A stretch of DNA of 64,000 nucleotides from a virus, in the IMG/VR virus record IMGVR_UViG_3300045988_152944; one strand, 5' to 3'. Below, piece by piece: positions 1 through 64,000 of the stretch. The notes under the pieces were generated by a model that saw only the letters and a program-made list of their open reading frames with translations, was not told where the DNA came from and ran no database searches. How positions within the stretch are numbered: position 1 is the first letter of the stretch; each line of letters opens with the position of its first letter. The position numbers and the translations under genes are program-made.

Positions 1-641
1 CGACTTTCAATATGATGTACATTTAATACATTATCTTTTGATTTACCGTGGCAACATTGGCATTCGTGGTGATCGCGGAATAATACATAGGCTCTCACAT
101 TCCAGAAACCTAATTGCTCGCCCTGTTGATATTCTTTTCCCGATATTTCGGGATTGTTTATCTTCTGGATATCGAATTGAGCGGTTTCGACAATAAGTTT
201 AGTTATCGGTAAAATCGCATACAAGCGTTTTATAACTTGAATATGCGAATTTATCTTTTGTTCAACACTTGGAGCAAGCCATCCTTTGTGTTTTGAATAA
301 ACACGATTGTTAAATCTTGCAGGGCGATATCTCAACCGGTTTCTTCTCGTTCTTCTTGCTTCTCTACGAGATGATAGTTTATTTACAATATCATTACGCA
401 ATTCGACATCAGCTTCATATAGCACTTGTTTGTCCGTTGTGGCAGAAACACCAATATGCTTACTTCCGACATCAATTCCAAGATTCACTTCTTGTGTTTG
501 ATTTTCACAATCGAATAATAACTGAATTGTAAACGGTTCGTATTTTACTATTTTTGCTTTATTTTGTTTTAGCAATTTTCTTGCTTTTGCTTCTTTGCAA
601 GGCATTAATGGTTTGCCTTGTTTGTTTAATACATATACCAT
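1..641 (-). CDS. iscB: IscB-type RNA-guided nuclease, N-terminal 213 aa only (gene runs off the left edge of the window)
   Basis: Absent from the ORF track because it exits the window. Minus-strand translation from ATG at 641 reads MVYVLNKQGKPLMPCKEAKARKLL..NLGIDVGSKHIGVSA..SSRREARRTRRNRLRYRPARF..LIVETAQFD..RDHHECQCCHGKSKDNVLNVHHIES. This gives the PLMP motif, RuvC-I Asp, Arg-rich bridge helix, RuvC-II Glu and the start of an HNH (CxxC..HH). AGGAGG lies at 653-658. Confidence 0.8.
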   Translation of the reverse strand, partial: MVYVLNKQGKPLMPCKEAKARKLLKQNKAKIVKYEPFTIQLLFDCENQTQEVNLGIDVGSKHIGVSATTDKQVLYEADVELRNDIVNKLSSRREARRTRRNRLRYRPARFNNRVYSKHKGWLAPSVEQKINSHIQVIKRLYAILPITKLIVETAQFDIQKINNPEISGKEYQQGEQLGFWNVRAYVLFRDHHECQCCHGKSKDNVLNVHHIES

Positions 642-895
642 TGCTTTTATAGCCTCCTATATGTTAGAGTGGTTACTCCACGACAATGTTATTCAAAGGT
701 TTTACGTATGCAACACTGTTCCTACCCATCAGAACTGTTTAATCACATACCGCAGAGCGTAAGACTGGAGAGTACATCCTACAGTGCCTATATATTCTTT
801 GATAACGTAGTGCTCGAAGCACTGAGTCTGATCAACTAGTGAGCTTGAAGCCCACGCCTATTTATGGGCTGGGTAGTTGACAAAAACTCCTTTTG
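642..895 (-). ncRNA. candidate IscB omega-RNA (scaffold abutting the iscB start; guide expected at the high-coordinate end)
   Basis: About 250 nt with no ORF directly 5' of iscB on the same strand, the canonical omega-RNA position. The minus strand is hairpin-dense (GCCCA-N10-TGGGC; nested TTGAT..AGTGC-TTCGA-GCACT..ATCAA). Ends not determined. Confidence 0.5.
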
Positions 896-907
896 AAAAT
901 AAATTCG

Positions 908-1378
908 TCACTCACTCAAGGCGTCGCCGCCATTGAAAATGAAATGCTCGTAATTTTGTCCCATGCTTTTATAAGATTTTGTGTCCTTATCCCAGCAATA
1001 GGTTGCTTGTTCTGATAATACAAAGTACACACCACCAACATCGCCCACAGCGGGTAGTTGTTCGCGTGTACTCACTTGAACAGCCCCTGCGGTAACGCCC
1101 GAAGCAGAAATAACATTGTTTTCGTCAATTGTAATACCAGAACCAGCGGTTAATTTTTGTTGATACTTTTGTAGCTCCTCGGTTGAATCCAAGGCTATCC
1201 AATTAGAACCGTCTGAACGATATAGACCGTTGTGTTCTAATTTCTCCGTTGTGGCACCAAGATGATGATAGATTTTATTATCGCTTGCGTCCTTCGGAGA
1301 AAAAGAACTCAGATCTTTGTTCTCAATTGGAGTGTTAAGCAGCTGATTATAATCAGCAATCATAATTCTTTGAATCAT
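908..1378 (-). CDS. hypothetical late protein (possibly a tail-fibre or receptor-binding tip)
   Basis: ORF track; ATG at 1376-1378; last gene of the structural operon. No motif recognised. Confidence 0.55.
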   Translation of the reverse strand: MIQRIMIADYNQLLNTPIENKDLSSFSPKDASDNKIYHHLGATTEKLEHNGLYRSDGSNWIALDSTEELQKYQQKLTAGSGITIDENNVISASGVTAGAVQVSTREQLPAVGDVGGVYFVLSEQATYCWDKDTKSYKSMGQNYEHFIFNGGDALSE

Positions 1379-1381
1379 CTT

Positions 1382-1702
1382 TTAACCCTCTGTAATTATA
1401 TAGTAAGCATTTTGAACATATTTTTCCGTGGTCGGTCCCACATACTTAACAAATTTACCAAAAAACTCACTTACGTTCAGCTTGTTCATTTCTTCTTCGG
1501 TTTTGGCTATAATGGGGTTTTCGATCGAACCAAGTTCTCCAGTACCATTAATTACCTTCCCATACGAATCGTAAGCTGAATAACCCTTTAAAACCTTGGC
1601 CGCATCTGCCTGATTGCCAAGAGGGGTTAATACATAATCTCCTGTTGGACTATAATTATCATTAGTTTGGATAATTAACGTCCCCTCGTATTTTTGTCCC
1701 AT
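1382..1702 (-). CDS. small late protein, paralog A (N-terminus shared with 1763..1981)
   Basis: Start moved to the internal ATG at 1702, preceded by CAGGAGGAG. N-terminus is MGQKYEGTLIIQTNDNYSPTGDY. Confidence 0.6.
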   Translation of the reverse strand: MGQKYEGTLIIQTNDNYSPTGDYVLTPLGNQADAAKVLKGYSAYDSYGKVINGTGELGSIENPIIAKTEEEMNKLNVSEFFGKFVKYVGPTTEKYVQNAYYIITEG

Positions 1703-1762
1703 ACTTTCTCCTCCTGCCAAATCACCCATAACCAATAGTGTGGATGCTTTTGCGATAGTTGT

Positions 1763-1981
1763 TTACGCCGCAGGTTCAGGTTCAGGTTCAGGTTCAGGAT
1801 CTTTCTCCGGTGCGACATAAGAACCATTCAATACCACGCCCTGTGCTCCATAAGCTTTTTTGCCTTTCAGGATGTCTTCTTCGGATGCCAGATCAGGTAT
1901 TGACTCCAAACGATATTCGCCCGTAGGACTATAATTATCGTTGGTTTGAATAATCAGTGTGCCTTCATATTTTTGTCCCAT
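1763..1981 (-). CDS. small late protein, paralog B, ending in a (PE)5 repeat
   Basis: ORF track. N-terminus MGQKYEGTLIIQTNDNYSPTGEY matches paralog A over the first 21 aa. C-terminus is EKDPEPEPEPEPAA. Confidence 0.6.
   Translation of the reverse strand: MGQKYEGTLIIQTNDNYSPTGEYRLESIPDLASEEDILKGKKAYGAQGVVLNGSYVAPEKDPEPEPEPEPAA
1771..1798. repeat. (CAGGTT)4 in-frame hexanucleotide repeat encoding (PE)n
   Basis: caggttcaggttcaggttcaggttcagg read directly. Confidence 0.9.
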
Positions 1982-1991
1982 AATTTTCCCC

Positions 1992-2318
1992 TCACTTCTT
2001 ATTTACTTTTTTTGAAAAATCAATAATGAATTCGATTGCGTCGGAAATTTGATCAACCTCATATTGAATACCCAATTCCTTCGCAAAAGAATCCACAGCT
2101 GCCATAACAATTTCTTTTTTTTCTGCCCCAGATTGTCCAGTGGCTTCAGCATCTGCGATAGCCCGTAAAATCATAGGATACAGTTTTTTCCAATTGCCAT
2201 CTTTTGCTAATTCGCCAAACTTCTTTTTCAGTTTTGTAAACATTGCAACCATAGCAGTAATCGCAGCGATGACAATACTGACAAGTGAGACGATTAATCC
2301 AATATCTACATTACTCAT
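1992..2318 (-). CDS. membrane protein, holin-like (N-terminal TM helix plus helical tail, LL-H-type architecture)
   Basis: Start moved to the ATG at 2318, after GAGGTGG. Sequence MSNVDIGLIVSLVSIVIAAITAMVAMFTKLKKK gives one TM segment followed by a charged region. Assignment is by architecture only. Confidence 0.45.
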   Translation of the reverse strand: MSNVDIGLIVSLVSIVIAAITAMVAMFTKLKKKFGELAKDGNWKKLYPMILRAIADAEATGQSGAEKKEIVMAAVDSFAKELGIQYEVDQISDAIEFIIDFSKKVNKK

Positions 2319-2460
2319 GGATTCCACCTCGTTAAATAAAATGATATTTTTATTTGAACCCACACACTGTGGGATTATTTTCGATTTTAATAGACAAGTG
2401 TCTATTTGTAAAAAAGAAAATTGGGGCCATACATAAATGTACGACCCCAAAACCTTTTAA

Positions 2461-2643
2461 TCAGTCTTTTAACTGAAAATATTTGCAATTTTCTTTGCAA
2501 CCATTTGGCACCCAGCATTTCTCATTGTGACAAAATCGCTGAAAAGGACAAACCTCTCCTTTGAGTTTTTCACACACATATGTGTCTGCGCCACACCCTC
2601 TTGCAAATTGGCAAGGATGCAAGGTCCTTTTTGGAAATTCCAT
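2461..2643 (-). CDS. 8-Cys mini-protein (60 aa)
   Basis: ORF track. Its start overlaps the upstream stop as TAATG. Cys spacing is C-x5-C-x6-C-x7-C-x5-C-x4-C-x5-C-x3-C. Confidence 0.55.
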   Translation of the reverse strand: MEFPKRTLHPCQFARGCGADTYVCEKLKGEVCPFQRFCHNEKCWVPNGCKENCKYFQLKD

Positions 2644-3680
2644 TACGCAATAGTGAAGGAATCCGTTTTGTTACCAAATGTAGCAGAAAGAACCTTACCT
2701 TGTTCAAGAGCAGTGGTTTCCTCTGCCACCGTATTATCATATTTGATTTCGAGGCCCTCTATGTCGTGTTTAAGCAACATCAGGCTCTTATCGTTATACA
2801 AGGCATAGATTTCAACATCCGAAACCTTATTGCCTACAACGGCGCTTTCGGGATTGATCGCGATAGCAACCAAGCCATCGGTAAGACTTCTACCTTCAAT
2901 AACTTCAATAATACGGAACAGTTTACCACTGCCAACATCACAACCCTCGTTCATAACCATGGCGGTACCATTGAGGTTCATAGTTGCATTCGAACTCATG
3001 TTGAAGGTGAATTCTTGACCACCATCAAGTTGGAATCTCGGAACCTCAAACGTAAGAGTGCCAGCTTTGCTACCCTTCGAGGCCGCACAAGCGTCACCGG
3101 CGAAAATAGGCACAGTGATAACCAACATAAGCTCTTGAGGGATAAGATCGCTCTTCACAACCGCTTCTTTAGCTTCGTTGCTAGAACCATAATAGCGCAC
3201 ACAATAGGTTTTACCTTCAACGCCATCCTCAATGGTCACGTCTTTACCAACAATTGCCGTGCTGACCTTGTAATCATCATTGCCTTCCAGTGCATACCAA
3301 ACCATTTTGGTTACAGCGCCGCTATCACATTTCAGCATGGGAATATCAGCAGGAGTTTGTTTGAGGGAAAGTTTGTTCCCATTGCACACAACCTCTTCAC
3401 CTTGATACGCGTTGAGACCACGCGCAAAAGTAGTGCCAAGCTGAGCTTCAATATAAGATTCTTTATAAAGAATATCCGTAAGGGTGATTGCTACAGCAGG
3501 ATCGTGGAAAAAGTTTGCAACAACAGGCGCATTCGTGCCACCACGAAGTTCGTCTTTCGTGATTGTGACAGAAATCGAAGAATCCGTCAACGTCTTGGCA
3601 ACAAACGCCATCGTCGGTTTCCCATCGACCAAACGAAACGCTTCAGCCGTACCAACGGAGCCTAAAAAATATTTTGCCAT
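2643..3680 (-). CDS. abundant structural protein, tail-tube-like with a possible C-terminal Ig-like segment
   Basis: ORF track; strong SD context shared with gene 9493..10053. The functional call is tentative and based on position and composition only. Confidence 0.4.
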   Translation of the reverse strand: MAKYFLGSVGTAEAFRLVDGKPTMAFVAKTLTDSSISVTITKDELRGGTNAPVVANFFHDPAVAITLTDILYKESYIEAQLGTTFARGLNAYQGEEVVCNGNKLSLKQTPADIPMLKCDSGAVTKMVWYALEGNDDYKVSTAIVGKDVTIEDGVEGKTYCVRYYGSSNEAKEAVVKSDLIPQELMLVITVPIFAGDACAASKGSKAGTLTFEVPRFQLDGGQEFTFNMSSNATMNLNGTAMVMNEGCDVGSGKLFRIIEVIEGRSLTDGLVAIAINPESAVVGNKVSDVEIYALYNDKSLMLLKHDIEGLEIKYDNTVAEETTALEQGKVLSATFGNKTDSFTIA

Positions 3681-3692
3681 ATTAGTTTCTCC

Positions 3693-3706
3693 TTATATAA
3701 TTAAAT
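3693..3706 (-). promoter_or_regulatory. conserved box ATTTAATTATATAA just 5' of the SD (copy 1 of 2)
   Basis: Identical 14-mer at 10069..10082 in front of another structural gene. Confidence 0.4.
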
Positions 3707-3712
3707 TATGTT

Positions 3713-4636
3713 TTAGATTTGAGACATCTCACCCTTGAATTCATCAAGAGTCCTATAAGCGTCGCCCAAAACATCTGTCTCTTTTTTATATATCCAATGT
3801 TCGGGCGGTTCTTTCATTGAAACCATTCCGGTCATCATACCAACACGAGTAGCCTCATATTGAATTACATCATCAACCGTAGTTAACAACATCAAAAACT
3901 TTCTGATGGGCATATCATACAGCTCACTCAACTTATAGCTGGTTTTAGCTGAAACACATACCATCTTTTTCTCAGTGGTCGCTTTTCCACTCTTTTGGCT
4001 TTTAATTCTGATACGTTCTGCGTAGTCAGCCTTCAAGTCAGGATCAATCTTGCTGTCATCATAATAATCAGGTAAATTCTGATACATTACAATTTGCCTT
4101 AAACGCTCAAACGCCGCAGCGTCGATTGAATGTCCCGCTACGACTAACTTATACTTCTTCGTTTCCGGATCTGCAGCATATCGTATCATTGCCTCAAGTT
4201 GTGTTGAACCGCACTTAGGGCAAGCCACCAACTTCTCCTCTTCTGGTTTTTCTTGAGTGAGAATTTCTCTGTGTTGAGTTATAAACTCGGCGTAAGTCAT
4301 CGTGTTGCCACATTGTGGGCACCACACCCCATCTTTTAAATGGAAAATCAACTCAAACAATTTACTCAAGCGAAGAGTCCAAAGCTGTCCTTCTTCTTGA
4401 TCGTTAAGTTTTCCGATCAAAAAATCTAGATGAGTTTGTTTAAGGCCTTCAAAGGTTTCATTTTTATTCAATGTTAAACACGGATTCACCAACATAAAAT
4501 CGTTGTAATTCCGCATTGGTATTGGATAAATTTGTAACCCACAAAAGGGAACGGGTTCGTCATAGGTAAAATACGTAGCCTCATATTGTTGAATTTCGTT
4601 GGCTATTTTTTCGCTCAAACACCCATATCTGTCCAT
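3713..4636 (-). CDS. late protein with a central zinc ribbon (CPQCG..CPKCG)
   Basis: ORF track; AGAAGGAGG upstream. Confidence 0.6.
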   Translation of the reverse strand: MDRYGCLSEKIANEIQQYEATYFTYDEPVPFCGLQIYPIPMRNYNDFMLVNPCLTLNKNETFEGLKQTHLDFLIGKLNDQEEGQLWTLRLSKLFELIFHLKDGVWCPQCGNTMTYAEFITQHREILTQEKPEEEKLVACPKCGSTQLEAMIRYAADPETKKYKLVVAGHSIDAAAFERLRQIVMYQNLPDYYDDSKIDPDLKADYAERIRIKSQKSGKATTEKKMVCVSAKTSYKLSELYDMPIRKFLMLLTTVDDVIQYEATRVGMMTGMVSMKEPPEHWIYKKETDVLGDAYRTLDEFKGEMSQI

Positions 4637-4709
4637 TCTATCCTCCTTCTCATCCTTATATTTCAGTAGCTATTAATATATTGCGCTCATTTCAAGCTAT
4701 TGAAACCCT

Positions 4710-5402
4710 TTAGAAATTGCGATTCGGTCCTTCCGCTAATCCTGATACCAGCATTGCCATCTTGGTAACGTGGCCCAGATAGGTTCGACCATTCCACAAA
4801 TTTTGTTGTGAGTTGTTATAATAATTTGTTTTTTGGTTAAATTGGAAGTACCCAATTCCATCCAAATACAAACCATTCAACTCTGCAATCACGCTCTTTA
4901 ATAGAACGCTCTCGCGATTTTTATATAAAACCACCGCTTCTCCTTTTTTATCCGAATCGTTGGGATTCGGATTGGGAAGTAAGGGGTTTATATCTTGTGC
5001 GTCGGCATCTCCCATAATTTTAATAATCTTGCTGTGTGAAATTGTTTCTAACGCAATATTAACTACAGCGACCTCGTGGTTGGTCGGGAAAACGCCGTCT
5101 ATATAAATATGGAGATGTGCACATTGTTCAGTCCACGCGTCGTCAACATATCTGGATAAAAACACTCTTTTATTTGTTTCTTGGCCATCTTCAGTGTCGA
5201 TTAGGGCATAACGCTCTTCGAGTGAAACATTGTCTTTGAACAAACAATCCATTGTTGGATACTTTAAGATTTTCCAAATATTTTGAGCATTTTTCGTTTG
5301 ACTATACAACAAATGGGATATAATTTTCCACTCGATGCTGTCAAGATTGGTGAACCTATTATAGTTGCTCATCTCATCATAACTACCTTGATATCCTGCC
5401 AT
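4710..5402 (-). CDS. hypothetical structural/morphogenesis protein
   Basis: ORF track; located in the late operon. Confidence 0.55.
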   Translation of the reverse strand: MAGYQGSYDEMSNYNRFTNLDSIEWKIISHLLYSQTKNAQNIWKILKYPTMDCLFKDNVSLEERYALIDTEDGQETNKRVFLSRYVDDAWTEQCAHLHIYIDGVFPTNHEVAVVNIALETISHSKIIKIMGDADAQDINPLLPNPNPNDSDKKGEAVVLYKNRESVLLKSVIAELNGLYLDGIGYFQFNQKTNYYNNSQQNLWNGRTYLGHVTKMAMLVSGLAEGPNRNF

Positions 5403-5408
5403 AATACC

Positions 5409-6551
5409 TTATAACCCCCTTAGTGAAATATTAAATTTATATGTCACGTCCACACCTTCAAGAATTGCCTTGCAGGTAACTTCTAAATTTCCCGCCGGAT
5501 AAAATTTTAATTTTTGCAACGAAAAGCTATTACCGTCCAATTGCTCAAATTTGACATATTTATCTCTAACTGAATCATCAACGGGTTGTGGTGGACTAGA
5601 GGCGTTCATAAGCTGATATGTGGTTGCGACCTTCGTATCGGTAGATACACCAGAAGCATATACCACAGGCTTAAATATCAACGGCTCATTTGAAAGCGTT
5701 TCGGGAATGACAGATGGTTCGTCTAATCGGATTTGATAATCCGTTTCTGTTCCAGTTTCTTCAACAACAACGCTTTCTTTTTGGTTATACGCAATGCGCG
5801 TTTGAAAATTATCGTATTCAGATTTTTGAACAACTTCAAAATAAAGAATAATTGTTCCTAAATCATCATCCACAAATGTACGATTGGAAGCAAATTTGCT
5901 TATTGCTTGTATACGATAAACCTGGTCATATCCAACAATAAATCGTTGGTTGACATAATATTTACGCGTAAACTCGTTGTGCTGCACAATTACGGTTAAG
6001 TCCGATGATTGACTCACCGCTGTCTGATTATACACGATGTTAACGCCAGCAAGCTCTTTTGTTTGAACTGCGGGCTCATAATGATAACGTGTTATACCTT
6101 GAGCGTCTAAGTATTCACTACCTAAAGTGCCGTTGCATCGCGCAATAATAGCACTTGCGGTTGCATCACTAGTATTACGGTTAGTCGTTAACCAAACACT
6201 TTTGTTTTCCTCTGGTTCATCGATATCATATTGGAATGAAAATTTAAATTTTAATCCCAAAGGACAGTGATAGTGAACATCGCGAAATACCACACGACGC
6301 CAGTCGTCAGAAATCGGAACGCCTTTATCGGTTTTAACTGTTTGTAAAACGACCTCCAAGGGGACGAACTTGTTTGTTCCAATTGCCGTCTCTTGTTCAA
6401 TCAATGCGCGATTGGGACGATAATCCCAGTCGGCATCTACCTTATCTTGAATTTCTTTTAGCCAATAATTTTGAGGTACGTAATTGCGTGGAGTTTGTGA
6501 AATTAAATGATAAGGATTTGGTCTGTTTGTAGTATCATAAACTTTACCCAT
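5409..6551 (-). CDS. hypothetical structural protein (380 aa)
   Basis: The track start at 6560 is GTG. The ATG at 6551 has GAGGAGG 8 nt upstream. Confidence 0.55.
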   Translation of the reverse strand: MGKVYDTTNRPNPYHLISQTPRNYVPQNYWLKEIQDKVDADWDYRPNRALIEQETAIGTNKFVPLEVVLQTVKTDKGVPISDDWRRVVFRDVHYHCPLGLKFKFSFQYDIDEPEENKSVWLTTNRNTSDATASAIIARCNGTLGSEYLDAQGITRYHYEPAVQTKELAGVNIVYNQTAVSQSSDLTVIVQHNEFTRKYYVNQRFIVGYDQVYRIQAISKFASNRTFVDDDLGTIILYFEVVQKSEYDNFQTRIAYNQKESVVVEETGTETDYQIRLDEPSVIPETLSNEPLIFKPVVYASGVSTDTKVATTYQLMNASSPPQPVDDSVRDKYVKFEQLDGNSFSLQKLKFYPAGNLEVTCKAILEGVDVTYKFNISLRGL

Positions 6552-6570
6552 TCGCACCACCTCCTCGTTA

Positions 6571-6909
6571 TCACAAGCTCTTTAGCAAATGATCGATAAT
6601 GCCCTTGGTTTCAAAAATCTGTTTTCGCACCAACGAATAAGGGAGATTTTTATAATCTCGAATACCGTTTAGTTTTACAATTACATCAACCAAAGCACCA
6701 TCAAATAAAATATTGGCCGAATTCACCTCAAACAACTGACTTACAATATAATCATCCGCAGTGATTCTATGTTCATCTTGGACAGTGTTGTTAGTTTCAT
6801 CTTCAATAAGATACAGAATTTTTATACATCGCTTACTCAGTTTATGAAGGTAATCTTTTTTTGCCTCTAAGGGCAGTATTAACTTATTTGCCAATTTGTC
6901 TACCTCCAA
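6571..6909 (-). CDS. hypothetical late protein
   Basis: ORF track. The start is TTG and uncertain. Overlaps the upstream gene by 26 nt. Confidence 0.45.
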   Translation of the reverse strand: MEVDKLANKLILPLEAKKDYLHKLSKRCIKILYLIEDETNNTVQDEHRITADDYIVSQLFEVNSANILFDGALVDVIVKLNGIRDYKNLPYSLVRKQIFETKGIIDHLLKSL

Positions 6910-7576
6910 TTGCTCCTGACCACAAATCCCATGACAGCTTCTGTGTCAAATCATTTAACCCTTCACGAATATTTTGGTACCACTCGGTTTTGGCTCTTAC
7001 AGAGTTGGCCGGAGAATGCAATTTGAAATCTGTATCAGTTAAAATATTGCGAATATCTAACATGAAATTCTTTTCATTCTCAGCCCACCCTAAAAGCAAA
7101 CAGTGTGCTAAAATATCTTTCGTACGCGATTCTATAAACGCAGACGAAATATTTGACGAAAATCCTGTAAAATCTGCAGCGAACTCGCCGGCATAATACC
7201 ATTCAACCGAACATGGTGTTTCGTTTGGAACATCACGCGAGAATGTCACGGTATTGGTTTCGGGATTGTATTCCGCCAGTGGATCGGCTGTTTTTCCAAT
7301 GAAAAAACTCATTACTGCATTATCCAGCGGAGTCGTAGACAAAGTATAACTAGCACCACCGTTGCCGTCAAAAACCTCTAACTTGCCTTGGGCATCTGTA
7401 TAATTAGAAAACCTGGAGGAAACCGTTGTGGGATTTGCAAACATCCCTAAACCGTTAATCAAGTATGGTCTCATTGTTTTTGAAAATTCAACAGGGTTGA
7501 GTTCATAAGCACGTAAAATATCGGGGTCATCGAATAAATTCACCGCGCGATTAAAAATATCTTCAAATAGAATCAT
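6884..7576 (-). CDS. hypothetical head/neck protein
   Basis: ORF track; ATG at 7574-7576. Confidence 0.55.
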   Translation of the reverse strand: MILFEDIFNRAVNLFDDPDILRAYELNPVEFSKTMRPYLINGLGMFANPTTVSSRFSNYTDAQGKLEVFDGNGGASYTLSTTPLDNAVMSFFIGKTADPLAEYNPETNTVTFSRDVPNETPCSVEWYYAGEFAADFTGFSSNISSAFIESRTKDILAHCLLLGWAENEKNFMLDIRNILTDTDFKLHSPANSVRAKTEWYQNIREGLNDLTQKLSWDLWSGAIGGRQIGK

Positions 7577-7595
7577 AACGACCCCCTATTAAAAA

Positions 7596-8288
7596 TTATT
7601 TGTTAGTAGTTAGCTCGAGGATTTCGTACTCGAACGCGTTGTTGGTAAAACCATTAAGAATCTGCAACTTTTTCAAATCTCTGAATTCGGGTGCTTTTTC
7701 AATGAATTTACGTTTCCAGTAACTTACAATGAAATCTTTTTGACCATCGCAAACTTTTTCGTAAATATCCTGCACTTCATTCATGGGAAGTGTGCCAAGT
7801 TTGCGAATAAACTCAGAGCTTATCAACGACTCAGACGCCATTTTAAGATTGTTACGACGTGCATAGTATTCCGAACCAGCACCGACAGCAATAATACCAC
7901 GGTCAAACCAAGAGCGATATCTGCCGACCAACTCTTCAAATTGTTGAACCGTAAGAGTTCTTACTTCACCGAATGCTGCCATATCAATAGAATAATTTGA
8001 TAGATCGATGTGTGTGGTAATACCAGGCGCATTATCAAACAGATGGACAATCGTCACTTCATCATTACGATTATAACTCGTCGATTGAGCAACAGGCGTC
8101 GCCATATTATTCTTCAATTCTGCAAACTGAGCCATCAAAGACTTCATTGCATCTTGAAGTTCTGCATTTTGATTGCGCAAAAAATCTATTTCTTCCTGTT
8201 TGTTATCAGGTTTAATTTCAGTTTTTACAACCTTTTCTTCGTTTATTGCCTTTTCTACCGTCTGGGTAGCTTCCTTGTTATTTGCCAT
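7596..8288 (-). CDS. hypothetical protein with an N-terminal coiled coil
   Basis: ORF track; AAGGAGACTTATT before the ATG. Confidence 0.55.
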   Translation of the reverse strand: MANNKEATQTVEKAINEEKVVKTEIKPDNKQEEIDFLRNQNAELQDAMKSLMAQFAELKNNMATPVAQSTSYNRNDEVTIVHLFDNAPGITTHIDLSNYSIDMAAFGEVRTLTVQQFEELVGRYRSWFDRGIIAVGAGSEYYARRNNLKMASESLISSEFIRKLGTLPMNEVQDIYEKVCDGQKDFIVSYWKRKFIEKAPEFRDLKKLQILNGFTNNAFEYEILELTTNK

Positions 8289-8336
8289 AATAAGTCTCCT
8301 TGTGAACTAAAAATCTAAGATAATAAGTCTCAACAA

Positions 8337-8356
8337 GGGCCTCCAAAAGGAGGCCC
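8337..8356 (-). terminator. hairpin GGGCCTCC-AAAA-GGAGGCCC after the capsid gene
   Basis: Perfect 8-bp GC-rich stem 20 nt after the capsid gene stop. The downstream tract on the minus strand is only partly T-rich (ttgttgag), so it is probably an attenuating terminator. Confidence 0.5.
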
Positions 8357-8375
8357 CAATTAGACTTTAAATTAA

Positions 8376-9473
8376 TTATTGAAGATCGATACGACCAAAT
8401 TTCGAACCAACGATCGCCGAAACACCAACCCTCATTTGAATACGGATACCGTATCTCTTGTCAGTGGTTTCTTCGGGGATTCTTTCAACCGTCATCGAAG
8501 TGCCTTCGAAAACGATCTTAACAGGTTTGTACGCATCTGCCGCAACCAGATAAATCTTGTTATCGGGAACCGCGAGGTCAGCCGTCGTATTGATGGTTGT
8601 CGGAACGAGAGCGGGATCAACGGGAATCATTCTCGCGCCAAGGAATTTATCAAGATAGCCCTTGGAGAGATAATCTTCGCCAACAAAATATTGAAGGCCA
8701 AGGCCGTTAGCACCCGTGGTGTTGACTTTCATCAACGCACCAAGCGAACCAATTGCATAAACGGGAGCGCCACCGTTTGCCGCCGAAACTTTCTGAACAA
8801 GGCCGGTCCAGTTAGCGGGAGTGTAGCCGTTAGCAATATAACCAGCGCCCATCATATCGCCCGTGACCGAAGTCATAGCAGCAATAACTTTCAGGAAGAT
8901 ATATGCTTCGAACGAACGGCCAGCGCGGAGACCGAAGTCACCCCAATCGAACACACCAGCTGCGACTGCATACCAGTCAATAGCCGTTGCGATTTCGATC
9001 GGCGAGGGGTTAACCGTAACTTCGTTATCGAAGATGGGTTGCAATACACCACGGTTTACACCTTCTGCGATTTCGTTGACTTTAAAGAGTTCGTTAGAAC
9101 GGATAATGAAACGACCAGTGTCGCCCCAACCGATTTGACGAACTTCAGCAAGGAATCTCGAATAATCCGCACTGGTAACCGACGGAGCGATCGCGTTGAC
9201 CACTTCAGCGATAACAGCTTCGAAATTGCTACGAACGGTTTCGTTTTTCGTAATTTGAGGGTTTTTCATGCAAGCAAGGCCTTCCTGTTCGAATTTAGCT
9301 TCGAAACGGGTACCTTCAAGCGCGTATTTAACGATTGCTTCGTTTTGGAGTCTGAGGTCATCTTTCGAGGGCTCAGATTTTGCTTCATAATGAGCTTGAG
9401 CACTTTCAACGATCGAGCTGATAATTGCGTTGAAATTGTCGTCTTGACTATTAAAATTGAAATGTTCCATCAT
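8376..9473 (-). CDS. major capsid protein (HK97-fold type, putative)
   Basis: 365 aa. The gene order is portal, scaffold-like, 186-aa protein, then this gene. It is followed by a strong hairpin. The call rests on Gly/Ala-rich composition and position, with no database check. Confidence 0.55.
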   Translation of the reverse strand: MMEHFNFNSQDDNFNAIISSIVESAQAHYEAKSEPSKDDLRLQNEAIVKYALEGTRFEAKFEQEGLACMKNPQITKNETVRSNFEAVIAEVVNAIAPSVTSADYSRFLAEVRQIGWGDTGRFIIRSNELFKVNEIAEGVNRGVLQPIFDNEVTVNPSPIEIATAIDWYAVAAGVFDWGDFGLRAGRSFEAYIFLKVIAAMTSVTGDMMGAGYIANGYTPANWTGLVQKVSAANGGAPVYAIGSLGALMKVNTTGANGLGLQYFVGEDYLSKGYLDKFLGARMIPVDPALVPTTINTTADLAVPDNKIYLVAADAYKPVKIVFEGTSMTVERIPEETTDKRYGIRIQMRVGVSAIVGSKFGRIDLQ

Positions 9474-9492
9474 TGCTGTAGTCCTCCCTTAA

Positions 9493-10053
9493 TTAAAGTC
9501 CAACGACTTCGCAAAGATAGAGTTTGCCATTGGCCGACTGACCATAGTTGAAATCTTTGCCGAGGTGAATTTTGACATTGAGTTGACCCGCAGTAATAGT
9601 TTTTGCACCACTGTCTTTAAGGGTCGTTTTGTTTGCTTCGAGACCTGCGATGTTGCCAACGACAACAGCACCATCAAAGTTGCCTTCGCCAAGCCAGAAT
9701 CTGTCATGGAGAGCAAGTCTGCGAGCGCGAACAGGACGGCCAGCAGGTGCTACAAGGTCAAAAAGTTTGACGCCAATTCTGTAAGAGTTACCAGAGATAG
9801 CTCCTTCAGAAACGCCAGGATAATCGATAACGACAACTTCGTCGGTCACAGCGGCCGGCGCAGCAGCGAGATAAACGTTGTAATCTTTATCGCCAGCTGC
9901 AACATAAGTTTTATCGTCTTTGAGTTCGCCAAGTTTAACAAACGCGCCGTCTTCGATAGGAGCGTCGACGCCGTCAGCTTGGTATTGGCAGGAAATTACA
10001 TAGGACTGAACGTCTTCCGACATCATTTCAGCCGCTCTAAACACTTTTGCCAT
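9493..10053 (-). CDS. head-associated protein co-transcribed with the capsid gene (decoration or scaffold-like)
   Basis: ORF track; SD context with the conserved upstream box. Confidence 0.45.
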   Translation of the reverse strand: MAKVFRAAEMMSEDVQSYVISCQYQADGVDAPIEDGAFVKLGELKDDKTYVAAGDKDYNVYLAAAPAAVTDEVVVIDYPGVSEGAISGNSYRIGVKLFDLVAPAGRPVRARRLALHDRFWLGEGNFDGAVVVGNIAGLEANKTTLKDSGAKTITAGQLNVKIHLGKDFNYGQSANGKLYLCEVVGL

Positions 10054-10068
10054 AATAAGTTTTCTCCT

Positions 10069-10082
10069 TTATATAATTAAAT
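10069..10082 (-). promoter_or_regulatory. conserved box ATTTAATTATATAA (copy 2 of 2)
   Basis: Same 14-mer as 3693..3706, again directly 5' of AGGAGAAA and the ATG. Confidence 0.4.
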
Positions 10083-10108
10083 AAAATGTATTATTTTTCG
10101 TATGCTGA

Positions 10109-11569
10109 CTATTCTCTTCCAACATACAGTTTTAGTTTGTCCATAGCACTCATATTCTTCTCAGATTTGATTTCTACGGGTTTTGCGATAGGTGTGGTAA
10201 ACGTCTCTTTTTTGTGAGTTTTACTGCCCTTGTTCGCGTTAAAGACTGCCAATGCTACTTCTGCACGCAATGCGTCAGACGAAGCATACTCGCCACGTGC
10301 GCACTTATCGAAAATCGCATCACATTGCTCTTTATTGACGTTTTCGTCGTCCAAAAGCTCGTGCGCTTCTGCCACACGCTTCTCGCACTCAATAGCAAAT
10401 AGCGCTTGGTTGGCTTTAGCGAGTTGTTCTTTGATCTCGTCATAATCGAAATATTTAGAATAAGCTTCTTCTTTTTCGGCCATCTTACACTCAAGCTCTT
10501 CAATGCGTTTCATAAGTTCGCAATTTTTTGCTTCGAGTTCGCCACATTTCATCAAAAGCTCTTCTTCTGGATTGGGGGCAGGTTCGCCTTCGCCTTCGGG
10601 TTCTCCCGAATAAGCAGGTTCTGCACCTTCTTCACCAGAGGGACATTCCGAATATGCAGGTTCAGGATTATCGGAACCTTTGTCGTCATCCGAATCGTCA
10701 TCATCTTGATTGTCATCTTGATCGTCGTCGTTATCGTCGTCCATATGGCAATCTTGACACTGAGCGTCTTCTTGTGCCGGTGCGACTGGGCAATCTTCTT
10801 GCGCCACTTCACCTTCACCAAAGTTGACAACTTGGGCTTCTTCCTGTAAAGTCAATTCATTGTCCAACTGCTCGCTATCCTCCTTATTAGATTTTTCGAC
10901 ATCCACTGCGTCGCCATCCAATTCTTTGTAAGCAAAACACAATGCCGTCTTCTGTCTGTTGAAAACCTCATTATCGATGATATCCAAGACTGACGCCGAT
11001 GCACCCTCGATACCTTCCGTAACTGGTTTCCCGTTTTTCGAACCTAATATAGTGATGCCCAGAAGTTCAAACTGGTTGATATATCTGATACCATCCCTAT
11101 CCTCATAGTCCTTTATATCGATCTCAACAGAAACTTTCTTTTTCTTATCTTTAAGCAGCCGTTTAATTTGAGGCAAAGCGTATTGTACCCACAGAGCGCA
11201 TGTAAGCACAATCCAATTTTTCCCCTTATTATCGGGCTCTATAGAGACAGAATCAGACTCTCTGATCAATCCTAATATTCTCTCACCATTGGGCATAGTT
11301 GTGTCCCAATAAGGTGTGTCGGTCTCGGAATCTCTTTTCCAAGTACCGTTGTGAGATTCAAAATCTTGCTCTTTTGTATTAAAATATCCCAAAATTGGTT
11401 TATTTCTAAAACTGGGAAGAGCACCCTGCATTGCTTCTAAAGAGAAGCTACTGTGATTACGATTTTCGCCTTCTGAAATAGCCTTCATCTCAAGTTGTAA
11501 GAAATTACTACCAAGTATTTTCTTTAACTTGATTCTATCGGCCTCAAGGCTAAACACCATTGGATTCAT
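10109..11569 (-). CDS. head scaffolding/maturation-like protein with a poly-Asp tract and a C-terminal coiled coil
   Basis: The track start is TTG; the ATG at 11569 is preferred. Contains DDDNDDDQDDNQDDDDSDDD followed by heptad-like ELEAKNCELMKRIEELECKMAEKEE. Sits between portal and capsid. Confidence 0.4.
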   Translation of the reverse strand: MNPMVFSLEADRIKLKKILGSNFLQLEMKAISEGENRNHSSFSLEAMQGALPSFRNKPILGYFNTKEQDFESHNGTWKRDSETDTPYWDTTMPNGERILGLIRESDSVSIEPDNKGKNWIVLTCALWVQYALPQIKRLLKDKKKKVSVEIDIKDYEDRDGIRYINQFELLGITILGSKNGKPVTEGIEGASASVLDIIDNEVFNRQKTALCFAYKELDGDAVDVEKSNKEDSEQLDNELTLQEEAQVVNFGEGEVAQEDCPVAPAQEDAQCQDCHMDDDNDDDQDDNQDDDDSDDDKGSDNPEPAYSECPSGEEGAEPAYSGEPEGEGEPAPNPEEELLMKCGELEAKNCELMKRIEELECKMAEKEEAYSKYFDYDEIKEQLAKANQALFAIECEKRVAEAHELLDDENVNKEQCDAIFDKCARGEYASSDALRAEVALAVFNANKGSKTHKKETFTTPIAKPVEIKSEKNMSAMDKLKLYVGRE

Positions 11570-11584
11570 ATAATTCAATCCCCC

Positions 11585-12298
11585 TTACTCTATTTCTTGT
11601 TCAACATGAGAAAATTGAAGGGCTCCAGAAATGCGTTGCGCTTTTTTACTCAAGCATAATTTTAGAGCTTCTTTATCCTCAGGCGTTTTCGCGTTAAATT
11701 CAGCCGCAATGAACCCTAACACAACATCGGAAACGTTGTCCACTAAAGCTTTGAAATAAATAGCATCGCTACCCCAGCACTTTAAAAATTGATAACTACC
11801 AGGGTTTCTATCTTTTATCGACTCAATATTATCAATATAACATTCGCCTTTTGTGGCTAGCTCATTATCTAACTCAATAAACAAAGCCCGCTGGACATTT
11901 TGATAATCCATCAGAAACGGCCTTGTTTGATTATCAACAGCCTCTGCCACAATACTACATTTGGAAAAATTACGCGCGTTTAGATATGTGCCGCCATTAT
12001 GATATGCTACACAAAAGGCACGATTTGCGCCATTATCCCGAACGATTGCATTTAATTGAGATTTAATGTAGGTCGTAACCTTACGATTGTCGGCCTCTTC
12101 TGTTGGGCTATGTTTTTTAGAATCGTGTATGGCGAGTTTAATGCTCGAATCGATAAGATCTGTTAGGCGTTTCTCCTGTTCTTCTGCAGCACGATTTTGA
12201 CGTTTTTGCATAGCTAAAAGCAGCCATAAAAGAATTCCCATAAGAACAGGATAAATACCATATTCAATAATTAATTTTACAATTTCTCCAGGACCCAT
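11585..12298 (-). CDS. membrane-anchored hypothetical protein
   Basis: N-terminal hydrophobic helix YPVLMGILLWLLLAM; GAGGTG upstream. Confidence 0.5.
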   Translation of the reverse strand: MGPGEIVKLIIEYGIYPVLMGILLWLLLAMQKRQNRAAEEQEKRLTDLIDSSIKLAIHDSKKHSPTEEADNRKVTTYIKSQLNAIVRDNGANRAFCVAYHNGGTYLNARNFSKCSIVAEAVDNQTRPFLMDYQNVQRALFIELDNELATKGECYIDNIESIKDRNPGSYQFLKCWGSDAIYFKALVDNVSDVVLGFIAAEFNAKTPEDKEALKLCLSKKAQRISGALQFSHVEQEIE

Positions 12299-12306
12299 AA
12301 TTCACC

Positions 12307-12810
12307 TCATTCGACGATGGGAATGAAGTGCGTATAATCGCTAAAGTGAATATCAAAATGGTACGCCGGCACGGTTTTGACAACCTGAAGCCACTCGTCT
12401 GATTGTTTTACATAATTCAACAATACACCGTTAAGCAAATTTTCTCCAAAAATTCTGATGTCCACGTCATCCGACATATCCGCCAAATCTACGATTTCCT
12501 TGCACTTCTCAAAAACCTTATTAACGGCAGCCGAATTGACAACCATCATTAGTTCCAGATTATCATACTCTTCATTTGCTCCCTCTACAGGTAGCCTAAT
12601 TGGTCTCGCGTTTAATTTGAGCATTTCGTCGCTAATCATATCTGCCACTTGACCCCAAGCGTGCGCATAACTGTGATGGAATAACTCTGCTGAATGATTA
12701 TAATACAGATTTGCCATATTATAATATATGTTATCAGCAACAGCATTCATCTCAAAACACATCTTAACCAGCTCATTTAACGCATTGTAAGTTTCTTCAT
12801 GAATTTTCAT
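12307..12810 (-). CDS. hypothetical helical protein (weak ferritin/Dps-like pattern)
   Basis: ORF track; AAGGAGG upstream. The pattern LNELV..H..YAHAWGQVADMISDEMLKLNARP resembles a Dps helix pair, but this is a low-confidence call. Confidence 0.3.
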   Translation of the reverse strand: MKIHEETYNALNELVKMCFEMNAVADNIYYNMANLYYNHSAELFHHSYAHAWGQVADMISDEMLKLNARPIRLPVEGANEEYDNLELMMVVNSAAVNKVFEKCKEIVDLADMSDDVDIRIFGENLLNGVLLNYVKQSDEWLQVVKTVPAYHFDIHFSDYTHFIPIVE

Positions 12811-12822
12811 GCGTGATCCTCC

Positions 12823-14781
12823 TTAAGTTTCACTGTGCTCTTCAAGATACGTCTCTCGACACTCGTCACATAGAACATCGTCGTCGTCATCTAGTTCTGC
12901 CCCGCAAATTGCACACCGTTTTGCGGCATATACATCTTTGTTTTCACTTGTATTTTCACCTTTCTCGCGTGACGCAGCAGTTTCATCAGACTCTATATCT
13001 TCGTCTTCTAATGCAGGACGACCAACTTTCTTAATTGAACCGTCTTCGTTAGTGTTTGAATCGGCTGACTTCGTTTGTTGTGCGCTTAACTTTGAAGCCG
13101 CAACTTGAGTAAGCGTAGTCAAGTTATTATAAAACCCGATTGCATCTAAATACAACTCGGCAGCCTTAGAATCTTTAACCGTAATGTCCTCATAAGCAAG
13201 CAATTTAGGCACAAGTCCCTTCATACCTGCGGTGACAAGCTCTTTAAGATATTTCTTCTGATTTTGTTCAGAGAAAATATCCCCAAAGATGTCCACTTTC
13301 CATTTATAATCGGCACCTATACATTCTTGGACAATATTGTTAAGTGCTGATTTAAACTGTTTCACCACAAAATCATATTGAGCCGCCGAAAGCATATTAG
13401 CAGTTTTTACCTGCGCAATGCTCGGTTTTTCGGTAGCGATAATATTGCCACCTTCGCCCGCGACACTAATAAAGTTTGAAACCGCTTTAGTCTTAATGTC
13501 ACTACTATTAGGAACGTTGTTAAGGCTTTGTAATTTTAAATTCTTCAACGGCGCAAAGAACGCTTCCGTATTGGTGCTCGTCATACTGTTAAACAAGTTT
13601 TGGAATTTTAAAACCGTTTCAGGGTTCATTGCCGTCTGATCACGACCAGTTGAAGGGTTAGGAATCAGCTCAATTTCGCCCGTCAGTAGCGACGTCAAGG
13701 GCGTACTAGCAATAAGCCCTGCCAGTACCGAGTAATCCGTCAATTCTTGCAAATCCATAAAGAGACCTGCTGTATCAGGCGCTGCGGTAGCTGTAGAGGT
13801 GTCGCTACAGAAAGTATAACACAAATCTTGAGGTAATTGGACCCAGAACATATATGTCCTTTTTTCGGTCCTCTCTAGCAATGTGTCATAAGAATTACCA
13901 TCATCATCTACGAACGCATAATTGGCCGCTTTCGCAATGTCCAATTTGTATGACTTTTTCTTAGGATCGAAGACTGCAATTTTATTGTTGATCATATCAC
14001 TCCACACTCTTTGAATAAAAGCAGGGTATTGATCAGGAACAAATGCTGGATTCATAAAGACCATTAAATTAAAACTTGCTACAAAACCATGTTCCCCAAT
14101 TGCCGTAAGTTTGACAAATTGTGGCGGAAGTTTTTGCAACGCCGCATAATCTACAATCTTTTTACCACCTTTTTTTGTCACATGACTACGCAACAAATAA
14201 CTCGGCTTACCTTCGCGTTTCACTTCAATCGCAATGCGTTTAAAAGTGTTCACTATATCGAATTTTTCGAGCCACTCGTCCACAAAGTCGTCATCTTTTT
14301 TGAATTTTTCCGTTTTATATTCAGATGCTTCTAAAAAAGGCGGATATTTAACATACTTCATTAGAGGGATATCGCCCGCTTGACGAAGTATTTTATAATA
14401 CAAATACTGGCTTGACGACAATGAAGCCGCTGCCCCACGAATATCTTCCTCGTGGAATTGAGGATTTTTTAACGCATTGATAATACTATCTTTGCTCATC
14501 TCAATTGGCAGACCTGCCAACGTCTTCAATCGTGTATTTTGTAAAAATGGATTATATTGATTTAAATTATAAATACCTTGACCAAGAACACTGTTGGAAT
14601 CAACATCTCCTAAAAACCGATTAAAGAAATCCGTGCATCCTTGCAACACATCTTTAACTTCGGCCCCAGCGTCTCCTGTCGTCATCAACAACTTGGAGTC
14701 TTGCGGTTGTTCTTGTTCTGTAATGGGAATTTGTTTCTTTGGACGGCCACCTTTGTTTGTGGTCTTATTGGCTTCACCCAT
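12823..14781 (-). CDS. portal protein (putative) with a C-terminal CxxC-N10-CxxC zinc ribbon
   Basis: 652 aa, downstream of the large terminase. C-terminus is CAICGAELDDDDDVLCDEC. Confidence 0.5.
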   Translation of the reverse strand: MGEANKTTNKGGRPKKQIPITEQEQPQDSKLLMTTGDAGAEVKDVLQGCTDFFNRFLGDVDSNSVLGQGIYNLNQYNPFLQNTRLKTLAGLPIEMSKDSIINALKNPQFHEEDIRGAAASLSSSQYLYYKILRQAGDIPLMKYVKYPPFLEASEYKTEKFKKDDDFVDEWLEKFDIVNTFKRIAIEVKREGKPSYLLRSHVTKKGGKKIVDYAALQKLPPQFVKLTAIGEHGFVASFNLMVFMNPAFVPDQYPAFIQRVWSDMINNKIAVFDPKKKSYKLDIAKAANYAFVDDDGNSYDTLLERTEKRTYMFWVQLPQDLCYTFCSDTSTATAAPDTAGLFMDLQELTDYSVLAGLIASTPLTSLLTGEIELIPNPSTGRDQTAMNPETVLKFQNLFNSMTSTNTEAFFAPLKNLKLQSLNNVPNSSDIKTKAVSNFISVAGEGGNIIATEKPSIAQVKTANMLSAAQYDFVVKQFKSALNNIVQECIGADYKWKVDIFGDIFSEQNQKKYLKELVTAGMKGLVPKLLAYEDITVKDSKAAELYLDAIGFYNNLTTLTQVAASKLSAQQTKSADSNTNEDGSIKKVGRPALEDEDIESDETAASREKGENTSENKDVYAAKRCAICGAELDDDDDVLCDECRETYLEEHSET

Positions 14782-15187
14782 TGGTGCAATCCTCCTTTTG
14801 ATGTTTCGGTACTGCGATTAATTGGCCGGAAGCCAAGGCTTGGGCTAACTCAAGTTTAAGTGCCTCGATTTCCATTTTCTTCCGATATTTCTCGCTATTT
14901 AATTCGTCTATCGCCCGTTTGGTCGCAAGATTAGTAAAATACTCACGCGCCCAATCAGCAACGTATCCGCCCTCATTACAAAGACCGTCTTCTGTAATCT
15001 CCAAAATTACACAATCCGACACGCCACTGCGTTTGATAGCAGATTTTAATTTTTGTTTAGAACACTCTCCCAGTGTTTGGAAATAAATTACTCCTTTTAT
15101 TAGCATAAAAGAGCCCATTTTCCCAATTTTATCTAAGAGATTTTCTATATCAATCCCAGTATGATCGAAAATTATTTTACAGATCAT
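14774..15187 (-). CDS. hypothetical protein between terminase and portal
   Basis: ORF track; AAAAGGAGG upstream. Confidence 0.5.
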   Translation of the reverse strand: MICKIIFDHTGIDIENLLDKIGKMGSFMLIKGVIYFQTLGECSKQKLKSAIKRSGVSDCVILEITEDGLCNEGGYVADWAREYFTNLATKRAIDELNSEKYRKKMEIEALKLELAQALASGQLIAVPKHQKEDCTNG

Positions 15188-15207
15188 CCTTCTGCCTCCT
15201 TTTGCTT

Positions 15208-17079
15208 CTATCTTCGCCGCCCAAATGGATTAGTGAATCCATTAAACGGATTGGCGCTTTGTCTTTGCTTGAATCCTTGAGCAATTCGATTACTAAACAA
15301 AACATCCATATTTGTAGTTGGTTCGGCTGAACCTAAAATTTCTTCTCTTCGCAATTGTGCCAAGTGATGCGCCGCCAACACACAGGTGTAACATCTATCG
15401 TCGTGTAGCTTCCTGGATTTTTCTGGCGGCAAACCGTATTTCACATCGCCGCTAGGTGTTTTTGTTTTTACAATTGCTACAAGTTCTTCTTTCATAAGAT
15501 CAATTTCAAGTAGTGCTCGCAATTCTTCTTTTGAAAGTTCGTATTTTTCCCCATCTTTTTCCCAAACTCCGCGTTTGGGTACCGGCATTGGGAAAATTAA
15601 ATAATCGTTTATGATCATTTCTGCACATTCACTAAACATTGTTGTGCGCCACTTGCGCGGCTCAATGATTCGACAAACATCCTTAGCTTGTCTGAATTTT
15701 TCTGCCTGTTCTTTAGCTGTATCATCAGTTAAATCGATAATACCCGCGTGCTCGACCCCATCACGATCTGTCCAAGGAAGCATTAGATTGTCTGCATAAC
15801 TACGACCACCACCCCCAGAACCAGCGTCAACATAAAACATAACGTTTTCGTACTCGGGTGATTTCCCGTTATATGCTACAATGAGTTTGCGAATCCACTC
15901 TAATTGTTCGGGAGAACGTAAAGGCTTCTTATCGCCGTTTGGTAATTTTTCGATAAGGTTAATACCATTAACAATTTTACCCATCCATCCGCGTTTTTTG
16001 TCTTTCCAATATTCAACAATAAGCACAAAACTGTTGTCTTGTTGCAATGCGGGGTCAAAAAATAAACCATAATGGTGTTCTGGACCTTCTGATTTAAAGA
16101 TTGGTAAATAGTCTTGTTCGTTTCGTAAAATATCTTGTCGTTTTACTAACGCGTCAATACCACCCGTGTTATCGAATATGTTATAATACTCGCGCATTGC
16201 TCGAGACTCGTTGCTTTTTAATGCGTCATCGATCTCACTTTGTTTAAGCAATGGTGACATTAATTTTCCGTTGAGTTTCGGTGCAAGCGGAATATCACAA
16301 TTAATATCTGCACAAAAATATCCAGGTATACCCATCATCATATTGGTGGCACAAAGTTTATACATGGACCACAAATGGGTATTGATGTCTTCAGCTGACG
16401 ACGAGTAAATACACTGTGTTGGTATATCCTTTGGATAAACCGACGCATCAAAACCAGAGCCTGTTTTAAAATCACGGTTTTGCGCTGTAAAAGGTTCTGT
16501 TAAATCGAAAAAGGCTTGTGGAATCTTGCCGGCCTCGTCGTAGAAGTTAATATTAGAACGAACACCGACAACAGTCTCTGGTTTACCTACAAGCGCCCTA
16601 ATACGCGAACCGTTATAGAGATTACACTCATAACCCTTTTGGCTATGGGTAAACCCGTCGGTATTAGCATTGCTCTTGATGAGTTCATCAAAAAACACAT
16701 CTGTCGTGTTCAACAATGAAGCAATATTCTTTTTTGCAATATCTTCGATTTTCATAAAGGTGTCAAAAGACTGACGCCCCGAAACGTTCATGATATTTAT
16801 TTTAAATTGTGGGAACAAAACAGCCTTCGCCATTAAATACACCGCTCCCAAAAATGTTTTACCCGCGTTTCGTGAACATACCCAAGCGGCTTTTTCTGCC
16901 GTCCAGGTGCCCATAATAATCCACCGCTGATAATCCAACAATTGTATTCCAAAAATTTTTTCAATAAATCGAGTGGGATGCTTGCGGCCCCATTGAATTA
17001 ACCGATTATATCTTTCAAAACTTTCTTGTTTGCGAATATTTACTTCGTTATCTGTGAGATTCCCATAGACTGAAATCAA
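15208..17079 (-). CDS. terL: terminase large subunit
   Basis: 623 aa with a Walker A-like CSRNAGKTF near the N-terminus. The TTG start overlaps the upstream stop (TTGA). Position is upstream of the portal gene. Confidence 0.7.
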   Translation of the reverse strand: MISVYGNLTDNEVNIRKQESFERYNRLIQWGRKHPTRFIEKIFGIQLLDYQRWIIMGTWTAEKAAWVCSRNAGKTFLGAVYLMAKAVLFPQFKINIMNVSGRQSFDTFMKIEDIAKKNIASLLNTTDVFFDELIKSNANTDGFTHSQKGYECNLYNGSRIRALVGKPETVVGVRSNINFYDEAGKIPQAFFDLTEPFTAQNRDFKTGSGFDASVYPKDIPTQCIYSSSAEDINTHLWSMYKLCATNMMMGIPGYFCADINCDIPLAPKLNGKLMSPLLKQSEIDDALKSNESRAMREYYNIFDNTGGIDALVKRQDILRNEQDYLPIFKSEGPEHHYGLFFDPALQQDNSFVLIVEYWKDKKRGWMGKIVNGINLIEKLPNGDKKPLRSPEQLEWIRKLIVAYNGKSPEYENVMFYVDAGSGGGGRSYADNLMLPWTDRDGVEHAGIIDLTDDTAKEQAEKFRQAKDVCRIIEPRKWRTTMFSECAEMIINDYLIFPMPVPKRGVWEKDGEKYELSKEELRALLEIDLMKEELVAIVKTKTPSGDVKYGLPPEKSRKLHDDRCYTCVLAAHHLAQLRREEILGSAEPTTNMDVLFSNRIAQGFKQRQSANPFNGFTNPFGRRR

Positions 17080-18251
17080 GTGCTACTCTCCTGAAGCTCA
17101 GGAGCAAGCAGTTCCTCTATTTCTTCTGAAGGAATTCCTTTGCGTTTATATTCTTTAATAAGTTCAGCAATCAACTCTTGTTTACGCAAATATTCTTTAC
17201 ACATTCGCAAAGCCTCTTCCGCCTGCTTACGCGCCGCAATCTCTCTGCGTACAACCATTGCTTGTTCCTCAACCATTTGAGCGTAGTCAGAATCTGACAA
17301 TCTCAACTGTGCCATAATTGATTTTGCACTAATATCAGAACACTGTTGGATGCTTGAACTTGTCTCAATATCGTAAAGATTGGTTTTGCCATCGTCATAG
17401 TTGGTCTCTTCCATGTCACGCATAATACCTGACAGCGTACCAGCACCTCGACTCTTGGAGTTAGCATATTTTGCCGACAATCCGTGGTCTTTACATAACA
17501 TTGAAATATTTTTATTAACATCTGATTTCATTTTTCGCAAAACTTCCAAGTCTTTGGCGTTTTTTACGATGTCGTCAGGTGTTATAGATAATTTTGCAAT
17601 CGCCAAATCCAATCGGTCAATTTCCTCATAGTTAGTAACTATTTCAATTGCCGCTCTTTGACGCACCAAGTCATTATTTAAAGTCGGATCAATCATTTGG
17701 CTGAGTGAACGATACAACATTGAACGTTGTGATATAGGTTTAGATTCAAACGGGTCGTAACCAAAACTTTTTTTAATATCATTACGATTTTGTTTATCAT
17801 CTTCCGTAAGCTCGTCTTCACCCTCTTTGAAACTAGCCATCTTTATAAATACTGACCGGCTTAACTGTTTGCAAAAAGATTTATTACAATATTCTTCGTT
17901 TGTAAACAGAATCTCTAGATATTTATCTGGCATTATTTCAGTCGCATCCAATGATGTTGCCACACTTGACGCAAGTAAATCATCATAATACCAGTCATTG
18001 ATTGCGCAGAGCTGGAAAAGTGCCTCAAGATGGTCGTTTTCACATTCTGCTAATATTTTATTATATAATGCACGCGTACATTCTTTACATAATAAAGATT
18101 TGTGCTCTTTATCTTTCACGGTTCGAAGTGCGGATATTGTCCCATTGCTACCCCAAAATTCTTCGGGGTCCAGACTAGTCTTACATCCGACACAATATAA
18201 CTTTTGGGCTATTGTGCCAAAAGCTGATAAAATCTTCCTTTCAGTGGCCAT
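17076..18251 (-). CDS. terminase small subunit-like protein with an N-terminal zinc ribbon
   Basis: Start moved to the ATG at 18251 (AAGGAGG upstream). Translationally coupled to terL. Contains CVGCK..N33..CKEC. The call is by position only. Confidence 0.4.
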   Translation of the reverse strand: MATERKILSAFGTIAQKLYCVGCKTSLDPEEFWGSNGTISALRTVKDKEHKSLLCKECTRALYNKILAECENDHLEALFQLCAINDWYYDDLLASSVATSLDATEIMPDKYLEILFTNEEYCNKSFCKQLSRSVFIKMASFKEGEDELTEDDKQNRNDIKKSFGYDPFESKPISQRSMLYRSLSQMIDPTLNNDLVRQRAAIEIVTNYEEIDRLDLAIAKLSITPDDIVKNAKDLEVLRKMKSDVNKNISMLCKDHGLSAKYANSKSRGAGTLSGIMRDMEETNYDDGKTNLYDIETSSSIQQCSDISAKSIMAQLRLSDSDYAQMVEEQAMVVRREIAARKQAEEALRMCKEYLRKQELIAELIKEYKRKGIPSEEIEELLAPELQESST

Positions 18252-18332
18252 AAGCCCTCCTTGTGATCTACACACAACCACTCAAAAAAGCCCCCACAAC
18301 AGCGGAGGCTCTTTGAACAATATATCCTTGAA

Positions 18333-19568
18333 TTATTCCTGAATGTCTAAGTTAATACTATGATGCAACACGTTGTCACCATCAAAGATTAACAGGGTTT
18401 GGCCTGGTTTGCCAAACAGGCGTTTGCTAAACGCATATTGATCTACGCCAACAATACTGCCATTTACATAAACTTTGAAATTGTTGAACGTTTTAAGTTT
18501 TTCACAATGATAATGGCCGACAAAAGCATAATCTACCACTATCCCAGTGTAAGCAGTCATATTTTGGAAAAGCGTTGTAATATTATCATGGTGCCCATGA
18601 ACAAACACGCCGGTCTTCCCGTTTTGGAAATTAATCATACCAATTTCCTGATCGAGAACATTTTCCTCAAAAGTAATGTTCGTGTCTCTCAACCTTTCTT
18701 TTAAATAGAAAGTAATAAGCTTACCATAATTTTCAGCCTCAATACTTTCTTTAAGAGAAGGCGTCATTCGTGAATGATTATCGGTAACAGAATAATATCT
18801 CACATCTGGTGCAGCAGCCTGCAGTTGATTGAGCGTGTCTGCAATAAGCTCAGATGCAACCATGATTTGTTCAACAACATCGATTTGTTGCTCCAATCTT
18901 GCACTTGTGTGAATATGCCCTTGGCAATAATCACCAAGTCCTAAAATATTTAATCTTTGAACATTGTTGTTTACACAATATCTAATTACATCTTGGATTA
19001 GTTTATTTACTCTTTTGCGAGCAATAGTAATATTATATTTATTATAATAATTATCAATCTCTACCCCAATATGTAAGTCCGACAACATTAAAACCGCTTC
19101 TGTGTAAGTATTTCCAACCGGATGATACACAACTTTGGGAAGTTTGGTAATATCCACAACCAACTCTTTCATCAAAGCTTTAAAATCATCCAAACGCGCT
19201 TCTTCTCTCATCATTCTTCGATAAGCATTTAAAGAATCGCGTGTTTTTACTTGTTGTTTATACAAATCTTGAATTTGTCCTTGGATTTCGTCTTCCATTT
19301 CTTGGGTAGACAAATCTTCAACTGTTTTATTAGATAATAATTTTGAATTTCGAGGTAATTCGCCGGTGCGTGCAAGTTTTTGCTTTACCCAACAACGATA
19401 GTTTTCACCCGTTGTAAAAGGCATTCCTAACATCTCGTTCAGGGCACTCCAGTTTTTTACTCCCAATGGTAACTCTTTATGGGTTACCCCTATTTCAAAC
19501 AAATCGTCCTCAGTTAAGTTTTCTTCATTAAACTTTTTGAGGAACTCTAAAAAGTCGGTTTGAGTCAT
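18333..19568 (-). CDS. calcineurin-like metallophosphoesterase
   Basis: Motifs LSDLHIG, GLGDYCQG, GHHDN and VGHYH appear in canonical order. Confidence 0.65.
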   Translation of the reverse strand: MTQTDFLEFLKKFNEENLTEDDLFEIGVTHKELPLGVKNWSALNEMLGMPFTTGENYRCWVKQKLARTGELPRNSKLLSNKTVEDLSTQEMEDEIQGQIQDLYKQQVKTRDSLNAYRRMMREEARLDDFKALMKELVVDITKLPKVVYHPVGNTYTEAVLMLSDLHIGVEIDNYYNKYNITIARKRVNKLIQDVIRYCVNNNVQRLNILGLGDYCQGHIHTSARLEQQIDVVEQIMVASELIADTLNQLQAAAPDVRYYSVTDNHSRMTPSLKESIEAENYGKLITFYLKERLRDTNITFEENVLDQEIGMINFQNGKTGVFVHGHHDNITTLFQNMTAYTGIVVDYAFVGHYHCEKLKTFNNFKVYVNGSIVGVDQYAFSKRLFGKPGQTLLIFDGDNVLHHSINLDIQE

Positions 19569-19578
19569 GTATTTCTCC

Positions 19579-19760
19579 TTTTGCTTCTAGATAGTTCATT
19601 GAACTTCTCACGACTAAAGTCGTGAGATTCTTGGGAACTTCCGACCACTGCCGGAATATTTACCAAGCTAACCCCGTCGTCCCAACGGTTGTTTATATTT
19701 AGGCTAATTGTTTAAGCCCTTCATTAAGAATATTTATCGCCGCATTAACATCTCTATCAT
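19579..19760 (-). ncRNA. candidate TnpB omega/reRNA (overlaps the tnpB 3' end, extends about 100 nt downstream; guide expected at the low-coordinate end)
   Basis: Canonical position for a TnpB guide RNA. Hairpin CTCACGAC-TAAA-GTCGTGAG at 19607..19626. GTTCAA at 19599..19604 resembles the IS605-family TCAA right-end motif. Ends are approximate. Confidence 0.5.
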
Positions 19761-20796
19761 GATGAGTGTGACAAACGGGGCAATCCCATTCTCTGACTTT
19801 TAGGTCTTTTGTCTCAGTGTTCTTATATCCACAAACGCTACAAGTCTGCGAACTCGGGAAGAATTTGTCAACTTTAATAACCATTCTTCCATACCAACGT
19901 GCTTTATACTCCAACTCTCTTACAAATTCTGACCAAGAAACATCATTGATTGCTTGCGCGAGTTTGTGATTTTTAACCATATTTTTTATTTGCAAATCTT
20001 CAAGACAAATCACATCATTTTCTCGAATGATAACTGTTGAGAGTTTTTGTAGAAAATCTTTACGTTGATTTGAAATTTTCTCATGCAATCTCGCGACTTT
20101 TATTCTTGCTTTGTTACGGTTAGAACCATCTTTTGATTTTCGAGATAATTCTTTTTGTAACTTTGCAAGTTTATTTAACGAGTTTTTGAGATATTTCGGA
20201 TTATTGACAACCTCACCATCGCTCGTGATACAAAACTCTTTAAGACCCAGGTCTATGCCGACCACATTGTTTGTAATCGGCAATGGTTGTATATCCACAT
20301 CCACACAGCACAACGAAACGTAGTATTTTCCGCTGGGCTCTTGTGAAACCGTCGCGTTTACTATTCTACCTTGTGGTACCAACTTGTTTTTCGTTTTTAC
20401 CAATCCAAGTTTTGGAAGTTGAATGTAACCGCCAAGATATTTTATGGTGCCATTCCTATATTTAGAGTTGTAAGAATATTTATGAGTTTTCTTACTTTTG
20501 AAATTTGGAAACCCAGCGTGTTCTTTAAAGAACTTTTTATAAGCATTGTCTAAATCTTTGAGAGAAGATTGAAGAGCAGTGGAATCAACTTCTGTAAGCC
20601 ATTCAAGTTCAGCTTTTAGTTTAGTCATCGCTTTCGAACATTGAACGTAAGTTATATTTTTCTTTTCGGTTTTATATAATTCAATCTTTTCAGCAAGATA
20701 CTTGTTATATACAAATCGGCAACAACCAAATGTTTTTGCAATTATTTCTTTCTGCTTTTCGTTTGGATATATACGATATTTATAAGATTTTTCCAC
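19699..20796 (-). CDS. tnpB: TnpB RNA-guided endonuclease (IS605 OrfB family)
   Basis: [16 protein letters not shown]-terminus; RuvC-I GIDLGLK; RuvC-II E in ICLEDL; zinc finger CSVCGY..CPVCH; Ruv[14 protein letters not shown]. The start is GTG with AAAGGAGG upstream. Confidence 0.9.
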
Positions 20797-20888
20797 ACTC
20801 TTTACCTCCTTTTCTGATTTAATAAAACTATTATTTTACTCTTTCCATAGAATATTAGAACACCGTACCTTTCGACATCTACCACAAA

Positions 20889-21641
20889 TCAGATTTTTTT
20901 GGCCTGTCGAGAACGCCGTTTTAACTCGTTTTTACGCTGTGTTAATTCGGTTTTGTAACAATCGGGGCATAAATCCTTATATTTCTTTTTCCCCACGATA
21001 AACCTCTTACCACACGACCTACAAGTGCCACTATATTCGCTAAATTGGAAATCTGTCTTAACCGTTCCTTTATTATCAAAAAAATTTAATTCGATTACGT
21101 TCCCGTAAACAGGTTTCCCGTCTCTGAAATAAGCTTTCTGGTGCATAGTATATAAGTTGTATTGGGCATTCCACTTGTCCATTTGTAAAACTCTATATGG
21201 GCGACGTTGGCGGCGGGTACCTTTAATTAACCCTTCCCAAACTTCTTGGCTACAAAAAAATCCATCTGCTCGTCCAAAAGAGCGTTGGCACTCAACTAAA
21301 ATTCGCAAAAACTCTTTGTATTCTTTGTCTACATCTAAACCTTCAATAAAATTATATTCTTTTGCTGTTAGCCCATAAATATATTTTCTATTAAAGCCAT
21401 AATGTAACGCCTTCTCCCAAAATTTATCAAAATACTCACGAGTTTCTTCTTCACTAAAACACCCTACAACTTGTGGCGACTCTAGTTCCACCCAAATCTT
21501 ATAGGCGGTCTCTTTAGTCACCCCTTGCTCTTGCCAATATTGACAAAGGTGTGTTTGTTCGGTGTTAATACTACGTCGTGTGTTATAATATCCTTGTTTT
21601 AACACTGCTTCTGAATTTTTATTCCAGTCCAAAATTAACAT
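20889..21641 (-). CDS. hypothetical protein with a C-terminal zinc ribbon and basic tail
   Basis: CRSCGKRF..CPDCYK followed by RKNELKRRSRQAKKI; AAAAGGAG upstream. Confidence 0.55.
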   Translation of the reverse strand: MLILDWNKNSEAVLKQGYYNTRRSINTEQTHLCQYWQEQGVTKETAYKIWVELESPQVVGCFSEEETREYFDKFWEKALHYGFNRKYIYGLTAKEYNFIEGLDVDKEYKEFLRILVECQRSFGRADGFFCSQEVWEGLIKGTRRQRRPYRVLQMDKWNAQYNLYTMHQKAYFRDGKPVYGNVIELNFFDNKGTVKTDFQFSEYSGTCRSCGKRFIVGKKKYKDLCPDCYKTELTQRKNELKRRSRQAKKI

Positions 21642-21644
21642 AGG

Positions 21645-22226
21645 TTAACTCCTTTTCGCCACCGGTGTACGCAGTACAGCTAAGAATTCTTGTAAGGAAT
21701 AATCAAGGGCGAACAGCTCATCTTCATTTTCTCGCACGAACACCGGAAGTTTAAAACATAAGATCGGATTTTTACTACCAACCACTCTAAATTCTAATTT
21801 AAGCTTCACGGCCTGATGCACCAATTCTAAAAACTTCTTATGATCCTTCATCCCCAACAATTGCATAATTTGTGGCTCGTCGTATTTGATCCACCCTGAG
21901 TCGTGCCAAGTTGTTTTAGCCACATATATTAACACCCCAAACAAGGCTCGAACTTCCTCATTGCTAATATTTAATAAAAAGTTCCATTCGTCCTCATAAA
22001 CCACGAAAGTTGTGAATGTATTTTTGGTATCAAGAGGGGCCTTTAATAAACAGTCCACAATTTGTTCAAAACATTGGTTATTTAATTCAAACCCGCGTTC
22101 ACACTCAAGGAGAAATTCTCGTATAGAGCCGTCGGTCATACCTTCGGCTCTTAACGAACTAATAATTTTTACAACGCTGCTGCCTTTCTCGATCAATTTG
22201 TTACAAATTTGTTCTTCAACTGTCAT
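21645..22226 (-). CDS. hypothetical protein
   Basis: Start moved to the ATG at 22226, after GGAGGAG. Overlaps the end of RNAP exon 2 by 11 nt. Confidence 0.5.
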   Translation of the reverse strand: MTVEEQICNKLIEKGSSVVKIISSLRAEGMTDGSIREFLLECERGFELNNQCFEQIVDCLLKAPLDTKNTFTTFVVYEDEWNFLLNISNEEVRALFGVLIYVAKTTWHDSGWIKYDEPQIMQLLGMKDHKKFLELVHQAVKLKLEFRVVGSKNPILCFKLPVFVRENEDELFALDYSLQEFLAVLRTPVAKRS

Positions 22227-23456
22227 AGTCACAATCTCCTCCAAATAAGTTATCAGCATCGAAGTCAAAATCTAAATCTTGCCCCAAAATTTCTTCCCAC
22301 GCCGCTTGATTCCAATCGTCATCATCACACAACTCGCTGACGCGATCTTCGTGAATCACTTGTAAAGTGTATCGATTACCAAGGTATTCAAATCCAACTT
22401 CGTTTTTCACGGGAATTTGAACAATTCCACGAGGGATTAAATCTAACACGCTTTCGTCTAAAATGTCCCAAGCAAAATCCCAATTAAACTGTTTGTATTC
22501 TTTTGATAAACAATGGCAGTAATAAAGCAATTCTTTGCCACTGAACGACGAAGACTCAATCGCCTCTTGAATTTCCGTTCTGATAAATGTCATTGCCCCG
22601 AATCTGATTTCATCATATTCGTCACGATTCGGTAAATCAATATTATCAACAATACTCTCCAAGGTTTTTACTTGTTTACGCGCTGTATATTTGCGATACA
22701 AATCTTTAACAATAGCAAACCGTTCTTGATCAAATTCAAAACAATCCTCAAAGGTGGGCAACATACTTACCGCGTTTTTATTGAAATTAATATCAAAATC
22801 GACATTTTCAAATTCCTTACACAACACATTCATTATGCACGGTGCGGTGATTAGTGGCGAATACTTTTGATAACGGCGTACCAAATTCATCTCGTCTTCT
22901 GATTTATTAGGTTTGGTTAAAAGTTTTTTAAATTTAACACCAAACATATTTTTGGACGCCATATTATAACTGTTTTCGTATTGTTTAAATTGTTGATTTA
23001 GTTCGGGATATAAATATCTAAAGAAATATGGTTTTTTAGAAATAACCATCGAGTTTCTTTTATATTTATCAGCCTTAACCGCATCAGTGTCATCATCATT
23101 AATTCGGATGAATTTCTTCCACTCTTTCGGCAACTCCGGCGCGGCTGTTCCTTTAATTCGATCAATTTCTTGACCAACAATTTCTCGAAGTAATTTAATA
23201 CGCAATGTAAGTTCGTCTCTTTGCTCTTTTTGGGTGTCTTTTTGGAAAATTCCCTTCATCGCGTGCATTATTGTTGCGCAGTTAGAAAAACCTCCAACCC
23301 CAGTTCCCAATCCGCGAATATCAGTCGCGATTGAATTCTTTAAACAAATCTTTTGAACCGGCACCGCACCTTTCTCATATGTGATGACATTGTGCCATTT
23401 TTGCGCACCCTTGATAAAGATTTTATTATCCGTGGACATTACTACATCTCCGTCAA
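22216..23456 (-). CDS. YonO/RdRP-like single-chain RNA polymerase, exon 2
   Basis: The frame is open upstream of the annotated Met and reads ..VDGDVVMSTDNK. Joining it to exon 1 gives an in-frame 960-aa protein with a DFDGD motif. Confidence 0.6.
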
Positions 23457-23770
23457 CCTTTACACCCTCGGTTTCCCGATATTTCTTAGGGGAGTAGATT
23501 ATCTCATCAACTCATTTCCTGTTACCGTAGTGAGCTGCTCAGCGCTTTGAATGTTGGAGTTTCACCAACACCCTACTCTACTTGCTTACTTTCAAACATA
23601 TTTCTTGTTTGATACGCGTTCGATAATCGTTACACTTTCCTTATTAAAGGCTTAGCACGGTGTTCCCTACGCAGGTTCACCGTTAGCAGGATTTCATCCC
23701 ACACCTTGGATTTCCAAGTTCACTGAGTTATCATTCGATTGTCACCAACCGACGGACCCTGTATACGTTA
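23457..23770 (-). other. group I intron (314 nt, no internal ORF), probably td-like subgroup IA
   Basis: The 5' exon ends in U, which can wobble-pair in GACU/GGUC. The last intron nucleotide is G. Paired elements include ACGGUG/CACCGU, CCUU-UAAU-AAGG, GUUGG-N7-CCAAC and UCGG-GAAA-CCGA. Splicing restores the reading frame and the catalytic motif. Confidence 0.7.
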
Positions 23771-25412
23771 AGTCACTATCGGAGTGTCGTAATGTTGAAG
23801 TATCATATATACTGTAAATGATTCCACTCTTAATATATTGATACCAATAGTCCATATCTTCGGACGATACTACTTTACAAGGGTTGTGTTCGTGCGAATC
23901 AATCATCGGGCTTCGGCACAGGTCAACACAACCCACACTTCGCTGCCTCCAGAAATTTGAATACACTTGGTCAGGCCCAATTAACCCCACCGGTTCCAAC
24001 CCAAGCGCCGATTGACACTGTGCCACGGGATCAGAAATCATAAAACTATAATTTCCTCTCACCCATATCTTACCAATCTTCGCCTTGTTTATCGTCTCAG
24101 CAATATTGCGATATATTTTCTTCTGTACATGAGCGTCTTCCAACATTATCGGGTTTTTAATAATAGCCCTCAACGCCGTGCTTTGCGCCCCATTATACAA
24201 TTCTTTAAAACTGACTTGTTCACCCTTGCAACCCAACATATACAACATTGTATACAATTGGTCACCTGAACAAATCTTTTTAATCCAATCAATTGTCGGT
24301 TGAATCAATTCCAGAATATCATCCTTATTGATATCCAACACTTGCAGATATTGATAATTGGCCAGCACATATTCGTCATCGTACTTTTTATTATATCTCG
24401 CAACTCCCCACTGAATACCAGCCGCATCTACATACTTTTGATATTCATACCAAGATACATAATATTTATACATCTTGAATTGAGATTCACTCAATATAAC
24501 GTCAATATCCTCCAACCTATGTGAAATTCCCCACCGGTCACGAATTGAATCAATACCGTGTTCAGCTCCAAACTCTCGAAAATCAAACGGGACCAAACAC
24601 CCCTTCACAAAAACGCTACGAACAACGAACGACGACGGCGTATACGATAAATTCATATCTTCTGCCCACAGTGCCGCAAACTTAGGATCGACCAATCCCT
24701 GTCCATCAGCGCAATTCAACTCGATGTCCATAGTTCTTTCTTTAATCTGCTTCTTCCCGGTCTCAGGATTAGGGCAAATCCAATCCACCTGTTGGTCCTT
24801 CACCACATTAAAGAAATCCTTAACAACACACACTCTCGGCGTCCTCACCCACATAACACTCGAAAACGCCAACGCAAAATACGCATGATATTTCGCCAAA
24901 TTCATTTCTGAAATCTTGGTGTCCAACCCGCACATCAGATTTTTATACAGGGTGTCATAAAGAGCTTCATTAATAAAGGTAATAGTGTTGCGCCTCATTT
25001 GTCCCGAACCACAACAAAACCTCACATAATGAATACCGTTAACGTCAAATCCGTTCTTGGCCAATTCTTTATATTCTTTTTTGGTCACGACTTCAACGTT
25101 AACAATATCTTTAACAAACAACGCATCTGTCAAAAACCGATTAAGAATACCAGCTTCTTTGGTTCGTCCTTCTCTCTTCGCAGCTCTGATAGCGCGACGA
25201 AATTGTTGGACATCGTTAAAAATCTCTCGATGACTTCTGGTATCATTATAATATTTTCTGATTTGTTGAAAAACCAGATTATCACCAATTGATACCAGTG
25301 CCCCATCGCGAGCTGCCTTAGATTTTGAATAATTAACTATATTTAAGTTGTTCTCTACAATAAAACTAGATTTAAGTTTAAAAACTTGATATAGGTTTTG
25401 TAAATTAGGCAC
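23771..25412 (-). CDS. YonO/RdRP-like single-chain RNA polymerase, exon 1
   Basis: GTG start after AAGAGGAAG. Ends ..CRSPMIDSHEHNPCKVV..TLRHSDSD plus the first nucleotide of the Phe codon. Confidence 0.6.
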
Positions 25413-25414
25413 TC

Positions 25415-25963
25415 TTAATCTTCCTCTTTTTCGCGTTTAATAATATCTAGCAAATCATTCACCGTTTGTGTCAAATCTAAATTTGTCAAAACGTATTTGT
25501 TTTTATATTCCTTCTCGAACTCACAAAACTGGGCGTCTTCCGCAGCCATTCTCTTGTGGACAATTTCAACATCATCGCCTCGTTTCATCAAGAATCCACG
25601 TTGTACATCCGCAGGTACAGAAATCAAAACAGCCACAATTTTTAATGGGTGTTTGTGGAAGTTCCAATACTTCCACAAATCCCCAAGTCCTTTAGGATCG
25701 ATTATATAAAAATCACTATTTAATACTTGCGTAACTGTAGCAAAATATTCCACATCTCCAATTACAGTCTGTGCAATAATATCATCTTTATATTTATCCA
25801 CATCCTCAGGTTGTACAAAAATGTGGGTGTCACCTTCATTAACTCTCTTGGGACGTGTGGTATAAGAACACACTTTCTTCATTCCTGTCAGTTGGCACAC
25901 ACGATCAACGACCGTATCTTTCCCGGCGCCACTTCTGCCAAGTACACAAAATAATGTTTTCAT
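25415..25963 (-). CDS. P-loop nucleoside-monophosphate kinase (guanylate-kinase-like)
   Basis: GRSGAGKDT P-loop and SYTTRPKRVNEGDTHIFV, a GK-type TTRxxR..G..F segment. Confidence 0.6.
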   Translation of the reverse strand: MKTLFCVLGRSGAGKDTVVDRVCQLTGMKKVCSYTTRPKRVNEGDTHIFVQPEDVDKYKDDIIAQTVIGDVEYFATVTQVLNSDFYIIDPKGLGDLWKYWNFHKHPLKIVAVLISVPADVQRGFLMKRGDDVEIVHKRMAAEDAQFCEFEKEYKNKYVLTNLDLTQTVNDLLDIIKREKEED

Positions 25964-25964
25964 T

Positions 25965-26534
25965 TTACTCCTCGATAATCGACGAAGGTTTCCCTACAAG
26001 TTCAGGATAGTTGGCATAAAACTTTACCAACGCTTCCAAGTCTTTAAAGTTATGTATGATATAAAAATCATCCTCATTACCCTCAACATGATTACGTTGA
26101 TGGTTAACGTCGCCAGTAAACAACACAACCATATCAGCTAAATAATTAGCACACATACGATAATCGCTACCGACATATATAACCGAATCTCCAAAAAGAC
26201 GAATTTTTTCTATATCCGCTGCTGTTGCTGTTCTATAAGCTTCAGCATAACTTTCAATCTCGATAGTGAGCTTGCAGTTCTCCGCAAGTTCTGTGATGGT
26301 ATCAAGAAAATCTTCCGCACCTTCTCGAATCCACAAGTCGGGCACATTCAGACTTTTGATACAATTAATGATTTCGAAATCATGATCTTGACCACAGAAC
26401 GTTTGGAATTTGTTTTCGTAAAAATCGATTACAGAATAATTAGTGTTGTATTTTTCATTAAGTTTTTTGGTTATTGTCTCCGCACAATTAAAAATTACAT
26501 TGTCTTCTACAATTAGATGTAAGTGTTTGCTCAT
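25965..26534 (-). CDS. hypothetical protein, first gene of the leftward operon
   Basis: ORF track; weak SD. Confidence 0.5.
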   Translation of the reverse strand: MSKHLHLIVEDNVIFNCAETITKKLNEKYNTNYSVIDFYENKFQTFCGQDHDFEIINCIKSLNVPDLWIREGAEDFLDTITELAENCKLTIEIESYAEAYRTATAADIEKIRLFGDSVIYVGSDYRMCANYLADMVVLFTGDVNHQRNHVEGNEDDFYIIHNFKDLEALVKFYANYPELVGKPSSIIEE

Positions 26535-26608
26535 AGTAGTGTAGTTCCTTAGAAGTTATATAGATTCCCAAAGAAAGAGGATATTCTCTTTCTTCTTATT
26601 ATATTTAT

Positions 26609-26649
26609 ATTATAACACATATCATATTTAATATCAACCTATGATGACA
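26609..26649 (-). promoter_or_regulatory. sigma-A/sigma-70-type promoter (TGTCA-N7-TTGATA-N17-TATAAT) for the leftward operon
   Basis: -10 at 26609..26614, -35 at 26632..26637, TGTCA at 26645..26649 (minus strand). Confidence 0.7.
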
Positions 26650-26683
26650 TTTTTATAAAATTTTTAACATTTTTTAATTTTTC

Positions 26684-26724
26684 TGTCATTGTAGGTTGAC
26701 TTTTCTTTTCAAAGTTGTTATAAT
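26684..26724 (+). promoter_or_regulatory. promoter TGTCA-N7-TTGACT-N17-TATAAT pointing into the AT core
   Basis: -35 at 26696..26701, -10 at 26719..26724. Confidence 0.7.
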
Positions 26725-26879
26725 TTGGGTGGTGGGCGGGTATAGATAAGAAGATCTTTTTTATTTATATATAAATATATAATATATATTCTATAATTAT
26801 AACATATAATATGTTAAATATATATTAAAATATAATATAATAAAAAATAGTGATCTCATTCTCCCGACCACCCACCCCT

Positions 26880-26920
26880 ATTATACACAGAAAAATACCA
26901 TTTGTCAACTACCAATGACA
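26880..26920 (-). promoter_or_regulatory. promoter TGTCA-N7-TTGACA-N17-TATAAT, convergent with the 26684 promoter
   Basis: -10 at 26880..26885, -35 at 26903..26908 (minus strand). Confidence 0.7.
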
Positions 26921-26996
26921 GAAAATACAAAAAAATAAAAAAATATTTTCCACAAAGCAAAACTACCACGCATGCTCACAGAATCTTAAAGAATTA

Positions 26997-27037
26997 TGTC
27001 ATCTACGGTTGACTTTTGTTGGCACATAGTGTATAAT
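26997..27037 (+). promoter_or_regulatory. early rightward promoter TGTCA-N7-TTGACT-N17-TATAAT
   Basis: -35 at 27009..27014, -10 at 27032..27037. Confidence 0.75.
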
Positions 27038-27139
27038 ATTTATATATAAGATATAAAAGGAGTATAGTGATGTAACAATCCTAATTAAATAGAGCAACAA
27101 ATTCCAACCAAATAACCAACTATGCTATGATGAGGCTAC

Positions 27140-27337
27140 ATGACACGTAAATCTAATCCTACAACAACAACAGCAACCCCGCAACCACAAAAACCACCAA
27201 AATCCCAAACTCCGAATCCTCAACCTCCGACGACTCGACAATTGCCCCGCGCAATTATCCACAAAAAGAAGAAACCCAAAAATCTTCCGCCGGAACCAAT
27301 AACCGAAGATTCTTACATAGATCAAGTTATGAGTTAA
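27140..27337 (+). CDS. Pro/Thr/Lys/Gln-rich 65-aa ORF in a G-depleted leader; coding status uncertain
   Basis: ORF track; only a GAGG 4 nt before the ATG; low-complexity sequence. Confidence 0.3.
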   Translation: MTRKSNPTTTTATPQPQKPPKSQTPNPQPPTTRQLPRAIIHKKKKPKNLPPEPITEDSYIDQVMS

Positions 27338-27362
27338 ACGCCTAACCCCAAGGAGCAACCAA

Positions 27363-27731
27363 ATGTGTATTCTTCAAAAAACACTGCCTTATACTACCAA
27401 AACACGCCAACGTCTGTCAAGGTACCCAACCATTTACATTATTTGCTATTTCGCACACGTCGGTTGTTTATCTTTCCCTTTCACCGGGAAGCATGATAAT
27501 AAAGGTCGCCCCCTTGTGTACCAGTTTGATGATCACGATGGTCTATATCCCGAGTATTGCCTTCGCAACATTAACGAAGTCACTTCCGTTCACATCTGTG
27601 AATGGACGACGAATGCTGACGACGTACAACGACTCATAACCAAATGGCAAACCAAATACGACGAATATCGCGCCGCAATGATCAAAACTTATGAGGAAAA
27701 CTTACAAGCCTATGAGAATAACTCTAACTAA
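27363..27731 (+). CDS. MCIL-N-terminus protein, paralog 1
   Basis: AAGGAG upstream. Shares MCIL.K.LP..KT and PLVY.FDDH.G.YPEY.LR with 28640..29071. Confidence 0.65.
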   Translation: MCILQKTLPYTTKTRQRLSRYPTIYIICYFAHVGCLSFPFTGKHDNKGRPLVYQFDDHDGLYPEYCLRNINEVTSVHICEWTTNADDVQRLITKWQTKYDEYRAAMIKTYEENLQAYENNSN

Positions 27732-28437
27732 CCAAAGCTGTTTTGACTTACTCAAAACCACGCCAGATAAATCAGTCGACTTGGTTCTCATCAATCCGCC
27801 CTACGAGGTCTCTAGAGATACAAATTTCCAATCAGGGGAACCCAAAGGCGCTGACACCGACCGCTTTCGCGTGTCGATGGATTTCGGCGAGTGGGATAAT
27901 AATTTCACGGGGTTGGATTTGGTAATCAAAGAGTGCTACAGACTCTTAAAAGACGGCGGAACTTTAATATGCTTTTACGATCTGTGGAAGCTCACAACCT
28001 TAAAACACTACTTTGAGCTCGCGAACTTTAAACAGCTCCGTTTCATCGAATGGGTGAAAACAAATCCGGTCCCGCTTAATAGCAAAACGAACTACCTCAC
28101 AAATTCCAGAGAGATAGCCATCGTGGGTGTGAAAAAAGGGAAGCCGACATTCAATTCAGAGTATGACAATGGCATTTATAATTTTCCCATATGTCACGAC
28201 AAAGGCAGATTCCACCCCACCCAAAAACCTGTCGCATTGCTTGAAGACTTGATTCTCAAACATTCGCACGAGAACGATACTGTTCTCGATTGTTTCGCCG
28301 GGAGCGGTTCGACCGCTGTCGCTGCCCATAACACGAACAGGAATTTCATCGGATGTGAACTGTCGAAAGAGTATTTCGACAAAACCTTGCAACGGTTCGA
28401 CGCACTAGGGTTCAAATACACGGAGGCGGACCTATGA
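27691..28437 (+). CDS. DNA methyltransferase, beta-class N4/N6 type, probably N6-adenine
   Basis: Motif IV DLVLINPPY precedes motif I DCFAGSGSTAVAA. An alternative start at 27712 is possible. Confidence 0.8.
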   Translation: MRKTYKPMRITLTNQSCFDLLKTTPDKSVDLVLINPPYEVSRDTNFQSGEPKGADTDRFRVSMDFGEWDNNFTGLDLVIKECYRLLKDGGTLICFYDLWKLTTLKHYFELANFKQLRFIEWVKTNPVPLNSKTNYLTNSREIAIVGVKKGKPTFNSEYDNGIYNFPICHDKGRFHPTQKPVALLEDLILKHSHENDTVLDCFAGSGSTAVAAHNTNRNFIGCELSKEYFDKTLQRFDALGFKYTEADL

Positions 28438-28634
28438 CCCTCAAAGAGTACATCAAAAAACATCCGTATAACAGCGACGGCGATAACATTATTGAATTCC
28501 TTCGCCACGACATTAAACTCCGTGCGCTGGTGCTAAGCCAGCTCGCGAGAGACGTAAGCATCGATATTCAATTGCTGTTGTATGAGAACGAATCAAAACA
28601 AAAACAATTAGACAAGCAAAATAATAAGGAGTAA
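28434..28634 (+). CDS. hypothetical small protein
   Basis: ATGA overlap with the methyltransferase stop; GGAGG upstream. Confidence 0.55.
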   Translation: MTLKEYIKKHPYNSDGDNIIEFLRHDIKLRALVLSQLARDVSIDIQLLLYENESKQKQLDKQNNKE

Positions 28635-28639
28635 TCACT

Positions 28640-29071
28640 ATGTGCATATTAAGAAAACATCTACCCGATAATCAAAAAACTAAAGACAAGCTCGCCAAGC
28701 TGCCAAAGATTTACCTCGTGGCCTGTTGGGCAAGTTATGGTACCCTCGAGTTTCCATTCCCAATAAAATATAAAAAGGTGAAAGATAAAGACACCAAAGT
28801 TGTCCGATATATTCCGCTGGTTTACGACTTCGATGATCATAACGGTGTTTACCCCGAGTACGTCCTCAGACCAATAACATCAACGACTACAGGATTTATA
28901 AGAGGTTGGTTTTATACCAAACAACAGGCGAAGGATGTCGCTGATGTCTACGAGAGCTATCGACGTCAGAAAGCGAGGGAGTATGCAACACAAATAGATG
29001 CCGAGTTTAGGTACAGAATGTCGCTTGAAAGAGAAGAATTAAATAACACAACGCTGAAATTGAACGATTGA
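28640..29071 (+). CDS. MCIL-N-terminus protein, paralog 2
   Basis: AAGGAG upstream; see 27363..27731. Confidence 0.65.
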   Translation: MCILRKHLPDNQKTKDKLAKLPKIYLVACWASYGTLEFPFPIKYKKVKDKDTKVVRYIPLVYDFDDHNGVYPEYVLRPITSTTTGFIRGWFYTKQQAKDVADVYESYRRQKAREYATQIDAEFRYRMSLEREELNNTTLKLND

Positions 29072-29178
29072 AAAATAGTTAAACAAACCGACCAGGCAGG
29101 TTCATATAATCCCGTCAGCAGAGAACGGCGGGAAATATAAATCAGAGCGAAGATAAGGAACGCTCAAAGGAGTACAAT

Positions 29179-29484
29179 ATGAAATATTATAGTGAAATGA
29201 CCAATAAAGTCTATGAAACAAAAGAAGAGTGCGAAAAGGCCGAAGAGGCTATTGTCGCAAAAAAGAAAGCCGAAGAAGAAAAACAACTGGCTCTCAAAAA
29301 CGAACGTGAGACGAGATCGAAGGCTGTCGTCGACGCCTTTAAAAAGGCGCGAGAGGCTGAGGCCGAAGCACAGAAGTTGCTGAAAGAGTTCGTCAAGGAC
29401 TACGGCTCTTTCCATATGAGTTATAATGGGAAGAGTTCGATGCCGTCGATGTTCGACATACTCGATAATTTCTTTTTGCTGTAA
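29179..29484 (+). CDS. Lys/Glu-rich coiled-coil protein
   Basis: AAAGGAG upstream; followed by two terminators. Confidence 0.6.
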   Translation: MKYYSEMTNKVYETKEECEKAEEAIVAKKKAEEEKQLALKNERETRSKAVVDAFKKAREAEAEAQKLLKEFVKDYGSFHMSYNGKSSMPSMFDILDNFFLL

Positions 29485-29491
29485 ATGAAAG

Positions 29492-29518
29492 AGAGGGGGC
29501 CTGGCTCCTCTTTTTTTT
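29492..29518 (+). terminator. intrinsic terminator 1
   Basis: 7-bp stem (AGAGGGG/CTCCTCT, with one GU pair) followed by T8. Confidence 0.6.
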
Positions 29519-29521
29519 ATG

Positions 29522-29554
29522 GGCGCTGACTACGGATGTCGGCGCCTTTTTTTT
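29522..29554 (+). terminator. intrinsic terminator 2
   Basis: 9-bp stem GGCGCTGAC/GTCGGCGCC, 7-nt loop, T8 run. Confidence 0.8.
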
Positions 29555-29556
29555 AT

Positions 29557-29595
29557 GGGGAAATTGGGGAGGGGGTGGGATGGTGGGAAAATGGG
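29557..29595 (+). repeat. G-quadruplex-type G-run cluster
   Basis: GGGGaaattGGGGaGGGGGtGGGatggtGGGaaaatGGG. Confidence 0.6.
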
Positions 29596-29696
29596 TTTAT
29601 GAATATTTTTGTCCATAAGTGTGTAAAAAGTTGAATTTTACATTGTAAAAAGTGTAAATTCGACTTTATACATAATAATATAAGGAGGTAGAAGAT

Positions 29697-29855
29697 ATGA
29701 AATTGTATACAATTTCCTATTTCAAGTTTGGTAAAACTTTTGAGGTATATCCTCAAGTGTTTACTAAGCGCAAAGACGCAGAACAGCTCTGTGTTTTTCT
29801 GCGTGAAAACAAACATACTAAAGTGCAAATTACGGTTTGCACTTTGGCAGAGTAA
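29697..29855 (+). CDS. hypothetical 52-aa protein (below the track cutoff)
   Basis: TAAGGAGG 8 nt before the ATG. Translation is MKLYTISYFKFGKTFEVYPQVFTKRKDAEQLCVFLRENKHTKVQITVCTLAE. Confidence 0.5.
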   Translation: MKLYTISYFKFGKTFEVYPQVFTKRKDAEQLCVFLRENKHTKVQITVCTLAE

Positions 29856-29938
29856 AAATTCGCTACTGGCGGGACAAGCGCAAAAATGCCCTCCACCAAC
29901 ATTTCCTTGCTCCCAGGGATAAGGGAAAAGATAAACTT

Positions 29939-30115
29939 ATGTTAAAACTCAAAGTCAACTTTTACGCACAAAACAACAACCACCTCCTCAACACCCTCAA
30001 CATTGAAGTTGAGGATAATTCAGACTACGCAGCGGTCGTGTACGAACGTTGTGACAGAATCGCAGAAGAAATTGAACGCGATTTGAAATGTGGTAATGTT
30101 TACTACACTTTCTAA
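29939..30115 (+). CDS. hypothetical 58-aa protein
   Basis: Internal ATG of track ORF 29837..30115; weak SD. Confidence 0.4.
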   Translation: MLKLKVNFYAQNNNHLLNTLNIEVEDNSDYAAVVYERCDRIAEEIERDLKCGNVYYTF

Positions 30116-30279
30116 ACCCTCACGTCCTGAGCAAGACATTAAACTGTTCTCTTAATGCAGCCGACGGCGGTCCAAAGCCCGCGAGTAATGCAGATGGAGC
30201 AGACGCTACATAACGGCGTCCCCCGCAAAAACTAAAAATAACGCCAGTCGGGGAGCTCGGCAAGCAAAGGAGAAATGCT

Positions 30280-30483
30280 ATGGGAAATTTTAAATCTTGG
30301 ATCGACGAGCTCGATCGAGTAGCAACTGAGAGACAACTCTCCCATTATGATCAACTTTTGCTGGATGCAGCAGAAGTACAACTGCTTCTGGGCAACCTGG
30401 GGGCGGCGGACAGCTTGATCAGCAAAATCAGCGACTATAATATCATTGGAACGTTCAATGTTCTTAAAGAAAAGGAGGACTAA
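30280..30483 (+). CDS. hypothetical small protein
   Basis: AAAGGAG upstream. Confidence 0.55.
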   Translation: MGNFKSWIDELDRVATERQLSHYDQLLLDAAEVQLLLGNLGAADSLISKISDYNIIGTFNVLKEKED

Positions 30484-30487
30484 TAAA

Positions 30488-30673
30488 ATGAAAAACTTAA
30501 AACATTATAGTTTTGTTTTCAGCAACAACAACGGCGTCACCGTCGCAACGATGACGCTGGCAACGCCCGTCAAACTTGACGTCTTCGAACTCGGAGACGA
30601 TCTTTCGATGGCGCTTATCCATCAATTGGGTATAAATATTAACACAAAAGTCACAGTCGACACGATCGACTAA
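30488..30673 (+). CDS. hypothetical small protein
   Basis: Start moved to the ATG at 30488, after AAAGGAGG. Confidence 0.55.
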   Translation: MKNLKHYSFVFSNNNGVTVATMTLATPVKLDVFELGDDLSMALIHQLGININTKVTVDTID

Positions 30674-30687
30674 TAAGGAGGTATAAT

Positions 30688-31029
30688 ATGAAAAAATATC
30701 AAAATTTAATTAACCAGGTGAACGACCTGGTAGCAACAAAAAAACAAAACGACAATTGGAATAAAAACGAAGCCATTTGTTATTATTGGGTCATTGGGGC
30801 CCTCAAAGACGATAACTTGCCATACGCAAGATATTTTGCTATGGGATCGTCGATTGCGGACGATTATCTCAAAATTCTTGGCGTCAGTCGCCAATTCACA
30901 AACGAACAAAAACAAGCAATTGGGTTGTTTGTGGGAGACTTGTGGAGTCTATTTGACAATAAACAAGTTAACGATTATCATGTTACAAAATTCCTGAAAA
31001 CTTATGGTATAAAGGAGATTAAAGCATGA
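30688..31029 (+). CDS. hypothetical protein
   Basis: TAAGGAGG upstream. Confidence 0.6.
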   Translation: MKKYQNLINQVNDLVATKKQNDNWNKNEAICYYWVIGALKDDNLPYARYFAMGSSIADDYLKILGVSRQFTNEQKQAIGLFVGDLWSLFDNKQVNDYHVTKFLKTYGIKEIKA

Positions 31030-31190
31030 TGATTTACACGCTTTTTATCAATGGAAAACAAAAAGACTACCAAAGCCGCCGCCGCGCCTATGCGGTGGCG
31101 AAACTTTATAAAGTGGTAGTTTTTAAACATGAACGATATTTATATACCCTCGAGGAGGTATTAAATATAAAAACCAAAACTTTTTTATAG
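31026..31190 (+). CDS. hypothetical 54-aa protein (below the track cutoff)
   Basis: ATGA overlap with the upstream stop. Begins MMIYTLFINGKQKDYQSRRRAY. Confidence 0.45.
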   Translation: MMIYTLFINGKQKDYQSRRRAYAVAKLYKVVVFKHERYLYTLEEVLNIKTKTFL

Positions 31191-31202
31191 GAGGTCATTA
31201 TT

Positions 31203-31529
31203 ATGACAAAAACGGAATTTTTGAATCAAATCAACAAACTTTTGCCTAATGGCGCTGAAATTCTCACGCGAGATGAGCTTGAACAACAGCGCCAAGAGGT
31301 TTCAGAACTGAAGGAGCACATCAAAGCACTCGACGAACAATTGAGTGATTTATACCACATAGGGTATGAGTCGTGGGATAGCGGCGCTGAGTGGGCAATT
31401 CAAATTATCAAATGTTTATTGTTACAAGAGCATTGTAACAACAACACTATCACATTAACCCGCGATGAGTTAATGCGTGATGTTGTTGGGTATGTTAAAA
31501 ACATACTCAATAATCGTTATAGGGGGTGA
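31203..31529 (+). CDS. hypothetical protein
   Basis: TAGGAGG upstream. Confidence 0.6.
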   Translation: MTKTEFLNQINKLLPNGAEILTRDELEQQRQEVSELKEHIKALDEQLSDLYHIGYESWDSGAEWAIQIIKCLLLQEHCNNNTITLTRDELMRDVVGYVKNILNNRYRG

Positions 31530-31533
31530 ACTA

Positions 31534-31659
31534 ATGGCATACAAGCAAATCACCATCGATGAATATCTCGAGGAAAATGTATCAACTCTCGACGAAGATC
31601 CGTGTAAGGACTGTACAGATCGTACATGTGAGTGGGGAATCTGCTCACAGGCAAATTAA
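31534..31659 (+). CDS. hypothetical 41-aa Cys-containing peptide
   Basis: GGGGGTG upstream; contains CKDCTDRTCEWGIC. Confidence 0.4.
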   Translation: MAYKQITIDEYLEENVSTLDEDPCKDCTDRTCEWGICSQAN

Positions 31660-31675
31660 TGAAGGAGGTGTCGCA

Positions 31676-32071
31676 ATGCTCATACACGACCTAACAGAAT
31701 ACATCAATAATCACAAAGACGACAACATCAAAGTCGTCGTCAAACAGCACCCACTCAGTGGTGTTGAAAACTCTCAGGTCTTGCTTACCTTTAAACAGCA
31801 AAAAGTAAAAATCTCATTAGCTCAGTTTTCACCCGAAGGCTATCTATATCTGTGTATTATAGCAAAGAAAACCCCGAGTGGGCTGCCAGCGGGAAGCAAA
31901 CTGTCCGGAGGCACATACAATTGGACTGAGGTTTATTGCAGTCCTTTTTGCAACAAACTCGATCAGATTTATACTCTGATCACAAGAATGGCCGATCACA
32001 CAGATCGATTCTTTGATAGGTCAATGCCTATCGGCATCAAAACCGCTTGCGAAAGAGTGGTAAACATTTAA
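31676..32071 (+). CDS. hypothetical protein
   Basis: Start moved to the ATG at 31676, after GAAGGAGG. Confidence 0.6.
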   Translation: MLIHDLTEYINNHKDDNIKVVVKQHPLSGVENSQVLLTFKQQKVKISLAQFSPEGYLYLCIIAKKTPSGLPAGSKLSGGTYNWTEVYCSPFCNKLDQIYTLITRMADHTDRFFDRSMPIGIKTACERVVNI

Positions 32072-32104
32072 TTAAAAAATATTATTATAAAGGAGGACAT
32101 CACT

Positions 32105-32596
32105 ATGTCTATTAAAATCAATCAAATTGCAGCAACCGCCAACATCATCAACGCTCTCGATGCAATGAAAGCAGACGAGAACATCAGCCTCGGCATCGAA
32201 GAAATCGAGTTTCCTGATGGAAGCAAAGAGAAATTCTATTACAACGGCGAGTCCGACAAACAAGCAGCCGTGCACTTCGCACAGATTTGCATCGATGTTT
32301 GCGCCGGCGACAGCGACAAAGCCAAACGTATGATGGCTTCGTGTTTCAAACTTCTCACTAAAGGCTACAATGTCGACGAAATTGTCCCGTCTGCGGAAAG
32401 CGAAATCAACACCGAAACTTATATTGATTATAAGAAAGGTGTCTTGCTCACGCCGTACGCGTCGGTTGTCGCGTCTCTCACCGAGGATGAACTCAAAGCA
32501 ACAAAGGGCAAAAAGAATCCCCTTACCAAATCACTCTTGCTCGAAAGATCGAGAACTGATTGTTTAGAAGACGCTCTTAAATATTACGAGAGCTGA
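32105..32596 (+). CDS. hypothetical protein
   Basis: AAAGGAGG upstream. Confidence 0.6.
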   Translation: MSIKINQIAATANIINALDAMKADENISLGIEEIEFPDGSKEKFYYNGESDKQAAVHFAQICIDVCAGDSDKAKRMMASCFKLLTKGYNVDEIVPSAESEINTETYIDYKKGVLLTPYASVVASLTEDELKATKGKKNPLTKSLLLERSRTDCLEDALKYYES

Positions 32597-32743
32597 ACCC
32601 CGCAAGGCCCGCACGAAAGTGTGAACGGCGCAAGCCCGTTGCCCTCTTAGGAGGGTGGCGCTCATGGTGTTCATAATGGCATCATCTTCGTAAAATAAAA
32701 ATCTTGCTAATCGAAGACTAATGGCATAGAAAGGAGAATCATT

Positions 32744-33337
32744 ATGAAAAATTATATTATTGCAACCGTCAAGGCAACCTTCTACAATGTAGAAAAACAA
32801 GTTCCAGTTGCCCCGACCCATCCGATGGACCAAAATGAATGGGACGAGAATGTCGTCACTGAAACGGTATTCCAAAATGTAGTGGAGGAATTCCACTCCT
32901 TGCCGCGCAGGAACACTGCCGCAGCAATGGAAGAGGCTAAATGGCTGGCACTTCGTAAAGGTTGGTCAATGCAACGCAACGATTACGAGATCGAAATCGA
33001 AGAACTGCCTACCAAGGCGGTGTCAGTTTATGAGGAAGAAGACCTCGTAAAATTGTATCAAGGTAACAAAGTTGAAAAATTCGCTTTGTTGCAAAATCTT
33101 GTCCCTGGACAAGAAATCAAATCATATACCAAACGTTATTGGATGTTAAATCCTCAAACGTTTGAACCCGTCCGTACGACGGTGACGATGTACAAAGAAG
33201 GGAATATCAACCCCGACTTCGAAAACGAAGAGGGTACTGGGAAATGGTATTATCTAAATGAAGAAGAGTGCCTCTTCACCGGCGACGAGAGCTGCCGCAA
33301 ACATATCAATAAACACCGCAATATTTGGTTGTTTTAA
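32744..33337 (+). CDS. hypothetical protein
   Basis: AAAGGAG upstream. Confidence 0.6.
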   Translation: MKNYIIATVKATFYNVEKQVPVAPTHPMDQNEWDENVVTETVFQNVVEEFHSLPRRNTAAAMEEAKWLALRKGWSMQRNDYEIEIEELPTKAVSVYEEEDLVKLYQGNKVEKFALLQNLVPGQEIKSYTKRYWMLNPQTFEPVRTTVTMYKEGNINPDFENEEGTGKWYYLNEEECLFTGDESCRKHINKHRNIWLF

Positions 33338-33364
33338 AATACACAAATAAAAGGAGATATAACA

Positions 33365-35395
33365 ATGAGAAACATTCAAAAAATTATCGAAAATATTGTT
33401 ACAAAAGAACCCAATCCTGATACCAAATACACGCCACACCTGGTGTTACATTGGTACACAAAAACAGAAGGACAAATTTATCACGATTTGTCTACTGGTG
33501 AGAGACTGTCACGTGATGACATAGATACGTTTTTCAGATGGGAGAACTTCTCTTATAATTATTTAAAATATTGCACGGGGGCGTCGCCTCGAATCACATA
33601 TATTAAATACCATCACAAACAAAAAGTAATGGAATTGGCATATGTGAATATTCCAATGAATCGCGCCAAACCTGGCGAAATTCGTACGTTTGAATATAAC
33701 AAGAATTGGTCGGGCAAGACCGATAGGTATTTTGTTGATTTGTCCCAATATCCTCGCCGACTGTTTGGGAGCGATGGTATGCTCGCCCCGATAGTGATGG
33801 TGAAAAACATCATGCGGGACACTGGTGCTCATCGAAAGGTCCAAATTTATAATGAACTCTTTCCAGATGATAAGATAACAGCAATAAAATTCTCGTGGTC
33901 CAAAATAGAGTATGTGACAAAGTATCTCACATATCAAAGACAACTCACGATTGCAACATCAAAAACTGCAAAAGCGGCGCTTATTGCCAAAGGTAATAGT
34001 TTGCTTGCGGCTTCTCCCACAACATTTCCGAAAGAAATTATGAGTGTTGGTATTGTGAGGAATTTCCCTGGTATCTCTATTGTGGAGGCGAAGCCGTGGT
34101 TTGGCTTAACAACGCGATTTTATTACGATGGTAAAACTTTCGCAGCAGCCAAATCACCGAAGTTTGATGTAAGTTATGCTTGCTCAAATATTAAAGATGT
34201 TTCAATCTACAATCCCGAAGATTTACAAAACGGGATGTTTAACAAGTATGCTGATTTGTTTGTTAAACCTGCACTCGAACCGGTAAGCTGGGACGATCGG
34301 TATCGTTGTAAAAATCCTGATCAAAATAATAAATTTATCAACTTACAAATATTGGCCGCAATGATCAAAAATCCCTTGTACGAACAGTTGGCAAAATCAT
34401 ACAAAGGAATCCAGTTACTGAATCTCACCAGAGCATACACCCAAGATGAACTGTTTGGTGACAACTTAAACAAAAAGGCCACAACAGTTGACAAGTGGTT
34501 GGGGTTAAACAAATATCAAATCAATCGTTTAATATCTGAACAAAACCCTAATGATCCCTATTCAACACGAAAAGGGATTAGCATTTTCCGAAAACTCGTT
34601 GGCGAAAATGCGTCCTCGTTGGATAATCACACAAGTGATATGTATATTGATCATTTGGATGCGCTCGCATCGCTGACCACAAACTATTTATGGGATCCAG
34701 AACTAATTCCTTGGGCGAAGCAAATATTGCGAAAAATCGTCAAAAGCACCCAAGTGTCATATAATATCGAGTTGTTACTAGATGCAATGCGTTTATGGCG
34801 GTCGTTAAATTGGCCACGTCCTACATTGCCAAACATATCCGTCTCTGAATTACAAAGACTTCATGATTTGTATATGACAATGTCAAACGAACAGTTCAGA
34901 CAACGCCAAGCAATGTATGCGGAGGAAACCCGCAAACAAGAGGAGCGTAGGCAAAAAGAAAATAAACTCAAACTGGAATTTCGTCAACAACTGAATTATG
35001 AAGACGAGAATTATCTCATTCGACTGCCGGTTGATGGCGACGAAATCCAACAAGAAGGTTTGACGCTACACCATTGTGTGGGTGGCTACGCCTATAGCCA
35101 CGAGAGCGGTGCTACGACAATTATGTTTTTGCGTAAAAAGTCCGAACCTGATAAACCTTTCTACACCATTGAAGTAGAGATTGGACTTGCGGACGGCAAG
35201 GTTGCAGGATTGCGGATAAAGCAAGCGCATTGTGTAAACAATGGTTGGTTGGGTTTGTGCGTCTCAGCAGCGCAGTTTGTATATAAATGGTGCCGCATCA
35301 AAAATATTGAGGTAAGGAAAGAAATTTTATTATGTAAGTCACATGGGTATAGCCCAACCAACCAGTTCTTGCCCGATAGTGTTTTGGAGGTTTAA
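33365..35395 (+). CDS. large early protein with a PcfJ-like C-terminal domain (putative)
   Basis: The C-terminal segment EIQQEGLTLHHCVGGYAYSHESGATTIMFLRKKSEPDKPFYTIEVE matches my recollection of the PcfJ-like EG..L.HCV..Y signature. Confidence 0.45.
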   Translation: MRNIQKIIENIVTKEPNPDTKYTPHLVLHWYTKTEGQIYHDLSTGERLSRDDIDTFFRWENFSYNYLKYCTGASPRITYIKYHHKQKVMELAYVNIPMNRAKPGEIRTFEYNKNWSGKTDRYFVDLSQYPRRLFGSDGMLAPIVMVKNIMRDTGAHRKVQIYNELFPDDKITAIKFSWSKIEYVTKYLTYQRQLTIATSKTAKAALIAKGNSLLAASPTTFPKEIMSVGIVRNFPGISIVEAKPWFGLTTRFYYDGKTFAAAKSPKFDVSYACSNIKDVSIYNPEDLQNGMFNKYADLFVKPALEPVSWDDRYRCKNPDQNNKFINLQILAAMIKNPLYEQLAKSYKGIQLLNLTRAYTQDELFGDNLNKKATTVDKWLGLNKYQINRLISEQNPNDPYSTRKGISIFRKLVGENASSLDNHTSDMYIDHLDALASLTTNYLWDPELIPWAKQILRKIVKSTQVSYNIELLLDAMRLWRSLNWPRPTLPNISVSELQRLHDLYMTMSNEQFRQRQAMYAEETRKQEERRQKENKLKLEFRQQLNYEDENYLIRLPVDGDEIQQEGLTLHHCVGGYAYSHESGATTIMFLRKKSEPDKPFYTIEVEIGLADGKVAGLRIKQAHCVNNGWLGLCVSAAQFVYKWCRIKNIEVRKEILLCKSHGYSPTNQFLPDSVLEV

Positions 35396-36157
35396 ATGAG
35401 TAATTTTATTGATATGACAGGCTGGGTAATGGCCGAACATGGGGTTGAAGGCAGTCGCCTGAAAGTAATTAAAAGAGTAGACAATTATGTTGCTAACTGT
35501 GGTTCACAATCGGCACAATGGCTGTGTGAGTGTTCTTGTGAAAAACATACCCAATTTATTTTAAAAGCACAGCGAGTCAAAACAACCAAATCTTGTGGTT
35601 GTTTACGAACGGAAAAATCAGCCGAACGATTAAAACAAATGAATGCCAAACCCACTACTGTTGAATTAAGAGATGGTTACGCGGTTGGTTTTACACCTAA
35701 AAATGAAGAGTTTTGGTTTGATATAGAATTTATCGATTTTGTCAAAGCACATTGTTGGCATTACGATAAGTGCGGATATGTTCGGAGTCGTATAAATGGT
35801 AAGGGCGTTCGTCTACACCGATATGTTATGGGCGTAACCGACAGTGCTATTATTGTTGACCACATCGTTCATCCACCTTGGGGAGAACATCAAGTTGATA
35901 ATCGAAAATCAAATTTACGTCTCGTAACAAATAGCCAAAATAAAATGAACAGTAAAATCTCCAAAAATAACACAACGGGAGTCAAAGGCGTGAGTAAATC
36001 CGGAAATAAATATGTGGCTCGCATTATGATAAACGGTAAGTCCATATCATTGGGTTATTATTCAACTCTTGAAGAGGCCGCCAAAGCACGTCAAGACGCA
36101 GAAAAACAATTCTTTGGTAATTATGCGTATGACACTTTTAATAATGAAACAACATAA
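35396..36157 (+). CDS. free-standing HNH homing endonuclease with an AP2 DNA-binding domain
   Basis: HRYVMG..VDHI..DNRKSNLRLVTNSQNKMN (HNH_3 type) followed by TGVKGVSKSGNKYVARIMINGKSISLGYYSTLEEAAKAR (AP2). Confidence 0.8.
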   Translation: MSNFIDMTGWVMAEHGVEGSRLKVIKRVDNYVANCGSQSAQWLCECSCEKHTQFILKAQRVKTTKSCGCLRTEKSAERLKQMNAKPTTVELRDGYAVGFTPKNEEFWFDIEFIDFVKAHCWHYDKCGYVRSRINGKGVRLHRYVMGVTDSAIIVDHIVHPPWGEHQVDNRKSNLRLVTNSQNKMNSKISKNNTTGVKGVSKSGNKYVARIMINGKSISLGYYSTLEEAAKARQDAEKQFFGNYAYDTFNNETT

Positions 36158-36168
36158 AGGAGGTATGT

Positions 36169-36384
36169 ATGATAGCACGTTATTTGAAATATGGCAATGA
36201 TTGCCTATTATATCAAACACTTGTCCTTGAGGACAACATCATCATTATCATCAACCGCGAGAAAGGCGGTTGGTGTGATAAAGCACCAAGAGTGTCAACC
36301 AAAGTATATGATACTCGCCTGGAAGCCAAAACGGCTTTTAAACAATTGTGCAACGAGCTTGCACAAGAATATACCAAAATTTAG
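36169..36384 (+). CDS. hypothetical small protein
   Basis: AAAGGAGG upstream. Confidence 0.55.
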   Translation: MIARYLKYGNDCLLYQTLVLEDNIIIIINREKGGWCDKAPRVSTKVYDTRLEAKTAFKQLCNELAQEYTKI

Positions 36385-36395
36385 GAGGTAGCAAG

Positions 36396-36605
36396 ATGAA
36401 AAATCAACTCATTCAAGAGACCGCAGCAGGTCTCGCAATGGCAACGGCGTTCACAGACGGCGATTTCAAAGGGATATCGATTATCCTTAATACCGATGGC
36501 GAACAAGCAGAAGTCCGTCTCGACGTTACGTCAGACGGTGAAGCAAGAGTCTTCGTTTACAAAGTGGGCGAAGACGAACCCAGCGACACAATCGTGTTAA
36601 ACTAA
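36396..36605 (+). CDS. hypothetical small protein
   Basis: Start moved to 36396, after TAGGAGG. Confidence 0.55.
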   Translation: MKNQLIQETAAGLAMATAFTDGDFKGISIILNTDGEQAEVRLDVTSDGEARVFVYKVGEDEPSDTIVLN

Positions 36606-36619
36606 AAGGAGGCATAAAA

Positions 36620-37021
36620 ATGGAAAACATCACATTTACACAAGAACAAAAAGAACAAATCAAAAACAATGCGCTCGCCATTGAGCGTTACATCGTCGAA
36701 AACGTCGTCCCGCGTCTTGCGGGCGATGTTCGACTCGAGTTTGGAGGGACTTATCACTGCCCAAGAACAGGAACGGCAACACCGACGTATGTTCTTGTCG
36801 TCAAAAAAGAACCCTACTATTTTTGTGCAGGGTGGAACAAAACCCAAGAAGCCCATGTGGGGCTCGTTTACGGGTTTGGTTCTGCAATGGTGTTGGAGGA
36901 ACGTTTGGCAGACGACCTCTACGCTCTGCTCAAAAATTGGCCCTATCTTAAGGCCAAACTTGAACAAATAATCGCTGATCAAGACGCAGCCAATGCGTTT
37001 ATAAACAATTTCGAAATTTAA
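36620..37021 (+). CDS. hypothetical protein
   Basis: AAAGGAGG upstream. Confidence 0.6.
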   Translation: MENITFTQEQKEQIKNNALAIERYIVENVVPRLAGDVRLEFGGTYHCPRTGTATPTYVLVVKKEPYYFCAGWNKTQEAHVGLVYGFGSAMVLEERLADDLYALLKNWPYLKAKLEQIIADQDAANAFINNFEI

Positions 37022-37034
37022 GGAGGTATCAATA

Positions 37035-37214
37035 ATGAGAACAATTCAAGCACGTATCCATTCCCTGTGCGGTCAATTCGCCGAAGTCACAATCATCAGC
37101 GAAAAAAGCGATAATGACGTTATCGTCGAATATCGCGGCGTTCGCTGCACCGCAATCTACAATCCGTTTGTGGGTTGCTACTACGTAGATGACATCTACG
37201 GTATTATTAAGTAA
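37035..37214 (+). CDS. hypothetical 59-aa protein (below the track cutoff)
   Basis: AGGAGG 8 nt before the ATG. Begins MRTIQARIHSLCGQFAEV. Confidence 0.5.
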   Translation: MRTIQARIHSLCGQFAEVTIISEKSDNDVIVEYRGVRCTAIYNPFVGCYYVDDIYGIIK

Positions 37215-37228
37215 AGGAGGTAATACAG

Positions 37229-37552
37229 ATGAAGTATTATTATGGTAATGATTACAACGAAGCGCACACCAACGCGCCTATCGAAATCACCTCGGTAGAA
37301 CAACTTCGTCAATATACGGAAAACTACAACGTGGTATTCCCGGCTGACGATGAAATCGATCTGGTTCTTGAAGAATTAGATTACACTGAAACAGAAGACG
37401 GGATCGCCGTTGACAAATACATCTTTGATGATTATCAACAAGGAACTTATATTAACATCCAATTTGCTGATGACAATGAGGATGACAATATTTATTCCTA
37501 TAAAATGATCAACGAAGACGACGAAAAAATCTATTTTGAATTTATTGGTTAA
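37229..37552 (+). CDS. hypothetical strongly acidic protein
   Basis: AAAGGAGG upstream; Asp/Glu-rich. Confidence 0.6.
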   Translation: MKYYYGNDYNEAHTNAPIEITSVEQLRQYTENYNVVFPADDEIDLVLEELDYTETEDGIAVDKYIFDDYQQGTYINIQFADDNEDDNIYSYKMINEDDEKIYFEFIG

Positions 37553-37563
37553 AGGAGGACCAT

Positions 37564-37779
37564 ATGAACAAATACGAAATTGCCAAGGAAATAGAGCAAG
37601 AAGATACCCTAAATGCTATTGAGTGTTTGGGGTATGACACCAGTCGTTTGTCTAACGACGAACTCGCAATCATCAATGATGAGTTGCAAGATGCGCTCGC
37701 TAATGATGATATTTACAACGCAATCTATAATGAGGCGCTGCAAGACATTCTTGCAGCGCACAACATCGAACAACTTTAA
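37564..37779 (+). CDS. hypothetical acidic small protein
   Basis: AAAGGAGG upstream. Confidence 0.55.
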   Translation: MNKYEIAKEIEQEDTLNAIECLGYDTSRLSNDELAIINDELQDALANDDIYNAIYNEALQDILAAHNIEQL

Positions 37780-37794
37780 AGGAGGGTCATAGAG

Positions 37795-37971
37795 ATGACA
37801 ATTGAACAAAAACAAGCATTATTACTTACCGCATTGGTTGACGACCTTTGCGAAGAATCTTCTGCAGAAGAAGTATTCGAACGTTTGATCACCGTCGGTG
37901 AAAACTGCGGTATCACCGAAGACGACATCGTTGAAATGGGATTTGCTCCTATGGGCGACGATGAAGAATAA
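37795..37971 (+). CDS. hypothetical 58-aa acidic protein (below the track cutoff)
   Basis: AAAGGAGGG upstream. Begins MTIEQKQALLLTALVDDLCEE. Confidence 0.5.
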   Translation: MTIEQKQALLLTALVDDLCEESSAEEVFERLITVGENCGITEDDIVEMGFAPMGDDEE

Positions 37972-37984
37972 GGAGGTAAAGATA

Positions 37985-38272
37985 ATGACTTTTAAAGAAC
38001 AACTCAAAGTAGCAAACGATAACAATCTCAGCATTCTCGATCTCGAAATCGCCAACGAATGCGACTGCGTATTCGATTTTGACTACACCGATGACGATTT
38101 TGAAGCCCTTTGTGGGGTTATACGAACTGCTTATCTTAAAGCGGAAGCGATGACGATTATAGCACTCGTTCAATGTGTGAGTGATCTTATCACCGATGAA
38201 AATTACACCGTTCAACAAGTGCTTGATGTAACCACTTGGGATCTTGTCGAAAAAGCAAGTTGGTATTGCTAA
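37985..38272 (+). CDS. hypothetical small protein
   Basis: Start moved to 37985, after TAAGGAGG. Confidence 0.55.
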   Translation: MTFKEQLKVANDNNLSILDLEIANECDCVFDFDYTDDDFEALCGVIRTAYLKAEAMTIIALVQCVSDLITDENYTVQQVLDVTTWDLVEKASWYC

Positions 38273-38285
38273 GGAGGTAACAACA

Positions 38286-38882
38286 ATGGTAAAACTCACA
38301 CCGGCACAACTCGAAATGGCAATGAAACCCGAAAATATTGCGGCAAGAGTAGAGCTCCTAAAGGCTATGGACGTTGTCGTCCGTAGCCTTAATGATGAAA
38401 GCGTTATGAGCCTTTGGCTCACCAACGGAATTCCTGACGGAGCTGATGATTCAGATTATGAATTCATCGCAGAAGACGTCGCAACCCCCGAATATGAGGA
38501 TGGTGATATTTCTTGCTTTGAAGAAACTTGTCGCTGTTTTACGGCGTGCATCGCCGCAGGAGCAAAGTATAGTTATTATAGCGGTGGAGTGCTCGGCGAC
38601 ATCCGACCTGCTTCCAAAATTAAAAAGTCCATCGCAACGTGGGCAAACATTCAGACAGAAGATTTCCTCTTCCGTTGGTATATTGCAAACCTTCACATGA
38701 GCGGCGTGGTTACAGCAAAGAACGTGGTCGCCCCGACGGAGAAAATCCTCAAATATGTTAAGGAACACTTTATTGAAAACGATTGTTTCAACAGAGAAAA
38801 GATTGAAAATCTCTCTGAAGACGACATCCAAGTATGGATCGACTGCGAACAGAACGACGGCGTGCTCGTCCTAAGTTATTAA
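38286..38882 (+). CDS. hypothetical protein
   Basis: Start moved to 38286, after TAAGGAGG. Confidence 0.6.
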   Translation: MVKLTPAQLEMAMKPENIAARVELLKAMDVVVRSLNDESVMSLWLTNGIPDGADDSDYEFIAEDVATPEYEDGDISCFEETCRCFTACIAAGAKYSYYSGGVLGDIRPASKIKKSIATWANIQTEDFLFRWYIANLHMSGVVTAKNVVAPTEKILKYVKEHFIENDCFNREKIENLSEDDIQVWIDCEQNDGVLVLSY

Positions 38883-38896
38883 AGGAGGTATAGAAC

Positions 38897-39166
38897 ATGT
38901 ACAGAAACATTTTAGCTGTCATCGATGTCGATGACACAATCAATAATGGTCAAGTGATTGACACATTGGAACAAAAGATGGATGGGGACATCCACATCCA
39001 TCTCGACAGCGCTGTTATTCTTGATGAAGACAGCGACAGTATGCACGAACGCTATCTGCGTTATCTGCAAGACTGGATTATCGATCATTGTGATGACTAT
39101 TTTGAAGGCAGCTCTCCGGCGTGCTTTGAAGAATGGAAAGACAATGAATACGCATACAACAATTAA
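38897..39166 (+). CDS. hypothetical acidic small protein
   Basis: AAAGGAGG upstream. Confidence 0.55.
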   Translation: MYRNILAVIDVDDTINNGQVIDTLEQKMDGDIHIHLDSAVILDEDSDSMHERYLRYLQDWIIDHCDDYFEGSSPACFEEWKDNEYAYNN

Positions 39167-39178
39167 AGGAGGATATAT

Positions 39179-39571
39179 ATGTTTACTGAAAAAACAGCAC
39201 AAGGTTATCAAATCGTTACAATTATTCCCGATGGCAGTCGGGAACACGTCATCGCAAAACGTGAGATGTTTTGGGGTGATGACTACTTCGTCGGCCTCGG
39301 TTACAATCGGGCTGACGGCACTTGGAGTCAAGGGATGTATTCGTGGAGCACAGCCGACGAGGCGCTTCAGGCTTTGATTGAAGAGAAATATTCTTTTACA
39401 AAGAACTCTCTCATCAAGCGTTTATTGCGCTACGTGGAAGCAAATTCCGAGGGCGCGGAACAGTTGTACCAAACCCTCATTGGAGAAATCCAAATGACCG
39501 AAAGCGAAATCGATGATTGGGGATACGGATATTGTATCCCTGAAGAGGAGAATCAAGATGAAAATGATTAA
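39179..39571 (+). CDS. hypothetical protein
   Basis: AAAGGAGG upstream. Confidence 0.6.
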   Translation: MFTEKTAQGYQIVTIIPDGSREHVIAKREMFWGDDYFVGLGYNRADGTWSQGMYSWSTADEALQALIEEKYSFTKNSLIKRLLRYVEANSEGAEQLYQTLIGEIQMTESEIDDWGYGYCIPEEENQDEND

Positions 39572-39983
39572 CATTGTGAAAGAAGGTTTCAATGTTGAGT
39601 GTTATATTGACAGAGATTATAATGTCGATATAAACATCAACAACAACAACGTCACATATTGTGATGGAGAAATCGTAAGCAATAACGCTGAGGTTGAAGG
39701 CGTTACTCCCCAAGAGTGGATTGAAGCTTTTGTGGTCGAGCCACTCGAAACAGCGGAGACACTTGAACAAGTGCTCGACGAGCTTGACCTCCCCTATGTA
39801 ATTGGAGATACGGTTTATGACCTAATTGATGACTACACGGCAAGTGATGCGTATTCGGCAGAAGATGTTGACCTGCTACGGGGGTTGTCACCAGAACGTC
39901 TCCAAGAGATGTTCAGTTGCACTGAAGGCATTGCCTTTATCAAAACAAAAAATCAATATGCTCTTGTATGGGCAGAAAACTAA
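39558..39983 (+). CDS. hypothetical acidic protein
   Basis: Start moved to 39558, after GAAGAGGAG. Overlaps the upstream gene by 14 nt. Confidence 0.5.
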   Translation: MKMINIVKEGFNVECYIDRDYNVDININNNNVTYCDGEIVSNNAEVEGVTPQEWIEAFVVEPLETAETLEQVLDELDLPYVIGDTVYDLIDDYTASDAYSAEDVDLLRGLSPERLQEMFSCTEGIAFIKTKNQYALVWAEN

Positions 39984-39993
39984 GGAGGTTTAT

Positions 39994-40935
39994 ATGAAAC
40001 AAACAATTTTACATCAAAAACTCAAAGCATTTCTCGACGATCGATATGGGTCGTGGGCTTGGGATGAACAATACCAATGCTACTACGACGAACCTTATCG
40101 TTCTTATGATGATATCATTGATGACAAAACCATCGGCTACATTTTAGATTCAAACTATCCTATGGAGGAGTTGGAAGATAAATGCTACGATTGGTGGGAA
40201 GACGCCGCATGGCAGTGTGAGATGGAACTGGTTAAAGAGTTTCAGAAAACTCTCACACGTCAGTCGTGGGATGACGACCAAATCCGTGAAGAACTCGAAT
40301 CAATGTGGTATTTCAAATACCCAATTGATGAGTATCTAAAACAGGAAGTCGATGTCGACATTTGTATTGATACGGGTGACGCCAACTACGATTACACACT
40401 CAACGCGGTATATCCACATTACAATGGCCGTACGGGTGACGTGATCGATGACGACGCCTCATTGGTGTGGTTGGCAAAAACTCAAGGTTACTCAAAAGAA
40501 CAACTTCAACACGCATTCAACACATTTGAGGACAGCCTTGAACGTCACGGTTTCTTAGAAACTGTATACGACGAGGTGCTCAATTGTTCAACGCCAATGC
40601 CAGCACTCGTATTTCCCGTAAAAATGTCTCTTGGCAAGTTAATTGAACTGTATGAAGTTATGCACAAGAGAGACCAAGAAGGATACGAGTGGTATTCCGA
40701 AAACCGTGAAGATTGTGGTTCAATCATCGTCGATAAAAACGTTGATTGTACACTTTACGACTTTTGGGATGGCGGCGGAGGATGCTGGGGAATCGAACTT
40801 GAAAAAGATGTCGAAATCCCTATTAAGTATATCAAAAGTGCCGAACCCGATGGGGCGAAAACATATTCAATGAAATCTTGTTACGGTTGCAACAGCGATT
40901 GTTGGAAAGACGCCGTCAAAGAATACAAATTCTAA
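39994..40935 (+). CDS. hypothetical 313-aa acidic, Trp/Tyr-rich protein
   Basis: Start moved to 39994, after TAAGGAGG. Confidence 0.6.
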   Translation: MKQTILHQKLKAFLDDRYGSWAWDEQYQCYYDEPYRSYDDIIDDKTIGYILDSNYPMEELEDKCYDWWEDAAWQCEMELVKEFQKTLTRQSWDDDQIREELESMWYFKYPIDEYLKQEVDVDICIDTGDANYDYTLNAVYPHYNGRTGDVIDDDASLVWLAKTQGYSKEQLQHAFNTFEDSLERHGFLETVYDEVLNCSTPMPALVFPVKMSLGKLIELYEVMHKRDQEGYEWYSENREDCGSIIVDKNVDCTLYDFWDGGGGCWGIELEKDVEIPIKYIKSAEPDGAKTYSMKSCYGCNSDCWKDAVKEYKF

Positions 40936-40995
40936 ATCAATCACGATGTGCTATCGACGTTACGGGCAAAATAAATAAATAGGAGAATCAAAATT

Positions 40996-41313
40996 ATGGA
41001 AAAGAAATGTGTTTACTTAGTGGTCATCGACTACGCCGATTGCAGTGGTGACAGTGATCAAACAATCAAGGCGTTTGAGCGCCAAGAAGCCGCAAAGGCG
41101 TTGTATGACATTTGCATCAAAGAGACGAAAATGAACGACTATCCCGAATACTTTGATAGAGACGGGAGTTTCAACGAAGACGAGTACGGCGACACCTTTG
41201 CTTGTGACGAATTTATATCACCAGAGGGCGAATCGTTTTCGTTTTATGAAGACGGTTTTTACAAACAAGAACACTACACCGTTTATTGGCGTAAACTTGA
41301 AGTGCTCGAATAA
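40996..41313 (+). CDS. hypothetical acidic protein
   Basis: TAGGAG upstream. Confidence 0.6.
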   Translation: MEKKCVYLVVIDYADCSGDSDQTIKAFERQEAAKALYDICIKETKMNDYPEYFDRDGSFNEDEYGDTFACDEFISPEGESFSFYEDGFYKQEHYTVYWRKLEVLE

Positions 41314-41338
41314 GTGAAACAAAAAGGAGAACACAAAA

Positions 41339-41518
41339 ATGGTTAAAACCTATCAACAACACAAAACAGAAACAAGAGAACAAGCCATCGAATGGCAACG
41401 CGAATTCGAAAATCAAAATTACTCCTGGTCGGAACTCGCTGACTGGGCAGCACATTTTGAGAAACGCGGTAAAAGATACGGACTCTTAAAAGAGTTTAAA
41501 GAAAATGGTATTTGTTAA
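41339..41518 (+). CDS. hypothetical 59-aa protein (below the track cutoff)
   Basis: AAAAGGAG upstream. Begins MVKTYQQHKTETREQAIEWQREFENQ. Confidence 0.5.
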   Translation: MVKTYQQHKTETREQAIEWQREFENQNYSWSELADWAAHFEKRGKRYGLLKEFKENGIC

Positions 41519-41532
41519 GGAGGTGAACAACT

Positions 41533-42045
41533 ATGCCAAATTGGTGTGAAAACACATTATCAATTAAAGGAACAAAAGAACAAATCGTCGACTTCAACAA
41601 AAGATATCTTCCAAACGGAACCTTTTCTTTTGAAAATGTCATTTCCTCTCCACAAACTATAGAGGAATGCCCCGAAGACTATATTCTTCACAACGAAAAA
41701 GAAGCAAACAAACACTGCCTTTTGTGGGACCCAACACAACCCAGAAATTGGTTCAACTGGTATGATTGGAATTGCCATTATTGGGGGTGCAAATGGGACG
41801 CTACGGTAATGAATGTCGAACAAAACGACGAATCTATCAAAATCCTCTTCGACACCCCCTGGAGTCCATCAATCCCCGTTATCGAGAAACTTATCGTAGA
41901 TAACCCGCAACTCGAAATCGAGTGTGAGTATTTCGAACCAGGAATGTGGTTTGCAGGACTAATCACGAAGGAAGGTTGCGAAGAGCTTTCTGATGAAGAG
42001 ATATCGAACATGTATCCAGAATGGTGCGAACCGGTGGAAGAATAA
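41533..42045 (+). CDS. MPNWC-motif protein (Api92/DUF1281-like ferredoxin-fold family, putative), copy 1
   Basis: N-terminus MPNWCENTLSIKGTKEQ; TAAGGAGG upstream. A paralog lies at 57494..58006. Confidence 0.5.
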   Translation: MPNWCENTLSIKGTKEQIVDFNKRYLPNGTFSFENVISSPQTIEECPEDYILHNEKEANKHCLLWDPTQPRNWFNWYDWNCHYWGCKWDATVMNVEQNDESIKILFDTPWSPSIPVIEKLIVDNPQLEIECEYFEPGMWFAGLITKEGCEELSDEEISNMYPEWCEPVEE

Positions 42046-42057
42046 AGGAGGTATAAT

Positions 42058-42732
42058 ATGAATAAACAAATGCAAACGAAACAATTGAGCCAGTGGCTTA
42101 AAGAAAGCGTCGATTGGGTAATCGACCATCAAGAAGGTTGTTGTACTTTTACCTTGGATGACCACCTCGCCGTGTGCGTTGGTTGGTCGGGAGGTTACAC
42201 AGATGAACCCGATGAAGGTTTGATTCAAGCAATCGATGATTTGACGTTCGCCGTCAACGTCGCCCTTAAAGTCTGGACTTCAGATAGTATGAGAACCGAT
42301 CTTGACTACATCAACGCCCCGTATTACCCAAACGGAGATGTAGCCGATATCGCAGTATCAATTTCTGAAGATGAAGATTATGATAAGTTGGCCGAGTACT
42401 TCCTTAAAGAGTATGAAGGTTTTAAATCTGTCGTAATTTCAGATAATGGTGAAATCACCGAAAACCCCAATCTTGATTATGAGATTGAAGGACGTTATTT
42501 CACCTGGTATGAAATCGACCGTACCAATGTAGGTAAAGATACGTATGTATTGTTTGAATCTTGTGAATACGGCGATGAAGCCGGCGCCATTCTGGTCCAA
42601 CTTCCAAATACACCGTTGGAAATCAAGAGATTATCCACCGGCGAACTCGTGTATGTCATTCCAGAAGACTGCGAAATTGCAGAAACCTTCGATGATCTCA
42701 TCACCGCTTTAGAGGATAACGATATCTTATAA
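42058..42732 (+). CDS. hypothetical acidic protein
   Basis: AAAGGAGG upstream. Confidence 0.6.
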   Translation: MNKQMQTKQLSQWLKESVDWVIDHQEGCCTFTLDDHLAVCVGWSGGYTDEPDEGLIQAIDDLTFAVNVALKVWTSDSMRTDLDYINAPYYPNGDVADIAVSISEDEDYDKLAEYFLKEYEGFKSVVISDNGEITENPNLDYEIEGRYFTWYEIDRTNVGKDTYVLFESCEYGDEAGAILVQLPNTPLEIKRLSTGELVYVIPEDCEIAETFDDLITALEDNDIL

Positions 42733-42785
42733 TCACAACCACCTTGGGACACTTTCCTGTTTAGAAAGCCGAAAAAGGAAATTTT

Positions 42786-43010
42786 ATGAAAACTTTTTAC
42801 ATTTCGGTCACTGAGACCTTGAACAGAATCATTGAAGTTCACGCAGAGGACAAAGATGAAGCAATTCAAAAAGTGAGCGATGCTTACTACGATGGACAAG
42901 TCGTCCTTGACTCGGAGGATTACGTGGATGTCGATTTCAACGACGAAACGGAAGAAACAATCAACAATTACGAACTCGGCGGAATGCCAAAATTCTACGA
43001 AGTGCAATAA
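42786..43010 (+). CDS. hypothetical small protein
   Basis: AAAGGAA upstream. Confidence 0.5.
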   Translation: MKTFYISVTETLNRIIEVHAEDKDEAIQKVSDAYYDGQVVLDSEDYVDVDFNDETEETINNYELGGMPKFYEVQ

Positions 43011-43022
43011 GGAGGCGTCTAA

Positions 43023-43247
43023 ATGATAAAACGATTAGGACGAACCATTTGTGTCAAATGCAGCGAAATAGTATGGGACACAGACGGCGACAAAAAATTA
43101 GCAAGAACCTTACCTCAAAGTTGTGATATCAACATCGAGGATTACGAAGATGGCGATGATTTGGATGATGAAATCGCCGACGCTCTTTCCGATTTAACCG
43201 GATTCTGCGTAGAAGGATTCAATTACACAATTAAAAATAATAAATAA
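43023..43247 (+). CDS. hypothetical small acidic protein
   Basis: TAAGGAGG upstream. Confidence 0.55.
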   Translation: MIKRLGRTICVKCSEIVWDTDGDKKLARTLPQSCDINIEDYEDGDDLDDEIADALSDLTGFCVEGFNYTIKNNK

Positions 43248-43264
43248 AAAGGAGATAACAAATT

Positions 43265-43675
43265 ATGAAATTTAATTCTATTTACAAAAATGGCAAACCC
43301 GATTACTTCTTCATCACAATCGACAGCAAAAAAGGTGAACGCGCGTTCATCCAACCCTACTTTATCGTCACCGACATCGATCACCCGCGTCGTGGTCGTA
43401 TCAAAGAGATGAACGTTCTCGTGAATACAAACGGTGTAATCGTCTATTACGGCAAAGCGACGCACGGTTACGGGTATTCACACTCGGCTGATGTCTACGG
43501 TGAACTCATCGACATTATTAGGGATTCCTACGGGAAAGAGCTGACAGATGCCGAAGAGAAAGAGCTTCGCAAAATCAACACTCACGATGATGAATTGACG
43601 TTGTCGCCCGAATTGCTTGAACATCTCGCGGAACTTAACAACGTTGCTCTTTATGGAAAATTCAACAATCTTTAA
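43265..43675 (+). CDS. hypothetical protein
   Basis: AAAGGAG upstream. Confidence 0.6.
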   Translation: MKFNSIYKNGKPDYFFITIDSKKGERAFIQPYFIVTDIDHPRRGRIKEMNVLVNTNGVIVYYGKATHGYGYSHSADVYGELIDIIRDSYGKELTDAEEKELRKINTHDDELTLSPELLEHLAELNNVALYGKFNNL

Positions 43676-43685
43676 CATTATTACT

Positions 43686-43723
43686 CACAGGCGCTTGACA
43701 AACTCAGGCGCCTGTGATATAAT
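43686..43723 (+). promoter_or_regulatory. internal promoter TTGACA-N17-TATAAT embedded in a 9-bp hairpin
   Basis: -35 at 43695..43700 lies in the loop. The stem is CACAGGCGC (43686..43694) with GCGCCTGTG (43708..43716). -10 at 43718..43723. Confidence 0.6.
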
Positions 43724-43737
43724 TAGGAGGTATTACT

Positions 43738-43983
43738 ATGGCACTTAGAACAATAAATGGATTAGCAATTTGCAACAAAGATGATTATGAGCAATTCTTT
43801 AACTTGCGCACAAACAACGGGATGAAAAACCCGTTTTCTGAGGAAAAAATCAAGAAAATCATCGAAGACTGGGATGATCTTGTATTAGCCAATGATGACC
43901 TGTGGGCCATTTATTGGGATATGTTGCGACAAGCAATTCAAGACAATTCAGAAGAAATCAATGCACAATGTGCAAATATTTAG
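43738..43983 (+). CDS. hypothetical small protein
   Basis: TAGGAGG upstream. Confidence 0.55.
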   Translation: MALRTINGLAICNKDDYEQFFNLRTNNGMKNPFSEEKIKKIIEDWDDLVLANDDLWAIYWDMLRQAIQDNSEEINAQCANI

Positions 43984-43993
43984 GAGGTGTTTT

Positions 43994-44308
43994 ATGGAAC
44001 TGACCAACTACAAAACTTACAAAAAAGAAATGGAACGCATCGGCTACGACGCAGATATGACGCTCGACATGATCGAGCGTTGGGCGTCTGAATGCGACGG
44101 AAGTTATGGCTCACGCGATATTCACTATTGCGACCATTATCACCACGATTTCGCATTCGACTTGGTACGGCCGGCGTATTGGGAAATTTGCGACGAAGCC
44201 ACAGATCGTAGAATTTGCGTTGACAAATGTACGAATTGTGGCGATTTGAAGCCTGGCACTTATATAGGGGATGTGGTAATTGAACCTATATACAGATTTA
44301 GAAAATAA
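43994..44308 (+). CDS. hypothetical Cys/His-rich protein
   Basis: Start moved to 43994, after TAGGAGG. Confidence 0.55.
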   Translation: MELTNYKTYKKEMERIGYDADMTLDMIERWASECDGSYGSRDIHYCDHYHHDFAFDLVRPAYWEICDEATDRRICVDKCTNCGDLKPGTYIGDVVIEPIYRFRK

Positions 44309-44321
44309 TAGGAGGTGGCAC

Positions 44322-44525
44322 ATGTTTAAAGACTATAGTTTTTATGTCAAATGCAACGACAATCCTTTAATATTGGTTAAAGTTGTTGCAGACAATTATG
44401 ACGAAGCTATAAAGTTTGCAAAAAGCTCATATGCTTCGGAATGCTCAATCTACGCCGACGATCGTGCAAATGATTGGCATATCGCTCCGCAATATTGCTA
44501 TTGTATTAATAGGAGGTCTATATGA
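44322..44525 (+). CDS. hypothetical small protein
   Basis: Start moved to 44322, after TAGGAGG. Confidence 0.55.
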   Translation: MFKDYSFYVKCNDNPLILVKVVADNYDEAIKFAKSSYASECSIYADDRANDWHIAPQYCYCINRRSI

Positions 44526-44752
44526 ACACAACAATTCAAACAGAAGCAGTGGAGGTTTGTCCCTTCTGCGAACAAGAAAACGTTTATCCCAATTGGGATG
44601 TCAGCAAGCAAGGCTACGTCGCCCAATGTCAGCATTGTGGTAAATTGATTATGCTTTGCGACGAATGTATGCGCGATGAGGATTCGTGCATTACTTGCAA
44701 CTGGACAAAGGAGCACAATTGCTTCAGAGCTCCAGACTTATATCGTGATTAA
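44522..44752 (+). CDS. zinc-ribbon mini-protein
   Basis: CPFCEQ..CQHCG..CDEC..CITC; TAGGAGG upstream. Confidence 0.55.
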   Translation: MNTTIQTEAVEVCPFCEQENVYPNWDVSKQGYVAQCQHCGKLIMLCDECMRDEDSCITCNWTKEHNCFRAPDLYRD

Positions 44753-44766
44753 TAGGAGGTGTCACA

Positions 44767-45159
44767 ATGAATGACAAACAATTAGAGGCCGCAAGGTCAC
44801 AACTTAGCAATGAAATCGCAGCCATTGGCTACGGTTGGATCAACGGGAAATATCGTAATCCCCCTAAGAAATATCGCCTGCGTGAAAAAGAATTCGATTG
44901 CATCGATATGATTAACTCTCTGTTGTGTTATAGTTATAGCGGCTACTCAGACGATGCGGCTTGGATTCTTCACGACGAACTTAACAGTTATCATTCGTAT
45001 CTTGCATCGTATGTAGATACACTTGGAGAAAAACGAGTAATCGAGTTGATTCAAGGACAGATTGATGATATTGAACGAGTGGGCTACTCGGTATATACCG
45101 ACAGTGAAGGGTGTACATATAACACCCTTATTTGGGAAAACGCGGAGGTAGCGAAATGA
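44767..45159 (+). CDS. hypothetical protein
   Basis: TAGGAGG upstream. Confidence 0.6.
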   Translation: MNDKQLEAARSQLSNEIAAIGYGWINGKYRNPPKKYRLREKEFDCIDMINSLLCYSYSGYSDDAAWILHDELNSYHSYLASYVDTLGEKRVIELIQGQIDDIERVGYSVYTDSEGCTYNTLIWENAEVAK

Positions 45160-45341
45160 CAATTAAAGCACAAGAACTACTGCAAGAATTATATGACGAT
45201 ACGTCGTTTGCCATTGACAGCGATACGGGTAACGCCGATGTAAATAAAGCATTAAAAACAATCGAAAATAACATTAACGAACTATTTAAGATGGCACTTT
45301 TAGAAAAGGCAAAAAAATATAACATAAAAATCAGGAGGTAA
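45156..45341 (+). CDS. hypothetical small protein
   Basis: Start moved to 45156, after GCGGAGG. Confidence 0.5.
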   Translation: MTIKAQELLQELYDDTSFAIDSDTGNADVNKALKTIENNINELFKMALLEKAKKYNIKIRR

Positions 45342-45346
45342 TAAAA

Positions 45347-45697
45347 ATGTGGGTAGAAATTGATAATGAAAAAGCATTAGATATTCTTATGGATAGGGTA
45401 GCGTATTGGACAGACGATATGGAAGTACAGGAGTTGTACAATAAAATGTATGATAATATGGTTTTCGGCGGAGTTTTTGACCACGGCGAGTTCGACGTGA
45501 ACGCTATTGTTGATAACGATTATATTAACTATACAAAAGTTGTAAGCAAGGGCGATGACGAATACGACGAACTTTTGAAAGTTTATAAGGACAACGACTG
45601 CTGCTGCGGCGATGTGTCTTGCAATACGACAATTTGTGATTATATTGAAGCGGTTGACAACGAAGAAGAGCCGACAATGTTTCTTATCAGAATGTAA
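45347..45697 (+). CDS. hypothetical acidic protein
   Basis: CAGGAGG upstream. Confidence 0.6.
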   Translation: MWVEIDNEKALDILMDRVAYWTDDMEVQELYNKMYDNMVFGGVFDHGEFDVNAIVDNDYINYTKVVSKGDDEYDELLKVYKDNDCCCGDVSCNTTICDYIEAVDNEEEPTMFLIRM

Positions 45698-45717
45698 TAA
45701 AACGGAGGTAACTAATT

Positions 45718-46095
45718 ATGGGAAAAGCAGTAGCAATTAGTACATACGATATTGATCAAATCCGTAACATTATCAACGGCTTCAGTTACGACACTCTTGT
45801 TGAGTGTTGCTCACAATTAGACGGCGACGCAGCCGTCTATCCTATGGATGACTTCGACGAAGTAATGGACTATCTTAAACCTTGGGACCTGGCTCGAGCA
45901 GTGTATTATGGGGAGTTTGAACCTATACACAGTTATTTCCGAGTTAACGTCTATGGAAATCTCGAATCATCCAACGCCCCTATCGAAGATGGGTGGATAG
46001 ACATTGACGAACTTGCTATATATGCCGTCGATTACAATGAAGACTTCGGTGATAATGAAATTTGTTCACTCCTCGACCAATGGGAAAAGGAATAA
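45718..46095 (+). CDS. hypothetical acidic protein
   Basis: ACGGAGG upstream. Confidence 0.6.
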   Translation: MGKAVAISTYDIDQIRNIINGFSYDTLVECCSQLDGDAAVYPMDDFDEVMDYLKPWDLARAVYYGEFEPIHSYFRVNVYGNLESSNAPIEDGWIDIDELAIYAVDYNEDFGDNEICSLLDQWEKE

Positions 46096-46144
46096 AAAAA
46101 TAATGAAGAGGTGGCTGAATAAGCCGCCTCGAAGGAGATAAAAA

Positions 46145-46645
46145 ATGAAAATTTATAGTGAACAAAGTTTGGCAGATTTTAAATTTTGGAGTGGTGCAGA
46201 AACCACCGCTCAACGCATTTGGGAAGAGCAAGGATCAGAAGGCTTTGACCAACTTGAAGCGATTTTGGAAGATTTATATCCCGACGGAATCGACGAAACA
46301 GACTTGAATGACTTGCTTTGGTTCGATGCCGACACCGTTTACGAATGGTTGGGAATCGAGGATGAAGAAGACGAAGATGAAGACGACGAAGACACCGACG
46401 ATGACGGTGAAGAAGACGAGGAAGACGACGAGGAAGAGGAAACTGAACCCGCCAGCGATTATGTTATTAACGTAGGTGACAGTTGGGATGATCTGGCACC
46501 ACATGACGCGTTTGCGACAAAAGAAGTTGCAATATCAATGGCAAAAGCAATGTCAAAAGCGCAGCACGACAAATGTGTAGAAGTCGTCTATAGTCCGTGT
46601 GACGATGTCGACACTAATGAAATTATTTGGCGTAATCAAAATTAA
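46145..46645 (+). CDS. hypothetical protein with a roughly 40-aa poly-Asp/Glu tract
   Basis: GAAGGAG upstream; contains EDEEDEDEDDEDTDDDGEEDEEDDEEEE. Confidence 0.6.
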   Translation: MKIYSEQSLADFKFWSGAETTAQRIWEEQGSEGFDQLEAILEDLYPDGIDETDLNDLLWFDADTVYEWLGIEDEEDEDEDDEDTDDDGEEDEEDDEEEETEPASDYVINVGDSWDDLAPHDAFATKEVAISMAKAMSKAQHDKCVEVVYSPCDDVDTNEIIWRNQN

Positions 46646-46659
46646 TATAGGAGGCTTAT

Positions 46660-46920
46660 ATGCAAATCACTAATCAAGAATACAACTTTTTAATGCAATT
46701 ATCACACGACACCAAAACCGATTGCTGGTTTAACCTCACACAAGATGAGAAAGGGCGCGACGTCGTCGAAGACCTTGAAACCGGCGATATACTCGATTTG
46801 GCCGAGGGCATCGATCTTTTGTTTGATGCTGTAAACGACGATATCATTCGTGCTTTCACTCCTGAAGAATCCGAGTTGTTTGCGTCGCTTGAACAAAAAA
46901 TTATGCACGAATATTTATGA
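46660..46920 (+). CDS. hypothetical acidic small protein
   Basis: TAGGAGG upstream. Confidence 0.55.
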   Translation: MQITNQEYNFLMQLSHDTKTDCWFNLTQDEKGRDVVEDLETGDILDLAEGIDLLFDAVNDDIIRAFTPEESELFASLEQKIMHEYL

Positions 46921-46934
46921 GGAGATAACCGAAT

Positions 46935-47363
46935 ATGGAATTCATGAAACAAAATGTAGCAAAACTCAATCAACAAGCAATCGACAACCTCGACGATTTG
47001 ATGGAAAGTGTAACAAGTTATGTGCTCCGCCACTGGGACGAATATGACGATCTGAAGCAGATCCCCCTCGAGGTGCTCGAACACGGTTGCGTAAGTGGAA
47101 TCGTCAGTGGGCTCGTCTGGTATTCCGACACGACTGCTTATTACGCAAAAAACAAAGACGAGATTAATAAGCTTCTTTATGAAAAGATGGACGAATGGGG
47201 GGTATATAGCCTCAACGAAATATTCTCTCGCGATCCGAGCTGGGACGAAGAAGACCCGCTGGCCCTTTATGACTACAATCAGAACCTTCTCGCTTGGTTC
47301 GGCTTCGAAGAAACAATGCGTAACTTTGCACGAGAATTTGAAGAATTCGAAGAACTTATTTAA
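46935..47363 (+). CDS. hypothetical acidic protein
   Basis: GAGGAG upstream. Confidence 0.6.
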   Translation: MEFMKQNVAKLNQQAIDNLDDLMESVTSYVLRHWDEYDDLKQIPLEVLEHGCVSGIVSGLVWYSDTTAYYAKNKDEINKLLYEKMDEWGVYSLNEIFSRDPSWDEEDPLALYDYNQNLLAWFGFEETMRNFAREFEEFEELI

Positions 47364-47436
47364 AGCAACAAAGCCGAGCGGTGGCGATTACGGCTGATGC
47401 TGTTTTGAAGAACTATAGATAAAGGAGGTGATGCGG

Positions 47437-47517
47437 ATGGACACATTATACGGCTTATTAATGGTCGGTGCAGCACTAATGATTGTAGTAGCAATCTGGT
47501 TTAAACTTCATCAATAA
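47437..47517 (+). CDS. 26-aa hydrophobic peptide MDTLYGLLMVGAALMIVVAIWFKLHQ
   Basis: AAAGGAGG 8 nt before the ATG; single predicted TM helix; below the track cutoff. Confidence 0.4.
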   Translation: MDTLYGLLMVGAALMIVVAIWFKLHQ

Positions 47518-47529
47518 AAGGAGGCGCTA

Positions 47530-47610
47530 ATGGCAATAGAAATAATAGGCAGTATTATTGGTTTTACCTTTACTTTTATGCTCACCGCCTGGTTGTGCAA
47601 TTGTAAATAG
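47530..47610 (+). CDS. 26-aa hydrophobic peptide MAIEIIGSIIGFTFTFMLTAWLCNCK
   Basis: AAAGGAGG upstream; single predicted TM helix; below the track cutoff. Confidence 0.4.
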   Translation: MAIEIIGSIIGFTFTFMLTAWLCNCK

Positions 47611-47822
47611 TAACAATTTGGGTTTTGTTGGTAGTCACCATTAAACAAACCATCATCCCTCGGCGGCATCCGTAATCATCGTTTGTCGTCATCATCCCTT
47701 AACCCCACATTAAAACAGGACTGGTCAATGCCTGGGCACATTATGCCGAAATCACACCAGGGGATATTATACACGCGATACTCATCCCCGCCCCAAAAAC
47801 CAATAGATCGACCTACAAAACC

Positions 47823-47843
47823 AGGTCAGCGACCTATTTTTTT
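47823..47843 (+). terminator. weak intrinsic terminator for the rightward early operon
   Basis: AGGTC-AGC-GACCT followed by ATTTTTTT. Confidence 0.3.
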
Positions 47844-47891
47844 CTTTGTTGTCATCCGTCGTCAGCATCCGTTTTTTCTTCCAATGAGAGC

Positions 47892-47931
47892 AAAAAAAGA
47901 ACACAGTCGGGGTGTCTAGCAACTGTGTTCT
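47892..47931 (-). terminator. intrinsic terminator for leftward transcription
   Basis: 10-bp stem AGAACACAGT/ACTGTGTTCT, 14-nt loop, T7 run on the minus strand. Confidence 0.65.
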
Positions 47932-48091
47932 TAAAAATAAAAATAGGAGGTAACATATAATACGTAAAAGAAACAAGGCGCAATAGGAGGTGATAATAAA
48001 AAGATGCGCGATGTATGTGATCTCGGGAAGCAGCGACGTGCGTTCTTCACGGCCGTCAACACCCTTAAGCGGCTTAACCCCGAGGATCTCG

Positions 48092-48280
48092 CTATTTGAA
48101 GAGATCGGGAGGGATGGATGCGAGGAAGTCAGCGTAATCACCCGAGAGGAGGACGGCGTCGTCATCGGACGTAGGCTGATAGTCGTTGATACCATCGGGG
48201 AACGTATCGAAGATAAAAGCGTCGCCTGGGGGGATGGGGATTGAGCGCGTGGCTTTTTTGGAATCCATCTGGAACCTCAT
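48092..48280 (-). CDS. hypothetical 62-aa acidic protein
   Basis: Consensus promoter at 48312..48352 and AAGGAGG 6 nt before the ATG. Confidence 0.55.
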   Translation of the reverse strand: MRFQMDSKKATRSIPIPPGDAFIFDTFPDGINDYQPTSDDDAVLLSGDYADFLASIPPDLFK

Positions 48281-48311
48281 TGGGTACCTCCTTGTTTCTC
48301 TTTATATTTAT

Positions 48312-48352
48312 ATTATAACACAGGGAGAGTGAAAAGTCAACAGGGAGTGACA
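48312..48352 (-). promoter_or_regulatory. promoter TGTCA-N7-TTGACT-N17-TATAAT
   Basis: -10 at 48312..48317, -35 at 48335..48340, TGTCA at 48348..48352 (minus strand). Confidence 0.7.
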
Positions 48353-48487
48353 AAATATTTATTTTTTTTATATGTTTCTTTCCGGAGTGATAACAGGTCA
48401 AATAGATGCGCAATTTCATTAACGCGCAACACCGCAGGTGTAAGCGTTTGAAACACTGGCGAAGCCGCGTAGGGGTTGAAGGGGACG

Positions 48488-48703
48488 TTAGTCCCTTTCT
48501 ATTTCCTGGGCAGCTTCGGGGATCTCTACATTTAATAATTTAGCTACTCGTAGCCAAGCCTGATGAAAGAGAGGAGTATACTCAAATACAAAGGAGGTCT
48601 TGATGGGATTGTCTTTTGCTGGTTTAATATCTATTGGTGGGAATCCTAATTGTATAAGTTTACGAGCTACTGCTGCGTTGGTGATAACTTTTGTAGTTTG
48701 CAT
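48488..48703 (-). CDS. hypothetical 71-aa protein
   Basis: Start moved to the ATG at 48703 (GAGGAG upstream), 1 nt after the upstream stop. Confidence 0.5.
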   Translation of the reverse strand: MQTTKVITNAAVARKLIQLGFPPIDIKPAKDNPIKTSFVFEYTPLFHQAWLRVAKLLNVEIPEAAQEIERD

Positions 48704-48704
48704 A

Positions 48705-49436
48705 TTAATAATCTCCTCTATTGAATTTACCAGGGTTTCTTGTGAACATGTCGTTCTCGGTCGGTGATAATCCATAATACTCTATTAATGACTGAATATC
48801 GAGTTCCCTATATTGAGGTTTACTAGAAGGCAGATGGCCAGCCAAATAGCAAATATCTTCATAGCTTACTGGGTCAAGTATTGCAAACGTAGCCGGTCGT
48901 TTAGCGCGTTTTTTTACACTATCTACAGGAGAGATGGAGGGTATTTTCAAATTTGGTTTTTTCTTCATTTGAAACGGAGTTATATCGTCGGCGGGAATGG
49001 TGAAATCAAAATACTTTCTCCATCCTTGTAATTGGATTTGTCGTTCTGGTGTATTTGGTTGAGTGAATGATAAACCACCATCTAACACAAATGATAAGTA
49101 TGTTGTGGTTTTCCCTTGTGAATCTTTTGTATAATATCCTTTCAATATCGGAATCTCATTTTGTAGATCTGAGTAATATTGTTCTCGTGCTGAGGTTAAT
49201 ATTAAATCTAACGGTTTTAATTTGATGTCATATAATGGCTGAAACATTTGTTTAAGCCAGTCGTTATTATATGAGTGTGAAGATTCTGTGGCAGTTGCTG
49301 GTGTAGTGGCCGTAGTGGTGGTATTAGAGTTTGATAACAAAGCGTTAATAGTTGTACGCATTTGTTGTATTTGTTGCTGTACTTGTTGTTCGAATTGTTG
49401 TAGCTGTTGTGATAGCTGTTCAATTAATGTTTGCAT
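48705..49436 (-). CDS. protein with a Gln-rich coiled-coil N-terminus (243 aa); function unknown
   Basis: ORF track. It lies directly downstream of the repeat array at 49466..49636. Confidence 0.55.
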   Translation of the reverse strand: MQTLIEQLSQQLQQFEQQVQQQIQQMRTTINALLSNSNTTTTATTPATATESSHSYNNDWLKQMFQPLYDIKLKPLDLILTSAREQYYSDLQNEIPILKGYYTKDSQGKTTTYLSFVLDGGLSFTQPNTPERQIQLQGWRKYFDFTIPADDITPFQMKKKPNLKIPSISPVDSVKKRAKRPATFAILDPVSYEDICYLAGHLPSSKPQYRELDIQSLIEYYGLSPTENDMFTRNPGKFNRGDY

Positions 49437-49465
49437 CTTTGTAAGTCCTTTTTTAGTTTATTTTA

Positions 49466-49483
49466 ATATGTGTCGCCACATAT
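49466..49483. repeat. palindrome ATATGTG-TCGC-CACATAT
   Basis: Read directly; 30 nt upstream of the 49436 start codon. Confidence 0.85.
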
Positions 49484-49500
49484 CGTGTTTCTTCTATTCA

Positions 49501-49520
49501 GGAACCCCTATAGGGGTTCC
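49501..49520. repeat. perfect 20-bp palindrome GGAACCCCTATAGGGGTTCC
   Basis: Read directly. Confidence 0.95.
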
Positions 49521-49521
49521 T

Positions 49522-49593
49522 TGTATTACATGTATTACATATGACATATTGTATTACAGTATTACATGTAGTACAGTACTACAGTGTAGTACA
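49522..49593. repeat. array of 9-bp quasi-palindromes TGTA(T/G)TACA (5 full and 2 partial copies)
   Basis: Full copies at 49522, 49531, 49550, 49567 and 49585. Confidence 0.9.
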
Positions 49594-49606
49594 TATATGT
49601 TATATG

Positions 49607-49636
49607 GTCATATCAACTCTTTAGAGTTGATATGAC
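49607..49636. repeat. palindrome with 14-bp arms, GTCATATCAACTCT-TT-AGAGTTGATATGAC
   Basis: Read directly. Confidence 0.9.
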
Positions 49637-49704
49637 ATATGAAATATGAAATATTTGTTTTATGATATATTGAAATACTGATATACTGACATATGACATA
49701 TAAT

Positions 49705-49772
49705 CACGTGCACGCGCATGCACATACACACGCATATACGCACGCCCGCACGCGCATGTATACATATGTGCA
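49705..49772. repeat. alternating pyrimidine-purine tract (41 + 26 nt), Z-DNA-prone
   Basis: cacgtgcacgcgcatgcacatacacacgcatatacgcacgc, then cc, then cgcacgcgcatgtatacatatgtgca. Confidence 0.9.
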
Positions 49773-49847
49773 GAGTCTGGCTGTAAATACAACCACGTCA
49801 AAACCGGCGGCGGACATCTCCCCGTCGCCTTTGGTTTGCCCGCCGCC

Positions 49848-50222
49848 TTAAAACGGCAGTTCTTCGTAGTCCTCTGAGGATTCGGGCGTAACCTCGTCCG
49901 CCGCCACTTCAACAGAGTCGTCGTTGTTGGTTTCGTCTACCGGTCCACTACGTTGCTTAACCACGGTGAACGAAAACTTATTAGGTTCACCGGTTCCAGC
50001 GCCATTCAGGACGAGGTAGACATACCCGCCCCTTTGAAGATTGTGTTCGGCGTAAGTCGCTTGCCTACCCATGGCGACAACTTCGATGCTGCACCATTTG
50101 CCGAAATCTTTACCAGTGCAGACAGTATAGGCCGCCGTCTTTACTTTGTTACCGCGAGCCAATTGCTTTTCGCCGATGGTGATATTGGTGATGATTTTCC
50201 CGAATACGGTCGTCTCAATCAT
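49848..50222 (-). CDS. ssb: single-stranded DNA-binding protein (short OB-fold type)
   Basis: Acidic C-terminal tail ending DYEELPF, matching the SSB D-D-D-I/L-P-F tip. The body is about 100 aa and OB-sized. CAGGAGGG upstream. Confidence 0.6.
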   Translation of the reverse strand: MIETTVFGKIITNITIGEKQLARGNKVKTAAYTVCTGKDFGKWCSIEVVAMGRQATYAEHNLQRGGYVYLVLNGAGTGEPNKFSFTVVKQRSGPVDETNNDDSVEVAADEVTPESSEDYEELPF

Positions 50223-50266
50223 TAGATTATCCCTCCTGTGGGGTGTTATTATTGTGCGGGGCTTTT

Positions 50267-50635
50267 TTACTTGGCCGCCGCCGCCGCTTTTTGTGCTGCC
50301 CTCATTGCTTTCATGCGTTCTGAGTTTGCGATACGTTGCTCTTCGGTCATAGTGCGGGTCACGCGGACACTTCTTAATGACAAAAATTCCTTAGGTGCCT
50401 CAACCTCATACGCCACCGGCTGCCCATCATAAGTGGATATCGAGCGCAGGATATATTCTTCAGGACTCTTTGTCATTAATCCCCTGAGTTTGGTGACTAT
50501 TGTGTTGTCACTGGTCCAGATGGTCATCTTGTCGCCGTTGCGTTCAAAAACGATCGAAGTCTCTTGTTCGTCCAAAGGGTTATTCGGGAAAGCGACCAAA
50601 TCGTCAACCGTGTACGTCTTTTTTTGTTTAACCAT
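50267..50635 (-). CDS. hypothetical protein
   Basis: Promoter at 50670..50710; GGAGG upstream. Confidence 0.6.
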   Translation of the reverse strand: MVKQKKTYTVDDLVAFPNNPLDEQETSIVFERNGDKMTIWTSDNTIVTKLRGLMTKSPEEYILRSISTYDGQPVAYEVEAPKEFLSLRSVRVTRTMTEEQRIANSERMKAMRAAQKAAAAAK

Positions 50636-50669
50636 AAGCTAAACCTCCATTATTCTTTTTTATACTTCT

Positions 50670-50710
50670 ATTATACCACACGGCGGCGGGTATGTCAACA
50701 CAGGGTGACA
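50670..50710 (-). promoter_or_regulatory. promoter TGTCA-N7-TTGACA-N17-TATAAT
   Basis: -10 at 50670..50675, -35 at 50693..50698. Confidence 0.7.
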
Positions 50711-50734
50711 AATACTTCTAACTTGTCGTATAAT
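50705..50734 (+). promoter_or_regulatory. divergent promoter GTGACA-N18-TATAAT
   Basis: Its -35 is the reverse complement of the TGTCAC element of the 50670 promoter. Confidence 0.45.
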
Positions 50735-50740
50735 GAAGAC

Positions 50741-50801
50741 ACCTTATTCCACAAACGAAAATACCTCGGTCGATAAATCTGTCGACCAAACTCTTTTCTT
50801 T
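50741..50801 (+). ncRNA. candidate ~60-nt small RNA
   Basis: Lies between the plus-strand promoter at 50705..50734 and the hairpin GGTCGA-N8-TCGACC (50768..50787), which is followed by aaaCTCTTTTCTTTT. No ORF present. Confidence 0.35.
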
Positions 50802-50884
50802 TACTACAGAGCTTAAATAAGCTCAAGAAAAACCAAAAAAGGGTATCTCAGACCATTTTCCCCCATCACGCGTCCGCCTACACA

Positions 50885-50912
50885 CAAAAAATACCCAGGC
50901 TGCTATGCCTGG
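50885..50912 (-). terminator. intrinsic terminator after gene 50922..51350
   Basis: CCAGGC-N6-GCCTGG followed by T6 on the minus strand. Confidence 0.65.
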
Positions 50913-50921
50913 ATATCTTTC

Positions 50922-51350
50922 TTACTCTTCATCGTCCCATTCGTCGTCTTCTTCGTCCGCCAGCATAATCTGGCACTCGGGGCAGATCTTGTTGTACATC
51001 GCCACCCATCCTTTCGGATTTCTCCATACCGTCCTGGTGGTCACGTCACACCAATGAGCGATGATGCCGACGACGGACTTGATCGCCTGGGGACGATCGT
51101 ACTCGAATTTGAAGCACGGGCACTCACGAATGTTGTACTCCTCACCCAACGCCCCCTGATGCGTCTCATACTTGCTCCCTTCCACCGGGATGCCAGTCTT
51201 GAACTTCGAGCAGGAATGTTCTTTATTGTCGCGGGCGTTCATGCAAGACCAGCACAAGGTGTCTGTCTTCAGATTGTTGAAGAAGATTCTGGCGTTGATG
51301 GCTTCGACTTCCGACTTGGTTAATTTGGTTGCTTTAATGACTCTGTTCAT
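50922..51350 (-). CDS. Cys-rich protein with an acidic tail (142 aa)
   Basis: CWSC..C..CPC..CPEC, C-terminal DEEDDEWDDEE; AGGAGA upstream. Confidence 0.6.
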   Translation of the reverse strand: MNRVIKATKLTKSEVEAINARIFFNNLKTDTLCWSCMNARDNKEHSCSKFKTGIPVEGSKYETHQGALGEEYNIRECPCFKFEYDRPQAIKSVVGIIAHWCDVTTRTVWRNPKGWVAMYNKICPECQIMLADEEDDEWDDEE

Positions 51351-51371
51351 ATCACCGTCTCCTAATCTTTT

Positions 51372-51409
51372 TATACTTTAAGTATAACATAGGTTCGACA
51401 GTTTGTCAA
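51372..51409 (-). promoter_or_regulatory. promoter TTGACA-N17-TATACT with an overlapping palindrome TATACT-TTA-AGTATA
   Basis: -10 at 51381..51386, -35 at 51404..51409, palindrome at 51372..51386. Confidence 0.65.
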
Positions 51410-51746
51410 CATATTTTTAGAAAAAAAAATAAATATTTTTCAAGAAAAAAATAGTGCAAAATTTTCCTATTCAATAGTGTAAAAATTTACCATCGGCGGC
51501 GGACATCTTTTTATGCGGCTGCGCCCGTTTTTTACCCGTTAGCACTGGTTTAGAAAACTGAACATATCGCTACCAAAACCGTCCTGGCGGAGCTGCATTT
51601 TTATAAAAAAACAGGGTATTTTGGGATATTTGTGAAGAAAATTGTAACACGATGTCGACGGCTGATGACGGTCGATGATGACGTAATGTACCATAAACGG
51701 TACATAACTTTAGACAAAAATGACACCGTCCGCCGCCTGAAGTAGG

Positions 51747-51784
51747 ACAAAATATTCCTATTATAGAACAAAATATTCCTATTA
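51747..51784. repeat. direct repeat ACAAAATATTCCTATTA x2 (21-bp period)
   Basis: Copies at 51747..51763 and 51768..51784. Confidence 0.9.
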
Positions 51785-51819
51785 AAATGACAAAAAATTA
51801 CCATCGATTTTGCGGCGAG

Positions 51820-51848
51820 TTGTCCACTTTTCCACATAGTTATCCACA
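51820..51848 (+). promoter_or_regulatory. DnaA-box cluster: TTGTCCACT, TTTTCCACA and a perfect TTATCCACA
   Basis: At 51820..51828, 51828..51836 and 51840..51848, all on the same strand. Confidence 0.55.
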
Positions 51849-52038
51849 TCAAAAGTCACGTTTTCGATGCCTTTCGTTACCAAAATTGTATGGTTTTTTT
51901 AACGAGCGATGACGACGGATGATGCCAAAAGTATCAGTATACTGACACTATGTTTCGTAGAGTAATGTTTATTATAAGCGACAAATAACCCTTTAATGTC
52001 ACTTATAATTGACATTATAATGATACTGTAAGGTACTA

Positions 52039-52062
52039 AAATGACCCTATAAATGACCCTAT
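52039..52062. repeat. tandem 12-mer AAATGACCCTAT x2 (plus a degenerate third copy)
   Basis: Read directly. Confidence 0.9.
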
Positions 52063-52154
52063 AAAGTGCCAAAATGTCCCCCTTTGATGGCGTAAATGAC
52101 GCTGAAAACGATCAAATTCCTGCGGTTTCTCTGTAAAGTTAGTACCCATTTTTG

Positions 52155-52209
52155 CTTGTGCAAAACTTGCACTCTTGTGTGCAAACTCGACTTTTTGTGT
52201 GCAAACTCG
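52155..52209. repeat. three iterons, (C/T)TTGTG(TG)CAAA(A)CT(T/C)G, at about 20-bp spacing
   Basis: Copies at 52155..52169, 52174..52189 and 52194..52209. Confidence 0.85.
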
Positions 52210-52359
52210 CGTTACAAAGGAATCAAATAGGGTGTTGGTTTACGCCAAAAAAGGCACAAAATCGGATGCCTACAGCTGTTCACGTCCGCCGCCTACGTGT
52301 ACCAACGTCTATCGCCTACGTGCAAATAAAGCATAAAAAATGAGCCAAATTGGTGCAGG

Positions 52360-52409
52360 TTTTACACTTTTCCAGACGATATTGGGGTGGTTTTTACACA
52401 TTTTCCACC
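52360..52409 (+). repeat. direct repeat TTTTACAC(A)TTTTCCA x2, containing DnaA-box-like 9-mers
   Basis: TTTTACACA at 52392..52400 fits TTWTNCACA. Three further 9-mers have one mismatch each. Confidence 0.6.
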
Positions 52410-52491
52410 CCTTTAATTCCGTCGAATTCGACCAGTTTAACCGCCTCGATTTCGACACGGTGGCCCAAAGTGGTCAGCCGTCCCTATTTTA

Positions 52492-52518
52492 ATAAAAAAA
52501 AGAGGCATCTCAGCCTCT
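52492..52518 (-). terminator. intrinsic terminator after the CYTH gene
   Basis: AGAGGC-N6-GCCTCT followed by T8 on the minus strand. Confidence 0.7.
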
Positions 52519-52557
52519 CTCTCGCGCACGCATGTATATATACTATATATAATACGC

Positions 52558-53040
52558 TCACTTTTTCAGCGCGTTTTTAGCGATCCACTTCGGTATTTCC
52601 ACGAGCGTGTCTCTTGCACATTCGATTTCGACGACGGCTTCGTCTGATGTCGCTCGAAGGTCGACAACGAAGTAGATGTTCGGGTTTTCTTTCGTCAAGA
52701 TGCGGAATCGAACCTTTTCGTCGAGCGCTGTGTTCGGATAAAGACTACGAACGCTGGCGAATTCGGCCGGTAGAATGGGCCGTTCAAACTCGATTTGGTT
52801 GTCTTTATCAAGTTTGTACTTGGTGCACGCTGTGTATGTGCAGGCGCCGCTGCTGTCAACGAGTTCGCGAATACGACTACGAGCGATGCCATCGTTATAC
52901 GTCCACAGTTGACGGATGATGTATCGGGTAACGACTGTGAATGGTTTGTATGGGCTCGTTAGAAGGTTGACGAAGACCGACTTCGGAAGATGATATCGGA
53001 GTTCGTGTTCGAGTTCGTACGATGATGAGTTAGTTGTCAT
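52558..53040 (-). CDS. CYTH / triphosphate-tunnel metalloenzyme family protein
   Basis: Ordered CYTH-like strand motifs: YELEHELRY (ExExK-type), SRIRE, TKYK, IEFERPI, EKVRFRI and FVVDL..AVVEIE. Confidence 0.6.
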   Translation of the reverse strand: MTTNSSSYELEHELRYHLPKSVFVNLLTSPYKPFTVVTRYIIRQLWTYNDGIARSRIRELVDSSGACTYTACTKYKLDKDNQIEFERPILPAEFASVRSLYPNTALDEKVRFRILTKENPNIYFVVDLRATSDEAVVEIECARDTLVEIPKWIAKNALKK

Positions 53041-53060
53041 TTGTTGCCTCCTTTGGCGGT

Positions 53061-53120
53061 GATTTAAAGTGATTTATAGGGGTTTATGGGGGTTTATAGC
53101 GGGTTATGGGCGGTTAGAGG
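53061..53120. repeat. six tandem 10-bp G-rich repeats (consensus GGTTTATRGG)
   Basis: gatttaaagt gatttatagg ggtttatggg ggtttatagc gggttatggg cggttagagg, in perfect 10-nt register. Confidence 0.9.
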
Positions 53121-53204
53121 GAAATTTTGCCCTTTTTACAAAGAGGTCCAGGACACTGTATAAAATTTTTGACCACTTCTGACCACACCCATAGAAATTA
53201 ATAT

Positions 53205-53230
53205 CCATATAGACCTTTCGGTCTATATGG
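53205..53230 (-). terminator. 11-bp perfect hairpin CCATATAGACC-TTTC-GGTCTATATGG, 3 nt after the stop of 53233..53832
   Basis: Read directly. The downstream tract is only moderately U-rich. Confidence 0.45.
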
Positions 53231-53232
53231 GC

Positions 53233-53832
53233 TTATAAATTCTCTTCTTGTTCTACTCTTTCAGCCTTTCTCAAAAGCATCTTAGCACACATCGGGCAGA
53301 ACACGTAGGAGTGCCCCCATGTTTCGTTCTCCGTCGTCCGGCCAAAAACTTCGACTCTGGCCATAGCGTTGCCCGACGGGAATTCTCGTCCGCAGTTATC
53401 GCACGTTTCCTGTTCTCGTACTTGTACAAAACGAGGGCGATTGACTTTCATATTCTTAATCAGCGGAAATTCTCGATGTCCGATATATAACCCAATCTTT
53501 GCCAATTTGTTGTTGATACATTCTCTTTCTGTTTTTAAGTCATCCATACAAGGCTGCCCCTTATTTGAGCAGAAGTTGCAGAACCAGCTTTCGATCAGCA
53601 GACGGGCTCGTTCGTTGGTCAAGCCGTTCTTGATTTGTTGGCTCTTTTCTTTGTTTCTAACTGAACGAATGTAGCATCCTCTCAACTGACCCAGCACCGC
53701 TCGGCAGTCGTTGCAGATCCACGCAGAATCATCGAAGAGCAGCCCATCGTTTTCGGGTTTGCCGCAGACAGCGCACGTACGACAGCGTTTGGTAGTTAAG
53801 TCCTCGAATGCCTCTTTATTTGCGTCAGCCAT
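53233..53832 (-). CDS. multi-zinc-ribbon protein (199 aa)
   Basis: CRTCAVCG..CNDC, CNFC..C, CDNCG..CPMC. Confidence 0.6.
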   Translation of the reverse strand: MADANKEAFEDLTTKRCRTCAVCGKPENDGLLFDDSAWICNDCRAVLGQLRGCYIRSVRNKEKSQQIKNGLTNERARLLIESWFCNFCSNKGQPCMDDLKTERECINNKLAKIGLYIGHREFPLIKNMKVNRPRFVQVREQETCDNCGREFPSGNAMARVEVFGRTTENETWGHSYVFCPMCAKMLLRKAERVEQEENL

Positions 53833-54265
53833 TTTGTTCTCCTATATACTTTCTAAACTCGCACGGCTCTTCGTCTTCCCATTTGATAGTTTGGAACATA
53901 TGATTAAACAAGGGCAATCTATGATGAGGCGAGTCAGTCAAGGCTCCGCTTTCTTTACGCAGCCTATCTTCGTAAACGAAAATATTACCATCACTATCTC
54001 TCGCTATCCACTTATAGTTTTCTGGTAAATTCCGCAAGATAGCCTTTTCATCTTCGGTAAATTTCCACTTTGGCTGTTCGACGTATTCAGCGTTTAGCCA
54101 TTCCCTAAAACTATTAATACAAGTAAGAGTGTCATCAAATTTGCAATCTTGACACTCACATTCCTTGCACAACATAACTTTGTTAGTGTGTTTATCTACT
54201 GCCAACAAACCTCTGTCGCATACAACGTCGAGTATTTCTTTTTCGTACTTTTCTCTATTTGTCAT
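53825..54265 (-). CDS. hypothetical protein
   Basis: Promoter at 54301..54341; AAGGAG upstream. Confidence 0.6.
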   Translation of the reverse strand: MTNREKYEKEILDVVCDRGLLAVDKHTNKVMLCKECECQDCKFDDTLTCINSFREWLNAEYVEQPKWKFTEDEKAILRNLPENYKWIARDSDGNIFVYEDRLRKESGALTDSPHHRLPLFNHMFQTIKWEDEEPCEFRKYIGEQNG

Positions 54266-54300
54266 AATATTACTCCTTCTGTTTACGATTCTTTAAAATC

Positions 54301-54341
54301 ATTATAATATAAAAAACCGAGTTTGTCAACCTTCTGTGACA
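54301..54341 (-). promoter_or_regulatory. promoter TTTGTCA-N8-TGACAAA (-35) -N17-TATAAT
   Basis: -10 at 54301..54306, -35 at 54324..54329, TGTCA at 54337..54341. Confidence 0.7.
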
Positions 54342-54361
54342 AAACCGACCGTCGTCGTTTG

Positions 54362-55471
54362 TCAACCGTTGGTGACAGAATCCCAACGCGCGTGAACAAT
54401 TTTGAGGAACCGGTCGAACGAGAGTTCTTCAAGATATCGTTCGGGGGTATAGTCGATGTCGTCATACCACTTGAAACAATAATCAGGATATCGGGTGCCC
54501 GATTCTTTAACAACCAAAGCGAAATCTTTGCGAGGATATGCTTTGTATTTACTTTCGGTCATTGTCGTTCTCAATTCCTCTTTGAGGGCGTTGAGTAGTT
54601 TATATAGTTTTGTTACGACAGGAGCATATTCGGGCGCGTAAGTCACAAATTCGTCCAGGTCGCCAGCGCGGTAATATTGCAATAACCCTTTGAGCGAAAC
54701 CTGCCCATTGTTCTTCATATAATGCGCCGCGATGTATGTCGGTGATTTCACCTTGATTCTATTCCAGTGAGCGTCAACCACAACATACCCTTCTTCATTA
54801 TAACTCAAATGAGCCGCCGCCTCTATACAGTCTTGGAGGGAATGGAGAGGATATTCGGTTGGTTTCTGCACCCCGATGTTGGGATTGCTCTCTTCGTTCG
54901 TTTTGTTGTTTCGAGTGCCGATGTGGTAGATCGTTGGTTCGCCATATTGACACACGACTTTATTATATTTCGAGCAAAGTTCAAATGAATAAGTGCAGTC
55001 GGAGTCGAGGTGTTCGTAGGATGGGAGCTGTGTCTGTCGCGCCGTATCGAAGAGTTCGCCGAAGGTGTGATATGGGCAGTTGCCTGTTATAAGGTCTGAC
55101 TGCTGGAGCTCCGCCTTGTAAGCGTCGATCGTCCCGTTCGTAGAGACACGCCATTGTCCTTTGTCGTACCACACTTTAATGAGCGAGCCGTCCATCTTGG
55201 CTTGGCAGCGTGCCGTCGTCCAGTCTATTTCAGGGGCATAAGACTCGCCGAAATTACCGAACTTATCGAACGAATGACAAACCACTTCCCAAGTATATTT
55301 GTTCAAAATTAAACCACGGCATTCTTGAACAATTGGGTTGGCAAAATCGGCGGTAATTCCATATTTTAAAAGAAGGTAGTTTTCATCTTCTTTTATTATA
55401 ATGGAAAGTCCTTCCAATGTTTTGCGCCAGTTTAAGTCTGTTGTAATTAAATTTTGAACTTTTAATTCCAT
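54362..55471 (-). CDS. ATP-dependent RNA ligase, T4 Rnl1-like
   Basis: ECRGLIL..FDKFGNFGE precedes motif I KMDGSL. FELCS, EGYVVVD and RIKVKSP are consistent with motifs III, IV and V. Start moved to the ATG at 55471 (AGGAG upstream). Confidence 0.7.
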   Translation of the reverse strand: MELKVQNLITTDLNWRKTLEGLSIIIKEDENYLLLKYGITADFANPIVQECRGLILNKYTWEVVCHSFDKFGNFGESYAPEIDWTTARCQAKMDGSLIKVWYDKGQWRVSTNGTIDAYKAELQQSDLITGNCPYHTFGELFDTARQTQLPSYEHLDSDCTYSFELCSKYNKVVCQYGEPTIYHIGTRNNKTNEESNPNIGVQKPTEYPLHSLQDCIEAAAHLSYNEEGYVVVDAHWNRIKVKSPTYIAAHYMKNNGQVSLKGLLQYYRAGDLDEFVTYAPEYAPVVTKLYKLLNALKEELRTTMTESKYKAYPRKDFALVVKESGTRYPDYCFKWYDDIDYTPERYLEELSFDRFLKIVHARWDSVTNG

Positions 55472-55475
55472 AGTT

Positions 55476-56399
55476 TTACGCTCCTGCGATGTCACATTCG
55501 TTGAAGAAATCGAGCAAGATTTTGATGTTCGCCGGCAACGATTTATATCGTCTGCTCTCTTTCACAAACTTCAACATATGTATATTTATAAGATACGCCG
55601 TGCATAAGTCAGCGTCAATATTCGTAGCATCTACGCCCTCAATTCCGAGATACAGATACGTCGAAACGTTCTCGTGCCCATAATAATGAGCTTCTTTCGG
55701 CGTGAATTCTTGTCTCGCGTTGAAGAAGGATTTTACGAAAGGCTTGCCAACGTCGTGCCATGTTGCCACCTCTCGAAGGATGGGGTAAACCAAATTCTTT
55801 GTATCTTCGTCGGGGAAACGAGAGTTATCCTCGGCGTACAAAAGTGTATGAACTGCTTTTTGGACTCGGTAGATGTGTTCGCTAATTGAGCCATCGTGAT
55901 GAGGGTTATCGTGAGGAATATTTAGCAAATCGAATAACTCTGCGGAATCATATCCCACGCTATCATTCTTGAGAATGGTAATGTCGTCCCACCCCTCGTC
56001 ATAGTAGGGGACCTCAAATTGTGTCAACATACGCCGAATTACTTCGGGTTCTACCTTTCTTTCTCTTCTAGCGTTGCGTTCTAAACAAGTGCTGTATCGA
56101 GCCCACACAACAATTACATGTTTCTTCGTACCTTTTGGAAGCTGTTCTAGTAAGCCCCTGCGGCGTCTGCTTGCGAGATTGGTCGCATCGTAGCACACCG
56201 ATTCTCCTCTCAAGAGAGCTTCTCTGGTACGACGCAACATTAATTCAAACACTGTATTGTGCTTGCCGAGAATATTTTCGTCGCCATAAAGTTCATTGCG
56301 AATCGCATCACTACTGATGATTGTCATACTTTTTTGAGCCGCAGCTATTGTACTCTTCCCCGAACCAGGAAGCCCTATATACATATAAAAATCGGCCAT
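55476..56399 (-). CDS. bifunctional end-healing enzyme: N-terminal P-loop polynucleotide kinase fused to a C-terminal HD phosphohydrolase
   Basis: GLPGSGKST, SSDAIR and RRRR lid-like segments; then NPHHDG..WHDVGKP..YYGHE, which are HD-domain metal ligands. Confidence 0.7.
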   Translation of the reverse strand: MADFYMYIGLPGSGKSTIAAAQKSMTIISSDAIRNELYGDENILGKHNTVFELMLRRTREALLRGESVCYDATNLASRRRRGLLEQLPKGTKKHVIVVWARYSTCLERNARRERKVEPEVIRRMLTQFEVPYYDEGWDDITILKNDSVGYDSAELFDLLNIPHDNPHHDGSISEHIYRVQKAVHTLLYAEDNSRFPDEDTKNLVYPILREVATWHDVGKPFVKSFFNARQEFTPKEAHYYGHENVSTYLYLGIEGVDATNIDADLCTAYLINIHMLKFVKESRRYKSLPANIKILLDFFNECDIAGA

Positions 56400-56930
56400 C
56401 TAACCCTCCTTTTTTTCTTGTGCGTCGGTAGCGTAATAACAATCGATGGCATCGATCAGGGAATGTTCTGCGTAAAATCCCCCGATCCAACGCTTCAAAT
56501 TGGAAGAGAAGTAATCTGTCTCTATTAATTCTCTGTAGTTGTACAACTCTCTTAACCTATAAATATAGGCAGCAGCGATATCCTTCACTATCTCAACACA
56601 GTGGTTCTTGGCTTGTTCTATGCCGAAGTCGTATTTAAGCAGCGTGCTTTTTTCTTGCTCCCACTTCTTATCAAAGAATCTGTTCAAGACATATTCCAGT
56701 ATCTCTGCAATGTGTCTCGGATCGTCGTCATACTCCTTAAAATGATACTGTGAGCAGAATTCACGGAATTTCGCAACCGAACAGACGCCACTAAAGAAGC
56801 AGTCACAAATGGTTAGCCCATTTCCGCCTGCGTATAACTTAGCGACCTCGTCTTTATGTGTCAGTCGGAATCGTAGATCGTCCATCGCTCGGATGAATTC
56901 GTCTCTATAATTGTTACCTTCTTTACTCAC
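56400..56930 (-). CDS. hypothetical protein
   Basis: GTG start with AAGGAGG 6 nt upstream. Confidence 0.55.
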   Translation of the reverse strand: MSKEGNNYRDEFIRAMDDLRFRLTHKDEVAKLYAGGNGLTICDCFFSGVCSVAKFREFCSQYHFKEYDDDPRHIAEILEYVLNRFFDKKWEQEKSTLLKYDFGIEQAKNHCVEIVKDIAAAYIYRLRELYNYRELIETDYFSSNLKRWIGGFYAEHSLIDAIDCYYATDAQEKKEG

Positions 56931-56941
56931 GATATACCTCC

Positions 56942-57478
56942 TTAAACCTCCGTAATTATCGGCTCTTCTTTGACCTCTTCTTTCGTAGTCGCCGGTGTAA
57001 GGGGTTTTTTAAAGAGTGAGAGTTTCTCGTAATGCGTCAGCAAAATCTCGATGAGATCCCTAAACGGCATCGTTACCGAAAACTGTAAACTGTACCCGTA
57101 GTTATCCAGATCGAACACCGACAGCGCCGCAAGCAGCATGTAAGCTTTTGTGATATACCACATCGGCAGCTCCGAGGGTTCTTCGGCGACGTCGAAATAA
57201 GTCAGCAAAAATATCCACATGTCGCGAGGAAGTCTCTTCATAATTGCGTCGACATACCCGTCTGCTTGGGAATATTGTTCCAAGAGCTTTTTGAACGCCT
57301 CTTGAGAAATCAAAGTGCTGAAAAATTTGTCGCAGATTGCTTCTCTGTCTTCTACAGTTGTCCCTTCTACGAGACGGCGCTGCCGAAAGTCGTCAAACTC
57401 TCTAACGAGGCGGACTATCTTCTTTGCGTACTGATAGTCTGTCTCTCCGATAATTATTTGTCTTGTCGTAGTATCCAT
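56942..57478 (-). CDS. hypothetical protein
   Basis: ORF track. Confidence 0.55.
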   Translation of the reverse strand: MDTTTRQIIIGETDYQYAKKIVRLVREFDDFRQRRLVEGTTVEDREAICDKFFSTLISQEAFKKLLEQYSQADGYVDAIMKRLPRDMWIFLLTYFDVAEEPSELPMWYITKAYMLLAALSVFDLDNYGYSLQFSVTMPFRDLIEILLTHYEKLSLFKKPLTPATTKEEVKEEPIITEV

Positions 57479-57493
57479 AATTCAATTCTCCTT

Positions 57494-58006
57494 TTAACCG
57501 CCGATTCTTGGATCGGGAGCTTCCCACATAAAGTCTGTATACGGGATTATTCTATCTTTCGTGATTTCTCCATTGATGACTTCGATTTCTTGGCAAAATT
57601 CCATACCCGACTCAGTGGCAAAAATACGAAAGTCGACGCCGTACTTTTTGGAAATCTGAGCAAGGTTATCGGCTACAATGCCCCACGCTTGTTTAACATC
57701 TATGAAAATTAAACAAGTATCTCCCCGTCGGACTACACAACTGTCGATAACGTCGCTGGCAACGAACATCCGGCGGGTATCTTTGATATAAAGCTCATCC
57801 GTGTTTGTGATATACACGCCGTTGTTATCGATTTCTGTAGTTACCCCTTCGCGTGGAATCGCTGTTTCTTCAAGACTGATTATCCCCTTGTCATTCAGAT
57901 GTGGAATATATTTATAATCGTTATAATCAGTTCCTTCAAAAAGAAATCTCTTAATATTCTCCATTGAACCACGTACTTTAAGTACGCCTTCGCACCAGTT
58001 TGGCAT
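57494..58006 (-). CDS. MPNWC-motif protein (Api92/DUF1281-like, putative), copy 2
   Basis: N-terminus MPNWCEGVLKVRGSMEN. Same length (170 aa) as 41533..42045. Confidence 0.5.
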   Translation of the reverse strand: MPNWCEGVLKVRGSMENIKRFLFEGTDYNDYKYIPHLNDKGIISLEETAIPREGVTTEIDNNGVYITNTDELYIKDTRRMFVASDVIDSCVVRRGDTCLIFIDVKQAWGIVADNLAQISKKYGVDFRIFATESGMEFCQEIEVINGEITKDRIIPYTDFMWEAPDPRIGG

Positions 58007-58008
58007 CG

Positions 58009-58218
58009 TTATATCTCCTTATGGGTTAGTCCTTCGGCGTCGTGCACCAGTTGTTCGATCCATTGTTTTACGCCACACTTCAAATCTCGCATCGCTTCTT
58101 CCGGGGAGTGCCCACGACCCATAAGTCGGGGGGCATCTTCGGGAAGGAAACCTGTGAGTTCTGCCCAATATATAGTGGCGCAATTATTTTGCGCTTTGGT
58201 TATCTGAATGTTTACCAT
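58009..58218 (-). CDS. hypothetical small protein (HicB/UPF0150-like pattern suspected)
   Basis: YWAEL..FLPEDAPRLMGRGHSPEEAMRDLKCGVKQWIEQL resembles the HicB N-terminal domain. No HicA partner was seen. Confidence 0.35.
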   Translation of the reverse strand: MVNIQITKAQNNCATIYWAELTGFLPEDAPRLMGRGHSPEEAMRDLKCGVKQWIEQLVHDAEGLTHKEI

Positions 58219-58220
58219 TG

Positions 58221-58772
58221 TTAGATTGTTTGATCGCCAAACAGTGGCGCTCCTTCTGTTCCCAAGGATTCTAAGACTTCAGCTTCACATGCGGATAAGA
58301 AGGTAAAGTACTCATTCGTTAGGGAAAGAGACTTGGCAATTTTAGCCAGTTGCCTATAGACAACCTCATAACAGAATTCATACTTCGCTGTTTTGGAACA
58401 GCACACACGGAAATTGTATGCTCGAGTGGAATGATAATTTTCACGCTCGTTATCGAGTTCTGTGAGTTTATCGAGGTACAGTATTTTACAGGCGAAAGTA
58501 GCCAACCGTTCTGCAAGTTCAGCATCCACTTTATCTTGGACCAGTCCTTTAAGAATCAACCTTGAACCCATCGGTTTACGGTCGATGGGGGTGAGGATAT
58601 CACAGATAGTAGACACCACTTGGCGGCGGCTCATTATTAGTGAGTAAAATACAGAAAGGGCTGTTTCACTTTGCTGTTTGGTGCCGGTGAAACCTTTCCC
58701 TATGAGTTGGAGAGTATCAAAAAACCTCTCCACGTCTGCGTTGGACATCTTCTTGCTTTCTTTAATTTTCAT
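58221..58772 (-). CDS. hypothetical protein
   Basis: Start moved to the ATG at 58772, 1 nt after the upstream stop. Confidence 0.5.
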   Translation of the reverse strand: MKIKESKKMSNADVERFFDTLQLIGKGFTGTKQQSETALSVFYSLIMSRRQVVSTICDILTPIDRKPMGSRLILKGLVQDKVDAELAERLATFACKILYLDKLTELDNERENYHSTRAYNFRVCCSKTAKYEFCYEVVYRQLAKIAKSLSLTNEYFTFLSACEAEVLESLGTEGAPLFGDQTI

Positions 58773-58773
58773 A

Positions 58774-59241
58774 TTATATTCTCTCTTCGTATAGTTTTTG
58801 TAGATTAGGAAGGTATAGTGCGTAATGCACGATGGTAACTTTACCATAGTAAATAACCCCCTCCCCGTCGTGCGCCAATAGACTCCAACCACAGAGTTCG
58901 TGACACTCCATTATTTCGCGCAAGATGTCTATGGGGTAAGTTTCTGACCATTTGCCGAGCGCTTCGTTGTAAGCCTTTTGCTCTATCTTTTCTGCTTGAG
59001 TAACAAACTCTTTGCCGAGCGCTTGTAGATCGGTGTTGTCGTTTACTGGTAGGGACACACTATAAGTTTCCAGTTTACCACGGAGTTGATTATAAGTTTC
59101 ACTTCCGGGAGATTCGGGATACGCAATGATGACTTCGTTCCCCCACACATTGAGCGATGAGTGGTAACAGGGGTAATTTAGGTTTCTAAGTGCGTCGGTA
59201 ACTGTTTGTCTGAGTGCGTTGTCTAATTCACGATTAATCAT
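58774..59241 (-). CDS. hypothetical protein
   Basis: ORF track. Confidence 0.55.
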   Translation of the reverse strand: MINRELDNALRQTVTDALRNLNYPCYHSSLNVWGNEVIIAYPESPGSETYNQLRGKLETYSVSLPVNDNTDLQALGKEFVTQAEKIEQKAYNEALGKWSETYPIDILREIMECHELCGWSLLAHDGEGVIYYGKVTIVHYALYLPNLQKLYEERI

Positions 59242-59539
59242 TTGAACCTCTTAACAACTCTTCCTCGGTGATGTTCTCGTCGTCGTCGCACTCGTATGCG
59301 ATTTCGAAGTTGGTATCAAACCGCGTGATTTTCGAGAACGGCGTACCAAGACCGAGGTCGTACTCACCTTCTGGGAGGGGTTTGGTGCACCTGTGATGAG
59401 CGAAAAAGAAGTCGTTGAGGGCTTGCGAGAGGGGAAGACCGTATTCTTGATAAACCCACAGGCCATCGCCGTCGTGTTTGCCCAAATAAAGAGCGTCTCC
59501 GCATTGTTTGCATCTTAAGTAGATTCTATTGTTTGCCAT
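59234..59539 (-). CDS. hypothetical protein
   Basis: ORF track; N-terminal CKQCG. Confidence 0.55.
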   Translation of the reverse strand: MANNRIYLRCKQCGDALYLGKHDGDGLWVYQEYGLPLSQALNDFFFAHHRCTKPLPEGEYDLGLGTPFSKITRFDTNFEIAYECDDDENITEEELLRGSND

Positions 59540-59540
59540 A

Positions 59541-60041
59541 TTATACCTCCTCTTGTTTCGGGAACCAATAAATCAAGACTGCGAGCGGCAGTCGAGTGTC
59601 TTGGCGCTTTTCTGTAACTATCACAAAGTCGTTAAGCAGTAGTTTATTATTCTCGATACCATCTGCCATTTTTGCAAGGAATGCTCGGAACAGATTTTTA
59701 TTGATGTCGGTGAGAGTTTTATAACCGAGGGTTCGGTCCATCACCAATTCAAACACACGTGGAAAGAAACAATCTATTTGCTGGGTCTGATTTGGGTCCG
59801 AGATAGTCTGCTGGATTCGTGCGGTGTCAGCAGCGTCCGGTTTCCCTAAGCGCAGACGGTGTGTAACCTCGTCGTCAACCGTGGTGGCATCGTACGAGAA
59901 ATAATACGTTTTATTGGGAATGAGAAAATCTACAGCTTGTGTAAGCTCTAGGAAAAGAGATAAGAGAATCTCTTTGGTGGACATGTTATATATCGGCAAG
60001 ACGATTTTGCTCACCTCGGTAGTGATGGTCGATTGCGTCAT
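59541..60041 (-). CDS. hypothetical protein
   Basis: ORF track. Confidence 0.55.
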   Translation of the reverse strand: MTQSTITTEVSKIVLPIYNMSTKEILLSLFLELTQAVDFLIPNKTYYFSYDATTVDDEVTHRLRLGKPDAADTARIQQTISDPNQTQQIDCFFPRVFELVMDRTLGYKTLTDINKNLFRAFLAKMADGIENNKLLLNDFVIVTEKRQDTRLPLAVLIYWFPKQEEV

Positions 60042-60208
60042 GCTTTAATCTCCTCTAGAACCTTGTTATAGATTGCTTCGGCTGCTTCCTGTGCGACTGG
60101 ACAAATGCTCTTTTCTTCCATTCCTGATAGAAACGAATCACACTTAAAATCACATACATTGCATATATATTTTGCTATTTCTTCAATTTGTTCTTGTTTC
60201 GTTTTCAT
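60038..60208 (-). CDS. hypothetical 56-aa Cys-containing protein (below the track cutoff)
   Basis: GAGGAG 6 nt before the ATG at 60208. ATGA overlap with the next gene. Begins MKTKQEQIEEIAKYICNVCDFKCDSF. Confidence 0.5.
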   Translation of the reverse strand: MKTKQEQIEEIAKYICNVCDFKCDSFLSGMEEKSICPVAQEAAEAIYNKVLEEIKA

Positions 60209-60211
60209 AAT

Positions 60212-60559
60212 CTACTCCTCAAGCATTTTCTTCGCTTTGTATAAAGCAACAGCAGTTTCTTTGCCTATTACATACCACCCATTACAAGAATATTCCTCAT
60301 AGTCGTCATCTGGGTTTCTTTCGAGTTTACACCCATACATATCCATATACCACCGCAATGCAGTTTTCAACTGAGCAATCTCTTTCGCCGTTTCTTTTCG
60401 GACTTCTTCGGCTTTTCGGTAGTTGTTTCCATAGAGAACGCTTGCAACTTCACTTTTATGCATCGGGTTTAATGAAACGCACTTGTCTAAAAGCTTCATA
60501 ATATCTTTTATTTCGTTTCTTTCTTTTGCCATTTCGTATATTTGTTCTTTTTTGGTCAT
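60212..60559 (-). CDS. hypothetical protein
   Basis: ORF track. Confidence 0.55.
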   Translation of the reverse strand: MTKKEQIYEMAKERNEIKDIMKLLDKCVSLNPMHKSEVASVLYGNNYRKAEEVRKETAKEIAQLKTALRWYMDMYGCKLERNPDDDYEEYSCNGWYVIGKETAVALYKAKKMLEE

Positions 60560-60807
60560 TTTACACTCCTTATTATGTTATAATATATCGTGTCGCCGTT
60601 GTTGAATGTGATTTGTCCACACGGGACCGCGCACTCTTTTTCGGTGCAGAACTGCAACGAGTTATCGTTTGCGTAATAATCCAAACGTGAAAAACTATCG
60701 CCGCGTGTAATCATTTTATCGCCAATAGCAATAACGTCATTGCCTGCTTCTATCCACGATTTTACCTGTGTAGTTTTGAACAATTTTTTAAGTTCCGAAA
60801 GCGTCAT
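60556..60807 (-). CDS. hypothetical small protein
   Basis: ORF track; 4-nt overlap with the next gene. Confidence 0.55.
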   Translation of the reverse strand: MTLSELKKLFKTTQVKSWIEAGNDVIAIGDKMITRGDSFSRLDYYANDNSLQFCTEKECAVPCGQITFNNGDTIYYNIIRSVK

Positions 60808-60819
60808 TTTCTTAACTCC

Positions 60820-61143
60820 TTATTCTTCCCAACCACATTCGGGGCAATAATGACCCCTAACTTCACTAACCTCGTAAGCAGGGCGCCCATCGATGTAACC
60901 AACGTGGGTATCAACAAATGCGTCGAGTTCTTCTCCACAATCAGGACAACGCCCATCTTCGATGAGTCCTTCGCGGAGTGTGCGGCGTGTTTTTTTCACC
61001 CAATCTTTAATGAATTGGAAGACTTCTTCGGGGGTGTGTTTTTTCAGGTCATCTGAAAAATCCTCGAGAGCGGTGAGGGCTTCAAATTGGTCGTCGTAAT
61101 CCTCACTGATTGTGAGATCTAAACTGGTTAATAATAATTCCAT
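60820..61143 (-). CDS. zinc-ribbon protein
   Basis: CPDCGEEL..CPECGW; promoter at 61166..61203. Confidence 0.6.
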   Translation of the reverse strand: MELLLTSLDLTISEDYDDQFEALTALEDFSDDLKKHTPEEVFQFIKDWVKKTRRTLREGLIEDGRCPDCGEELDAFVDTHVGYIDGRPAYEVSEVRGHYCPECGWEE

Positions 61144-61165
61144 AGTTGTTACGCTCCTTAGTTGT

Positions 61166-61203
61166 TATACTGTTAGTATAGCACAGGGGTTAGCTTTTGT
61201 CAA
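61166..61203 (-). promoter_or_regulatory. promoter TTGACA-N17-TATACT with palindrome TATACT-GTT-AGTATA
   Basis: -10 at 61175..61180, -35 at 61198..61203, palindrome at 61166..61180. Confidence 0.65.
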
Positions 61204-61224
61204 CATATTTTGAAAAAATTTTTT

Positions 61225-61545
61225 TCAGAACATGAACCCCATTTGATGCGCACTGAGAACAGCGCGGTCAAAGCGGCTGGTGGCACAAATGGCGCCGGCG
61301 TTAAGTTGTGCTAACGTATTTTTGATATACTCTTGTTTCAGGGTTTCAAAGCGTGTCTTGTCGGTCGTCCAGTTGGTGGTGTTTTCTTCGCTTTTATTCA
61401 AGGTGTCTTCCCAATCGAGAGCGCGTTGTTGGTCGGCGGTGAGACGTTCGTAATCAAAGATGTACGCTTGGTCAGATTCCGTCAATATGGGGATTTCGGT
61501 GATCAAAAATTCTGTATCGTAATTGATTGCGTAAATTGTTTTCAT
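61225..61545 (-). CDS. hypothetical protein
   Basis: ORF track. Confidence 0.55.
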   Translation of the reverse strand: MKTIYAINYDTEFLITEIPILTESDQAYIFDYERLTADQQRALDWEDTLNKSEENTTNWTTDKTRFETLKQEYIKNTLAQLNAGAICATSRFDRAVLSAHQMGFMF

Positions 61546-61551
61546 TTGTGT

Positions 61552-62139
61552 TTACCACCCGTAAAATAAAATAGTTTCGTTATCCCAATCAATAACTTTT
61601 AGTAAATGAATTAGGTTAAAGATTGCGTGTTCGTACATATGACTTGCAGATACTGTATATTTGTGTGTTTCGTCTATGTCTTCAAAATAGTTTTGTATCC
61701 AAAGAATTCTGTCGTTTACAAAATTCTTCATTTTATCGTATTCGGATATATCCTCTGTCATAGTGATACCCAATGGGTACTGAACTTCTTGTCCGTCCCC
61801 TAAAAGCGATTGATAAGCATTTATGACCTTTTCCTTATATATCTTAATCGCTTCTAACAAACCTTCTTTACCGACAACGAAAGGGTAATAATCTTCAAAA
61901 TATTCCTGACAATCTTTGTCGCCAAATAATGGTTTGCCGGTGTTGTATATTCTTTCGGCGGTATTTTCATAATATAATTTTCCAAATTCAAAGATTTCAA
62001 TTCGTGGGAAAATTTCATCGAAATCTATATAACCGCTGTCAGCATCGCCATACTGCCTTTTTAATTCGCTAAAGCTTATATTGTGGCATTTTTCTACGTC
62101 CGATTTTTTAACTAAATAAAAATAATGTCTGTATCCCAT
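61552..62139 (-). CDS. hypothetical protein
   Basis: ORF track. Confidence 0.55.
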   Translation of the reverse strand: MGYRHYFYLVKKSDVEKCHNISFSELKRQYGDADSGYIDFDEIFPRIEIFEFGKLYYENTAERIYNTGKPLFGDKDCQEYFEDYYPFVVGKEGLLEAIKIYKEKVINAYQSLLGDGQEVQYPLGITMTEDISEYDKMKNFVNDRILWIQNYFEDIDETHKYTVSASHMYEHAIFNLIHLLKVIDWDNETILFYGW

Positions 62140-62140
62140 T

Positions 62141-62344
62141 TTATTCTCCTACTGTTATTGCGTTTGCTTTAATTGCCGTACCAATTACTTTACATATCGT
62201 ACACGGTATAGTGCCGAAGTCGTCATTATCCATAAACGGGCACCTACACTCAAAGGGGCAACAATAGTCTATGTTTCTATTTGTATAGTTTTTAATTTTA
62301 TTCGTTACTTCTCTTATTTTTTCTTCAATTTGTTTATCCGTCAT
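62141..62344 (-). CDS. Cys-rich mini-protein
   Basis: YCCPFECRCPF..CTIC. Confidence 0.5.
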   Translation of the reverse strand: MTDKQIEEKIREVTNKIKNYTNRNIDYCCPFECRCPFMDNDDFGTIPCTICKVIGTAIKANAITVGE

Positions 62345-62345
62345 T

Positions 62346-62636
62346 TTACCGCCTCAAATAGGGTTGATTAAAATTATCATCATACCAATATTGTTTGATA
62401 TAGTTTCTGGTTTGCTTGTCAAACGCTCCTATATATCTCTCGCGCCATTCTCTCAAAAAAACATAGCCAAAAAACTCTTGTCTTATACCACAAATACCCG
62501 TACAATTACAGCATATTTTTTGACCATCGCAACATAGGTATTCTCGATTGTCTTCAACAACATAATCAAGGTTTATGCCGAGTACACTTGCAATCGGATT
62601 TAATTCTGTAAGTACCATTTCTCTTTTATCAATCAT
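62346..62636 (-). CDS. Cys-rich small protein
   Basis: LCCDGQKICCNCTGICG. Confidence 0.5.
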   Translation of the reverse strand: MIDKREMVLTELNPIASVLGINLDYVVEDNREYLCCDGQKICCNCTGICGIRQEFFGYVFLREWRERYIGAFDKQTRNYIKQYWYDDNFNQPYLRR

Positions 62637-62651
62637 TTCTCATACCCCTAT

Positions 62652-62975
62652 TTAATCTTCCGATACCCTATATCTATTATTAGAAATCTTACTTCCGCCA
62701 AAACATAAATTACCTCCATCAAATATCAACAATAATTCACTTGTCGTAATTTCGGTCGGTGCCTTATATAGAGTATACTCACTATGTGCGTAGCAAGGTT
62801 TTCTCGAATAGACAATATCGTTATTTAACAGTTGTTCTTCTGACGGTCCGTCAAAATTAGAAACTTGTAAAATCTTATACTTGTTTTTCAAGTCCAAATA
62901 TATTTTGTAGTTAATCTTGCATTTTTCTTCTTCGTTATCGCTGAATGCCCACGAATTGTATATGCGTTCTTCCAT
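62652..62975 (-). CDS. hypothetical protein
   Basis: ORF track. Confidence 0.55.
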   Translation of the reverse strand: MEERIYNSWAFSDNEEEKCKINYKIYLDLKNKYKILQVSNFDGPSEEQLLNNDIVYSRKPCYAHSEYTLYKAPTEITTSELLLIFDGGNLCFGGSKISNNRYRVSED

Positions 62976-62988
62976 TCTTTTGTTCCTC

Positions 62989-63423
62989 CTAAAACTCCCA
63001 CTGTGGCTTGTCTTTGAATTCTATGTTATATCTTTCTTTGAGGTATTTTACTGTCGGCATAAAAAACATTCTCGGAACATTGATGTTTGGAATATTTTCT
63101 TTTGCCCAATCGAGAATGTCGTCTGGTAACGACATAGACAGCATACAATATGTTATAATATAATTTAACATATCAGCAGTTAGTTTATCGTTAGCAAACT
63201 CTTTATTACAGTTCATATCAATTTTACACGGAATCCAAGATTGCGCAAACGACAATTTGTCTTGCAATTTCTTGATTTTATGCGCCGACAAGCTGGGAAT
63301 CATAGAAAGTCCTACATCTTCAAAGTCGTTTTCAACAAACCATCTTTTTATGATGTCTGCTTCTTTAACCGGATCAGTTGTGTTTCCGTATTGACGTAAA
63401 AGTTCAAGTAAACTTGTGTACAT
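62989..63423 (-). CDS. hypothetical protein
   Basis: ORF track. Confidence 0.55.
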   Translation of the reverse strand: MYTSLLELLRQYGNTTDPVKEADIIKRWFVENDFEDVGLSMIPSLSAHKIKKLQDKLSFAQSWIPCKIDMNCNKEFANDKLTADMLNYIITYCMLSMSLPDDILDWAKENIPNINVPRMFFMPTVKYLKERYNIEFKDKPQWEF

Positions 63424-63432
63424 ATTGTTCTC

Positions 63433-63720
63433 CTAGTTTTCGCATATTACAGTGTCCTGATATTTACGTATCAGGTCTTGAGGGTTGGTGTCTACGATAT
63501 TGCCCGCATCATTTAAAAATTGAATGAAGTCTGCGCCGTCCACGAACCCCTGCTTCACCAATTCGATTGCCGAATAATAATCGTGGCACCTATCGTTGAC
63601 TGGAAAGATTGACGGAATGTCATGGTAATGACAATCGGCGCAGTTTGTCGTCCCACACGAAGGACCGTGTAGAATTTTTGCAATTTTAACAAGTTGAATG
63701 TCGGCCTTAGAGTTGGACAT
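63433..63720 (-). CDS. Cys/His-rich small protein
   Basis: GPSCGTTNCADCHYHD..CHDYY. Confidence 0.5.
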   Translation of the reverse strand: MSNSKADIQLVKIAKILHGPSCGTTNCADCHYHDIPSIFPVNDRCHDYYSAIELVKQGFVDGADFIQFLNDAGNIVDTNPQDLIRKYQDTVICEN

Positions 63721-63946
63721 CGTAATAATCCTCGTCTTTTATTATGGTCTCGTCGTCGTTCCCCCACAGTGGGCCGGAACAGTTGAAGCAGTCTTCAAAG
63801 AACCCGTCATCAGTATTGTCTTCGATATCATCGTACTGATACTCATAATCGTCATCGTCTTCAAATCCGTAGTCTTCGAGCGCCGTCATTTGCTCGTCTT
63901 TAATATCTTGTTCCATCGCTAACCACGTTAAGAAAAATTCATCCAT
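63707..63946 (-). CDS. hypothetical strongly acidic protein
   Basis: ORF track; AAGGAGCG upstream. Confidence 0.55.
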   Translation of the reverse strand: MDEFFLTWLAMEQDIKDEQMTALEDYGFEDDDDYEYQYDDIEDNTDDGFFEDCFNCSGPLWGNDDETIIKDEDYYDVQL

Positions 63947-64000
63947 AGTTGTCGCTCCTTATCGGTTTTTAATTACATATTGAGTATAACAAAAAAAAAG

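Follow-up and report, generated by a model that had tools for sequence, protein, structure and literature searches.

The DNA analyzed here is a window of 64,000 nucleotides (64 kb) from an uncultured human-gut phage that is SPbeta-like, with a genome of ~135–140 kb and a YonO-like RNA polymerase encoded at 23742..25412. Between the stop codon of one minus-strand gene, which we term gA, and the start of a second, gB, lies an ORF-free span (51351..52557) that exceeds all other non-coding stretches of the window in length, and which the initial annotation had proposed to be a replication origin recruiting host DnaA or, alternatively, a decoy that titrates it. Our analysis confirmed that this gap contains no credible ORF, the longest being at most 83 aa, with none conserved in ~20 relatives. 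We looked in these same ~20 relatives for a conserved protein encoded at this position, and found no such protein. The best-conserved ORF in the gap, of 67 codons, shows 13 synonymous vs. 28 non-synonymous changes that fall at all codon positions, and has lost its start codon in two relatives. The absence of conserved ORFs, together with these neutral substitutions and the lost start codon, led us to reject a degraded gene.

Searches with gA, gB, and a 122-aa protein yielded no Pfam, NCBIfam, or PDB match and at most PHROG hits of unknown function, and no initiator, helicase loader, or primase adjoining the locus was recognizable among these three proteins. An AF2 model of gB (pLDDT 63) is confident only at residues 80–130, which form a three-helix unit, and a PDB fold and sequence search of this model returned no match. 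The gene at 49848..50222 had been annotated as an SSB; its PF00436 match is sub-threshold (E = 0.05), but an orthologue matches at 1.9e-4 and there is a C-terminal DYEELPF tail, and we class it as SSB-like. The model of this protein (pLDDT 41) was unusable. When 185,579 species genomes were searched for hosts or prophages, with gA and with the RNA ligase as queries, no relatives were found.

All motifs listed in the initial annotation were found where it had placed them. From the gA side to the gB side, the features of the locus are the following:

52558..53040, minus strand: gene gA
52518..52557, minus strand: alternating purine/pyrimidine tract TATATATAGTATATATACATGCGTGCGCG, directly 3′ of the gA stop codon
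52494..52517, minus strand: gA intrinsic terminator, GAGGCTGAGATGCCTC followed by T8, the upstream edge of the element
52384..52411, minus strand: hairpin/inverted repeat GGGGTGG-AAAATGTGTAAAAA-CCACCCC, with box 1 in its loop
Within the loop of the 52384..52411 hairpin: box 1, TGGAAAATGTGTAAAAA, with the relaxed DnaA box TTTTACACA (52392) inside it
52360..52374, minus strand: box 2, TGGAAAAGTGTAAAA, 32–33 bp (three helical turns) after box 1
52320..52357, minus strand: island TGCACCAATTTGGCTCAT-N-TTATTTGCAC, one member of a degenerate tandem family that repeats every ~33 bp
52283..52322, minus strand: two copies of CACGTAGGCG(G/A)(C/T)(G/A)GACG at 23-bp spacing, one carrying GGCGGCGGAC
52290 and 52313: two copies of CGCCTACGTG
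52246..52271, minus strand: terminator-like hairpin GGCA-N10-TGCC followed by T6
52157..52209, minus strand: three copies of (G/A)GTTTGCACA at ~20-bp spacing
52176 and 52196: two copies of TGTGTGCAAACTCG
52039..52082, minus strand: three to four half-sites GGG(T/A)CATTT at 12-bp spacing
52039 and 52051: two copies of AAATGACCCTAT
51963..52020: inverted repeats in a lineage-specific insert, including TTATAAT-TGAC-ATTATAA at 52003–52020
51820..51848, plus strand: DnaA-box trio TTGTCCACT / TTTTCCACA / (3 bp) / TTATCCACA, starting at 51820, 51828, and 51840, respectively; an accessory module
51747..51784, plus strand: 21-bp tandem duplication of ACAAAATATTCCTATTA, with copies at 51747 and 51768
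51487 and 51798: two copies of TTACCATCG
51495..51737, minus strand: inverted pair GGCGGCGGAC (51737..51728) and GTCCGCCGCC (51504..51495), enclosing 223 nt
51686..51705: perfect 20-bp dyad ATGTACC-N6-GGTACAT
51411..51453: A/T block in which a 22-bp repeat, ATATTTTT-N-AAAAAAATA, is present twice, abutting the gB -35 hexamer on its upstream side
51409..51381, minus strand: gB sigma-70-type promoter TTGACA-17-TATACT, 11 of 12 matches and TG-extended, the downstream edge of the element
50922..51350, minus strand: gene gB

A purine/pyrimidine tract similar to that next to gA recurs at ~49720–49790. The A/T block reported initially is present, but we recast it as 51411–51453, where it occupies the position of an UP element upstream of the -35 of the gB promoter. 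A third, degenerate copy of ACAAAATATTCCTATTA is located at 51456–51470.

In ~20 relatives, which come from independent metagenomes of the human gut, gA and gB are separated by an ORF-free gap of 0.5–1.6 kb, and the locus is common in such metagenomes, with 440 contigs recorded for the gB cluster alone. The left 140 nt of the gap are 91–98% identical among relatives, vs. 78–83% at the third codon positions of gA, and colinear islands persist in the gap where gA is only 43% identical. For example, the island at 52320..52357 retains ~85% identity over 49 nt to lineages in which gA is 43–66% identical. The gA terminator is kept in group 1, with a different terminator (CCCCGACGAAAGGGG followed by T6) in the same place in group 2, and the A/T block is at the same position in all lineages, preceded by a GGCGGCGG/CCGCCGCC motif. 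No lineage scanned has a strong consensus promoter in the gap other than that of gB. Box 1 is kept across lineages, and is spaced 32–33 bp from box 2 in every lineage, occurring in this arrangement twice in L033.

The repeat richness noted by the initial annotation is real. We counted 27 identical 9-mers within 40 nt of each other in the gap, compared to 0.30 ± 0.72 in 300 dinucleotide-preserving shuffles, and the gap ranks first of 210 window tiles for such nearby repeats. Autocorrelation of 4-mers peaks only at lags of 9–13, 20–24, 31–34, and 43–45 (z up to 9.5), with values of ~0 between. This restriction of self-similarity to lags of ~11, 22, 33, and 44 bp is newly found here. Across 12 lineages, mean z was 2.3–9.5 at on-phase lags vs. 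~0 at off-phase lags; as these lags were picked after the first autocorrelation, the independent check is provided by three lineages fetched later, in which the phasing was seen again. The phasing survives masking of the obvious repeat families, and was seen neither in 25 control tiles nor in two further non-coding regions. The gap also contains five loop-less palindromes, e.g., GTCGAATTCGAC, vs. 0.75 expected, a number reached in 0 of 300 shuffles. Each repeat family is present in two to three copies in the window, none of the families other than GGCGGCGG occurs elsewhere in the 64 kb, the ~33-bp units are highly degenerate, and the longest inverted repeat in the gap is 23 nt at 74%. Longer arrays with a 10–11-bp period occur in L007, L064, and L070, and relatives also contain phased A-tract arrays (AAAATCGC in four copies at 10 bp, and TTAACCCC in three). 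These results demonstrate a non-coding locus with conserved synteny that is subject to purifying selection, is phased with the helix, and is devoid of internal consensus promoters. The phasing and the loop-less palindromes together indicate that the gap is a helically phased platform of double-stranded DNA, on which proteins almost certainly assemble, and not an RNA gene or slippage junk.

Modules of this locus are gained and lost between close relatives. The (G/A)GTTTGCACA triplet is present in the window, L001, L016, and L019, and is deleted in L002–L006; the 21- and 23-bp units vary in copy number, with L001 containing a single copy of ACAAAATATTCCTATTA and with the repeats at 52283..52322 differing in number among relatives; and the dyad at 51686..51705 has homologues of the form ATGT(C/A)CC-N6-GGTACAT, in tandem in group 2 (two copies, 19-bp period) and in five copies in L007. 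The GGG(T/A)CATTT half-site is half of a palindrome, ATGTCCC-N6-GGGACAT, found in L007 and group 2, and a module related to the insert at 51963..52020, (A)GTATCATTATAATGATA, is present in L002, L026, and L033. Indels among relatives end at short direct repeats (GGCGGCGG(A/T)CGT..., ATCGA), as well as at the 52283..52322 repeats; L007 is a recombinant with its breakpoint within the gap (gA 86%, gB 50%); and only 3–10% of the gap can be aligned between distant groups. Turnover of this kind is consistent with a neutral spacer, i.e., a recombination junction of mosaic modules in which slippage duplications and cassette remnants have accumulated with no function of their own. We consider this improbable, as the left part of the gap is more conserved than synonymous sites, the colinear islands are retained where the neighboring protein has fallen to 43% identity, slippage would not be expected to favor multiples of 11 bp in every lineage, and it is rare for 1 kb of junk to be maintained in phage genomes over ~20 independent assemblies.

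An alternative is that the hairpins are the functional units, as parts of at least one non-coding RNA. Such an RNA would be made either from the minus strand, by transcription reading through the gA terminator, or from a promoter that does not fit the consensus. Three unrelated pairs of arms flank box 1 in different lineages, those of the window being replaced by the wholly different GTTAGG/CCTAAC in group 2 and AAGGGC/GCCCTT in L033; however, L072 has an uncompensated mismatch in this stem, and the second copy of box 1 in L007 has no 3′ arm. The terminator-like hairpin at 52271..52246 has a group 2 homologue, GGCAT-TA-CCGA-CCA-TCGG-ATTTT-ATGCC, and this GGCAT...ATGCC hairpin tolerates changes of CCGA to TCGA or TTGA that keep G-U pairs only on the minus strand; the hairpin is weak in L001 and L016, and in group 2 it abuts the T-run of the terminator. 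There is no consensus promoter upstream. A 266-nt segment closed by GGCGGCGGAC and GTCCGCCGCC folds better than shuffled sequence on the minus strand (z = -2.5), but the plus strand folds even better (z = -3.5). We therefore rejected this pair as an RNA closing helix, since folding is not strand-specific and close relatives are too similar for covariation to be read. A predicted CCGCC/GGCGG stem is broken in L033. No match at the gathering threshold to known RNA families, including large phage RNAs, was found in any lineage using Rfam 15, and relaxing the search to E-values of up to 10 gave nothing beyond noise. Phasing at ~11 bp and palindromes that leave no space for a loop are features expected of duplex DNA, and on balance an RNA gene appears unlikely.

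Several other candidate elements were examined and rejected. No tRNA array or remnant was found in the gap of any lineage, with an RNA ligase and kinase encoded 2–4 kb away and a tRNA cluster located ~15 kb upstream. Spo0A boxes (TGTCGAA) are not enriched (14 vs. 13 expected), and promoters for sigma-54 or alternative sigma factors, including a reading of TGTGTAAAA as an extended -10, were inconsistent between lineages when assessed by eye. ToxI-like antitoxin repeats consist of near-identical tandem units of 34–36 nt upstream of a toxin gene, whereas the units here have diverged too far from one another and no gene resembling a toxin is present. No ParA-, ParM-, or TubZ-like NTPase that would accompany a partition centromere was present among the neighbors scanned. 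The SPbeta genome opens between yonR and yonP, beside yonO, and by synteny this opening point suggests a pac site at 26535–27124 and not in the gap. A similarity search of the gap against phage and plasmid records returned only a 61-nt A/T-rich match.

DnaA boxes were central to the initial interpretation. Four boxes of the relaxed form TTWTNCACA occur in the 1.2-kb gap, vs. ~0.2 expected at the window-wide rate, and the window as a whole contains 15 (expected 9.8 ± 3.1). At 51820–51848, TTATCCACA and TTTTCCACA are within one mismatch of TTATCCACA, and TTGTCCACT has two mismatches. A trio or quartet of boxes with at most one mismatch is present in the window, L001, L002/L020, L004/L022, L005, L006, and L024, with four such boxes each in L001, L004, and L006, so that about half of the group 1 lineages carry it. 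This cluster is absent from the close relatives L003, L023, L016, and L019, and also from L007, L008, L009, L026–L033, and group 2; a scan of L064, L070, and L072 with the relaxed pattern likewise found no DnaA-box cluster. Only one relaxed box, TGTGTAAAA, recurs widely among lineages. Reading of the sequence beside the boxes (flanks GATTTTGCGGCGAG and TCAAAAGTCACGTTTTCG) revealed no DnaA-trio repeats or unwinding motif, and the A/T block is ~370 bp away.

These findings do not support host DnaA as the organizer of the locus. The initial annotation had reasoned from the lack of any polymerase or helicase gene in the 64 kb to use of the host replisome; this premise fails because relatives carry genes for PolIII alpha and a RecD2-like helicase ~20–30 kb upstream of the locus, just outside the window, with NrdD closer, i.e., the apparent lack is an artefact of the window. 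Replication through host DnaA is not supported, given the phage's own PolIII alpha and helicase, the lack of the trio in several relatives, and the missing unwinding motif. GC skew also showed no inflection at the locus, with a cumulative minimum near 28 kb and a local maximum near 50 kb, but skew in this genome follows the direction of transcription. A datA-like sink that titrates host DnaA and shuts off host initiation was the second option raised. Three to four boxes (at most one mismatch) within ~45 bp, in the same orientation and 0–3 bp apart, favor cooperative binding of DnaA, and by our own estimate, from 33 boxes per 64 kb, only ~0.004 such trios are expected in the window. As in datA and the Bacillus DnaA-box clusters, tightly grouped consensus and near-consensus boxes are found outside an origin, but here only some lineages have the cluster, and it makes up little of the locus (~30 of 1200 bp). 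A decoy is possible in those lineages that carry the trio; its absence from L003, L023, L016, L019, L007, and the distant lineages examined means that titration cannot be the conserved function of the locus, and we regard a sink as very improbable overall. The trio is an accessory module.

What stands of the original proposal is that this is a genuine cis-acting, non-coding locus of an origin-like kind, and two roles for it have to be weighed, one replicative and one not. The non-replicative role would be a phased protein-binding scaffold of the early region, acting in early transcription, silencing, looping, or DNA entry and firing no replication. The motif GGCGGCGG(A/G)(C/A) occurs 15 times in the window vs. 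0.57 expected, with nine copies in 49.8–52.3 kb, and the GGCGGCGG motif is also present in the spacer of a perfect promoter at 50698..50670 (TTGACAtacCCGCCGCCgtgtggTATAAT). The early block of distant relatives contains roughly one copy of this motif per 600 bp, and there it brackets promoters and is located just 5′ of ribosome-binding sites (e.g., L033, 6455–6540). SPbeta contains a similar repeated element, SPBRE, which its master repressor MrpR binds at ~10 early promoters (PMC10516654). The two phage lineages are related, as judged by the YonO-like RNA polymerase, and in each a short motif recurs in promoter regions of early genes. However, this comparison, made by description, extends only to the GGCGGCGG family, with all other families unique to the gap; neither an MrpR homologue nor an integrase-like protein was seen among the ~30 window proteins scanned; and SPBRE sites are single operators at promoters, whereas regulatory regions of this kind, normally short and containing promoters, would here extend over 0.5–1.4 kb with no strong consensus promoter on either strand.

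A strikingly similar precedent for a region of this architecture is Repeat Region 3 of phage T5, which is 1.2 kb long, untranslated, and contains repeats, inverted repeats, palindromes, and paired DnaA boxes 3 bp apart; it is better conserved than the neighboring ORFs, and DNA bending and helical-turn spacing have been noted in it (bioRxiv 10.1101/866236). It is, however, the injection-stop signal (iss), with the T5 origins located elsewhere (bioRxiv 10.1101/866236). [quoted passage not shown] The differences are that the eight T5 boxes are kept in nearly all relatives, whereas the trio is dispensable; that the T5 boxes are in 131-bp inverted repeats within a terminal repeat, whereas the gap has no comparable long inverted repeat; and that the two regions share no sequence similarity. 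In addition, no terminal repeat or fixed genome end has been demonstrated near the gap: the ends of at least 10 contigs fall in a hypervariable A/T repeat region, ~1.6 kb away and corresponding by homology to 49437–49847, but at scattered positions. A non-replicative architectural or regulatory element is the closest rival to an origin driven by phage factors, although we hold it to be somewhat unlikely.

PeSL cassettes of T4-type phages are promoter-early stem-loops that mediate modular shuffling. The gap resembles them in containing GC-rich repeated motifs near early sigma-70 promoters, and in that indels and exchanges of modules terminate at these motifs, but PeSLs flank small ORFs, and here it is the long, ORF-free, phased region itself that is conserved.

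The best single role that we can propose for this locus, and one we put forward tentatively, is an origin driven by phage factors. The element is a cis-acting stretch of double-stranded DNA in which 10 or more families of short sites (direct repeats, dyads, and loop-less palindromes) are combined as a mosaic, spaced at integer multiples of ~11 bp and thus presented on one face of the helix. Phage-encoded DNA-binding proteins would polymerize or co-assemble on these sites into a higher-order, probably bent, nucleoprotein complex, with the co-varying neighbors gA, gB, the 122-aa protein, and the SSB-like protein as candidate binders, and host DnaA may join in some lineages through the add-on box trio. 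This complex may serve as an origin-type assembly site for replication by the phage's own PolIII-alpha-based machinery. The A/T block beside the strong gB promoter would provide a flank that melts readily, and the promoter-proximal ~100 bp may double as gB promoter, UP element, and GC-motif operator.

Origin-like traits include the length of the non-coding stretch, the A/T block, the phased A-tract arrays of relatives, DnaA boxes in some lineages, and a mosaic module shared with the SSB-like gene. ORF-free, repeat-rich origins exist in phages of Gram-positive hosts. Iteron origins such as lambda ori, P1 oriR, and those of class-A theta plasmids share with the gap a repeat phasing of about two turns, an A/T flank, optional DnaA boxes, an adjacent strong promoter, and small neighboring genes that co-vary with the locus in mosaic fashion. 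In contrast to these origins, the gap has no recognizable initiator gene, and contains more than 10 families with two to three copies each, vs. at least four, which is not a classical iteron array. Other findings also count against an origin: the A/T block is exactly at the position of an UP element, the polymerase and helicase genes are ~20–30 kb away, there is no skew inflection, modules turn over, and gB is present in one relative (L032) with no gap at all. T5, too, shows that such a region can be non-replicative. No origin is described in the SPbeta literature that we examined. That the gap is the origin of this whole uncultured clade of SPbeta-like gut phages, with many sites of two to three copies in ~11-bp register read by gA, gB, or the 122-aa protein as small lineage-specific factors lacking a known fold, and with the DnaA trio as an exchangeable plug-in, is a broader proposal that we consider rather doubtful.

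Our findings caution that, where calls are made from sequence alone, the presence of DnaA boxes and repeats in an ORF-free region is not enough to define an origin. The large untranslated repeat regions of big phages are rarely understood, with that of T5 debated for decades. Among the relatives studied here, modules have been gained and lost, the DnaA trio included, and this natural series would allow a direct test of which sites matter. If the locus is an origin, it would provide a handle for engineering and for replication-based assignment of hosts to this uncultured clade; if it is instead T5-like or SPBRE-like, it would extend that biology to phages of Gram-positive-type hosts.

Our analysis of the ORF-free gap at 51351..52557, located between the minus-strand genes gA (52558..53040) and gB (50922..51350), shows that this locus is conserved and non-coding, and that it arrays many kinds of putative protein-binding site in helical phase on duplex DNA, on which small phage proteins would assemble. 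A terminator and a promoter delimit the array, which lies inside a minus-strand early-gene block where most genes have their own promoter and terminator:

52517..52494, minus strand: gA terminator, where the gap begins
51409..51381, minus strand: gB promoter, where the gap ends, and the only strong consensus promoter in the gap

Every motif reported here by the initial annotation is present at its position, and the extreme density of short-range repeats was confirmed, with 27 identical 9-mers within 40 nt compared to 0.3 +/- 0.7 in dinucleotide-preserving shuffles; the gap ranks first among 210 tiles of the window for nearby 9-mer repeats. It also contains four relaxed DnaA boxes in 1.2 kb (~0.2 expected), and, GGCGGCGG aside, its repeat families are confined to it within the 64 kb. 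The description of the region as ORF-free holds, with ORFs of at most 83 aa and none common to relatives as a conserved gene. The single ORF common to close relatives, which is shared because the DNA itself is similar, carries 13 synonymous and 28 non-synonymous changes, which fall on every codon position, and lacks its ATG in two relatives. Next in repeat density among the window's tiles is ~901-2700 (24 nearby 9-mer repeats), which adjoins a HEARO RNA (669-881, minus strand, 133 bits) that marks an IscB/IS605-type element, inside which one 139-kb contig apparently starts by coordinate arithmetic (window position ~728).

In contigs of 111-141 kb from IMG/VR and ENA, we observe that the order gA, ORF-free gap, gB is kept in ~20 distinct relatives, with gaps of 0.5 to 1.6 kb. 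Between close relatives, whole modules of 20-130 bp are gained or lost, with breakpoints at short direct repeats, e.g., GGCGGCGG(A/T)CGT. In distant lineages just 3-10% of the gap can be aligned, and the remaining islands are colinear:

box 1 (TGGAAAATGTGTAAAAA) and box 2 (TGGAAAAGTGT), with box 2 located 32-33 bp downstream
TGCACCAAAYTGRCTCAT...ATTATTTGCAC
a GGCA...TGCC hairpin
the dyad ATGT(A/C)CC-N6-GGTACAT
GGCGGCGG motifs
an A/T block immediately 5′ of the gB -35 hexamer

The neighbours of the gap co-vary with it in mosaic fashion (identity to the window of 42-95% for gA, 50-98% for gB, 39-100% for a 122-aa protein and 27-100% for the SSB-like protein), the RNA ligase is steady at 94-97%, and in one relative, L007, recombination has left a junction within the gap. 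That the gap is a neutral junction, a reading we rank below a non-replicative element, is nonetheless improbable: the colinear islands are still present in lineages with gA at only 43% identity, and the left 140 nt of the gap are 91-98% identical among close relatives compared to 78-83% at gA third codon positions. The locus is therefore selected as nucleic acid. Since gB is tandemly duplicated in L007 (8034-8877) and is found in the relative L032 (5001-5423) within another module, on the plus strand and with no gap beside it, it behaves as a mobile small gene; its four Cys pairs and the three-helix unit at its C-terminus would fit a DNA binder with a zinc ribbon and a helix-turn-helix, and a search with its predicted structure returned no fold match. 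The gA N-terminus, YELEHELRY, is reminiscent of the ExExK motif found in CYTH/triphosphate-tunnel enzymes, an identity that found no support in Pfam, NCBIfam or PDB searches.

The deciding result on DNA versus RNA is a periodicity that points to duplex DNA. Within the gap of the window, 4-mers recur in excess at lags 9-13, 20-24, 31-34 and 43-45, and at chance level in between. The same comb was seen in 12 of 12 lineages tested (mean z 2.3-9.5 on-phase, ~0 off-phase), in 0 of 25 control tiles and in neither of the window's two other non-coding regions, and it persists after masking of the annotated repeat families. On- and off-phase lags were picked after the first periodicity result, and three relatives retrieved later by DNA pattern (L064, L070, L072), which again contain the comb, serve as an independent check; these also contain phased A-tract arrays (AAAATCGC x4 at 10 bp, TTAACCCC x3, and GACG(T)AGAAAA at 11 bp). 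Duplex DNA repeats helically every ~11 bp, and sites that share a helix face are a hallmark of proteins binding cooperatively and of bending. Loop-less palindromes are likewise enriched (GTCGAATTCGAC in the window; AACACGATTCGTGTT and TGCATAATTATGCA in relatives). That the hairpins act as a non-coding RNA is consistent with three unrelated arm pairs flanking box 1 across lineages, and with G-U-compatible changes tolerated by one hairpin, but we consider it unlikely: other stems are broken, folding is no poorer on the opposite strand, and a promoter scan placed no promoter before the hairpins. The gap contains no match to an Rfam family or tRNA.

The proposal that this locus recruits host DnaA for replication is weakened. 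The DnaA-box trio at 51820-51848 would rarely arise by chance and is spaced like cooperative sites, but is not conserved: it is present in the window and in L001, L002/L020, L004/L022, L005, L006 and L024, and missing in L003, L023, L016, L019, L007 and the distant lineages examined (L064, L070 and L072 by relaxed pattern only). The trio is a plug-in module, and inspection found no DnaA-trio or unwinding element beside the boxes. That the locus is a sink for DnaA received the lowest ranking, and we regard it as very improbable. The apparent lack of replisome genes does not extend to relatives, which encode them on the same strand:

upstream of the window's right edge: NrdD/NrdG, a tRNA cluster, a Dam-type methylase and ClpP
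same upstream stretch, beyond the right edge: RecD2-like helicase, IscB-like nuclease, split PolIII alpha and ThyX

This stretch (L034 4435-5708 and 5991-8897, L035 2029-5995) contains four to five tRNA genes (Gln, Trp, Leu, Pro), an anaerobic ribonucleotide reductase with faint or weak precomputed intein and LAGLIDADG matches, a PolIII alpha split into two ORFs and, among one relative's replication genes, an IscB-like RRXRR+HNH protein (L035 6354-7637). Cumulative GC skew has its minimum at ~28 kb, a local maximum at ~50 kb and nothing at 51-52.5 kb, which is weak evidence as skew tracks transcription direction in this genome. The A/T block occupies the UP-element position of the gB promoter, and the neighbouring SSB gene (49848..50222) is plausible, with a sub-threshold match.

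Two known systems offer a non-replicative comparison. Repeat Region 3 of T5 is an injection-stop signal, with the T5 origins located mid-genome (bioRxiv 10.1101/866236); it fits the same description as the gap, with 1.2 kb and DnaA boxes 3 bp apart in both. In SPbeta, the master repressor MrpR acts through the operator SPBRE at ~10 early promoters (PMC10516654), and the GGCGGCGG motif resembles this operator as a repeated element at early promoters. This motif occurs 15 times in the window (0.57 expected), with nine copies in 49.8-52.3 kb, and is not gap-specific: it occupies the spacer of a perfect promoter (50698..50670) and makes a hairpin after the SSB-like gene. In distant lineages it recurs about once per 600 bp across the early block, bracketing promoters and lying just 5′ of ribosome-binding sites. 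The longer element GGCGGCGG(G/A)(A/C)..., found at 49806-52293 and throughout L008 (21 copies in 12.5 kb), L030 and L033, often forms inverted pairs, which bracket sigma-70 promoters or directly precede ribosome-binding sites. We class it as a candidate SPBRE-like operator system. A non-replicative architectural or regulatory element of T5-iss or SPBRE type ranks a close second for the gap, as a possible though doubtful reading.

The phage genome is ~135-140 kb, of which the window is part, and is known from human-gut metagenomes only; we found no close cultured relative by similarity search of the gap against phage and plasmid records, and no relatives among 185,579 species genomes searched with gA and the RNA ligase. 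Promoters that match TTGACA-17-TATAAT perfectly, along with strong Shine-Dalgarno sites, point to a Bacillota-type host, and one gene places the phage in the SPbeta-like world:

23742..25412, minus strand: YonO-like single-subunit RNA polymerase, 556 aa, 27-36% identical to homologues in SPbeta, Clostridium phage c-st, Enterocloster phages and a human-faecal phage

The divergent intergenic stretch at 26535-27124, which precedes the YonO-like operon and is very A/T-rich, lies near the skew minimum, with three relaxed DnaA boxes in and just beyond it (26881, 26946, 27255). It may be a pac region, by synteny with the SPbeta genome opening/pac point between yonR and yonP, beside yonO. Among the products of the plus-strand block at 27363-47363 are a DNA methyltransferase and an HNH endonuclease, as well as PcfJ-like, DpnD/PcfM-like and LPD18-domain proteins, which recall anti-restriction or "leading-region" genes of conjugative plasmids; among small plus-strand genes lies a twister-sister ribozyme (32595-32674, plus strand, 64 bits, E 3e-12). 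A second non-coding region, 49437-49847, just downstream of the SSB-like gene, combines a tract of alternating purines and pyrimidines (CATGCGCGTGCGGGCGTGCGTATATGCGTGTGTATGTGCATGCGCGTGCACGTG) with short, A/T-rich tandem repeats that come after it. Ten or more independent metagenome contigs (L003, L005, L006, L016, L019, L021-L023, L026, L029) terminate at scattered positions within its hypervariable homologue. The cause could be a break in assembly, hypervariability of the locus or the end of the genome, and the region is a rival candidate origin or terminus.

An origin-type assembly site is our tentative first choice for the gap, because it is the largest non-coding tract, promoter-less, contains many kinds of site and is probably bent, and because of its A/T flank beside a strong promoter, its SSB-linked module and the DnaA boxes in some lineages. 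Against this choice are the lack of a recognisable initiator gene adjoining the gap, the distance to the polymerase cluster, the low copy number of each site family, the module turnover between relatives and the gB of L032 without any gap. The locus belongs with phage untranslated repeat regions and candidate origins, which are already known kinds, and its phasing together with the natural variation in its modules makes it attractive for experiment, with a mechanism that is putative.
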